Source: Planctomycetota bacterium (GTDB taxonomy: Bacteria; Planctomycetota; UBA1135; UBA2386). Taken from it: a stretch of DNA of 45,462 nucleotides. Of this stretch, positions 1-45,462 are shown piece after piece. How positions within the stretch are numbered: position 1 is the stretch's first letter; the number at the start of each line of letters is the position of its first letter. The position numbers and the translations under genes were made by a program. Location: the NCBI GenBank assembly GCA_044351865.1, contig JBILEY010000003.1:1-45462 (forward strand). Direction: 5' to 3'. A model generated the notes under the pieces. That model did not search any database. It was given only the letters and a program-made list of their open reading frames with translations, and had not been told where the DNA came from.

Positions 1-1466
1 GCCAGCTCCTGGTACTGCTCGTAGACCGGCTTGCTGCGTTCGTCGAGCGGACGCAGGCGCTCGTCGACGTCGGCGAACACCAGCGTCAGCAGCGAGTCCC
101 ACATCTGCTCGGCCGACAGCCGGCGCAGCTGCGGACCGCGGAACGTGAAGGCCGCACCCGGCGCCTGGTCCTCACCCGGGCTCTCGCGGCCGAACAGCTG
201 CGTGTGCACCAGCACGCGCTCGAACTGGCGCAGGTCGAAGTCGACGTCGACCATCAGCTTCTCGATCGCCGCCAGCAGCTCGGGGTGCACGGCCTCGGTC
301 TCCTTCTTCCAGTCGTCGACCGGATCGACGAGGCCGGTGCCGAACGTGCGCGCCCACATGCGGTTGGCGATCACCTTGGCGAACATCGGGTTCTTGCTGC
401 TGGTCATCCACTCGGCCAGCGAGGTGCGCGAATCGACCTCGGGCGTGTTCTGGCCGCGGTTGCGCGCGCGTTCGCGGTTGCCGCCGCGCGGGGCTTCGGT
501 CTTCGCCGGCGCCTTCAGCTTCGCCTTCGGGCCGAACAGCGTGTCGGCGGCGATCGGCGTGCCCGGCTTGGCGTCGTCGTACTTGTAGTCGCCCGGCAGC
601 TTCTCGACGCCGGTGCCGGTGCCGTCGAGGCCCTGGTTCATGCGCCGCACCAGCTGCAGCGCCTGCTGCCGGATGCGGTCGTCGACGTTGGCGAGTTCGG
701 TGCGCAGGCCGACGAGGTTCGGCAGTGCGTTCTCGTCGCGGTAGCGCAGGCCGCCGAAGAACGCCGCCATCTCGAAGAACTCGCGCTGCGTCCAGTGCTC
801 GAACGGATGGTTGTGGCACTGCGCGCACTCCATGCGCGTGCCGAGGAACAAGCGCAGCGCGTTCGCCATCGCGTCGTGCGGCATGTTCTTGTCGCGCATC
901 AGCATGCCGGTGGCGCCGTTGCCCTGCTGGTGGGCCGGGCCGCTGGCGGTCAGCAGTTCGCGCACCATCTGGTCGAACGGCTTGTCTTGCTGGATCGCCG
1001 TGCGCAGGTAGTGGGCGTAGGGCTCGCCGCTCAGGTCCTGCTGGCGCGACTTCACGCGCAGCAGGTCGAACCAGTAGTTGGCGAAGTGGCTGGTGCGGCC
1101 CGGCAGGTTCAGCAGCAGGTCGACCAGCGTGTGGCGCTTGTCGGGGCTCTGGTCGGCGAGGAAGCGCTCGGTCTCGTCGAGGTTCGGGATGCGGCCGACG
1201 ATCGACAGGTAGGCGCGGCGCACGAACGTGGCGTCGTCGGCGGCCGGCAGCGGCGTCTCGTTGCGGCGCTGCAGCCCGCGCTCGAGCAGCTGGTCGAGGC
1301 GCTTGCTGTCCTCCAGCACCTTCGCCAGTGGGCGCACCGTGTCGACGAGGCGCGCCGGGCGCTGTGGATTGCTGGCCGCGGTCTGGGCGTGGGCGCTGTC
1401 GGCGAGGGTGGCAGCGAAGACGGACGAAGCGACGAAGACGACGATGCTGCGGAGCGTTCGTTTCAT
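1..1466 (-). CDS. DUF1549/DUF1553 (PSCyt2/PSD1) planctomycete-type exported protein, 3' end outside the window
   Basis: Absent from the ORF track because it is open at the window edge. Hand translation from ATG 1466 gives signal-like MKRTLRSIVVFVASSVFAATLADSAHAQ, then AADDATFVRRAYLSIVGRIP and FLGTRMECAQCHNHPFEHWTQREFFEMAAFF (DUF1549, CxxCH). It continues NPMFAKVIANRMWARTFGTGLVDPVDD...HPELL...RRLSAEQMWDSL (DUF1553). Confidence 0.9.
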   Translation of the reverse strand, partial: MKRTLRSIVVFVASSVFAATLADSAHAQTAASNPQRPARLVDTVRPLAKVLEDSKRLDQLLERGLQRRNETPLPAADDATFVRRAYLSIVGRIPNLDETERFLADQSPDKRHTLVDLLLNLPGRTSHFANYWFDLLRVKSRQQDLSGEPYAHYLRTAIQQDKPFDQMVRELLTASGPAHQQGNGATGMLMRDKNMPHDAMANALRLFLGTRMECAQCHNHPFEHWTQREFFEMAAFFGGLRYRDENALPNLVGLRTELANVDDRIRQQALQLVRRMNQGLDGTGTGVEKLPGDYKYDDAKPGTPIAADTLFGPKAKLKAPAKTEAPRGGNRERARNRGQNTPEVDSRTSLAEWMTSSKNPMFAKVIANRMWARTFGTGLVDPVDDWKKETEAVHPELLAAIEKLMVDVDFDLRQFERVLVHTQLFGRESPGEDQAPGAAFTFRGPQLRRLSAEQMWDSLLTLVFADVDERLRPLDERSKPVYEQYQEL

Positions 1467-1606
1467 GGGACGAGCGTCGGGTGGCCGGCGCGAGGGTGCA
1501 TTGAACGGTCTCCACCGGCAATCGGCCACCGGGGGACCACAACTTGCTGGCCTTCGCGTCCCGGTGCGAGCCGCGGGCGACGCTGCCGCCGCGCGGGCAG
1601 GCGGCT

Positions 1607-4600
1607 TCAGCCGGCGGTCCGGCGGCGCAGCATCGCCCGCACCACGCCACCCTGCGGCAGGTCGACGATCGGCACCCCGCGCGGCCGGCGCAGCTGGATC
1701 TGCTCGGCGGGCAACTCGGGTGCCGCGCGGCGCAGTGCGGCCACCACGGCGCCCAGGCGCTTCTGCCCGAGCGCCACCGCCGCCGCCATCGCGCGCCGCT
1801 TCTGCAGCCGCTCGGTGTCGTCGCCGAGCATGCCGAGTGCCTGGTCCAGCGCGCGTTCGAGATCGCCGAGCTCCCGGTCGAGGCGCGCCAGCTGCTGGTG
1901 GGCCGTGCGGGCTTCGTGCGCTTTGCCGGCGTCGTAGGCGGCGACCACCGCCGGTGCCAGGCGCGCCCGGCGGTCCAGCAGGTCGACGCGGCGTTGGCGC
2001 ATCGATCCGATCGTCGCGGTGATCGCGGCCGGCGCCGGCGAGGCGAGGGCGGCGGCGCGCGCGAGGTCGCCTTCGCCGAGTTCGTGCACGAGCACCAGTT
2101 CGAGCGTCGGATCGGCGCGCAGCACCGCCAGCAGCGCCTGCGACTCCGCCGCACCCGGCAGCGGGTCGCCGGCGGCGAACGACCATTGCGCGGTGAGATC
2201 CGGCACCTTGTTGTCGCTGCCGAGCCCGATCGCCCCGGTCAACATGCCGCCGGCGCGCTTGCCAGCACTCGCCACCGCGTCGGCGATCACCGCGACCAGC
2301 GCGTCGACCACCGCCTGCGTGACCTCGCCGCGGTTCGCCGCGTGGCCGGCGATGCGCACGCGCAGCGGCAGCCGCTGTTCGTCGGACTCGTTGCGCAGCA
2401 GGAACAGCACCGTGTCGAGTGGTGCCGGCAATCGCAGGTAGGTCGAGATCGGGCCGCCCGGCGGTTCCCGCAGCGACAGCCAGGTCATCACCGTCGAGCT
2501 CTCGAGGTCGAGGCCGTCGTCGCCGCGCAGCACCAGCGTGCTGCCGTGGTCGAGCACGCCGTCGGTCAGTTCGACGCCGGCGACCTTGGCGAGGCCGCGG
2601 AACGCCGGCAGCTCGAGGGCGGTGACGTCGGTGACGATGCGCCCGATCGGGGCCGGGAACAGCTGCAACTCGCCGCGCACGCGGATCTCGTCGACCAGCG
2701 GCCGCTGTTCGGTCTCGTGCCGGTTGCTGCCGCCGAGCACGGCGGCGCCGGCGGAGCCGACGAAGCCCCTCAGCAGGGAGCTGTGCACGACGCGTTTCTC
2801 CAGCGCCACCGGGCCGCCGCGGATCGCGGCGCGGAACTGCAGCGGCAGCGGTTCGCGGAACCCGCGCGTGCTGAAGCGTTCGAGCTCCAGCTCGACGTCG
2901 GCGAACGGCAGGTGCGTCGGCGGCGTCGTGGTCTCGTCGCGCAGGTCGATCGACAGACCGGCGACCTGCAGGTCGTCGATGGCGAACTCCGGCGGGGTCG
3001 CTGGGCTCGGGGCCGGTGCTCGGGTCGGCGCTGGCGCCGCCGCGGCCGGCGTCGGTGCGGTCGTCGCCGCCGCCGTCGCCGGCGGTGCGCCGAAGCGAAC
3101 GCCGAGCAGTTCGAGGCCGGTGGCCGTGCGCGTGGCCGCGAGCTGCACGTCGTCGACGTGCACGGCGCGCAGCAGCAGGTCGCCGGAGGCCGGATCGAAC
3201 GCGCGCAGCACGACGTCGATCTCGCCGATCTTCGCCAGCGTGCGGTCGGCGGTCCGGTCGACGACGGTGACGTCGACCAGCGACAGCTCGCCGGCGAACG
3301 GGCGACCGAGGTCGAGCAGGCGCGCGTCGCGGCGCTTCAGGTCGACGCGGCCGTGCAGCGTCGCGGTCGCCGCGAGGTCGTCGGTGGTTCCCTGCACGGG
3401 CGCCGCCAGCGAGGGCAGCACCGCCGCCACCTGGGCTGGGGCGAAGCCGCCGAGGCGCAGCGTGCCATCGACCGTCGGCGCCACCGCGTACGGTTCGATC
3501 GTCAGCTCGGCGGCGAGTTCGCGCCACAACGGCGCGGCGGTGGCCGTCAGCGACACGCGCAGCGGCGACGGGGCGTCGAGCCGGGCTTGGAACGCTTCGG
3601 CGCGCAGCGCGCCGGTCAGCACCAGGGGTTCGCCGTCGACGGCCCGGCGGTCGCGCACGACCAGGCGTTCGAGTTCGAAGCTGGCGCCGTCGAGCTGCAC
3701 CAGCGGCAGGCGCACGGCGGTGGAGGCTGCCGGCACGGCCCCAGGTGCCGGTGCCGGTGCCGCACTGCCGGTCACCGGGGCTGGCTTCGCCGGCGGCGGG
3801 CTGGCGCGGGCGGACGGTGCCACCAGCAGCAGGCCGGCCAGGTGGGTGCCGTCGCCGGTCAGCGTGCACAAGCCGCGCAAGCCGCGCGCCGTCAGCTGGC
3901 CAAGGTGCAGTCGCTCGCGGCCGACGCTCGGCATCGGCAACGACAGCTGGTCGAGCGCCAGCAGTTCTTCGCCGCGGTCGAGCAGGCGCAGCGCCGACAG
4001 CTCGCAGCGCACGCCCGCGTCGGTTGCGGCGTTGTCCGCCGGGATCGTCGCGGCCGGGATCGCCGCGGCATCGATCGCCACGTGGAACGAACCATCGTGC
4101 AGCGTGCAGCGCACGTCCGCCGGCAACAGGCCGGCGAGCTCGTCGCCGCGCAGGCCGTCGGCGTCGACTTCGCCGCGCACGCGCCAGTCGCGCCCCGGCC
4201 CGACGTCGGCGCGCAGGCGCAGCGAACGCACGATGCCGGCGACCTGCAGCGCCGCGGTCACCGGCACGGTGGTGGTGCCGTCGGCGGCTTTGCCGACGCT
4301 GGCGTCGAACTGCACCTGCAGCGGTTCGTCGCGCCCCGGCACGCGGCACTGCACGCTGCCGCGTTCGATCGTCAGGTCGCCGTGGCGCAGCACGGCGGCG
4401 TCGGCGCTGGGGACCTGGGTCGTGGTCGCAGACGGGTTCGTCGCCGGCGTCGTCCCGCTGGTCGTCGCCGTCGTCGCCACGGCGGCTGCCCCGCTGCTCG
4501 GCAGCGTGCGCAAGCCGAGGCCGGCGAGCGTCGCATCGTCGTTGCGCGCGACGGCGACGAACGGTTCGCCGATGCGCCAGTCGCCGAGGTCGAGGCCGCG

Positions 4601-6496
4601 CGCGTCGAGGCGCAGGCTGTCGCCGCGCAGCGAACGCACGCGCAGCAGCGGTTGCTCGCCGTCGACCAGGGCCACGTTGCTGAGGCTCGTGCGCACCAGC
4701 ACGCCGGTCGGCGCCAGCTGCACGTCGACGTCGGCCAGCAGCCGCAGGCTGCCGTTCTGCAGCGTCGGGGCGAGGCCGCTGGCTGCGAGCCACGGCGAAA
4801 GTGCGGCGGCGGTGATGCCGTCGCCGGTCAGCTGCAACGTGCTGTGCAGCGACTCCGCGGTCGGCGTCAGTTCGCCATCGAGACGCAGCGAACCGATCGC
4901 GTCGGCGAGCGCCGTGCGCAGCACGAGGCGCCCGGGCGGGGCCACGGCGCCGAGCGTCAGGGCGTCGAGCTGCAGGTCGGTGTCGCCGAGCGCCAGCGTC
5001 GCCGGCGGCGACGACGACGCATCGGTGAACTGCACTTCGGCACCGCGCCAGCTGGCGTGGCCGAGCCGCAGCCGCGGCCACGTCGGCGGCTCGAACGCTG
5101 CGGGCGCGGCCGCGGGGCTCGCGGCGGCGGTGGGTGCGGGCGCGCGGAAGCGCAGGCCGGCGAGGCCGAACGCGCCGTCGGCGGTGCGCAGCAGGGCGAG
5201 GCGCGGACCGTCGAGTGCGAGTTCGCCGAGGTTGATGCCGTCGGCGCCGTGGCGCAGGTCGCGCACGCGCACCAACGCCAGGTCGCAGCGTTCGTCGTTG
5301 CCTTGCAGGCGCACGTCGGCGAGTTCGGCGGTGATCGCGTCGCCGAGCTCGGCGTCGAAGCGCAGCGCCGCGTCGAGGCCCGACGCCGGCCAGTCGAGGC
5401 CGCGCGCGGCCAGCGCCGGCAGCAATCGCACCGGCCGCAGCCCGGTGACCTCGAGCGCGCCACGGACGGCGGTGCTGGCGTCGCCGAGCGTCACCGCGGC
5501 GTCGCGCAGCGCCAACGTGCGCAGCAGCTCCGGGGCGGTGAAGTCGACGTGCAGCGGCAGCTCGAGTCCGTTCGCCACCGCGCGGCTCGGCCCGACGCTG
5601 GCCTCGAGGCGCAGGCGCTGCAGCTCGTCGGCCAGCACTTCGAACTGCAGGCCGCCGGCGAGGGCCGGCTGCCGCGGCGTCGCCGGCGAGGTGGTGCCGG
5701 TGGCGGTGCCGTGCAGGGTGACCGCGATCGTGCGCACGTCGGCGAAGCCGGCGGCGACGTCGGGCGGCAGCGGCAGGCCGGCCGGGCGCACGCCGGTCAA
5801 CGCCCCGTCGATCTGCAGTTCGATCGTGGTCGCGGTGTTCTTCGTCGTCAGCGTCAGCCAGGCGTCGTCGAACCAGCGCGGGCTGTGCAGGCGCACCGCG
5901 ACTTCGCCGGTGCGGTCGGCGACGCCGACGTCGCGCGCGCGCACGTCGACGGTGCCTTCGTAGAGCCGGGCGTGACCGGGTGTGCGGTCGTCGAAGCGCA
6001 CGTGCACGTCGTGCAGGCGCACGCTGGCGAGCGCGAACGGCAGGTCGAAACGCACCGGTGCGGTCGGGTCCGCGGCCGCAGGGGTCGGTGCCGCGATGTG
6101 CACGGCCGCTGGTTCGAGCCACGCGCGCGGCAGCAGCAGGGTGCCGTCGGCTTCGCGGCGCACCTGCACTTCGGCGCCGGCCAGCTCGGCGTCGTCGACG
6201 ACGAGGCGGCCGCTCAACAGGTCGACGGCGGCGAGGTCGACGGCGAGGGCCTTGGCCAGCAACAGCGGCGGCGCCTCGGGCGCATCGGCGGTGCGCACGA
6301 CGACCTGCTCGGCGCGGAACGACGCACCGAGCAGCGACAACGACGCGCTGCCGATGTCGACGTGCAGGCCGGCGAAGCCGGCGCCAAAGCGCAGCAGCGG
6401 CACCAGGAACAGCGCCAGCAGCACGCGCGCGACGATGGCCGCGAGCACGAGGCGCCAGGTCCAGCGGCGCAGGCGCGAACGCTTCGGGGCGCTCAT
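1607..6496 (-). CDS. Large DUF748/AsmA-like beta-rich repeat protein with N-terminal membrane anchor and C-terminal OmpA-like region
   Basis: 1629 aa with an N-terminal basic+hydrophobic anchor. It has five recurring modules (e.g. LVVDDAELAGAEVQVRREADGTL, INLGELALDGPRLALLRTADGAFGLAGL) separated by Ala/Pro/Thr linkers. The C-terminus has PLDTVLFLLRNESDEQRLPLRV and ALGQKRLGAVVAAL segments like DUF748-family C-termini. Confidence 0.7.
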   Translation of the reverse strand: MSAPKRSRLRRWTWRLVLAAIVARVLLALFLVPLLRFGAGFAGLHVDIGSASLSLLGASFRAEQVVVRTADAPEAPPLLLAKALAVDLAAVDLLSGRLVVDDAELAGAEVQVRREADGTLLLPRAWLEPAAVHIAAPTPAAADPTAPVRFDLPFALASVRLHDVHVRFDDRTPGHARLYEGTVDVRARDVGVADRTGEVAVRLHSPRWFDDAWLTLTTKNTATTIELQIDGALTGVRPAGLPLPPDVAAGFADVRTIAVTLHGTATGTTSPATPRQPALAGGLQFEVLADELQRLRLEASVGPSRAVANGLELPLHVDFTAPELLRTLALRDAAVTLGDASTAVRGALEVTGLRPVRLLPALAARGLDWPASGLDAALRFDAELGDAITAELADVRLQGNDERCDLALVRVRDLRHGADGINLGELALDGPRLALLRTADGAFGLAGLRFRAPAPTAAASPAAAPAAFEPPTWPRLRLGHASWRGAEVQFTDASSSPPATLALGDTDLQLDALTLGAVAPPGRLVLRTALADAIGSLRLDGELTPTAESLHSTLQLTGDGITAAALSPWLAASGLAPTLQNGSLRLLADVDVQLAPTGVLVRTSLSNVALVDGEQPLLRVRSLRGDSLRLDARGLDLGDWRIGEPFVAVARNDDATLAGLGLRTLPSSGAAAVATTATTSGTTPATNPSATTTQVPSADAAVLRHGDLTIERGSVQCRVPGRDEPLQVQFDASVGKAADGTTTVPVTAALQVAGIVRSLRLRADVGPGRDWRVRGEVDADGLRGDELAGLLPADVRCTLHDGSFHVAIDAAAIPAATIPADNAATDAGVRCELSALRLLDRGEELLALDQLSLPMPSVGRERLHLGQLTARGLRGLCTLTGDGTHLAGLLLVAPSARASPPPAKPAPVTGSAAPAPAPGAVPAASTAVRLPLVQLDGASFELERLVVRDRRAVDGEPLVLTGALRAEAFQARLDAPSPLRVSLTATAAPLWRELAAELTIEPYAVAPTVDGTLRLGGFAPAQVAAVLPSLAAPVQGTTDDLAATATLHGRVDLKRRDARLLDLGRPFAGELSLVDVTVVDRTADRTLAKIGEIDVVLRAFDPASGDLLLRAVHVDDVQLAATRTATGLELLGVRFGAPPATAAATTAPTPAAAAPAPTRAPAPSPATPPEFAIDDLQVAGLSIDLRDETTTPPTHLPFADVELELERFSTRGFREPLPLQFRAAIRGGPVALEKRVVHSSLLRGFVGSAGAAVLGGSNRHETEQRPLVDEIRVRGELQLFPAPIGRIVTDVTALELPAFRGLAKVAGVELTDGVLDHGSTLVLRGDDGLDLESSTVMTWLSLREPPGGPISTYLRLPAPLDTVLFLLRNESDEQRLPLRVRIAGHAANRGEVTQAVVDALVAVIADAVASAGKRAGGMLTGAIGLGSDNKVPDLTAQWSFAAGDPLPGAAESQALLAVLRADPTLELVLVHELGEGDLARAAALASPAPAAITATIGSMRQRRVDLLDRRARLAPAVVAAYDAGKAHEARTAHQQLARLDRELGDLERALDQALGMLGDDTERLQKRRAMAAAVALGQKRLGAVVAALRRAAPELPAEQIQLRRPRGVPIVDLPQGGVVRAMLRRRTAG

Positions 6497-7800
6497 CGTC
6501 CGCCTCCGCCGTTCGCGCGGCCGGTGTCGCCGTCAGGGCCGCCGGCGTCGCCGGTCGGGCCGCCGGCGTCCGCTGCCTGCAGCAGGCAGCGGCGCAGCAC
6601 GGCGCGGCGTTCCTTCGCCGGGCCGAGTGGATCGAATCCTTCGAGCGCACCGCCGTGCGTGCCGAGCCAGTCGTGCGCGCGCACGCGCACCGCGGCGCTG
6701 CGGTCGTCGAGGGCGGCGAGGTTCTCTTCCCGCAGCGCGCGCGCGAACGCGTCGCAGTCGGGGCTGTGCTGCAGCATGCGCCGCAGTTCGGCCGTGTCGT
6801 CGCAGCCGGCACCGAGCTGGCGGCGCAGTGCTGCCAGCAGGCCCGGCGGCAGGTCGTCGCGATCGAGGCGCGGCAGCAGGGAGCCGAGCAGGGCGCCTTC
6901 GACGCGGTGCGGCAGCGCGCGTTCGTCGACGGTCAGCGCGGCGAGTGCCGCCGTCGCCTCGACCAGTGCGCGTTCGTCGGCGGCGAGCAGCAGGTCGATG
7001 CAGCGCGGCAGCCCGCTGCTGCGGGCGACCGCCAGCAGCGCCGGCCGGCGGTTGTGTTCGCCGATCGCGGCGAGGGCGAACTGCCACACCGGCGGGGCCT
7101 CGGCCACCGTGGTCGGCGCCGGGGCTGCGGCCATGGCGGCGGCGACGTCGTCGGCGGTGGCGGGGGCGCCGACCTGCAGCAGCACGGCCACGCCGCTCGG
7201 GCTCGCCGGTTCGTCCGGCACGAACAGCACGGCCGCTTCGTCGTTGGCCAGCGCGCCGGCGAGGGCGATCTCCTGCCGCGGTGCGTCGCCGGCGTCACTG
7301 GGCACGATGCGCACGGCCATGCCGTCGGCGGTCGCCAGCAGGCGCAGCGTCGGCGACGTCGGCGCCCAGCGCACGTCGGTGGCGAAGCGGGGCGCGCTCA
7401 CGGCGGTGGCGGCACCGACTTCGCGTTCGTCGTCGGCGCGTTGGCGCTCGGGGCCGTCCGCGAGCCATGCGGCCAGCGCGTCGCCGCGGGCCCACAAGCA
7501 GTCGGCGGCCAGCACCGACGCGCCGCGGAACGGGGCGCCGCGTTCGCTGCGGATCGCGCTCGCGGCCACGTCGACGGACACACCCGGCGGCGGCGTGCGC
7601 AGCCGGCGGATCGCCACGCGGACGATCCGGGCCGCTGGTTCCGCCGCGGTCGCGGCCTGGTCGGGCGCCACCAGCAGGCGGTAGGCGATCTGCGGCGCGA
7701 TCGGGGTCGGGTCGAGCGGCGGTGGGGCGGTGCGGCAGGCCGGAGCCATGAGGCACGCGGCGAGCGCGCCGCCGACGAGCAGGGGGCGAGAACGGAACAC
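6493..7800 (-). CDS. Hypothetical probable lipoprotein with helical (HEAT-like) C-terminal part
   Basis: GTG start; MFRSRPLLVGGALAACLMAPAC has a basic N-region, hydrophobic core and Cys. Its stop overlaps the next start (ATGA at 6493-6496). C-terminal ALDDRSAAVRVRAHDWL is HEAT-like. Confidence 0.65.
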   Translation of the reverse strand: MFRSRPLLVGGALAACLMAPACRTAPPPLDPTPIAPQIAYRLLVAPDQAATAAEPAARIVRVAIRRLRTPPPGVSVDVAASAIRSERGAPFRGASVLAADCLWARGDALAAWLADGPERQRADDEREVGAATAVSAPRFATDVRWAPTSPTLRLLATADGMAVRIVPSDAGDAPRQEIALAGALANDEAAVLFVPDEPASPSGVAVLLQVGAPATADDVAAAMAAAPAPTTVAEAPPVWQFALAAIGEHNRRPALLAVARSSGLPRCIDLLLAADERALVEATAALAALTVDERALPHRVEGALLGSLLPRLDRDDLPPGLLAALRRQLGAGCDDTAELRRMLQHSPDCDAFARALREENLAALDDRSAAVRVRAHDWLGTHGGALEGFDPLGPAKERRAVLRRCLLQAADAGGPTGDAGGPDGDTGRANGGGGR

Positions 7801-7884
7801 GCCACCAACCTACGGGCCACGGGGCGTCGGGCAACGCCGCGCTGGCAACGGTGGCAACGCGATGCGGCCAGGGCGACGTCGTCC

Positions 7885-7913
7885 TCGACTCGCGCTGCCG
7901 CACTCCCTAGTGT
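7885..7913 (+). promoter_or_regulatory. Putative sigma70-type promoter of glutamine synthetase III
   Basis: TCGACT-17 nt-TAGTGT; SD GGAGG at 7958-7962 before GTG 7968. Confidence 0.5.
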
Positions 7914-7967
7914 TGCGCGGTCGTCCGGTCGTCGTCCAACTCACCACTCACGCCTCGGGAGGTACCC

Positions 7968-10148
<2,181 letters not shown>

Positions 10149-10171
10149 CCAGGAGCGGCGGGAGTCGAAGA

Positions 10172-10192
10172 GGCGGCGCTGCATGCGCCGCC
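10172..10192. terminator. Hairpin between convergent glnN and gspF
   Basis: Perfect 8-bp stem GGCGGCGC-tgcat-GCGCCGCC; no U-tract. Confidence 0.45.
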
Positions 10193-10196
10193 GGGT

Positions 10197-11432
10197 TCAC
10201 TTCATCCGCTGCAGCTGCATCAACGGCAGCACGATCGCGATGACGATGCCGGCGACGATCGTCGCCAGCAGCACGATGATGATCGGCTCCAGCACGCTGG
10301 TCAGCTTCTGCGTCGCCAGGTCGACTTCTTCGTCGTAGCTGCTGGCGATGCGCTCGAGCATCTCCTCGAGGTTGCCGGCCTGTTCGCCGACGCCGACCAT
10401 GTAGCTGACCGTCGGCGGGAACACGCCCGCCATCTTCATGGGCGTCGCCAGGTCGGTGCCCTCGACGACGCGGTCGTGCACCATCTGCAGGGCGTTCTGC
10501 AGCACCTTGTTGTCGAGCACGGCCTTGGTGACCTGGATCGCCTGCAGCGCCGGCACGCCGGAGCGCAGCAGCGTCGACAGCGTGATCGAGAAGCGGGCCA
10601 TCGCCTGCTTCTTCATCAGGTCGCCGAACACGGGCAGGCGCAGCTTGAAGCGATCGAAGGCGAGGCGCCCCTTCTCGCTGTTGACGAACATCTGGAAGGC
10701 GACCGCGACCGCGATCAGGCCGACCAGGATCAGCGGCCAGTAGCCGACCAGGAACCTCGACGTCGTCACCAGGATCAGCGTCGGCGTCGGCAGCTCCTGG
10801 CCGCGGCCCTCGATCAGCTGGGTCACGCGCGGCACGACCGTCGTCAGCAGGATGGCGACGACGATCACGCCGACCGCGGACATGATCATCGGGTAGATCA
10901 TCGCCGCGCCGACCTTGTTCTTCAGGCGCGTCTGGGCCTGCAGGAAGCTGGCCAGGCGGACCAGCACCTTGTCGAGCGCGCCGGACGACTCGCCGGCCTT
11001 CACCATGTTGGAGTAGAGGTCGGTGAAGTAGGCGGGGTGCTGCAGCACGGCGTCGCCGAACGGCATGCCCTGCGTCACCTTCTCGCGGATGTCGCGGAAG
11101 CAGCTCTCGATCTTCTTGTCGGGCGCCTGCTCGATGATCATGCGCAGCGCCTCGGCCAGCGGGATGCCGGCCTGCAGCAGCGACGCCATCTGGCGGGTGA
11201 CGTTGGCGACCTGCTCGTTGCGCTGCTTGTTGGGGGCGTCGACGCCCGTGATGCCCTTCAGGTTGACGCCGCCAGCCTTGCGCTTGCCACCGCCGGTCTG
11301 CTCGCGGATCTCGGTGACGAAGAGCTGCTCCTTCTTCAGCTTGACGCGGGCGTCGCGCGGCGTGTCGGCATCGATGATGCCCTTCTTGACGCGCTTGTCG
11401 CCGTCGATCGCCTTGTACTCGAAGATGGGCAC
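10197..11432 (-). CDS. gspF: Type II secretion inner-membrane platform protein GspF (PilC family)
   Basis: MPIFEYKAID...GIIDADTPRDAR, TRQMASLLQAGIPLAEAL, MVKAGESSGALDKVL, AMIYP, VGEQAGNLEEML, LEPIII; two T2SSF domains. Confidence 0.93.
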   Translation of the reverse strand: MPIFEYKAIDGDKRVKKGIIDADTPRDARVKLKKEQLFVTEIREQTGGGKRKAGGVNLKGITGVDAPNKQRNEQVANVTRQMASLLQAGIPLAEALRMIIEQAPDKKIESCFRDIREKVTQGMPFGDAVLQHPAYFTDLYSNMVKAGESSGALDKVLVRLASFLQAQTRLKNKVGAAMIYPMIMSAVGVIVVAILLTTVVPRVTQLIEGRGQELPTPTLILVTTSRFLVGYWPLILVGLIAVAVAFQMFVNSEKGRLAFDRFKLRLPVFGDLMKKQAMARFSITLSTLLRSGVPALQAIQVTKAVLDNKVLQNALQMVHDRVVEGTDLATPMKMAGVFPPTVSYMVGVGEQAGNLEEMLERIASSYDEEVDLATQKLTSVLEPIIIVLLATIVAGIVIAIVLPLMQLQRMK

Positions 11433-11489
11433 GGTCGTTCTCGTCGCGGGAGGTCGGGGGCGGGGCGGGTGTTCAGGTCGCGGCGGGCG

Positions 11490-13250
11490 TCACAGCACGT
11501 CGAGCTGGGTCACGCGCAGCACTTCGTCGGGCGTCGTCATGCCGTGCAGCAGCTTCTGCACGCCCGACATGCGCAGCGTCTTCAGGCCGCGCTCCAGCGC
11601 GCCGCGCTTGATCGTGCTGGCGGTCGCCTTGTTGACGATCTGCTCCTGGATGTGGGTGTCGATCGGCATCACCTCGTAGATCGCGGTGCGGCCGGCGTAG
11701 CCCGAACGGAAGCACTCGTCGCAGCCCTTGCCCTTCATCAGCTTGCCGTCGGGGAACTGGTCGATCGACAGCTTCAGGTCCTCCAGGTGGTAGAGCATCT
11801 CCTGGGTCGGCGTGACCGGTTCGCGGCAGTTGGGGCACAGCGTGCGCAGCAGGCGCTGGGCGATGACCAGCAGCAGCGACGACGACACGAGATACGGCTC
11901 GACGCCGATGTCGATCAGGCGCGTCACCGTCGACGCCGAGTCGTTGGTGTGCACCGTCGAGAACACCAGGTGTCCGGTCAGTGCGGCGCGGATGGCGATG
12001 TCGGCGGTCTCGTTGTCGCGGACTTCGCCGACCATCATCACGTCGGGGTCCTGGCGCAGGAACGAGCGCAGGCCGGCGGCGAAGGTCAGGCCCTTCTTGA
12101 CGTTGACCTGCACCTGGCTGATGCCGTCGAGGTTGTATTCGACCGGGTCCTCGATGGTCAGGATGTTGAGGTCCGGCGCGTTGATCGCGTCGAGGCACGC
12201 GTAGAGCGTCGTCGTCTTGCCCGAGCCGGTGGGGCCGGTGACGAAGATGACGCCGTGGCTGTAGTTGATGTAGCGACGGATCGTGCGCTCGGCTTCGTTC
12301 TCGAGGCCGATCTGGTCGAGCGAGTAGATCTTCGTCGTCTTGTCGAGGATGCGGAACACGACGCGTTCGCCACCGGCGACTGGCACCGTGCTGATGCGCA
12401 CGTCGACGTCGCCGTCGCCGACGCGGATCGACGCGCGGCCGTCCTGTGGCAGGCGGCGCTCGGCGATGTCCATCTTCCCCATGACCTTGACGCGCGAGAT
12501 GATCGCTTCCTGCGCGCGCTTGGGGACCGACTCCATGTCGTAGAGCACGCCGTCGATGCGCATGCGTACCTGCAGGCGGTCGGCGTAGGGCTGGAGGTGG
12601 ATGTCCGAGGCGCGCAGCTTCAGCGCCTGGAACAGCAGCATGTTGACCAGCTTGATGACCGGCGCCTTGTTGGCGTCGAGCAGGTCCTCCGACTCCTGGA
12701 TGTTCTCGGCGATGGACACGATGTCCGTGTCCTTGACGTCCTGGAGCGCTTCGTCGACGCCGTCGGCCTTGTGGCGGTAGGCGCGGTTGATCAGGTTGGC
12801 GACCTCGCCGCGCGTCGCCAGCACCGCTTCGACCTCGCGCCCGAGCAGCGTCGCCAGGTCGTCCATCGGCTGCACTTCGAGCGGCTTGTGCGTCGCCACG
12901 CGCAGCAGCGAGCCAGTGTCCTCGATGGCGATCAGGCCGTGCGTGCGCGCGAACTGCACCGGGATCTGGTGGATGAACACTCCCGGCACGCCGACGCCGT
13001 CGAGGCTCGGCCGGAACTCGAGGCCGAGCATCTGGGCGAAGAACTCGAGGCACTTGCTCTCGGACAGCAGGTTCTTGCTGACCAGCACCTGGTCGAGCTG
13101 CTGCCCGGTCTCGCGTTCGGCCTTCAGCGCGTCCTCGATCTGCGCCGCCGTCAGCCCGGCCTTGCGCAGCAGGCTCTCGCGGATGCGATCACTGCGCACA
13201 GCCGGGGCCGTGCCGGCACCCGGACCCGCTCCCGGAGTGCCGTTGCTCAT
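11490..13250 (-). CDS. gspE: Type II secretion ATPase GspE (PulE/PilB family)
   Basis: The likely start is ATG 13250, which overlaps the gspD stop; the track's longer N-terminus is spurious. Motifs: ASDIH, DIAERRLPQDG, Walker [45 protein letters not shown] and tetracysteine CPNC...CDEC. Confidence 0.95.
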   Translation of the reverse strand: MSNGTPGAGPGAGTAPAVRSDRIRESLLRKAGLTAAQIEDALKAERETGQQLDQVLVSKNLLSESKCLEFFAQMLGLEFRPSLDGVGVPGVFIHQIPVQFARTHGLIAIEDTGSLLRVATHKPLEVQPMDDLATLLGREVEAVLATRGEVANLINRAYRHKADGVDEALQDVKDTDIVSIAENIQESEDLLDANKAPVIKLVNMLLFQALKLRASDIHLQPYADRLQVRMRIDGVLYDMESVPKRAQEAIISRVKVMGKMDIAERRLPQDGRASIRVGDGDVDVRISTVPVAGGERVVFRILDKTTKIYSLDQIGLENEAERTIRRYINYSHGVIFVTGPTGSGKTTTLYACLDAINAPDLNILTIEDPVEYNLDGISQVQVNVKKGLTFAAGLRSFLRQDPDVMMVGEVRDNETADIAIRAALTGHLVFSTVHTNDSASTVTRLIDIGVEPYLVSSSLLLVIAQRLLRTLCPNCREPVTPTQEMLYHLEDLKLSIDQFPDGKLMKGKGCDECFRSGYAGRTAIYEVMPIDTHIQEQIVNKATASTIKRGALERGLKTLRMSGVQKLLHGMTTPDEVLRVTQLDVL

Positions 13251-15700
13251 TGCGGCTGGCTCCCGTTCGGGTTCGCCGGGTTCGACTGGCTGCCCGGCGC
13301 CCCGGGGGCGCTCGGTGCACTCGGCGCGCCGGTGGCGGCAGCGCGGCTGCGGCGGCTGGCGCCGCCGAGCTCGTAGCCGCCCTGGCGGTCGAGGTCCTCG
13401 TAGGTGGCGCCGACGTCCTCGAGCGTGCGCGGCTCCTCGACGCGGTTCGGCGTGTAGCGCTTGTCGATGATCTGCAGGCGGCGGTCGCCGATGTAGTCCT
13501 TGGCCTCGAGCTTCTTGTTCAGGCTGACGTAGTAGAGGTCCTGGAAGTCGTCCTCGTCGAGGATCGTCGGCGTGACGAAGAAGTAGAGGTTCGTCTTCTT
13601 CCGTTCGTCCTCGCCGCGGCGGAACAGGATGCCGAGCAGCGGGATGTCCTTCAGGATCGGGATGCCGCCGTTGTTGCTCGACTCCTGGTCTTCGATCACA
13701 CCGCCGATGACCATCGTCGCGTCGCTCGGCATCGTCACCTGCGTCTTGATCGAGCGGCTCTGGGTGATGCCGCCACCGGTCACCGAGTTCGGGTCGAAGG
13801 CGCCGACGAAGCGGCTGACCGTCAGGTTGATGTTGAGGCGCAGGTAGTTGTTCGGCGAGATCGTCGGCGAGATCTCGAGCGAGATGCCGGCCTCGCGCGG
13901 CTGGCCGACGCCACTCTGCGTGGTCGCCGTGCCCTGGTTCTGCGTCTGCGTCGGGCGCGACTCCTTGGTCTCGACGGTCGCGCTGGCGTTGTTGTTCACC
14001 AGCACGCTCGGCAGCGACAGGATGTTGGCGCGGTCGTCGGTCGACAGCGCGTTGATCAGCAGCGGCACCGCGAAGTCGCCGCCGCTGATGATGCCGCCGG
14101 TGATGCCCTGCAGCGGGTTGTCGAAGTCGGGCAGGCGGGTGTCGGGCAGGCCGTCGTCGTCGGTGTCCTCGAACACCGACTGTCCGAAGCTGGTGAAGCC
14201 GAAGCCGCGGGTGAAGTCGCCGTCGTCCTTCAGGTCGATCAAGCCGAGTTCGACACCGAAGCGGTCGAGGTCGCCGGTGGTCAGTTCGACCAGCGCCGCC
14301 TCGATCAGCACCTGCGGTTGCCGGCGGTCGAGCTTGTCGATCAGCAGCTGGATCTGCTTCCACTTGGTGCCGGCGGCCGAGACGACGAGCGAGTTGCTCT
14401 CCTCGTGCGCCTGGATGACCGTGCGGCGGGTGCGGCGGGCCGCCGAAGCGCCGGGGCCGGTGGTCTGCTGCGCCTGCTGCTCGGCCTGCACGTCCTCCTG
14501 CAGGAACTGGTTCAGCGTCTGGCGCAGGTCGGTGGCCAGCACGTTCTTCAGGTTGATGACGTTGGCGGCGCCGTCGACCGGCTGGCCGGGCACGTCGAGG
14601 CGCGCGACCAGGTCCAGGGCCTCGCGCACCTGTTCGCCGGTGCCGCTGAGCACCAGCGCCTTCTGCGAACTGTGCACGACGACCTTCAGCTGCGGCTGGC
14701 CGGACGCGCCGGGAACGCCACCGCCGCCGGCGCCAGCGCTCTCCTGCAGCACCTGCTGGCGGATCTTGCTGCGGCTCTCGAGCACTTCCGTCAGGATCGG
14801 CTCGAGCTCTTCGGGCGCCTGCTGTTCGAGCACGACGACCTGCACGACGAGGTTCGGCTGCTCGAGCGGCACGTCGACCAGCTTCAGCAGCTCGACGGCG
14901 GCGTAGACCTGCGGACCGAAGCCCTGCAGCAGCATCGCCGAGGCGTTGCCGGCGTTGCCGAGCGTCAGCGTGCCGCCGCCGGTCGGGGCGCCGGTGCTGG
15001 CGAAGAACGGCCGCAGCGCGTTGGTGGCGATGGTGGCGTTGATGTTCTTCAACTGCACCGTCGTCAGGATCGGCACGCCGGTCTGGTTGCGGTACTCCGG
15101 CACCTTGTCCGGCGTCACGTAGATGGCGCCGTTGGTGACCTCGCGGCCGCGCGCGCCGACCATCGACACGATCTCAAGGATCTCGAGCTCGCCGGCGCCG
15201 CGCGGCACGACTGCGAGGCCCTTGATGTAGAGCATCGTCTGGAAGAACGAGAAGAAGTCCTCGGCGAAGCGGTCGCGCTTGATGCGGAACGTGCCGAGGA
15301 AGCTGACCGTCGAGCTGCCGCCCTGGGTGCCGGTCGTCAGGTCGGTCGCGTTGAAGGTGAACCGCTTCTTGGTCACCTCCTGCGCCCACTTGATGAACTC
15401 GGTCAGCTCCATGCCGTTCGTCTCGTTCATCGAGAAGGCGATGGTGTCGCCGTCGACGACGAGCGCCGGGCCGCCCTGCGGGTTCTGGGTGCCGCCAGGT
15501 CCCTGTGCGCCAGGTCCCTGTGCGCCAGATCCCTGTGCGCCAGGCGCCTGGGTGCCCGCCCCTTGCGCACCTGCACCCTGGGCACCAGCACCTTGGGCAC
15601 CAGCAGCGCCGGTCGGCGGCGGCCCGCCGCCTTGGTTCCGCGCGATCGCCGGCAGTGCCAAGGCCGCGCACGCAGCCATCTGGACGGCCCACCGCATCAT
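13247..15700 (-). CDS. gspD: Type II secretion secretin GspD
   Basis: Signal peptide MMRWAVQMAACAALALPAIA (start could lie as far up as 15799). N-domain repeats end in LDVP / IDKLDRRQPQVLIEAALVE. Secretin domain has NILSLPSVLVNNN, GISLEISPTIS, VIGGVI, IPILKDIPLLGILFR and NLYFFVTPTIL. It lies upstream of gspE-gspF. Confidence 0.92.
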   Translation of the reverse strand: MMRWAVQMAACAALALPAIARNQGGGPPPTGAAGAQGAGAQGAGAQGAGTQAPGAQGSGAQGPGAQGPGGTQNPQGGPALVVDGDTIAFSMNETNGMELTEFIKWAQEVTKKRFTFNATDLTTGTQGGSSTVSFLGTFRIKRDRFAEDFFSFFQTMLYIKGLAVVPRGAGELEILEIVSMVGARGREVTNGAIYVTPDKVPEYRNQTGVPILTTVQLKNINATIATNALRPFFASTGAPTGGGTLTLGNAGNASAMLLQGFGPQVYAAVELLKLVDVPLEQPNLVVQVVVLEQQAPEELEPILTEVLESRSKIRQQVLQESAGAGGGGVPGASGQPQLKVVVHSSQKALVLSGTGEQVREALDLVARLDVPGQPVDGAANVINLKNVLATDLRQTLNQFLQEDVQAEQQAQQTTGPGASAARRTRRTVIQAHEESNSLVVSAAGTKWKQIQLLIDKLDRRQPQVLIEAALVELTTGDLDRFGVELGLIDLKDDGDFTRGFGFTSFGQSVFEDTDDDGLPDTRLPDFDNPLQGITGGIISGGDFAVPLLINALSTDDRANILSLPSVLVNNNASATVETKESRPTQTQNQGTATTQSGVGQPREAGISLEISPTISPNNYLRLNINLTVSRFVGAFDPNSVTGGGITQSRSIKTQVTMPSDATMVIGGVIEDQESSNNGGIPILKDIPLLGILFRRGEDERKKTNLYFFVTPTILDEDDFQDLYYVSLNKKLEAKDYIGDRRLQIIDKRYTPNRVEEPRTLEDVGATYEDLDRQGGYELGGASRRSRAAATGAPSAPSAPGAPGSQSNPANPNGSQPQ
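15493..15610 (-). repeat. 15-bp tandem repeat encoding (GAQGx)n linker at the GspD N-terminus
   Basis: CCCTGTGCGCCAGGT-like units; protein reads GAQGAGAQGAGAQGAGTQAPGAQGSGAQGPGAQGPGG. Confidence 0.8.
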
Positions 15701-15971
15701 GGCTCGGGCTGCGTTCCCCCGCGGCTGGGTCTGGATCGTGGAGCGAACGGGTTCCCGAGAGAGTGAGGTGTCGGCCATCATCATTGCGAACTCGGACACG
15801 GGTCGGCGGTGGATCCGCCTGCGACGGGGTCGCGTCGCGTTTTATTTCCGCTCGACGGCGCAAGGAAGCGTCGAGTCCTGGTTTCCGACTTTCCGTTTGC
15901 GCCGTTCGCATGGCGTCGGTTCATTCGCGCTGGCTGCGACGAGGTGACTCGCGCAGTTCTCGCCGCGGGCC

Positions 15972-16442
15972 ATGAAGCTGTCCGAACTGATCACCAGCGA
16001 CCTCGTCGAAGTGCCGCTGCGCGCTGCCGACAAGTGGGAGGCCCTCGCGGCCATCGCCCGCATCCCAGCACGCGCCGGTCGTTATCCGCAGAGCCTGGTG
16101 CCGACCGTCGAGCAAGCGCTGGTCGTGCGCGAACGCAGCATGACCACCGGCATGGAGGACGGCATCGCCATCCCGCATGCGGCGATCGACGGCATCGACG
16201 AGTTGATCGCCGTGCTCGGCTTGAACCCGGTCGGCATCCCGTTCGAGACGCTCGACGGCGCCCCGGCCCGGATCATCATCGGCCTGGTGATCCCGCGGGC
16301 ACGCAAGCTGGCGCACATCAAGACGCTGGCCGAGATCGCAAAGCTGCTGTCGCGCGCCGACGTGCGCGAGCGGCTGCTGCGCTGCACCGACGCCGAGAGC
16401 GCGGTGCGTGCGCTGGCCGAGGTGCAAGGGGCTCCCCGCTAG
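15972..16442 (+). CDS. PTS IIA domain protein (EIIA-Ntr/Fru family, PtsN-like)
   Basis: 156 aa; RERSMTTGMEDGIAIPHA with the phospho-His, GIPFETLDGAP and HIKTLAEIAKLL. Confidence 0.88.
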   Translation: MKLSELITSDLVEVPLRAADKWEALAAIARIPARAGRYPQSLVPTVEQALVVRERSMTTGMEDGIAIPHAAIDGIDELIAVLGLNPVGIPFETLDGAPARIIIGLVIPRARKLAHIKTLAEIAKLLSRADVRERLLRCTDAESAVRALAEVQGAPR

Positions 16443-16449
16443 AGTCGCC

Positions 16450-19134
16450 ATGGCATCGGAGACGGCAGTCGGCGCCCCCGCGGGTGCCCCGGGGAATCGT
16501 CGTCTGCAGCGCTCCGGCGAAGCCGACGCGCCGCCGGCGCTGGCCCCGTGCCCGCTGCAGGAGCCCGGTATCCTGCTGCGCATGATCACGCCCGAACCGA
16601 GCCCGATGCCGCCGTCCCGCGATGGGGCGGCACGTGACGGTGCGGCCGCGGCCGGCGAGAGCGGCGGCGGGCACGGCGGTGACGCGCCGAAGCGGGCCGC
16701 GGGGTCGTTCGACCGTCGGGCGGCGCTGGCGGCGCCGGGCCTCGGTGCTTCGCTGGCGGCCTACGTGCTGTCCCTGTTGGCAGCGGAACGCCAGCTGCTG
16801 CCGTTCGGAGCGAACGGCGGGCTTGGGGCTGCCCTCTGCGTCCTGCTGTTCGCCGCTGCCGCGCTGCTGGTGCGGCGTGCACGGGCTCGCTTGCCACTGG
16901 CTGGTGGTGCCGCGTTGCTGCTGGCAGCTGCTGGAGTGCTGCAACTGGCGGCGGTTGGGCCAACCGCGATGCTGGCGGTGCTGGCCGCGGCGCTGGGACT
17001 CGTCGCCGGCACCGCGACGCTCGGAACGCGCCACGTCGCCGTGGCTGCCGCCACCGCCGCAGCGGTGGCCGCCGTCTGGAGCCAGGTGCCGCGCCTTGCC
17101 GCCGACCCGCTGTGGATGGCGAGCATCGCCTCGGCGCTGTGGAGCTTGTGCCTCGTCGGCGATGGCGACGCCGCGGCCGCGGCCACCAGCGCGCCGTCGA
17201 CGCGCAATCGTCGCCTGCTGTTCGGCCTCGCGTTCGCGATCGCCGTGGCCGCGGTGTGGTGTGCCGACGCCGAGGCCTTGGCCGCGTGGTGGGCTATGGC
17301 CGCATTGGTCGGCACCGCCCTCGCGGCGGTCGGCGGCCGCGTCGCCCCACTGGCCGCCGGCAGCCTCGGCCTCTCGCTGCTCTTCGCGTGGACGGCCTTC
17401 GCCAGCGACCTCGAACCGTGGCGCCGCCGCGTGCTGGCGCGCGCCGGCGGTGCCGCCGCCGTCTACGACCGCCGCGCGCACGAACTGCAGCTGCAGGTCG
17501 GCGGCGTCGTGGTCGACGCGGCCGGGCCCGAGCGCCACGAAGGGCCGCTGCTGGCGACGTTGGTGTTGGCGCTGACGCAGCCCGGCGATCGGGTGCTGGC
17601 CCTCGGTGCTGGCACCGGCCAGGCGCTGGATCTGCTGCGCAGCACGGGCCAGGTCGCCCTGGACGTCGTCGATCCGCGGCCAGGCACGGCCGCACTGCGT
17701 TCGCGGCTGCGCCAGCACGGCCCGGTGCCGGCGCCGGGTGCGGTGGCCATGCCGCCCGCCGACGAACGGCCGGCGGCGATTGCGCCGGTGCTCGCCGCGG
17801 CGGCGCCCGGCTCGCGGCAGGCGGTCGTGGTCGTCGAGCCGCTGGCGCTCGCGCACGAAGTCGACGCTGCCGCTGCGGTCGCCGCGGCGTGCGCGGTCGT
17901 CGGCGACGGCTACCTGCTGCAGACGGTGGCGCTCGATCGCGCGGCGGCGAGCGACCTGCAGCGTCTGTTCGCAGCCGCGATGGCGACGGCGGCCTGGAAC
18001 GGCCTGTTCGTCGTCGGCGATGCGGCGGTGCTGGTCAGCGGGCCGCGGCCGATCGCGTGGTCGACGGTGACGCCGTGGTCGGCATGGAGCGACGAAGCGC
18101 GCTGGCTCGCGCATCGCGCGCACTGCGGCGACGTCGCCGACCTGCAGCGCGCGTTGCTCGGCACGCTGCGGTGGCCGGACACCACCGCCGACGCCGTGGC
18201 CGAGGCCGGTTCGGGCTCGGGCCGTGCGGCCAGCCTGTCCGTGCTGCGGGACTGGCTGGTGGCGGCACCCGAACTGCCGTCATCGCCGGCGGGCTCGACG
18301 CTGCTGCGCTGGCAGGCGCTGCAGGCGGAACTGCGGCAGACCGCGGCGGCCCTGCTGGCGCTCGGGCCCGATGTCGGCAGCCGCGCCGAGGCGCAGCGGC
18401 TGGCGGCGCGCTTCCTGCCGATCGGCGCACCGACGGCGTTGCTGCAGGCGGCCCTCGGCACCGCCGGTGCAGACGGGGTCGCGCTGTTGGCGCCGTCGTT
18501 GGCGAGCCGACGCGCGCACGCGCTCGATCCGACGTTCTTCGCCGACGTGCCGCCGTTCGCCCGCGAACTGCCGGTCGTGCGCGGCGATGCCGGAGCGCTC
18601 GAGGACCTCGCCTGGCTGCCGCCGCGACCGCGGCTCGCTGTCGCGTGCACGGGCCCGGACCCGCGGGCGCTGGCGCTGCGCGCGCGCTTCCCTTCGTCGT
18701 GTGCGCGGGCGCTGCTGGACGCTTTGGCGGCGGCTCCGCTCGACGACGTCGGGATCGAGGCCCTGCGCGAACTCGCCGACCCGTTCGTGCTGGCCGAAGC
18801 CGCGAACGTGCTGGCACCTCGCGAGCGGTTGCGCGAACTGTTGTCGCTGTGGCGCGCCGACCTGCCGCTCCCCGCAGCGCTGCGTTCGCTGCTCGCTGGT
18901 TCGAGCGAGGATCGGCTGTCGCTGGCGGCGGCACTGCGCGGGCGTCGCGAGCCGAGTTGCCGACCGGTGCTCGCCGAGTTGCTGCTCGACAGCGCGCTGT
19001 CGGTGCGCCGCCTCGCTGCCGAAGCGCTGGTGGCGGTGCACGGCGAACTGATCCCGTACGATCCGTCCGGTTCCGAAACCCAACGCGCCGCTGCGGCGGA
19101 TCGGCTGCGCTCGTTGCATAATCGCGCGCCATGA
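16450..19134 (+). CDS. Multi-pass membrane protein fused to a divergent spermidine-synthase-like/SAM-binding domain and a C-terminal HEAT-like region
   Basis: Many hydrophobic helices in the N-terminal third. Then LQVGGVVVD...PGDRVLALGAGTGQ...ALDVVDPRP (Rossmann GxGxG plus acidic residue) and C-terminal LAELLLDSALSVRRLAAEAL. Stop overlaps the lpxD start. The start is uncertain (16408, 16450 or later). Confidence 0.55.
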   Translation: MASETAVGAPAGAPGNRRLQRSGEADAPPALAPCPLQEPGILLRMITPEPSPMPPSRDGAARDGAAAAGESGGGHGGDAPKRAAGSFDRRAALAAPGLGASLAAYVLSLLAAERQLLPFGANGGLGAALCVLLFAAAALLVRRARARLPLAGGAALLLAAAGVLQLAAVGPTAMLAVLAAALGLVAGTATLGTRHVAVAAATAAAVAAVWSQVPRLAADPLWMASIASALWSLCLVGDGDAAAAATSAPSTRNRRLLFGLAFAIAVAAVWCADAEALAAWWAMAALVGTALAAVGGRVAPLAAGSLGLSLLFAWTAFASDLEPWRRRVLARAGGAAAVYDRRAHELQLQVGGVVVDAAGPERHEGPLLATLVLALTQPGDRVLALGAGTGQALDLLRSTGQVALDVVDPRPGTAALRSRLRQHGPVPAPGAVAMPPADERPAAIAPVLAAAAPGSRQAVVVVEPLALAHEVDAAAAVAAACAVVGDGYLLQTVALDRAAASDLQRLFAAAMATAAWNGLFVVGDAAVLVSGPRPIAWSTVTPWSAWSDEARWLAHRAHCGDVADLQRALLGTLRWPDTTADAVAEAGSGSGRAASLSVLRDWLVAAPELPSSPAGSTLLRWQALQAELRQTAAALLALGPDVGSRAEAQRLAARFLPIGAPTALLQAALGTAGADGVALLAPSLASRRAHALDPTFFADVPPFARELPVVRGDAGALEDLAWLPPRPRLAVACTGPDPRALALRARFPSSCARALLDALAAAPLDDVGIEALRELADPFVLAEAANVLAPRERLRELLSLWRADLPLPAALRSLLAGSSEDRLSLAAALRGRREPSCRPVLAELLLDSALSVRRLAAEALVAVHGELIPYDPSGSETQRAAAADRLRSLHNRAP

Positions 19135-20132
19135 CGGCAACAGGCTTGGCGAACATCACGGTCTCGGCGTTGGCCAGGCTGGTGGGCGGGCGGGTGGTCG
19201 GCGACGACACGCGCACGATCGTCGGTCTCGGCGATCTGCGCACCGCCGGGCCGGATCGCATCGGCTTCGTGCGCGACGTGCGCTACCACACCGTCGCCCA
19301 GGCGACGCGCGCCGGCGCCTTGTTGTCGACCACCGAACTCACCACCACCGCCAGCCAGATCCTCGTCGCCGACGTCGACGTCGCCTACGCCAAGGTGGCG
19401 ATGCACTTCCACCCGACGCCGCGCGCGCACGAGCACGCTGTGCACCCGACGGCGGTCGTGCACGCGGAAGCACAGTTCCTGGGGCCGGTGCAGATCGGGC
19501 CCCGCGCCGTCGTCGGCCGTTCCCGCATCGGCGGCGGCACCGTGTTGATGGCCGGTGCCGTGATCGGCGACGACTGCGTGCTCGGCGACGACTGCCTCGT
19601 GCACCCGAACGCGACGATCTACGCCGGCACGCAGATCGGCAAACGTTGCATCGTGCACGCCAATGCCGTGCTCGGCAGCGATGGCTTCGGCTACGCGCAG
19701 GAGAACGGCGTCTGGCTGAAGGTGCCGCAACTCGGCAACCTGGTCGTCGACGACGACGTCGAGGTCGGCGCCAACACGGCGATCGACCGCGCCACGCTGG
19801 GCAGCACGCGCATCGGCGCCCGCACCAAGATCGACAACCTGTGCCACATCGCACACAACTGCGTGATCGGCACCGACGTCGCCATCGCCGCCGGCTGTGG
19901 CATCGCCGGCTCGACGACGATCGGCAACCGCTGCGTGATCGCCGGTGGTGTCGGCATCAGCGGCCACCTGAAGATCGCCGACGACGTGCGACTCGGCGGT
20001 GGCACCATCGCCCTCAAGGACCTGCCGAAGGCCGGCGACTACATGGGGCACCCGGTGCTCGAGAAGCGGCGCTTCCTGCGCCTGCTGCGCGTGCTGCGCG
20101 GGCTCGTGCCGGGCCGCGAAGAGAGCGAGTGA
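19131..20132 (+). CDS. lpxD: UDP-3-O-(3-hydroxyacyl)glucosamine N-acyltransferase
   Basis: LpxD N-domain plus hexapeptide repeats; GSDGFGY, KVPQLGNLVVDDDVEVGANTAIDR and KIDNLCHIAHNC. Confidence 0.95.
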   Translation: MTATGLANITVSALARLVGGRVVGDDTRTIVGLGDLRTAGPDRIGFVRDVRYHTVAQATRAGALLSTTELTTTASQILVADVDVAYAKVAMHFHPTPRAHEHAVHPTAVVHAEAQFLGPVQIGPRAVVGRSRIGGGTVLMAGAVIGDDCVLGDDCLVHPNATIYAGTQIGKRCIVHANAVLGSDGFGYAQENGVWLKVPQLGNLVVDDDVEVGANTAIDRATLGSTRIGARTKIDNLCHIAHNCVIGTDVAIAAGCGIAGSTTIGNRCVIAGGVGISGHLKIADDVRLGGGTIALKDLPKAGDYMGHPVLEKRRFLRLLRVLRGLVPGREESE

Positions 20133-20157
20133 TCGAGGGGCCGGGCGACGCTGGCGT

Positions 20158-21297
20158 TCAGCGCTTCGGCAGCCACTCGGCGACACGCGCCGCCACCGCG
20201 GCCTGGATCTCGTCGCGCGCCTTGCGGTAGGCGCGCAGATCGCCGCCATAGGGATCGGCGACGTCGCGCTGGTCGGGCCGCAGCAGCGTGATCTTCTCGC
20301 CGGCGGCCGGTGCTTCCGCCAGCGTGTTGCGGCGGTGGCTGGCGGCGAGGCAGTAGATGCGGCTGCTCTTGTGCACCAGCTCCGGCGACAGCGGCTGGCT
20401 CTGGTGCGTCGACAGGTCGAGCCCGGCTTCGGCGCCGGCGGCGAGGCTGCCGTCGCTCGCCGGCAAACCGTCGGTCGTGCTGGTGCCCGCACTCGCGAAC
20501 GCGAAGCCGTGCGCCAGCAGTTCGGCCTCGGCGATGCCGAGTGCCTTCGCCGTCAGTTGCCGCGCGAAGGCCGCTGCCAGCGGCGATCGGCAGGTGTTGC
20601 CGGTGCAGACGAACAGCACCATCTCGGCGGCGGCGTGGAGCACTTCGTCGGCGGTCAGGATGCCCTCGCGCGGCACTTCGAGGCGGCCAGCTCGCCAGTG
20701 CACGACCGTCGACGGCGAGCCGAGCGGCGTGCGGCCGTCGTCGACCAGCAGGTCGAGGTCCTTGCCGAAGTGCGCTGTGATCGCGTCGGGATCGGCCAGC
20801 GCTGGAGCCCCGGGCGCATGCAGCGCCGGCAGGAACATGCGGCCGCCGGCGGCGGCGATCAGGCTGCGCGTGAACTCGTGCGCGGGCAGCCGCACGGCGA
20901 CTTCGCTGCTTGCCGCCGGTGCACGCGCCGGCAGCACGACGGTCAGCGGGCCCGGCCAGAAGCGATCGATCAGCCGGTCGATCGCGGGCGGCACGTTCGC
21001 GGCCAGCGCGCGCAGCTCGGCGCGGCTCGCCACATGCAGGGCGAACGACGGCGACGTGCGCAGTTGCAGGTTCGCCAGCGCTTCCCTGCGGTTGGTGGCG
21101 GGCGTGGTCGCCAGGGCCGGTCGCTGCAACAGTGCACCAGCGCGTGCGATCGCGCCGGCGTGGTCCGGCAGCACCGCGAGGCCGTAGACGGTCTCGGTCG
21201 GCAGCGCCACCAGCTGGCCTTGCTGCAGCCGCGCCACGACGTCCGCGCGCAGGGCGTCGCGGTCGGTGGAACGCAGCGGAACCCGGACCATGGCCAT
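20158..21297 (-). CDS. Fusion of TsaC/Sua5(YrdC)-like domain and low-molecular-weight phosphatase (YwlE-type)
   Basis: N-terminal domain: VALPTETVYGL, FWPGPLTVVL, VAVRLP, PSTVV. C-terminal domain: VLFVCTGNTCRSPLA P-loop, SAGT and DVADPYGG. Confidence 0.9.
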   Translation of the reverse strand: MAMVRVPLRSTDRDALRADVVARLQQGQLVALPTETVYGLAVLPDHAGAIARAGALLQRPALATTPATNRREALANLQLRTSPSFALHVASRAELRALAANVPPAIDRLIDRFWPGPLTVVLPARAPAASSEVAVRLPAHEFTRSLIAAAGGRMFLPALHAPGAPALADPDAITAHFGKDLDLLVDDGRTPLGSPSTVVHWRAGRLEVPREGILTADEVLHAAAEMVLFVCTGNTCRSPLAAAFARQLTAKALGIAEAELLAHGFAFASAGTSTTDGLPASDGSLAAGAEAGLDLSTHQSQPLSPELVHKSSRIYCLAASHRRNTLAEAPAAGEKITLLRPDQRDVADPYGGDLRAYRKARDEIQAAVAARVAEWLPKR

Positions 21298-21384
21298 GGG
21301 CCGGGACGATAGCGACGGCCGCTGGCGAAACCTCGACCGCGGGCGAGCTTTCTGCCGGGGCCGTGCCTATCTTCGCGCGGCTCG

Positions 21385-22124
21385 ATGTCCACCCCGGCTC
21401 GCGAAGAACGCCTCGCCAGGATCCGCACCCAGCGGTTGGCGCAGCTCGGCACGCTGCTGGCTGGCTTCGCCCACGAGGTGCGCAATCCGTTGAGCACGAT
21501 CGGGCTCAACCTGCAGCTCGTGCTCGAGGACTTCCGCGAGCCGGAGACGACGCGCGACAAGCGCACGCAGAAGCGCCTGTCGACGGTCGAAGCCGAGGTG
21601 CGGCGGCTGCAGAAGATCCTCGAGGAGTTCCTCGGCTTCGCACGCGCGCCGGAGCCGAAGCTGGTGCCGGTGCCGTTGAACGACCGCCTGCAAGCGCTGG
21701 TGGACTTCCACGAGCCGGACCTCGCCGCCGCCGGCCTGCAGCTGCGCTTCTATCCGGGCCAGGACATCGGCCAGGTGCCCGGCGACTGGGACCACCTGCA
21801 AGGTGCCGTCACCAACCTGCTGCGCAACGCCAAGGAAGCGACGCCGAGCGGCGGCCAGGTGCTGGTGTCGACGGTGCGCGACGGCGACTTCGTGCTGGTG
21901 CGCGTCACCGACACCGGCGCTGGCATCGTGCCGGAGCTGCAGCCGCGCGTGTTCGATCCCTACTTCAGCACCAAGAAGACCGGCACCGGCCTCGGCCTGC
22001 CGACGGTGCGGCGCGTCGCCGAGGAGCACGGCGGTTCGCTGACGCTGGAGTCGGAGGTCGGCAAGGGCACGCAGTTCACGTTGCGACTGCCGGCGGGCCG
22101 GCTGTCCGATCCGGAGTCGGTCGC

Positions 22125-22128
<4 letters not shown>
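21385..22128 (+). CDS. Histidine kinase (HisKA + HATPase), no sensor domain
   Basis: H-box AHEVRNPL, N-box NLLRNAKEA, G1 DTGAGI, F FDPYFSTK, G2 GTGLGL. Stop overlaps the ATG of the next gene. Confidence 0.92.
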
Positions 22129-23501
<1,373 letters not shown>

Positions 23502-23599
23502 GCGCCGTGCCGGGGAAGGGCTGGCCGTCGGGCCACTCGATCGTCCGCGGCATGGATGCGGACCCCGCTGCTCCCTAGAGTTTCCGCCTTCGACCCACC

Positions 23600-24583
23600 A
23601 TGAGCGAAACCCCCGCCAAGATCGGCATGCAGGACGGCCTCGCGTTCGAACGCCAGCTCAACGAGCTGCAGGCGAAGATCGCCGAGCTGCGCAAGCTCAA
23701 CACCGGCTCGCACCTCGAGCTGACCGGCGAGATCGCGCTGCTCGAGGACCGCCTGCGCAAGCAGACCGCCGAGGTCTACGCGCAGCTGAGTCCATGGGAG
23801 CGCGTCAACGTCGCGCGCCACGCCGACCGGCCGCTGACCAGCGACTACGTGCAGCTGATGCTCGACGACTTCGTCGAGATCCACGGCGACCGCGTGTTCG
23901 GCGACGACCGCGCGATCCTGACCGGCCTCGCGACGATGGGCGGGCAGCGCTTCCTGCTGGTCGGCCACCGCAAGGGCAAGACGGTCAAGGACCGCCTCGC
24001 CTGCAACTTCGGCTGCGCGCACCCGGAGGGCTACCGCAAGGCCATGCAGAAGATGCGCATGGCGGAGAAGTGGAAGCTGCCGATCGTGACCTTCATCAAC
24101 ACGCCGGGCGCCTATCCGGGCATCGGCGCCGAGGAGCGCGGCCAGGCGTCGGCGATCGCGCGCAACATCCTCGAGATGTTCGACCTGAAGGTGCCGATCG
24201 TCTGCGTCGTCATCGGCGAAGGCGGTTCGGGTGGTGCGCTCGGCATCGGCGTCGGCGACCGCGTCGGCATGCTCGAGAACAGCTACTACTCGGTGATCTC
24301 GCCGGAAGGCTGCGCGGCGATCCTGTGGAAGAGCGGCGACAAGGCGCCGGAGGCCGCCGAGGCGCTGAAGCTGACCAGCAAGGACCTGCTGCGGCTCGGT
24401 CTGGTCGACAAGGTCGTCGAGGAACCGCTCGGTGGCGCGCACCGCGATCCGAAGGGTGCGGTCGATCGCGTCAAGCAGCAGATCGTCGAGTGGCTGACGG
24501 AGCTGCAGGCGATCCCGCTGCCGGAGCTGCTCGCGCAGCGCTACGCCAAGTTCCGTCGCATGGGCACGCCGCTGCAGGGCTGA
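23600..24583 (+). CDS. accA: Acetyl-CoA carboxylase carboxyltransferase alpha subunit
   Basis: LSPWERVNVARH, EIHGDRVFGDD, NFGCAHPEGYRKA, TPGAYPGIGAEERGQ, GEGGSGGALG and YSVISPEGCAAILWK. Confidence 0.97.
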   Translation: MSETPAKIGMQDGLAFERQLNELQAKIAELRKLNTGSHLELTGEIALLEDRLRKQTAEVYAQLSPWERVNVARHADRPLTSDYVQLMLDDFVEIHGDRVFGDDRAILTGLATMGGQRFLLVGHRKGKTVKDRLACNFGCAHPEGYRKAMQKMRMAEKWKLPIVTFINTPGAYPGIGAEERGQASAIARNILEMFDLKVPIVCVVIGEGGSGGALGIGVGDRVGMLENSYYSVISPEGCAAILWKSGDKAPEAAEALKLTSKDLLRLGLVDKVVEEPLGGAHRDPKGAVDRVKQQIVEWLTELQAIPLPELLAQRYAKFRRMGTPLQG

Positions 24584-24599
24584 CCGGGAACCCGGCGCG

Positions 24600-25397
24600 A
24601 TGCCGTTCCTGCAGAGCCTGCTGGCGATCACGCTGGAGAACGCGCTCCGCTACTTCGTCGCCGCCGGGCTGGCCTGGTGGCTCGCGTTCCGCTGGTGCCG
24701 CGCCCGTTGGGCGCACCGCAAGATCGTGCCGGCGGCACCGACGCGCGCCGACGTGCGCCGCGAACTGGCCTGGTCGCTGAGCTCGCTGCTGGTGTTCGGC
24801 CTGGTCGGGGCTGCGACCTACCAGGCGGTGCGCGCGGGCTGGACGCGCATGTACTTCGGCGACCCGTTCGCCGACCTCGGCTGGTTCGTCGCCAGCATCG
24901 CGCTGACGATCGCGCTGCACGACACGTGGTTCTACTGGACGCATCGCTGGATGCACCGGCCGCGGGTGTTCCGCCTGGTGCACCGCGTGCACCACCAGTC
25001 GACCAATCCGTCGCCGTGGGCGGCCTACGCGTTCCATCCGCTCGAAGCGGTGGTGGAGGCGGCGATCTTCCCGCTGGCCGTGCTGCTGGTGCCGATGCAC
25101 CCGCTGGCCTTCGTCGTCTTCATGGTCTGGCAGATCACGTTCAACGTGCTCGGCCACACCGGCCACGAGTACCACCCGCGCTGGCTGCTCGACTCGTGGC
25201 TCGGCAAGGTGCTGAACACGCCGACGAACCACGCGATGCACCACGAGCTCTTCCGCGGCAACTACGGGCTCTACGCGAACGTCTGGGATCGGGTCATGGG
25301 CACGAACCACCCGGACTATGCGGCGCGCTTTCGGGCGGTGACGGGCCGCGGGCGGGCGAGCGTCGCCCCTCTCGACGCCCAAGGGCCGCGTCCCTAG
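24600..25397 (+). CDS. Sterol desaturase / fatty-acid hydroxylase superfamily protein (ERG3-like)
   Basis: Membrane protein with His boxes HDTWFYWTHRWMH, HRVHH and HAMHH, plus PSPWAAYAFHPLE and NYGLY..VWDRVMGT. Confidence 0.88.
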   Translation: MPFLQSLLAITLENALRYFVAAGLAWWLAFRWCRARWAHRKIVPAAPTRADVRRELAWSLSSLLVFGLVGAATYQAVRAGWTRMYFGDPFADLGWFVASIALTIALHDTWFYWTHRWMHRPRVFRLVHRVHHQSTNPSPWAAYAFHPLEAVVEAAIFPLAVLLVPMHPLAFVVFMVWQITFNVLGHTGHEYHPRWLLDSWLGKVLNTPTNHAMHHELFRGNYGLYANVWDRVMGTNHPDYAARFRAVTGRGRASVAPLDAQGPRP

Positions 25398-25436
25398 CGT
25401 GTTCGCGGGGGAGCCGCGAAGCGGCTCAGGTGCTCC

Positions 25437-26210
25437 ATGTTCGACTTCTTGTTCCCGCCGAAGTGCCCCGTCGACGACGCCACCCGCGGCTGGGTGCGCG
25501 ATCGCTACGCCTGGCTCACGGCGCGCTTTGGCGACGAGGCGTTCCTGCAGCCCATGGTGCTGCCGACGACGGAGTTCTTTCCGGAACGCTTCGACGGGTC
25601 CCTGGCGGCGCTGGAGAGTGTGATGCACCGCATCGCCGAGCGTCTCGGCGTCGCGTCGTCGTCGCTGCAGCTCGAGCTGTTCGACGATGGCGACGCCTAC
25701 ATGGACCTGCTGCGGCAGAACCAGCTCGAAGGTCGGAGCCGCACCGAGGGTGCGGCCGGCTGGTTCGCCGAGCACGAGTCCTACTCGGGCTTCTCGGCGC
25801 AGTTCCGCATCGCGCTCGGGCAATCGGCCGCGCGCGACCCGGTGGTCGCGGTCGCCACGCTGGCGCACGAAGTCTGCCACGCGCTGCTGTTGGGCGATCA
25901 CCACCTCGAGGGCCACGAGGAGGACCTCGAGCCGCTCACCGACCTAGCGACGGTGTTCTTCGGCTTCGGCGTGTTCACGGCCAACGCGGGGGTGCGCGAG
26001 CAGGCGTGGCAGCAGGGGGCGCTGCATGGCTGGCGCATCGCGCGGCACGGCTACTTGCCGGCGTCGACGGTCGGGTTCGCGTTGGCGTGGCATGCCGCCC
26101 TGCGGCGGGAGTCGTCGCCGGCGTGGGCGGGGCGGTTGCGAGCCGACGTGCGGGCGCCGTTCCGCAAGGCGCAGCGCTACCTGCGCCAGCCGGCGAAGCG
26201 AAAGGGCTAG
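25437..26210 (+). CDS. Hypothetical protein with HExxH zincin-like motif
   Basis: 257 aa; TLAHEVCH followed by EPLTDLATVFFGFG. Confidence 0.65.
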   Translation: MFDFLFPPKCPVDDATRGWVRDRYAWLTARFGDEAFLQPMVLPTTEFFPERFDGSLAALESVMHRIAERLGVASSSLQLELFDDGDAYMDLLRQNQLEGRSRTEGAAGWFAEHESYSGFSAQFRIALGQSAARDPVVAVATLAHEVCHALLLGDHHLEGHEEDLEPLTDLATVFFGFGVFTANAGVREQAWQQGALHGWRIARHGYLPASTVGFALAWHAALRRESSPAWAGRLRADVRAPFRKAQRYLRQPAKRKG

Positions 26211-26312
26211 ATCGGCGGACGGATCGCCGAGTTCTGGCGCCAACACCTCGTCTTCGTGCCCCGTATCAGGCCTGACGGTCGTCGACCGCGACCGCTATCC
26301 TCCGGACCGCCC

Positions 26313-26993
26313 ATGCAGCCGAGCTTCGAACGCCCCCGCAGCACCGTGCGCCCGACCGTCGATGCGGCCGGGCCCGTCGCGGCGAACCTCCCGACCGGCC
26401 TGTCTTCGGCGGTGCAGCAGCTGGCGCTCGACCCGGCCTTGTCCGACGCCGAATTGGTCCGCCGCACGCTGGCCGGGCAGCAGGATCCGTTCGCAGCGTT
26501 GGTCGCGCGCTACCAGAAGCGGGCCTACTGGATCGCCTTCCACGTCGTCGGCCGCCCCGAGGAGGCGCGCGACGTGGCGCAGGAGGCGTTCGTGCGGCTG
26601 TTCAAGGGCCTCGCGCAGTACGACTTCGCCCGCTCGTTCTACACCTGGTTCTATCGCATCGTCATGAACCTGGCGATCGACGCGCTGCGCAAGCTCCGCA
26701 GTGCCCGCGCCGGCAGTCTCGACGACGTGCTCGGCGGCCTGCCGGACCAGCGCGAGAGCGGCGAATCGCCGGTCGAACGCGAAGAGCAGGACCGCGCGGT
26801 GTGGACCGTGCTGGAGCGCCTGGACGCGAAGTTCCGCGCCGTGCTCGTGCTGCGCGACATCCACGGCCTCAGCTGCCGGGAGATCGCGCCGATCCTCAAG
26901 GTCACGCACGCGACGGCGCGCTGGCGGCTGCACCGCGGCCGGCAGATGTTCCGCGAGCACTGGGAGCGCCTGGAGCGCGGAGGCAGGTCGTGA
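26313..26993 (+). CDS. ECF (group 4) RNA polymerase sigma factor
   Basis: SDAELV...FAALVARYQ, ARDVAQEAFVRLF, FYTWFYRIVMNLAID (region 2), and RAVLVLRDIHGLSCREIAPIL...RLHRGR (region 4). Start ATG 26313 is preferred over GTG 26256. Confidence 0.93.
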   Translation: MQPSFERPRSTVRPTVDAAGPVAANLPTGLSSAVQQLALDPALSDAELVRRTLAGQQDPFAALVARYQKRAYWIAFHVVGRPEEARDVAQEAFVRLFKGLAQYDFARSFYTWFYRIVMNLAIDALRKLRSARAGSLDDVLGGLPDQRESGESPVEREEQDRAVWTVLERLDAKFRAVLVLRDIHGLSCREIAPILKVTHATARWRLHRGRQMFREHWERLERGGRS

Positions 26994-27628
26994 GCGAGCC
27001 GTGTGTTCGTGTGCGCGAGCAGCTGCCGTGGTTCGCCGGTGGGGAGCTCGACGTTGGCACCGCCGCCTTCGTGCGGGCGCACCTCGTCGACTGCCACGCC
27101 TGCCGTTGCGAGGCGGCGGTGCTGCAGCGGGCGCACGCGGCGCTCGGCGCCCTCGGCACCGCCGACGAGACGCCGGCCCAGGCCGCGATGTTCGCCGACC
27201 TGCACCGCGACATCGTCGCGGCGGTCGCGGCCGAACCATCCCTGTCGGTGCCGACCGCTGGTCGGTCGTCGTGGTGGGCCTCGGGGCGCGTGCTCGCGGC
27301 GGCGGCGATCCTCGTCGTGGTCGGCTTCTGGGGCGGCATCGTCGCCGGCGACCGGCGGAGCAGCAGCGCGGATTCGCGTCCGGTGGGCACTTCGGCCGTG
27401 GCGCCAGCACCGCGAACTACCGGCGGTGAGTCGCCGATGGTGGTGCCGTATGCCGGGCCGCGGGTGGAGCTGCGGCCGCTCGGCGAGGACCGCGGCGACG
27501 ACGACGTCGAAGTCGAAGTCGGGCCGTCGGGCCTGCTGGTTCGGCGCGCCCTGCGCCAGCTGGTGGACGACGGCGTGCCGGTGCCGCCGGTGGTGCCGCC
27601 GGCGACGTCGGTGTCGCACCCGCGCTGA
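26990..27628 (+). CDS. Zinc-binding anti-sigma factor (zf-HC2/ZAS) with one TM helix
   Basis: GTG 26990 overlaps the sigma stop. CVRVREQLPWFAGGEL...RAHLVDCHACR carries the HxxxCxxC motif; TM helix VLAAAAILVVVGFWGGIV. Confidence 0.85.
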   Translation: MSEPCVRVREQLPWFAGGELDVGTAAFVRAHLVDCHACRCEAAVLQRAHAALGALGTADETPAQAAMFADLHRDIVAAVAAEPSLSVPTAGRSSWWASGRVLAAAAILVVVGFWGGIVAGDRRSSSADSRPVGTSAVAPAPRTTGGESPMVVPYAGPRVELRPLGEDRGDDDVEVEVGPSGLLVRRALRQLVDDGVPVPPVVPPATSVSHPR

Positions 27629-27747
27629 CCCGCCCCGCGTTGGTGGGCCGTTCGCTCGCCGCTGGCTGCCTGCAGCCGGAGTTTTTCGGCCGTCGTCCGT
27701 CGTGGGACGCGCTCCGCGCACTGCCCGGCGGAGCAGGAGACCTGACG

Positions 27748-29052
27748 ATGATCGAACTGCGCAAGATCCTGTTGGTGGCCGCCACCGGCCTCGCGTCCTC
27801 ACTGCTCGCCCAAGACCCCACGGCGCCGAAGCCGCCTGCGACCGGCACGGAAGCGACGCCGCCCGCGACCACGGCGAAGCCCGATGCGGGCAAGGAGGTC
27901 GCATCCTTGATCCGACAGCTGGGCAGCGACAGCTACCGCCAGCGCGTCGACGCCGAACGGCGCCTGCGCGAACTCGGCGAGGCGGCGCTGCCAGCACTGC
28001 GCGACGCGGCGGCGCAGAAGGACGATGCCGAGGTGCAATGGCGCGCGCGCCGGCTGGTGCGCCAGCTCGAGGGTTCGGCGCCGTTGGCGTCACGCGGGCG
28101 CGGCAACGGCAACGACGACCAGCCGAACGACCGCGCGCCGGAGCTCGAGAGTGCGCCGAAGGTGCAGCGTCGCACGCCGGTGTTCGGCGGTGTCGACGAC
28201 GACATGCGGCAGCAGTTCCAGTCGCTGTTCGAGCGGCTCGAACGCGACTTCGGCGTCGACGTGCCGCGCGCCCGCTTCTTCGACGATTCGTTCTTCCGCG
28301 ACCTGCAGGAGCAGATGCAGCCGGGCGCTGGAGTCTCGCGCGGCATGAGCGTGCAGATCGGCCCGGACGGCGCGGTGCACGTCGAAGTGCAGCAGCAGAA
28401 CGAGAAGGGCGAACCCGAGACCAAGGTCTACGACGCGCCCGACATGGAGACGTTCCAGCGCGAGCATCCGGGCGTGCTGCAGCAGAACGGCCTCAGCCTG
28501 TCGCCGTTCCTCCGCGGCGGGCGTCTGTTCGGCGGCGACACGATGCCGGGATTCCGCTTCGAGATGGGCAGGCCCGAGGTGCAGGTGCTGCCGTTCGGCA
28601 CCACGCCGCCGCGCGATCGCGCGCAGGGGATGGAGGTCGCTCCAGTGGCGCCGCCCGCCGGTCGCCGCCTCGGGATCGGCATCCGGCCGGAGATTCCGGC
28701 CGAGCTGCGCGAGTATCTCGAGCTGCCCGAGGGCACCGGCCTGATGGTCGATTCGGTGCAGCCCGACTCGCTGGCGTCAGCGCTCGGCCTGCAGCGCGGC
28801 GACATCGTCACCAGGATCGGCGAGCGCACCATCGGTTCGCCGCAGGACGTGCAGGAGGCCCTCGGCGCGATCGAAGTCGGCGGCGACGTCGCGGTCACGT
28901 TCGTGCGCAAGGGCAAGGAGCAGGTGGCGACGGCGAAGAAGGCCGAAGCGAGCGAGCCCGCCGCGGCGCCGGCGAACGGCGACGAGCCGGGGCGCGATGG
29001 CCGTCTGCAGCGCCGCAGCGGCGGCAAGAGCGGCGGCACCCAGGTGCGCTGA
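27748..29052 (+). CDS. Exported HEAT-repeat + PDZ domain protein
   Basis: SD AGGAG before ATG 27748; signal MIELRKILLVAATGLASSLLA. HEAT-like LIRQLGSDSYRQRVDAERRLRELGEAALPAL...DAEVQWRA. HtrA-type PDZ RLGIGI...GLMVDSVQPDSLASALGLQRGDIV. Confidence 0.82.
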   Translation: MIELRKILLVAATGLASSLLAQDPTAPKPPATGTEATPPATTAKPDAGKEVASLIRQLGSDSYRQRVDAERRLRELGEAALPALRDAAAQKDDAEVQWRARRLVRQLEGSAPLASRGRGNGNDDQPNDRAPELESAPKVQRRTPVFGGVDDDMRQQFQSLFERLERDFGVDVPRARFFDDSFFRDLQEQMQPGAGVSRGMSVQIGPDGAVHVEVQQQNEKGEPETKVYDAPDMETFQREHPGVLQQNGLSLSPFLRGGRLFGGDTMPGFRFEMGRPEVQVLPFGTTPPRDRAQGMEVAPVAPPAGRRLGIGIRPEIPAELREYLELPEGTGLMVDSVQPDSLASALGLQRGDIVTRIGERTIGSPQDVQEALGAIEVGGDVAVTFVRKGKEQVATAKKAEASEPAAAPANGDEPGRDGRLQRRSGGKSGGTQVR

Positions 29053-29060
29053 ACGCGCGG

Positions 29061-29083
29061 CCCGCCGCCAGCGCAGCGGCGGG
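29061..29083. terminator. Hairpin between convergent PDZ gene and rlmN
   Basis: 8-bp stem CCCGCCGC-cagcgca-GCGGCGGG. Confidence 0.45.
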
Positions 29084-30126
29084 TCAGCCCTTCGCCAGTT
29101 CGCGCAAGCGCAGCTGGCCGCACGCCGCCGACCGGTCGGCTCCTCGCTGCCGGCGCACGGTGACGTTCAACCCGCCGCGACGCAGCAGGTCGGCGAACGC
29201 GTCGACGCGCGCCGGGCTCGGCCGCCGCAGGCCGCGCGCCGCGGCGATTTCGTCGACCGGGTTCCATGGGATGAGGTTCACGGTGCACGGCAGGGCGCCG
29301 AGCACGTCGACCATCGCCGTGGCGTCCTGTGGCCGGTCGTTGGAGCCCTCCAGCAGCACGACCTCGTAGGTGACTTCGCGGCCCTTCTGGCCGAAGTAGC
29401 GGTGCGCAGCGGCGACGATCTCACGCACCGGGGCGGATGCGGTCGGCACCAGCTGCTTGCGCAGCGTGTCGTCGGCGGCGTGCAGCGACACGGCGAGGTT
29501 GTAGGACGGATCGGCGGCGGCGAAGCGTTCCATCTGCCGCGGGTAGCCCGACGTGCTGACGGTGATGCGGCGGGCGCCCATGTCGATGCCGTCGCCGTCG
29601 TGGATGCGCTCGAGCGCCGGCAACAGGTTGTCGAGGTTCAGCATGGGTTCGCCCATGCCCATGACGACCAGGTTGGTCAGGCGGCGATCCGCCGGCAGCC
29701 GCGACTTGGCGACCAGCACCTGCTCGGCGATCTCGCCGTTGGTCAGGTTGCGGCGCACGCCGAACATTCCCGAGGCGCAGAACACGCAGGCGACCGGGCA
29801 ACCGACCTGCGTCGAGATGCACAGCGTCGTGCGTTCGCCGTCCGGGATGATCACGCACTCGACCGCTTCGCCGTCGGCGAGCCGCAGCAGCAGCTTCTGC
29901 GTGCCGTCGTCGGCGTCGTCGACCTTGTCGACGGTGGCGTGGCGCAGCCGGTGGCCGGCGGCCAGCGCCGTTCGCAGGGCCTGCGGCACGTTGCGCATCG
30001 CGTCGAACGAACTGGCGCCGTGGCGCCACAGCCAGTGCGCGACCTGGCGCGCCTGGAACGGCTTGCCGCCGGCTTCGGCGACGACTGTGGCCAGCGCCGC
30101 GTCGCTGAGGTCGGTCAGCGTCGCCA

Positions 30127-30127
<1 letters not shown>
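29084..30127 (-). CDS. rlmN: 23S rRNA m2A2503/tRNA m2A37 radical-SAM methyltransferase
   Basis: The likely start is ATG 30127 (TGATG overlap with clpX). Motifs: DGTQKLL, CISTQVGCPVACVFCASG (CxxxCxxC), MGMGEP, LAVSLHA, NLIPWN and AACGQL. Confidence 0.93.
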
Positions 30128-31434
<1,307 letters not shown>

Positions 31435-31584
31435 GTCTTGCCTCGTGTTCGGTCGCGGTGGGCCATGCAGCTTAGCCGGGGCCCTGGCCGCGCGCGCGGT
31501 CGCCGATCGGCTTTCGCGCGCGATCGCCATCGGTGCGGCGCAGCGAGCCGGCGTCGGCGGGTTGCCGACGACCGCGCCGAGACC

Positions 31585-32184
31585 TCACTTGCTGGTCTGC
31601 ACGATCTCGTCGATCAGGCCGTAGGCCTTCGCTTCGGCCGGGCCCATGAAGAAGTCGCGGTCGCTGTCGCGGTTGACGTCGGTGGCCGGGCGGTTGCAGT
31701 GGCGACCGAGGATCTCGCTGAGCGTGGTCTTCAGGCGCAGGATCTCGTCGGCCTGGATCGAGATGTCGATCGCGGTGCCGCCGACGCCGCCCCACGGCTG
31801 GTGGATCATGATGCGCGAGTGCGGCAGCGCGTGGCGCTTGCCCTTGGTGCCCGCGGCCAGCAGCACGGCGCCCATCGAAGCCGCCTGGCCGATGCAGTAG
31901 GTCGCGACCGGGCACTGCACGAACTGCATCGTGTCGTAGATCGCGAGGCCGGCGGTCACGCTGCCGCCCGGCGTGTTCAGGAACAGGTTGATGTCCTGGT
32001 TCTTGTTCTCCTTCTGCAGGAACAAGAGCTGAGCGATCACGGCGTTGGCGACGTTGTCGTCGATCGGCGTCCCGATGAACACGATCCGGTCCTCGAGCAA
32101 CCGGCTGTAGATGTCGTAGACGCGCTCGCCGCGGCCGGTCTTCTCGATGACGGTGGGGATGAAGTAGCTGTTGGCGATGCTCAT
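31585..32184 (-). CDS. clpP: ATP-dependent Clp protease proteolytic subunit
   Basis: Start ATG 32184; [27 protein letters not shown] (catalytic Ser), IMIHQP (His) and DRDFFM. Confidence 0.97.
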
Positions 32185-32292
32185 GGCTCGGCGAACGGGT
32201 TCGGGGTTAGCGGGCGAGCCTCGACGGCCCAGCGGATGCACGCGGCCCCCGTCGGACGGGGGCCGGACAGCCTGGGACTGTCGCGACTTCGC

Positions 32293-33606
32293 TCAACTGC
32301 CCTTCTTATCGACGATCTTGGCGTTCTCTCTGAGGAAATCACGGACCTTGCGCTCCAGCAGCGCCAGGCGCAGCTCGCCGAGCCGGTTCTCCCGCTCGAG
32401 GTGCTCGCGCACCTGGGCGGCGGAGAACTGCACGTTCTCGCTGCTGTTGGCGAGCGCGATCGCGCGCAGTTCGCCCTCGACGTCGTTCTCGGTGACGAAC
32501 AGCTTGTTCTGCTTCGCCACCGCCTCGATCAGGAAGAACAGCCGCACGCGGCGCTCGGCGTCCTGTTGGGCCTCGGCCTGCGATTCTTCCAGCTTCTTCT
32601 GGATCTCTTCGTCCTTGGCGCCGTTCTGCTGCAGGCGCTGGGCCAGCGAGCCGAGGGCGGCCTGCTTCTGCTCCTCGACCAGCGACGGCGGCACCGGGAT
32701 GGTGTGCTGCTCCATCAACTTCTGCAGGGCCTGCTCTTCCTGGCGGCCCTTGCCGAGGCGGGTCTTCTCCGCGGTGATGCGCTGCTGCAGGTCGGCGCGC
32801 AGCTCGGCGAGCGAGCCGAACTCGAGGCCCTTCGCCAGCTCTTCGTCGACCGGCGGCGGCGTCACGCGCAGCACCTCGGTGACCTTGGCGACGACCTTGC
32901 CCTGCTGGCCGCGCACTGCTTCCTTCTCGAAGTTGGCCGGGAAGGTGATCGCCATCTCGATGGTGGCGCCGGCCTTGGCGCCGATCACGGCCTGCGTGTA
33001 GGCGGCTTCGTCGACACCGTGCAGCGGCAGGCGGGTGTTCAGCTGGGCGGCGCTGCGGCTCAGCACTTCGGTGCCCTTGCCGTCGAGGAACGCGTAGTCG
33101 CACTTCAGGAAGTCGCCGTCGGCGGCGGCTTCGGTGGTCGGCTGGATCGTGCGCTTCTGGTGCACGATCTCCTTCAGCGCGTTGTCGACGTCGGCCTCCG
33201 ACGCTTCCCCCTCGAAGCCTTCGACCTCGAGGCCCTTGCTGGCCTTCAGCTCGAAGGTCGGGCGCACGTCGATCTTGGCGACGAACTTCAGCTGCTGGCC
33301 CGGCTTGACCTCGAGCGTCTCGAAGTCGTCGATGGCGATGCGGCCGACGGGGTTCAGGTCCTTGCTGCGACAGGCCTCGCCGAAGAAGCGATTGAGCATC
33401 TGCTCCTTCGCCTCGGCCAGGATGCCGTTGCCGAAGCGCTTCTCGACCAGATTGCGCGGGACCTTGCCCGGCCGGAAGCCCTTCATGTGGATCTGCTGGG
33501 TCGCCGACTGGAACATCCGATCCAGGTGTTCGTTGACGAGCGTCGGCGGGACCGTGATGGTCAGGGAGCGGCTGCAGGGGCCGGTTTCGGCAACCTGGAC
33601 TTCCAT
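32293..33606 (-). CDS. tig: Trigger factor
   Basis: GFRPGKVP ribosome-binding signature; 437 aa; classical tig-clpP-clpX order. Confidence 0.94.
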   Translation of the reverse strand: MEVQVAETGPCSRSLTITVPPTLVNEHLDRMFQSATQQIHMKGFRPGKVPRNLVEKRFGNGILAEAKEQMLNRFFGEACRSKDLNPVGRIAIDDFETLEVKPGQQLKFVAKIDVRPTFELKASKGLEVEGFEGEASEADVDNALKEIVHQKRTIQPTTEAAADGDFLKCDYAFLDGKGTEVLSRSAAQLNTRLPLHGVDEAAYTQAVIGAKAGATIEMAITFPANFEKEAVRGQQGKVVAKVTEVLRVTPPPVDEELAKGLEFGSLAELRADLQQRITAEKTRLGKGRQEEQALQKLMEQHTIPVPPSLVEEQKQAALGSLAQRLQQNGAKDEEIQKKLEESQAEAQQDAERRVRLFFLIEAVAKQNKLFVTENDVEGELRAIALANSSENVQFSAAQVREHLERENRLGELRLALLERKVRDFLRENAKIVDKKGS

Positions 33607-33656
33607 GGCGATGTCTGGCTAGCGGGAATGCGGCGCCGGCGCGGGTCGCGACGGCG

Positions 33657-33699
33657 AAAAGGGGGCGAACATCTTGTCGCCATGCTCCTGCGGGGTCAA
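33657..33699 (-). promoter_or_regulatory. Putative sigma70 promoter of tig-clpP-clpX-rlmN with GC-rich discriminator
   Basis: TTGACC-17 nt-CAAGAT-GTTCGCCCCCTTTT on the minus strand. Confidence 0.55.
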
Positions 33700-33836
33700 G
33701 GCGACGCGCGGCCTTCGTCCCCACGAAGCACGAATCGGCAACTCGCTGGCGGCGCGCGGCACGGGTCGCGCGGCGCCCGTCAGGCTCGCTGGTGGGGACC
33801 GGTGGGGAGCGGCCGGGATCGGCGTCGAGCTGGCTG

Positions 33837-35177
33837 CTACTTGCCGCCGACCGGCTTGCCCAGCGACTGCAGGGCGGCCTTGACCTTGTCCTGCTGCAGC
33901 GTCTCCCGGAACACGGCGTCGTACTTGCCGATCGCTTCGATCTCGGCCGCCGGCAGGCCGGATTCCTTGATCAGCTTGATCAGGCTCTGCACCTTCTTGC
34001 GCCGGGCTTCGCACCGCATCATCCCGGCCACGGCCTTCTGCACCATCGCCGCCGTCTCGCCGGCCTTCTCCGCCGCGTGCACGAAGTCGTTGTAGGCCTC
34101 GTTGTAGTCCTCACTGGCGATCCCGAGCTGGCCGCGCAGTTCGTAGAGCGCCGCTTCGCCCTTGCGGCCCGGCTTCTTCAGCTGTTCGTCCAGCGCCCGC
34201 CGCAGGCGCGTGATGCCCTGTTTGTCGCCGAGGGCCTGGATGGTCAGCGCCGCCTGCAGGCCGAGGTCGTTCAGCTCGCCCTTCTGGATGATGTCGGTCA
34301 GGTTGCGGATCGTCGGCTCGTGGTCGCGCGGGGCGATCGTCGCCAGCGCCTCGATCAGCCGCTTGGTGTCGCGCCAGTCGATGCGCTCGCGGCTCAGCAG
34401 CGGCAGCAGTTCGCGGGCCACCTGGTCGTGTTCGCGCACGGCGGCGGCGAAGTAGTCGATGTAGGCCGGCAGCAGCTTGTTGTCCTTCTCGTTGGTGTAG
34501 GCGGTGCGAACGAGTTCGAGCACGCTCGGACTGCCGATGGCCGCGAGGCAATCGAGTGCTTCGAGCCGAACGCTGCGGTCGGCCGACGCCAGCATCGCCG
34601 CGACCTTCGGGGCGGCGCCGACAGCGCGGCGACGGCCCAGCGCTTCCAGCACGAGCCGCCGCGTCTCCGCCTTCGGCTGGTCGAGCAGGTCGAGCAGCAG
34701 CGTCGTCGCCGCCGGGGTCTCGCTCGCGCCGAGCAGGCGGATCGCCTCGCCGCGCGCCGTCTCGCTCTGACCGAGCGCCAGCTCGACCAGGGCGCCGAAC
34801 TGCTCCGCGAGTTCGCAGCGCGCCAGCAGCCTGCCGCAGTTGCTGGCCAGATGGCGCGCCGCATCGGTGTTCTGGGCCGGCGTGAGGTGCGCCAGCAGCT
34901 CCGGCACGACGGCGTCACCCAAGGCGAGGATCGTCTCGAAGCGGCCATCGAGCGTGGCCTTGTTGGCGTCGTATTCGACGCTCAGGTCGGCCACGAACGG
35001 CTCGAGCAGTTTGCCCTCGGGGTGGCGTGAGGCGCGTTCGCGCGCCAGCTTGCCGAGTTCGGCCACAGGCACCTGCGCGCTGCTGGTCGCGAGCGGCAGC
35101 ACCAGCACCAGGGCGGAGCACACGAGGGATCGGAGGTGGCTCGTGGAACGGGTCGGCGCGCGGCGCGATGGCGGCAT
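33837..35177 (-). CDS. Exported HEAT-repeat protein with TPR-like C-terminus
   Basis: Signal-like LVCSALVLVLPLATSSA; repeats such as ETARGEAIRLLG, ETRRLVLEALG and RSVRLEALDCLA; TPR-like ALYELRGQLGIASEDYNEAYNDF. Confidence 0.75.
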   Translation of the reverse strand: MPPSRRAPTRSTSHLRSLVCSALVLVLPLATSSAQVPVAELGKLARERASRHPEGKLLEPFVADLSVEYDANKATLDGRFETILALGDAVVPELLAHLTPAQNTDAARHLASNCGRLLARCELAEQFGALVELALGQSETARGEAIRLLGASETPAATTLLLDLLDQPKAETRRLVLEALGRRRAVGAAPKVAAMLASADRSVRLEALDCLAAIGSPSVLELVRTAYTNEKDNKLLPAYIDYFAAAVREHDQVARELLPLLSRERIDWRDTKRLIEALATIAPRDHEPTIRNLTDIIQKGELNDLGLQAALTIQALGDKQGITRLRRALDEQLKKPGRKGEAALYELRGQLGIASEDYNEAYNDFVHAAEKAGETAAMVQKAVAGMMRCEARRKKVQSLIKLIKESGLPAAEIEAIGKYDAVFRETLQQDKVKAALQSLGKPVGGK

Positions 35178-35183
35178 GGCGCG

Positions 35184-35213
35184 AGTCTAGGTGCCTTGCC
35201 GGCAACTGCACAA
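35184..35213 (-). promoter_or_regulatory. Putative promoter giving a leaderless transcript for the HEAT gene
   Basis: TTGTGC-18 nt-TAGACT, then 6 nt to ATG 35177. Confidence 0.45.
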
Positions 35214-35450
35214 GGCGCGCCCCGCGCGCTGGTTCGCCGCTGGCAACGGCGCTGCAGTCGCGGCCCGCTGTCGGTCGATGGCTAGGGCATGTGGACCTAC
35301 GTGCTTCGTCATCGATTGCTGTTGCGGGCGATCTACGCGCGGTCGGAGCCGGTCGTCTGACGCGTGTGGCTGGCACGCGGCGCCGCCGGTTGGTGGTCGC
35401 GCCCGACGAACGGCCCTTGCCTTCGTCGCCGCCGTTCGAAAAGCTAGGCG

Positions 35451-37262
35451 GTGGTGACTCGTGACTTCGACGTGATCGTGGTCGGCGGCGGCCACGCCGG
35501 CGTGGAAGCGGCGACGGCTGCCGCGCGCCTTGGCTGTCGCACGGCGATGGTGGTGCTCGATCCGGCGGCGATCGGCCGCATGTCGTGCAACCCGGCGATC
35601 GGCGGGCTCGCCAAGGGCCAGCTGGTGCGCGAGGTCGACGCGCTCGGCGGCGAGATGGGGGTCGTCACCGACCAGACCGGCATCCAGTTCCGGATGCTGA
35701 ACACGAGCAAAGGGCCGGCGGTGCGCTCGCCGCGCGCGCAGTGCGATCGCGATGCCTACAACCGCGCGATGGTCGCGCGCGTGCTCGGCTACGCGAACCT
35801 GACGGTGGTCGCGGGCGAGGCCGTGGCGCTGCGCCGCAGCGGCGACGGCGCCGCGATCGCCGGCGTGGCGCTGGCCGACGGCTCGCAGCTGGCGGCGCCG
35901 GCGTTGGTGCTGACGACGGGCACGTTCCTCGGTGGCCGCTTGTTCGCCGGCGCCTGGGAACAACCCGGCGGCCGCCACGGCGAAGCGCCGGCGGCGCGCA
36001 TCAGCGCGTCGCTGCGCGAATGCGGGCTGCGTCTTGGGCGGCACAAGACCGGCACGCCGCCGCGGCTGCACCGCGACTCGATCGACTTCACCGGCCTCGA
36101 ACCGCAGCCCGGCGACGACCCGCCACAGCCGTTCTCGTTCCGCACCAAGCGGCTCGACACCGTCCAGATGCACTGCTGGCTGACGCGCACGACGCCGGCG
36201 ACGCACGCGATCATCCGCGCCAACGCGCACCACTCGCCGATGTTCCAGGGCCGCATCCAGGGGGTCGGCCCGCGCTACTGCCCGAGCGTCGAGGACAAGG
36301 TCGTGCGCTTCGCCGAGCAGGACTCGCACCCGATCTTCCTCGAGCCCGAAGGCCGCGATTCGGTCGAGATCTACCCGAACGGCGTGTCGACCAGCCTGCC
36401 GGCCGAAGTGCAGGTCGCGTTCCTGCGCACGATCCCGGGCCTCGAGCGGGTCGAGGTGCTGCGGCCCGGCTACGCGGTCGAGTACGACTACATCCTGACC
36501 GACCAGATCCGCGGCGACCTGCAGGTGGCGACGGTGCGCGGCCTGTTCGCCGCCGGCCAGATCAACGGCACCAGCGGCTACGAAGAAGCGGCGGGGCAGG
36601 GTCTCGTCGCCGGCCTCAACGCGGCGCGTTTCGCGCGCGGGCAGGACTCGTTCGTGTTCGATCGCGCGACCGCCTACCTCGGCGTCATGGTCGACGATCT
36701 CTGCCGCGTGAACCCGACCGAGCCATACCGGATGTTCACCAGCCGCGCCGAGTTCCGATTGCTGCTGCGCAGCGACAACGCCGACCGGCGGTTGACGCCG
36801 ATCGGCGAACGGCTCGGCCTCGTCGATGCGGCGCAGGCCGCCGGCGTGCAGCAGAAGGAGCAGCGCATCGCGGCGGCGCGCAAGTGGCTCGACCTGCGCC
36901 GGCACGAGGGCCGAACGCTGACCGAGTGGCTGCGGCGGCCCGAGGTCGACACAGCGCAGCTGCTGGTCTGGGACGAGACGCTGCGCGGCATGGCGCTGTC
37001 GCCGGCCGAGCTGGCCGAGGTCGAGGCCGAAGTGAAGTACGCGGGCTATGTCGAACGGCAGGCGATGGAGGTGGCGCGCCTCCAGCGCATGGAGCAGCGG
37101 CGCATTCCCGCGACGTTCGACTACGCGGCGATCCCGGGCCTCAGCAACGAAGCGCGCGCGCGACTGCTGCAACGGCGGCCCTTGACGCTCGGCGAGGCGT
37201 CGCGCATCGCCGGCGTGCGTCAAGCCGACGTGCAGTTGCTGTTGGTCAAACTAGGGCGCTGA
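35451..37262 (+). CDS. mnmG: tRNA uridine-5-carboxymethylaminomethyl(34) synthesis enzyme MnmG (GidA)
   Basis: VVGGGHAGVEAA, MSCNPAIGG, KGPAVRSPRAQ, KTGTPPRL, GPRYCPSVEDK, AGQINGTSGYEEAAGQG and EPYRMFTSRAEFRL. Confidence 0.97.
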   Translation: MVTRDFDVIVVGGGHAGVEAATAAARLGCRTAMVVLDPAAIGRMSCNPAIGGLAKGQLVREVDALGGEMGVVTDQTGIQFRMLNTSKGPAVRSPRAQCDRDAYNRAMVARVLGYANLTVVAGEAVALRRSGDGAAIAGVALADGSQLAAPALVLTTGTFLGGRLFAGAWEQPGGRHGEAPAARISASLRECGLRLGRHKTGTPPRLHRDSIDFTGLEPQPGDDPPQPFSFRTKRLDTVQMHCWLTRTTPATHAIIRANAHHSPMFQGRIQGVGPRYCPSVEDKVVRFAEQDSHPIFLEPEGRDSVEIYPNGVSTSLPAEVQVAFLRTIPGLERVEVLRPGYAVEYDYILTDQIRGDLQVATVRGLFAAGQINGTSGYEEAAGQGLVAGLNAARFARGQDSFVFDRATAYLGVMVDDLCRVNPTEPYRMFTSRAEFRLLLRSDNADRRLTPIGERLGLVDAAQAAGVQQKEQRIAAARKWLDLRRHEGRTLTEWLRRPEVDTAQLLVWDETLRGMALSPAELAEVEAEVKYAGYVERQAMEVARLQRMEQRRIPATFDYAAIPGLSNEARARLLQRRPLTLGEASRIAGVRQADVQLLLVKLGR

Positions 37263-37284
37263 TGCGCGGTGCGCCGCGCGCCGC

Positions 37285-37872
37285 TCACATCTGCAGCACG
37301 GCCTTGATCAGGCCTTCGATGTCGCCGGCCGCTGGCGCTGCGGCGCTGCGGCGCACCTTCTCGACCTTGTCGCGCGCATCCTTCTCGCTGTAGCCGAGCG
37401 TGACCAGCGCGGCGATCGCATCGTCGTTCGTCTGGTTCGGCAGCGGGCGTTCGCCGGCGGCCGGCAGGTCGAGCTTCGCCATCGCGTCGCGCAGCTCGAG
37501 GCACAAGCGCTCGGCGGTCTTCTGGCCGACGCCCTTCACCGCCTTCAGCGCCGCGGTGTCGCCCCGGGCGATCGCCAGCGCCAGGTCGTGCGGCGCGAAC
37601 ACGCTGAGCAGCGCGAGCGCCAGCGTCGGTCCGACGCCGCTGACCGACAGCAGCTTCTTCGCCAGTTCGCGCTCGGCGCGCGACGCGAAGCCGAGCAGCG
37701 ACGGCGTGCCGTCTACCACGTGCAGGATGGTGAACACCTGGCAGGTGGCGCCGACTTTCAGCTCGGTGGCCGAACTCAAGCTGATGCGCAGCTCGTAGCC
37801 GACGCCTCCGCAACGGACCACGGCGCGCGAGGCGCTCTTGTCGACGACGTCGCCGAGCAGGTGGTCGTACAT
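37285..37872 (-). CDS. ruvA: Holliday junction branch migration protein RuvA
   Basis: GGVGYEL, LLGF, LLSVSGVGPTLALALL, VKGVGQKTAERLCLEL and DAIAALVTLGY. Confidence 0.94.
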   Translation of the reverse strand: MYDHLLGDVVDKSASRAVVRCGGVGYELRISLSSATELKVGATCQVFTILHVVDGTPSLLGFASRAERELAKKLLSVSGVGPTLALALLSVFAPHDLALAIARGDTAALKAVKGVGQKTAERLCLELRDAMAKLDLPAAGERPLPNQTNDDAIAALVTLGYSEKDARDKVEKVRRSAAAPAAGDIEGLIKAVLQM

Positions 37873-37897
37873 GCGCGGGGATCCGCCGAGGCGGCGA

Positions 37898-39214
37898 TCA
37901 GCCGCGCAGCGACAGCCCGAACTCGTCGAGCTTGGTCTTGATCTCGTTCAGCGAGGTCTGGCCGAAGTTCGGGCACGCCAGCAACTCGGCCTCGGTCTTC
38001 TGCGCGAGGTCGCCGATCGTGCGGATCTTCAGCAGATCGACGATGCGGCGGCTGCGGACCGACAAGTCGAGCTCGCTGATCGGGCGACGCGACGGGTCCG
38101 GGCTGTTCGGGTCCGGCTGCTCTTCGAGGCGCGCCGCCGGCTCGGACATCTCGCCGAGGTCCTTGCTCATCAGTTCGTCGGCCGTCATGCCGAGGCGGAG
38201 TCCCTTGTTCTTCAGGATCTCCTTGATCTCGGTCAGCGACGTCTCGCCGAAGTTCTTGTAGCTGAGCAGCTCGGCTTCGGTCTTCTTGACCAGGTCGCCG
38301 AGCGTGCGGATGTTCATCTTCGCGAGGCAGTTGCGCGAACGGACCGACAGCTCGAAGTCGTTGATCGGCGTGCGCAGCAGCTTGTTGCGCTTGTCGTCGC
38401 GGCGCTCCTGGTCCTCGTCGTAGTACATGTTCAGCGCCGCGGCCGCATCGCGGCGATACAGGCGCGCGCGCGAGTTGTCCGGGTTCGCCTGCAGCGCCAG
38501 GTCGAAGCACTGCATGGCGCGGCGGTAGTTGCCCATGTCCTCGTAGAGGATGCCGAGATTGACCACGCAGGCGACGTTGACCGGCGGCGACATCAGCGCG
38601 CGCTCGTAGAGCTCGCGCGCCTCTTCGTCCTCGCCGCGCAGGTCGACGTTCAGCGCGAGGCGGAACAAGGCCTGCTTGTGGTTCGGATCGGCCGCCATCA
38701 CCTCGTCGTAGAGCTCGATCGCCTTGGTGACGTCGCGATTCAGTTCGGCGACGCGGCCCGAGTAGTACTTGCGGTCGTTCTCGCCGAGCAGCGCATTGCA
38801 CTTCTCGACGTCCTTGGTCAACCGCTCGGCCTCGTTGGCGTAGTCGAGAGCGCGCAGCCACACCAGCGCTTGCGCCGGATCGGACTCGCGCTTGTTCAGC
38901 AGTTTCGCCGCATCGTCGAGGTTGCCGACGGCGGCCAGGCTGCTGGCGAGGCACAAGGCGACGACCGGGTTGGCCTTGTCGGCCTGGAGCAGCGAGATCG
39001 CATCCTGGTGCCGGCCGAGGGCCCACAAGGCGATGCCGCGGGCCGTGCCCTTGGCGCGGGGGTCCTGCAGCCAGTCGCGCAACTGCTGCAGCGCATCGAC
39101 CGATTGGAACACGGCGGCGCGGAAGGCATCGAGCTTGGTCGGCGTGATGTCGCCGGACAGCAGCGAAGCGGGGTCGAGCGAAGGGATGGGGGCGTTCGTG
39201 ACCGTGTCCGTCAT
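37898..39214 (-). CDS. TPR protein with two tandem RNA polymerase alpha-CTD domains
   Basis: Start ATG 39214 preferred. TPRs include KAIELYDEVMAADPNH, EARELYERAL and NLGILYEDMGNYRRAMQCFDLALQANPDN. Then TPINDFELSVRSRNCLAKMNIRTLGDLVKKTEAELLSYKNFGETSLTEIK and RPISELDLSVRSRRIVDLLKIRTIGDLAQKTEAELLACPNFGQTSLNEIK. Confidence 0.9.
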   Translation of the reverse strand: MTDTVTNAPIPSLDPASLLSGDITPTKLDAFRAAVFQSVDALQQLRDWLQDPRAKGTARGIALWALGRHQDAISLLQADKANPVVALCLASSLAAVGNLDDAAKLLNKRESDPAQALVWLRALDYANEAERLTKDVEKCNALLGENDRKYYSGRVAELNRDVTKAIELYDEVMAADPNHKQALFRLALNVDLRGEDEEARELYERALMSPPVNVACVVNLGILYEDMGNYRRAMQCFDLALQANPDNSRARLYRRDAAAALNMYYDEDQERRDDKRNKLLRTPINDFELSVRSRNCLAKMNIRTLGDLVKKTEAELLSYKNFGETSLTEIKEILKNKGLRLGMTADELMSKDLGEMSEPAARLEEQPDPNSPDPSRRPISELDLSVRSRRIVDLLKIRTIGDLAQKTEAELLACPNFGQTSLNEIKTKLDEFGLSLRG

Positions 39215-39277
39215 CGTGATCGTGCGTCGCTGGGTGCGGGAGCGGCTCGCGAGTTGCTGCCGGGGGCCCGAGCCCAC

Positions 39278-39319
39278 AAAGGGGCGGGGAGCCTAGGGGT
39301 TGGTCGGGGTCGCGGTCAA
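39278..39319 (-). promoter_or_regulatory. Putative sigma70 promoter of the TPR-alphaCTD gene (and ruvA)
   Basis: TTGACC-18 nt-TAGGCT-CCCCGCCCCTTT on the minus strand. Confidence 0.65.
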
Positions 39320-39323
39320 GTTG

Positions 39324-40601
39324 TCAGCTGGCGCGGGCGATCGCTGCCGCGTAGACGGCGGCGAGGTCGGCCGCCATCGCCCCGAAGCCGCGGGCCAAAG
39401 GCCGCGCTGCCTGCGCCATGCGCGCCACCAGCCGCCGGTCCGCGCACATTCCGCGCAGCGCCTCCGTCCAGGCGCCGACGTCGCCCGGGGGCAGCACCCG
39501 CCCGGCCTCGCCGTCGGCGACTGCGTCCTGAAGGCCGCCGATGCGGCTGACCAGCACCGGGCGACCTGCCGCCAAGGCTTCGCGCACGGTCAGCCCGAAG
39601 GCCTCGTGCCACAGCGCCGGCGCCGCCAGCACGTCGATCTCCGACAGCAGCTCCGGCAGTTCGCCGAGCCCGTAGGGGCCGAAGTAGTGCACGCCGCTGC
39701 CGGGCTGCAGCCGTTGGAAGCAGCGCGTGCCGTAGCTCTCGTCGCCGTGGTAGGGCACGACGTTCCCGTGGATGCGCAACACCGCGGCGCCGCGCGGCAG
39801 GGCCGCCATCGCGTCGAGCAGCACGTGCAGGCCCTTGCTCGGCATCACCGTGCCGAAGTAGCCGACGCGCAGTGGGCCGGGCCCTGTCGCCGGCGGTGGC
39901 AGTTGCTGCAAGCGTTCGGTGTCGACCCCGTTCTCGACGACGACGAAGCGGTCGGCGGGCACACCGAGAGCCACGAACGGCGGGATGGCGCGCGCACTCG
40001 GCACCACCAATTGTTGCGGCAGCGCCAGCGCCTGCAGGGCGTCGGCGTGCACGCGGGCGACCTTGGCTTCGCGATCGCCGTCGCCGAGCCACCAAGGGAA
40101 CGTCGCCTGCAGGCATTCGCCGCAGCGGCGCAGTTCGGCGGTCTCGCAGGCTTCGCCGCGGTGGTGGAACATCTGGCCGCGCGGGCAGAACAGCCAGTAG
40201 TCGTGCAGCGTCAGCACGGTCGGCACGGCCGCGGCGCGCAGGGCCTGCAGGCTGTCGAGCGACATGCCGGTCAGGTGGTGCACGTGGGCGACGTCGAAGC
40301 GCACGCCGACGCTGGCGCGGCTGGCGAGGAACCGCTGCATCGCCGCTGCCATCGGCTCGCTGCGGTAGATGTCGGCCAGCGTGTGCACGTTCTCCCAGCG
40401 GTAGGCCACGCGGTGGATGCGCGGGGCGTCGCCAGGCAGCGTCGTCCATTCTCCTTGCTTGGTGCCCGGCAAGTGGCCGCGCGCGAAGATCTCGACCTCG
40501 TGGCCGGCGGCGACCAGCGCCCTGGCCAAGCCATCGACGTGCTGCTCGACCCCACCGACGCTGTCGGGCGGCAGGCCGTGGCTCACCAGCAGGATGTGCA
40601 T
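39324..40601 (-). CDS. Glycosyltransferase, GT-B fold (GT4 family)
   Basis: MHILLVSHGLPPDSVGGVE, VLTLHDYWLFCP, GYFGTVMPSKG and EAFGLTVREALAAGRPVLVSRIGG (ExxxxxxxE). Confidence 0.9.
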   Translation of the reverse strand: MHILLVSHGLPPDSVGGVEQHVDGLARALVAAGHEVEIFARGHLPGTKQGEWTTLPGDAPRIHRVAYRWENVHTLADIYRSEPMAAAMQRFLASRASVGVRFDVAHVHHLTGMSLDSLQALRAAAVPTVLTLHDYWLFCPRGQMFHHRGEACETAELRRCGECLQATFPWWLGDGDREAKVARVHADALQALALPQQLVVPSARAIPPFVALGVPADRFVVVENGVDTERLQQLPPPATGPGPLRVGYFGTVMPSKGLHVLLDAMAALPRGAAVLRIHGNVVPYHGDESYGTRCFQRLQPGSGVHYFGPYGLGELPELLSEIDVLAAPALWHEAFGLTVREALAAGRPVLVSRIGGLQDAVADGEAGRVLPPGDVGAWTEALRGMCADRRLVARMAQAARPLARGFGAMAADLAAVYAAAIARAS

Positions 40602-40643
40602 CTGCGCACCATGCCTGCCTGACTGCTGCTGCGCAATCGAGGT

Positions 40644-40684
40644 TTGACCGCCCGCGGTTTCGCCGCTAGGCTCCCCGCCCCTTT
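40644..40684 (+). promoter_or_regulatory. Putative sigma70 promoter of rpmH
   Basis: TTGACC-17 nt-TAGGCT-CCCCGCCCCTTT. Confidence 0.65.
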
Positions 40685-40736
40685 ATCCAGTCGAGGACGG
40701 CCGCAAGGTGCGGTGTCGCCTCGCGCGAGTGCCGCC

Positions 40737-40871
40737 ATGAAGCTCAAGGTCCGTCGTTCGAAGGTGAAGCGTCTGAAGAAGGTCGGGTTCCGCACCCGCA
40801 GCAAGACCACCGGTGGCCGCAAGGTCATCAAGCGCAAGATCAAGCGCTCGGGCAAATTCCGCGTCGGCTGA
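40737..40871 (+). CDS. rpmH: 50S ribosomal protein L34
   Basis: 44 aa, very basic: MKLKVRRSKVKRLKKVGFRTRSKTTGGRKVIKRK (L34 pattern S..KR....GFR.R..T..GR.VI..R). Confidence 0.88.
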   Translation: MKLKVRRSKVKRLKKVGFRTRSKTTGGRKVIKRKIKRSGKFRVG

Positions 40872-40886
40872 TCGGCGCCGACAGCT

Positions 40887-40925
40887 CTGCAGCCATAGCA
40901 GCTGCAGCCATAGCAGCTGCAGCCA
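40887..40925. repeat. 15-bp tandem repeat, about 2.6 copies
   Basis: CTGCAGCCATAGCAG x2 followed by CTGCAGCCA. Confidence 0.8.
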
Positions 40926-41097
40926 AACGCTGCAGCGACAGCGGAGCGCCGGCGACAGCAGCTCCGCATTTCCCGCGCGACTTCGTCGGTGCCTCGGCTA
41001 CGAGGGCCGCGGAGCCGCGCGGCGTCGTTTCGGCATTGGCGAGGGTGCTCGGCGCGGTTGATCGCGGCGCGGTTTGATCGCGAATAGGCGCCAGCTG

Positions 41098-41135
41098 GTG
41101 CCACGGCATCACCGGCGTGCCACGGAACCACCGGC
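41098..41135. repeat. 19-bp imperfect tandem duplication
   Basis: GTGCCACGGCATCACCGGC / GTGCCACGGAACCACCGGC (17/19 identical). Confidence 0.75.
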
Positions 41136-41256
41136 GATGTAGTGCTTCGCCTGCGGCGTCTTGCGAGCTACGGGCGATCCTTCGACCGCGGTGCCCGCGG
41201 ACGCAGGCGCGCACCAATCTGCGCTGCCGGTCCGGCGGGCTACCAGTTCCGCCCTT

Positions 41257-42018
41257 TCACGTGCCCGGCAGCTGGCGCTTCAGGAACGCCATGTCGTCGG
41301 CGTACTGAGTCAGTCCCTTGCGGTCCGCTTCCGGCATCTTCTTCGTGAAGCTGGCGGTGATGCGCACGCCGCCGTCGGTCGCCACCTCGGTCGAGTCGAC
41401 CGTCGCCGCCGTCTGGAACGGCTCCTGGCGGATCATCTTCACGTGGAACTTCAGCTGCACCTCGCTGCCCGCGATGAACAGCTGCTTGGCCTGGTCGGCG
41501 TTGATGCCGTGCTTGGTGCCGTTCCACAGGAACTGGATCTTCTGGCCGTTGACGTTCGACATCAGGCCGATCAGCGCCTTCTTGCCGCCGATCATCTTGT
41601 TGCGGATGTCGTCGGCGAACGAGATGACGACCTTCTCCTGATCGACCGGGACCTCGCCGGCGAGTTCCTTCTGGTTCAGGTGGCGGATGATCGCCTTGGT
41701 CGCGTCCTTCTCGGTGTCGCACAGCGAGATCAGCTTGTCGATGCCGACCTTCGTCATGACGTCGCGCACGACCGGCGACGGCTGCGAGATCACCAGTTCG
41801 CCACCCTCGGCGCGACAGAGCTTGTGGGCCTTGATGACGGCACCGAGCGCGGTCGAGTTGATGAACTTGACCAGGCGCATCTCCAGGATCATGTGGCTGA
41901 TGCCGCGCTGGACCAGGCCTTCGACGTCCTGCATCAGGGCCGGGACGAAGAACGTGTCGAACTCGCCCTTGAGGGTGAGGATGGCGTAGTCGTCGTGCAG
42001 GATCTTGTCGATCTTCAT
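41257..42018 (-). CDS. STAS (anti-anti-sigma) domain fused to a PilZ-like C-terminal domain
   Basis: STAS: ILTLKGEFD...VKFINSTALGAVIKAHK...GGELVI...VVRDVMTKVGIDKLI. The C-terminal beta-rich domain ends GSEVQLKF...ATV...RITASFTKKMPEADRKGLTQY. The STAS call is secure; the PilZ call is tentative. Confidence 0.8.
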   Translation of the reverse strand: MKIDKILHDDYAILTLKGEFDTFFVPALMQDVEGLVQRGISHMILEMRLVKFINSTALGAVIKAHKLCRAEGGELVISQPSPVVRDVMTKVGIDKLISLCDTEKDATKAIIRHLNQKELAGEVPVDQEKVVISFADDIRNKMIGGKKALIGLMSNVNGQKIQFLWNGTKHGINADQAKQLFIAGSEVQLKFHVKMIRQEPFQTAATVDSTEVATDGGVRITASFTKKMPEADRKGLTQYADDMAFLKRQLPGT

Positions 42019-42057
42019 GGGCGGTGCGGCAAGCGGGGGTCTCAGACCGGTGGGAGA

Positions 42058-42094
42058 GGGCGGGGATTCTGGCCGCCACCGCGATCAAGTGCAA
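42058..42094 (-). promoter_or_regulatory. Putative sigma70 promoter of the STAS gene
   Basis: TTGCAC-17 nt-CAGAAT-CCCCGCCC on the minus strand. Confidence 0.55.
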
Positions 42095-42124
42095 CGGTCG
42101 GTGCGAAGGCACCTGTTTCCTTGC

Positions 42125-42153
42125 TCGACTCGGCTGCGTCGGCCACCTAGAGT
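42125..42153 (+). promoter_or_regulatory. Putative promoter of the GAF-PP2C gene (back-to-back with the STAS promoter)
   Basis: TCGACT-17 nt-TAGAGT, 11 nt before ATG 42165. Confidence 0.5.
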
Positions 42154-42164
42154 CCGCCCGCGGC

Positions 42165-43526
42165 ATGAAGTGGCCATGGTCCAAGAAAGACGAGCCGGCG
42201 CCGCCGCCGGCGCGAAAGGAGACGTCCCCGGCGGCCCATGGGCGCGGCGGGGAGCGTGAAACGTCGACGATCCTGACCGGCGATGCGACCCAGGACTCGC
42301 GGTCGCTGCAGATCCTGCTCGACACGATCGCGGCGGTCACCGCCAACATCGACCTCGACACCGTGCTGCGCGACATCGTCGACCGTTCGCTGCAGGTCAC
42401 CAGCGCCGAGCGCGCGATCCTGCTGCTCGGCGAGCAGCCCGATGACCTGTCGGTGCGCATGGCGATGGACCGGGAAGGCCGGTCGCTGACCGGCGAACTG
42501 CAGTGGAGCCGCAGCCTCGTGCGCCGCTGCCTCGAGGACGGCGTCGCCGTGCGTTCCGTCGTGCAGTCCGACCAGGAAGCGCTCGAGCTGGGCCAGTCGG
42601 TCTACGACCTCAAGCTGCGCGCCGTGATGTGCGCGCCGATGCGCGCCCGCAATCGCACGGTCGGCGTCATCTACGTCGACTCGCGCGCCGTGCGCCGCGA
42701 GTTCTCGTCGCGCGACCTGGCGCTGTTCGGCGCCATCTCGGCGCAGTTGGCGATCTCGGTCGAGAACGCGCGCCTGCACGCCGACTCGCTCGAGAAGGTC
42801 CGCCTGCAGAAGGACGTCGAGATCGCGCGCCGCATCCAGCAGCACCTGCTGCCGCCGGTGCCGAACCACCTGACCGGTCTGCAACTCGGCCTGCGCTACG
42901 TCGCTGCCGAGCAGGCATCCGGCGACACCTACGATCTGGTGCCGCTCAGCGACGGTCGCCTCGCGGTGATGATCGGCGACGTCACCGGCCACGGCGTTGG
43001 CGCGGCGCTGCTGACCCACGCCGTGCAAGCAGCGCTGCGCAGCTACCTCGAACTGATCGACGATGCGGCGACGGTGGTGACCCGCATCAACCAGCGGCTC
43101 GTCGCCGGCGTCGAGACCGGCAACTTCATGTCGTTGTTGCTCGCGATCATCGATCCGAAGGCGCGCACGCTCGAATACGTGAACGCCGGTCACCCTGGGC
43201 TCGTGCTGAGCCGCGCGTCGGGCGTCAGCGTGCTGGAGAAGACCGGCATGGTGCTCGGCGTCGTCGGCGACCAGGTCTACCACGCGAGTCCGAAGGTCGA
43301 GCTGCAGCCGGGCGACCTGCTGTTCTTCCACACCGATGGTGTCGACGAGGCGATGTCGCCGCGGCGAGAGATGTTCGGCAACGAACGCCTGCAGGCGGTG
43401 CTGGCGCGGGCGCAGAACCTCGCGGCAGAAGAAGTCGTCGGCGCCGTCGAAGAAGGGCTGTGGCAGCACGTCGCCAACGGCGCCGTCGAAGACGACTTCA
43501 CGATGATCGCCGTCAAGCTGTCGTGA
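42165..43526 (+). CDS. GAF domain + PP2C (SpoIIE/RsbU-type) Ser/Thr phosphatase
   Basis: Start ATG 42165. GAF: LRAVMCAPM...VGVIYVDS...FSSRDL. PP2C: ARRIQQHLLP, SGDTYD, IGDVTGHGVGAA, NAGHP, HTDGVDEA and EDDFT. Confidence 0.93.
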   Translation: MKWPWSKKDEPAPPPARKETSPAAHGRGGERETSTILTGDATQDSRSLQILLDTIAAVTANIDLDTVLRDIVDRSLQVTSAERAILLLGEQPDDLSVRMAMDREGRSLTGELQWSRSLVRRCLEDGVAVRSVVQSDQEALELGQSVYDLKLRAVMCAPMRARNRTVGVIYVDSRAVRREFSSRDLALFGAISAQLAISVENARLHADSLEKVRLQKDVEIARRIQQHLLPPVPNHLTGLQLGLRYVAAEQASGDTYDLVPLSDGRLAVMIGDVTGHGVGAALLTHAVQAALRSYLELIDDAATVVTRINQRLVAGVETGNFMSLLLAIIDPKARTLEYVNAGHPGLVLSRASGVSVLEKTGMVLGVVGDQVYHASPKVELQPGDLLFFHTDGVDEAMSPRREMFGNERLQAVLARAQNLAAEEVVGAVEEGLWQHVANGAVEDDFTMIAVKLS

Positions 43527-43543
43527 ACGTGCCCAGACCGAAC

Positions 43544-43581
43544 CTGCCCTGATCGAAGCCATCTGCCCTGACCCAAGCCAT
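43544..43581. repeat. 19-bp imperfect tandem duplication in intergenic gap
   Basis: CTGCCCTGATCGAAGCCAT / CTGCCCTGACCCAAGCCAT (17/19 identical), preceded by a degenerate partial copy GTGCCCAGACCGAAC. Confidence 0.7.
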
Positions 43582-43646
43582 GGCGTGAGGTGTGGCCGGA
43601 CCTCGCCTCGCAGCCGCAGACCGCCGGCCCGAATCCGTCGCCGAAC

Positions 43647-44597
43647 ATGACGAACGCAACTCGACCCGGCCTCGTGCCGATCCTCGCCATCGCCGGCGTC
43701 CTGCTGTTCGGTGGCGGTGGTTTCTGGATCTGGAGCCAGATCCGCCACTCGCAGGCACACGCGGCGCAGCGCGAAGCAGCGCTCGCGGCGACGACGGCGG
43801 CGCTGACGCAGCGCCCGGTCGACGCCGACGCCATCGGCCGCTGCGTCGCCAGCTTGCGCAAGATCGTGGGTTTCGACGACGACCGCGAGCTGCGCGCGGC
43901 CGAAGCCCAGCTCGAGCTGGCGCGGGATCGCGCCGAGGTCGCCGAGGAGCGCTTCGTCTCGCTCGCGGCGGAGCCCGGCGCGTCGATCGCCGAGCAGCGC
44001 CTCGCCGCGCGCATCCTGTTGCGCCGGCACGAAGCCGACCTCGGCGACCGAGCCGCTGGTGCGCTGGCGAACGTCTTCGGCTACAGCAGCGCGGCCTACC
44101 AGGCGGACCGGCGTCCGGCCGATCTGCTGCGCGCGTGGCAGGCTGCGGAGCGCCTCGGGCGCAGCGACGACGCCAAGCGCTGTGCCGCCGATCTCGCTCG
44201 CGACCACGCTGGCAGTGCTGAGCACCGCTTCGTCGCTGCGGCGATGGCGTTCGGCGCCAACACCGGCATCGCCGAGGCCGAGCAGAGTCTCGCTGGCCTG
44301 GAGGACGTGCCGGCGGAGTTCGCGGCGATGGCCGCGCAGGCGCAGCTGCTCGCTGGCGACGTGCCCGCGGCCGTGCGCACGGTCGATGCGGCGCTGGCGC
44401 GTTCGCCCGGTCTGGCGTTGGTGCGGACCGTCGCCGCCAACGTCTTCCACGCGTGCGCCCTTGGCAGCGCCGCCGGCAGCGCCGATCGCGCCACCTGGGC
44501 GGCGCGGCGCGATGCGCAGCTCGACTGGCTCGAACGACTCCCCGATCTCGCCGACGAGCGCCGCGCCTTCCTGCGCAGCCTGCGCGACGTGCGCTGA
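43647..44597 (+). CDS. Hypothetical membrane-anchored alpha-helical (TPR-like) protein
   Basis: Start ATG 43647 (or GTG 43590); TM LVPILAIAGVLLFGGGGFWIW; TPR-like AQAQLLAGDVPAAVRTVDAALARSP. Confidence 0.65.
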   Translation: MTNATRPGLVPILAIAGVLLFGGGGFWIWSQIRHSQAHAAQREAALAATTAALTQRPVDADAIGRCVASLRKIVGFDDDRELRAAEAQLELARDRAEVAEERFVSLAAEPGASIAEQRLAARILLRRHEADLGDRAAGALANVFGYSSAAYQADRRPADLLRAWQAAERLGRSDDAKRCAADLARDHAGSAEHRFVAAAMAFGANTGIAEAEQSLAGLEDVPAEFAAMAAQAQLLAGDVPAAVRTVDAALARSPGLALVRTVAANVFHACALGSAAGSADRATWAARRDAQLDWLERLPDLADERRAFLRSLRDVR

Positions 44598-44609
44598 CCC
44601 GGACGCGCG

Positions 44610-45413
44610 TCAGCGAGCGCAGCAGGCCAGTGCTCCGGCGACCGCGGCGAACAGCGGCGCCACGGCGATCCGCGGCAGGCCGAGGTTCTGCAGCACGTGG
44701 GTCAGATGCCGGCGATCGCCGACCCAAGGCGGCACGCCGAGCACCAGTCGCGCGACGACGACCTGCACGAAGTCGGCGCATTGCACGGCGACCGCCGCCA
44801 GCTGGTGGCTGGCCCATGGCAGGCTGTGCGCGCCGACCAGCAAGCCGAGCGCGTAGGCGCCGCTGTCGCCGAGGAACAGTCGCGGCCGCGGCCAGTTCCA
44901 CGGCACGAACGCCAACGCCGCCCACGCCGCCGCCTCGGCGCCGAGCGCGAACAGGCTGACCGCCGACAGCGCGGCGCAGACGCCGTCGGTGTTGTCGAGG
45001 AAGTTGGTGGCGTTGGTCAGCACGAACACCCACGCGGTCGCCAGCAGCCACGCGATGGGCTGCTGCCACGGCGGGAACCACGCCGCGGCGGCGAGCATCG
45101 CGGCGACACCGAGTGCCACCGCCTTCGGGCGCCAGCCGAGTTCGCGGCTGCATTCCTTGTAGCAGTCGTCGACGAAGCCGGTCGTGGTGGCGAGGACGAC
45201 GGCGGCCAGCAGCCATGGCGAGGCCGCCGGCAAGAGCCACGGCAGCAGCGCGATCGGCAGCAGCACGCCGGCGAGCGGGATCGGCCGCGCGTGCTGCTTC
45301 CGGCCGGGGCGCGGTGGGTCGTCGGGCAACCAGCCGCGCACGCGGCGATTGACGAAATCGCCGACGAACAACACCAGCGTCGCCAGCGGCAGGGCGTAGG
45401 CGGCGGCGATCAT
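44610..45413 (-). CDS. WecA/TagO/MraY-family polyprenyl-phosphate HexNAc-1-phosphate transferase
   Basis: RKQH..PIPLAG, GFVDD, NATNFLDNTDG, LFLGDSGAYALG and DRRHLTHVL; hydrophobic; short at 267 aa. Confidence 0.85.
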   Translation of the reverse strand: MIAAAYALPLATLVLFVGDFVNRRVRGWLPDDPPRPGRKQHARPIPLAGVLLPIALLPWLLPAASPWLLAAVVLATTTGFVDDCYKECSRELGWRPKAVALGVAAMLAAAAWFPPWQQPIAWLLATAWVFVLTNATNFLDNTDGVCAALSAVSLFALGAEAAAWAALAFVPWNWPRPRLFLGDSGAYALGLLVGAHSLPWASHQLAAVAVQCADFVQVVVARLVLGVPPWVGDRRHLTHVLQNLGLPRIAVAPLFAAVAGALACCAR

Positions 45414-45462
45414 CGGTAGAGGCCGCGCTCGGCGATGGAGGCGCGCACCGTCGGCAGCAGCT
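45410..45462 (-). CDS. 3' end of an upstream gene, possibly nicotinate-nucleotide adenylyltransferase (NadD)
   Basis: Reads ...LLPTVRASIAERGLYR*, resembling the NadD C-terminal LP..V..YI....LY. Stop overlaps the next ATG (ATGA). Only 16 codons are visible. Confidence 0.45.
   Translation of the reverse strand, partial: LLPTVRASIAERGLYR

Follow-up and report, generated by a model that had tools for sequence, protein, structure and literature searches.

A single-copy gene present across Planctomycetota, separate from the gene for the canonical RNA polymerase (RNAP) alpha subunit and usually located in front of ruvA, encodes a protein that joins a TPR scaffold to two copies of the alpha-CTD. It is a real gene, identified here in a stretch of 45,462 nucleotides of a Planctomycetota genome (the window). 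Few regulatory modules of bacterial transcription have been studied as thoroughly as the alpha-CTD, and to our knowledge it has hardly been described other than tethered to the polymerase. In this protein it is found duplicated, off the enzyme and on a TPR scaffold; almost all sampled genomes carry one such gene, whose first alpha-CTD copy (CTD1) is slower to evolve than that of the polymerase itself. The explanation towards which we tentatively lean is that of an essential, lineage-specific, DNA-binding factor linked to RNA polymerase, and not of a decoy.

The gene and its domains

The span first singled out, 37285-39319, comprises two minus-strand genes, ruvA and the TPR/alpha-CTD open reading frame (Table 1). 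The open frame for the latter covers 37898-39277, with an in-frame GTG at 39277 that would add 21 residues to the protein; since its relatives are 435-440 aa long and begin with MTDT or MTET, the true start is presumably the ATG at 39214.

Table 1. Features of the TPR/alpha-CTD locus, in window coordinates.
Feature	Position	Strand	Basis or remark
Whole gene, TPR + two alpha-CTD	37898..39214	-	ORF list and Pfam; 438 aa + stop
TPR/helical-repeat solenoid, residues ~25-261, 14 helices	38432..39142	-	Pfam and model
Junction from TPR to CTD1, motif MYYDED + helix 267-280	38369..38431	-	Alignment and model
CTD1 (alpha-CTD copy 1), residues ~283-350	38165..38368	-	PF03118, 85.3 bits; E. coli alignment
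Variable acidic linker CTD1-CTD2, residues ~351-372	38099..38164	-	Model and alignment
CTD2 (alpha-CTD copy 2), residues ~373-438	37901..38098	-	PF03118, 65.3 bits; E. coli alignment
Spacer, stop codon to ruvA start, 25 bp	37873..37897	-	Sequence; without terminator-like site on this strand
ruvA, 195 aa, conserved downstream partner	37285..37872	-	Pfam RuvA_N, HHH_5, RuvA_C
Family-4 glycosyltransferase, upstream, ~109 bp off	39324..40601	-	Pfam

The Pfam family RNA_pol_A_CTD (PF03118) matches two stretches of the protein (E 3.9e-42, 142.2 bits; gathering cut-off 23.8 bits), and distant orthologs likewise score above 23.8 bits. In the genome scan the two domains fall at 38210-38398 (85.3 bits) and 37922-38101 (65.3 bits), in agreement with the initial annotation, which had described a TPR domain followed by alpha-CTD copies at 38185-38375 and 37900-38090. 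These match scores are far beyond chance: both CTDs can be aligned over their full length with E. coli chains of known structure, with E values of 1.7e-17 (CTD1) and 6.6e-12 (CTD2) against alpha chain 1coo_A, and two further structures, 6wmp_A (“alpha 1”) and 6wmp_B (“alpha 2”), probably a Francisella entry, are also among the best CTD matches. TPR models exceed their cut-offs as well, including TPR_2 (E 2.5e-16, 58.8 bits, cut-off 27) and TPR_14 (56.7 bits, cut-off 23.5), with matches to TPR_19, TPR_16 and many others.

In the AlphaFold2 model (mean pLDDT 92.6, pTM 0.67) the TPR part forms a helical-repeat solenoid whose helices run from H25-35 to H248-261, and a search of the PDB with the whole model returned only generic TPR proteins. 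The conserved core of the solenoid comprises residues ~150-261; the first 130-150 residues are missing in some lineages, and the short forms of the ortholog are 301-326 aa long. Residues M263, D266 and E267 of the junction are conserved in at least 90% of 75 orthologs, and we infer that its helix (block pLDDT 75-90) caps the TPR domain. The linker between the two CTDs is modelled with low confidence (pLDDT 59-69, below 50 at residues 357-360), and is weakly conserved and gapped in the alignment.

The whole protein matches 24 Pfam families, and neither of the alpha N-terminal ones, PF01193 and PF01000, is among them. Only the C-terminal part of the NCBIfam profiles TIGR02027 and NF003513 matches, with scores short of the RpoA equivalog cut-offs (139.3 vs 227.8 and 157 vs 302 bits, respectively). 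Lacking the NTD and scoring below these cut-offs, the protein is therefore no subunit of core RNAP, as had been argued from the sequence at the outset.

Relation to canonical alpha and distribution

The canonical rpoA of the same genome is located on another contig, with RNA_pol_A_bac, RNA_pol_L and RNA_pol_A_CTD in one frame, and is followed by rplQ (L17), whereas the TPR/alpha-CTD gene, with its tandem CTDs behind a TPR domain, lies outside the rpoA-rplQ cluster, between a glycosyltransferase gene and ruvA. As this canonical rpoA has its own NTD and CTD, a split rpoA, against which the initial annotation had cautioned, is ruled out. Two other genomes bearing the ortholog also encode a complete rpoA product (333 and 336 aa), each with the N-terminal domains and a CTD, and in one sampled genome the ortholog, of 448 aa, is found 36 kb from rpoA. 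A second alpha-related gene beside the canonical one is also known from Francisella, where the two alpha paralogs form a heterodimer in RNAP, according to the available text of the report (PMC3294249); the TPR/alpha-CTD protein, in contrast, has no NTD and no such assembly. Identity with the published “PVC signature protein” was rejected, because that protein is given as only ~53 to over 80 aa in the available part of its description (PMC3444138).

Of 401 Planctomycetota genomes sampled, 398 gave a match to the gene at E<=1e-8, about 382 of them near full length at E<=1e-40, with most genomes showing two matches, the ortholog and rpoA. The three genomes without a match are 59-72% complete. Sixteen genomes gave weak matches only, and four of these were examined: in two the gene is cut by contig ends, in one a run of N occupies the expected position of CTD1, and in the fourth (99% complete, 310 contigs) rpoA alone was seen. 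None of 120 genomes from one other phylum had a match. With a Planctomycetaceae-like ortholog and with the most divergent ortholog as queries, no named match outside Planctomycetes, and no named Planctopirus match, was present among the best 120 listed for each. Database family names for the protein describe domains only, and no paper on a TPR protein with tandem alpha-CTDs was found in the literature, which bears out its initial description as known from domain-level annotation and functionally uncharacterized.

In a tree of 75 CTD1, 75 CTD2 and 9 canonical CTD sequences, the three types form clean, separate clades (support 0.94, 0.90 and 0.95), and the duplication is therefore old. Within the protein CTD1 is conserved best and CTD2 is more divergent: averaged over pairs from six deep-branching genomes, CTD1 sequences are 64.1% identical, against 53.7% for the canonical CTD, and the values fall to 40.4% in CTD2 and 38.2% in the TPR core.

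In E. coli alpha-CTD, the “265 determinant” consists of R265, N268, C269, G296, K298 and S299, position 297 is a lysine beside the DNA-contacting K298, and the D259/E261 patch contacts sigma region 4; the roles of R265 and its partners and of D259/E261 thus come from another phylum. Alignment with E. coli alpha upheld the residues first read from the window protein, namely equivalents of R265, N294, G296 and S299 in both copies, replacement of K297/K298 by ET in CTD1 and QT in CTD2, and a changed N268 in CTD2 (to R, with C269 replaced by I). In CTD1, the R, N, C, G and S of the determinant are kept in 73-75 of 75 orthologs (R265 75, N268 73, C269 73, G296 75, S299 74, and also N294 75), with T at position 298. 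The D259/E261 equivalents are retained as well. Different from RpoA of E. coli are position 297, which is always acidic (E in 71 and D in the other 4 of the 75 orthologs), and an extra R at position 267 (72/75). CTD2 conserves R265 (75/75), N294 (73), G296 (74) and S299 (73), with N268 replaced by R in 40 and K in 25 orthologs and kept in 4, and with Q at position 297 in 52 of 75.

The initial annotation took the ET and QT motifs as signs of weakened DNA binding. Relative to the lineage's own alpha this was not supported, since canonical planctomycete alpha-CTDs carry T at the K298 position in 8 of 9 cases and E at the K297 position in 3 of 9, so that ET is no clear mark of lost function in comparison with them. 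The acidic residue 297 of CTD1 may make for a weaker or altered DNA contact.

Association with ruvA

The next gene downstream, in the same orientation, is ruvA at 68 of 80 loci from close relatives and at 42 of 60 phylum-wide loci drawn from about 49 coded families, mostly with gaps of 6-100 bp. In the window, the TPR/alpha-CTD gene ends with its stop codon at 37898-37900 and ruvA starts with the ATG at 37872, so that the 25 bp distance first reported is correct. At 17 of the 60 phylum-wide loci, including those of a Planctomycetaceae-like family, ruvA is not found within ~4 kb downstream, and the downstream genes at loci without ruvA are unrelated (spoIID, queH, Ser/Thr kinases, a radical SAM enzyme). 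The glycosyltransferase neighbour is shared by close relatives, and phylum-wide by 2 of 60 loci, both from the window's own family. In the window genome ruvB and ruvC are on other contigs, so that ruvA is paired with the TPR/alpha-CTD gene and not with ruvB. The strongest signal from genomic context is ruvA, a recombination gene, and not genes of transcription, which counts against a reading in terms of transcription.

Contigs near-identical to the window are present in freshwater metatranscriptomes; these RNA contigs cover only parts of the stretch, and one of them spans the junction between the gene and ruvA. Co-transcription with ruvA is probable in view of this bridging contig, the short gaps and the 42 of 60 loci, in line with the operon suggested at first. 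A scan of 37000-40900 for promoters and terminators, which is uninformative at 70% GC, yielded no promoter-like site and a single terminator-like one, on the plus strand at 37215-37233. Prediction of a complex with RuvA gave no answer (0.00 in two runs, without controls) and speaks neither for nor against binding.

Essentiality and possible roles

Clues on the importance of the gene come from the available portion of a TraDIS study of Planctopirus limnophila (PMC10632474), in which 17% of genes are rated essential. Plim_0602, the second COG0202 protein of this species in these data, has an insertion index of 7.38e-4 (0.0007), well below the essential cut-off of 0.013; the indices of rpoA (Plim_0499, 0.0040) and of ruvA, ruvB and ruvC (0.0032, 0.0048 and 0.0059) are also below it. 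Expressed as a fraction, 7.38e-4 is 1/1355, from which a protein of about 451 aa follows, and the COG label, this length and the pattern of two alpha-CTD genes per genome make Plim_0602 the probable ortholog. By these data the TPR/alpha-CTD gene is probably essential, with the caution given in the same text that DNA condensation or position can also produce a low insertion index (PMC10632474).

We propose that the protein may be an essential, lineage-specific housekeeping factor that acts on DNA. CTD1 is predicted to bind DNA in the manner of an alpha-CTD, as at UP elements; this is its most likely role because the minor groove/backbone surface and the D259/E261 patch are kept and R267 is gained. 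CTD2, on its flexible tether, could provide a second, weaker contact with DNA or protein, and the TPR solenoid would hold a protein partner, for which RNA polymerase or a regulator acting on it is the most plausible candidate. In sum, extra alpha-CTD modules would be supplied to promoters in trans, and the protein would be no passive decoy. CarD/CdnL, RbpA and GrgA are lineage-restricted general factors that bind RNAP. A similar status is proposed here for a protein that is near-universal in one lineage and probably essential, but it shares no sequence or fold relation with them. RNPP-type HTH-TPR proteins also combine a small DNA-binding domain with a TPR array that binds peptides or proteins, but in reversed order and with another DNA-binding fold, and homology does not extend beyond generic TPR.

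Gene regulation in Planctomycetota has been little studied, and if the transposon data apply, this essential protein would offer an entry to the ways in which transcription or RuvA-linked DNA transactions differ in the phylum. Depletion, ChIP-seq and pull-downs could already be carried out in P. limnophila, a genetically tractable species.

The main rival, itself rather unlikely, is a factor for RuvA-linked DNA transactions at Holliday junctions or stalled forks, outside transcription, with CTDs that would serve as sequence-nonspecific HhH DNA binders like RuvA domain II and a TPR domain that would recruit a recombination or replication-restart partner. Such a role would fit the short-gapped association with ruvA at 68/80 close and 42/60 phylum-wide loci, the pairing of ruvA with this gene while ruvB and ruvC are elsewhere, the RNA contig across the junction, and the low indices of all three ruv genes in the available P. 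limnophila data, a pattern that an essential partner would fit. RuvA domain II is moreover, like the alpha-CTD, a helix-hairpin-helix pair for the DNA backbone or minor groove. Against it, the profile matches identify both domains as alpha-CTD (85 and 65 bits, 142 bits together) whereas HHH_5 reaches only 18.9 bits, below its cut-off of 27, RuvA_N and RuvA_C are lacking, and CTD1 keeps the alpha-specific patches. Further, 17 of 60 loci are without a nearby ruvA and have unrelated genes downstream, Plim_0602 and ruvA (Plim_2446) are far apart in the available P. limnophila numbering, and a shared operon alone is no proof of shared function.

It is tempting to speculate on a role that combines both subjects, in which an essential, phylum-defining free pair of TPR-anchored alpha-CTDs would act in trans for RNAP or promoters while being coupled to RuvA through the conserved operon, and could link transcription to the way in which stalled forks or branched DNA are processed. 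This broader scheme is doubtful; if true, the protein would be an accessory factor of RNAP of a new class, derived from a duplicated polymerase domain.

Improbable, but still worth weighing, is a nucleoid or scaffold protein, in which putative TPR self-association and two DNA-binding domains would bridge or compact DNA in the highly condensed nucleoid, or in which the CTDs would serve solely as protein-protein modules of an unrelated essential complex. An oligomerisation-prone TPR joined to two (HhH)2-type domains, the lack of a conserved link to transcription genes at the loci examined, and universality in a phylum with condensed DNA, as described in the available text of PMC10632474, would suit this role, but the alpha-specific residues are kept more strictly than plain backbone binding needs.

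Very unlikely is the decoy or anti-activator role envisaged initially, in which the tethered CTD pair, with little DNA binding, would titrate alpha-CTD binders (activators, NusA-like proteins) or bridge them to a TPR ligand: two flexibly tethered alpha-CTDs without NTD, and a local positive charge reduced relative to E. coli KK by acidic 297 (CTD1) and Q (CTD2), would agree with it, but the loss of DNA-contact residues that would mark a decoy is not seen, as R265 is invariant in both CTDs, the other contacts are nearly so in CTD1, R267 is gained, and the lineage's own alpha has T at 298 in 8 of 9 cases and E at 297 in 3 of 9. A dispensable decoy also fits poorly with near-universal single-copy presence, stronger conservation of CTD1 than of the canonical CTD and the Plim_0602 index in the available TraDIS data, since such a presence, such conservation and probable essentiality would be unusual for a titrating regulator.

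A TPR protein with two alpha-CTDs, distinct from rpoA

The gene directly upstream of ruvA is real, expressed-looking, ancient, single-copy and distinct from rpoA, and encodes a TPR scaffold with two duplicates of the RNA polymerase alpha-CTD. Its start codon is taken as the ATG at 39214, giving 438 aa, because its relatives are 435-440 aa long and begin with MTDT or MTET. Pfam searches recovered RNA_pol_A_CTD in two stretches (E 3.9e-42, 142.2 bits), TPR models in number (TPR_2, E 2.5e-16) and no alpha N-terminal family, the architecture described in the initial annotation; the span given there does contain this gene, but holds two minus-strand genes, ruvA included. NCBIfam rpoA equivalogs remained below their cut-offs (139.3 vs 227.8 bits and 157 vs 302), their profiles aligning to the protein by their C-terminal ends only.

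Features of the window, with positions and strands
Feature	Position	Strand	Description
ruvA	37285-37872	-	Pfam RuvA_N, HHH_5, RuvA_C
TPR + alpha-CTD gene	37898-39277	-	open reading frame upstream of ruvA
CTD1	38210-38398	-	PF03118 match
CTD2	37922-38101	-	PF03118 match
HEAT-repeat gene	33837-35177	-	446 aa
STAS-domain gene	41257-42018	-
GAF-SpoIIE (PP2C) phosphatase gene	42024-43523	+
Other ORFs of note	1610-6496, 11493-14363, 13250-15799	-
Other ORF of note	20910-23498	+

An AlphaFold2 model based on an alignment of 75 orthologs of less than 75% mutual identity (mean pLDDT 92.6, pTM 0.67) predicts a TPR-type solenoid of helices (residues 25 to 261), a conserved junction MYYDED with a helix at 267-280, CTD1 (about 283-350), a linker predicted with low confidence (351-372) and CTD2 thereafter to the C-terminus. 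Eight truncated or odd rows (loci L020, L066, L072, L073, L074, L077, L079, L123) had been left out of this alignment. Compared with the PDB using Foldseek, the model retrieved generic TPR proteins only. Since some lineages (loci L129, L130, L134, L137, L140; 301-326 aa) lack the first 130-150 residues, within the TPR region, the conserved core is about three TPRs and both CTDs; in the short form at L134, two stretches still match alpha-CTD and about three TPRs remain. At locus L155 of a small-genome lineage (G059:C8, 1492-2643), an N run interrupts the ortholog exactly at the expected CTD1, and the reading frame is a different one beyond it.

Only three PF03118 matches were found in the assembly (662 contigs, 83.5% complete): two in this gene, and the third on contig C181, in a reading frame that overruns the contig end, combines RNA_pol_A_bac, RNA_pol_L and RNA_pol_A_CTD, and is followed by the gene for ribosomal protein L17. 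A separate canonical rpoA, which the initial annotation had left to be confirmed, is thus present with NTD and CTD in one frame, ruling out a split rpoA. In each of five other genomes, one ortholog accompanies a single alpha-CTD match whose open frame is 341-413 aa long; two of these rpoA genes, on closer inspection, encode NTD and CTD together (333 and 336 aa).

The gene is near-universal in Planctomycetota, the non-planctomycete comparison consisting of one other phylum. Among 401 genomes sampled evenly across the phylum, including that of the window, 398 match at E<=1e-8, as do all high-quality ones (243/243), and 382 show near full-length coverage at E<=1e-40. The three non-matching genomes are 59-72% complete. 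Sixteen have weak matches only; of four inspected, a contig end truncates the gene in two, a third has an N run in place of CTD1, and in the fourth (99% complete, 310 contigs) rpoA alone was seen. A word-indexed protein search scored 8000 candidates, of which 7906 matched at E<=1e-3. The top 120 (74-98% identity, 416-445 aa) have planctomycete MAGs as their only named organisms and bear the names 'tetratricopeptide repeat protein', 'DNA-directed RNA polymerase subunit alpha' or 'DNA-directed RNA polymerase subunit alpha C-terminal domain-containing protein' only, so that the family is, as stated in the initial annotation, already annotated at domain level. Two further searches with distant orthologs as queries gave only planctomycete names among the matches listed, and the nearest ESM-Atlas clusters are Planctomycetota in 10 of 10 cases. 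Copies of 70-89% identity also occur on contigs of MAGs whose titles read Caldimonas, Luminiphilus, Thauera, Kuenenia, Brocadiaceae or Singulisphaera (e.g. L004, L007, L034, L045, L063, L072); these are probably mis-binned or wrongly labelled. The 'Thauera' contig (77% identity) is probably mis-binned, and 120 other genomes from the phylum of that MAG gave no match at E<=1e-20.

Sequence constraint on the alpha-CTD copies

Aligned to solved E. coli alpha chains, both copies retain the equivalents of R265, N294, G296 and S299, and K297/K298 are replaced by ET in CTD1 and QT in CTD2; in the window protein, CTD2 also carries R in place of N268 and I in place of C269. The residues named in the initial annotation were therefore correctly read. 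CTD1 also keeps D259/E261 and T285/E286/E288. In E. coli, these positions serve as contacts to DNA, sigma region 4 and activators. Across the 75 orthologs, CTD1 is the most conserved section of the protein, with F287, L289, R292, L297, L308, E313, K320, N321, F322, G323, L327, E329 and G342 (own numbering) invariant, and it is near-invariant at the positions used by the E. coli alpha-CTD for DNA binding and sigma contact.

Residues of 75 orthologs at alpha-CTD positions (E. coli numbering)
Position	CTD1	CTD2
D259	D 71, E 4	E 40, D 23
E261	E 74	D 33, E 27
R265	R 75	R 75
A267	R 72	R 67
N268	N 73	R 40, K 25, N 4
C269	C 73	C 28, A 24, I 18
N294	N 75	N 73
G296	G 75	G 74
K297	E 71, D 4	Q 52
K298	T 73	T 71
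S299	S 74	S 73

The ET and QT replacements had been expected to make DNA binding weaker than that of the canonical alpha. The motif does not imply this: in canonical rpoA of nine planctomycete genomes (loci L002, L109-L113, L158, L159, L161) the GKKS position reads GKTS (3), GETT (3, all Planctomycetaceae-like family), GRTS, GKTT and GKIA (1 each), so that T at 298 is usual there (8/9) and E is also found at 297. These canonical variants suggest that UP-element recognition by RNA polymerase in Planctomycetota may depart from the E. coli model. Both copies do differ from the canonical domain in having R at 267, and CTD1 also in being acidic at 297 without exception.

In a FastTree phylogeny, 75 CTD1, 75 CTD2 and 9 canonical sequences formed three clean groups (support 0.94, 0.90, 0.95), so both copies are older than the divergence of the sampled lineages. 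Among six deep-branching genomes, CTD1 averages 64.1% pairwise identity, the canonical CTD 53.7%, CTD2 40.4% and the TPR core 38.2%; CTD1 is more tightly constrained than the polymerase's own alpha-CTD.

Association with ruvA

The gene is usually found in an operon-like pair with ruvA. As first reported, 25 bp separate its stop codon from the ruvA ATG, and a terminator scan found no terminator-like site between the two on their strand. The synteny extends across the phylum: ruvA lies directly downstream on the same strand at 68 of 80 loci of close relatives (elsewhere on the locus at 4, none found at 1, contig ends at 7) and at 42 of 60 phylum-wide loci (3.4 kb away at 1, none within ~4 kb at 17, unassessable 0), the latter being one per genome from ~49 coded families, four of them duplicating records of the close set. 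Gaps are mostly 6-100 bp. In the textbook operon ruvA is paired with ruvB; here it is not, since ruvA, ruvB (C570:5787-5993) and ruvC (C154:12589-12990) are on three different contigs, that of ruvA being C240.

Freshwater metatranscriptome contigs, from two runs of a single study, match 38302-38975 with at most one difference. One of 543 nt, corresponding to 37735-38272, spans stop codon and spacer and reaches 137 nt into ruvA; as such contigs can include DNA carry-over, it is no proof of a single transcript.

Where ruvA is missing, the downstream gene is spoIID in 6 cases (three with queH between), a Ser/Thr kinase in 3, and at other loci a CofH/MqnC-like radical SAM, aspartyl/asparaginyl-tRNA synthetase or epimerase gene. 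The recurrent spoIID or kinase loci are L095, L101, L117, L122, L129-L131, L133 and L145, the last with an ECF sigma factor gene interposed. The upstream glycosyltransferase gene adjoins in close relatives and, phylum-wide, only at L146 and L147, of the window's own family.

Probable essentiality, possible roles and neighbouring genes

A supplementary spreadsheet of a TraDIS study in Planctopirus limnophila (PMC10632474) lists two COG0202 genes, Plim_0499, named rpoA in the text, and Plim_0602. As the genomes checked all have two kinds of alpha-CTD gene and no more, Plim_0602, a candidate known by its COG label and index, is very probably the ortholog. It falls in the essential mode with an insertion index of 7.38e-4, i.e. 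1/1355, implying ~451 aa; according to the same study, indices may also drop through condensation or position. The values there are 3.96e-3 for Plim_0499, 1.17e-3 for Plim_0603, 3.21e-3 for ruvA (Plim_2446), 4.77e-3 for ruvB (Plim_2430), 5.86e-3 for ruvC (Plim_2444) and 0.129 for Plim_2445, the lowest manual cut-off in the methods being 0.013. All three ruv indices lie below it, so RuvABC would be unusually important in this organism. The literature searched contained no mention of Plim_0602 and no functional study of the family (alpha-CTD with TPR, RpoA-like or RpoA paralog), and the terms 'RNA polymerase', 'RuvA' and 'tetratricopeptide' are absent from the text of a 2025 review (PMC12673574).

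The gene is probably essential. Because of this, and of the near-invariance of CTD1 at DNA and sigma positions, we tentatively prefer a positive housekeeping function on DNA, likeliest at promoters, where the CTDs would bind alongside RNA polymerase and the TPR would hold a partner. A recombination or fork-processing role linked to ruvA is less probable, yet stays a serious rival, as no other independent context signal is as strong as the pairing with ruvA. A role in the nucleoid or as a scaffold seems unlikely. The alpha-CTD decoy first proposed is more doubtful still: the observation behind it (domains, residues) was correct, but the decoy reading is weakly founded. The protein is nonetheless of more interest than a stray domain fusion.

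Elsewhere in the window, the STAS-domain gene, which many close relatives likewise have in the vicinity of the locus, lies beside a divergently oriented phosphatase gene, and the pair looks like a partner-switching module. The remaining ORFs of note include those for a 1629-aa DUF748 protein, a T2SSE/MshEN-type secretion ATPase adjoining a secretin, and a sigma-54 activator with receiver domain (863 aa, start provisional) whose long N-terminal part gave no family match. The HEAT-repeat gene adjoins mnmG, a position kept in most close relatives at 31-53% identity.
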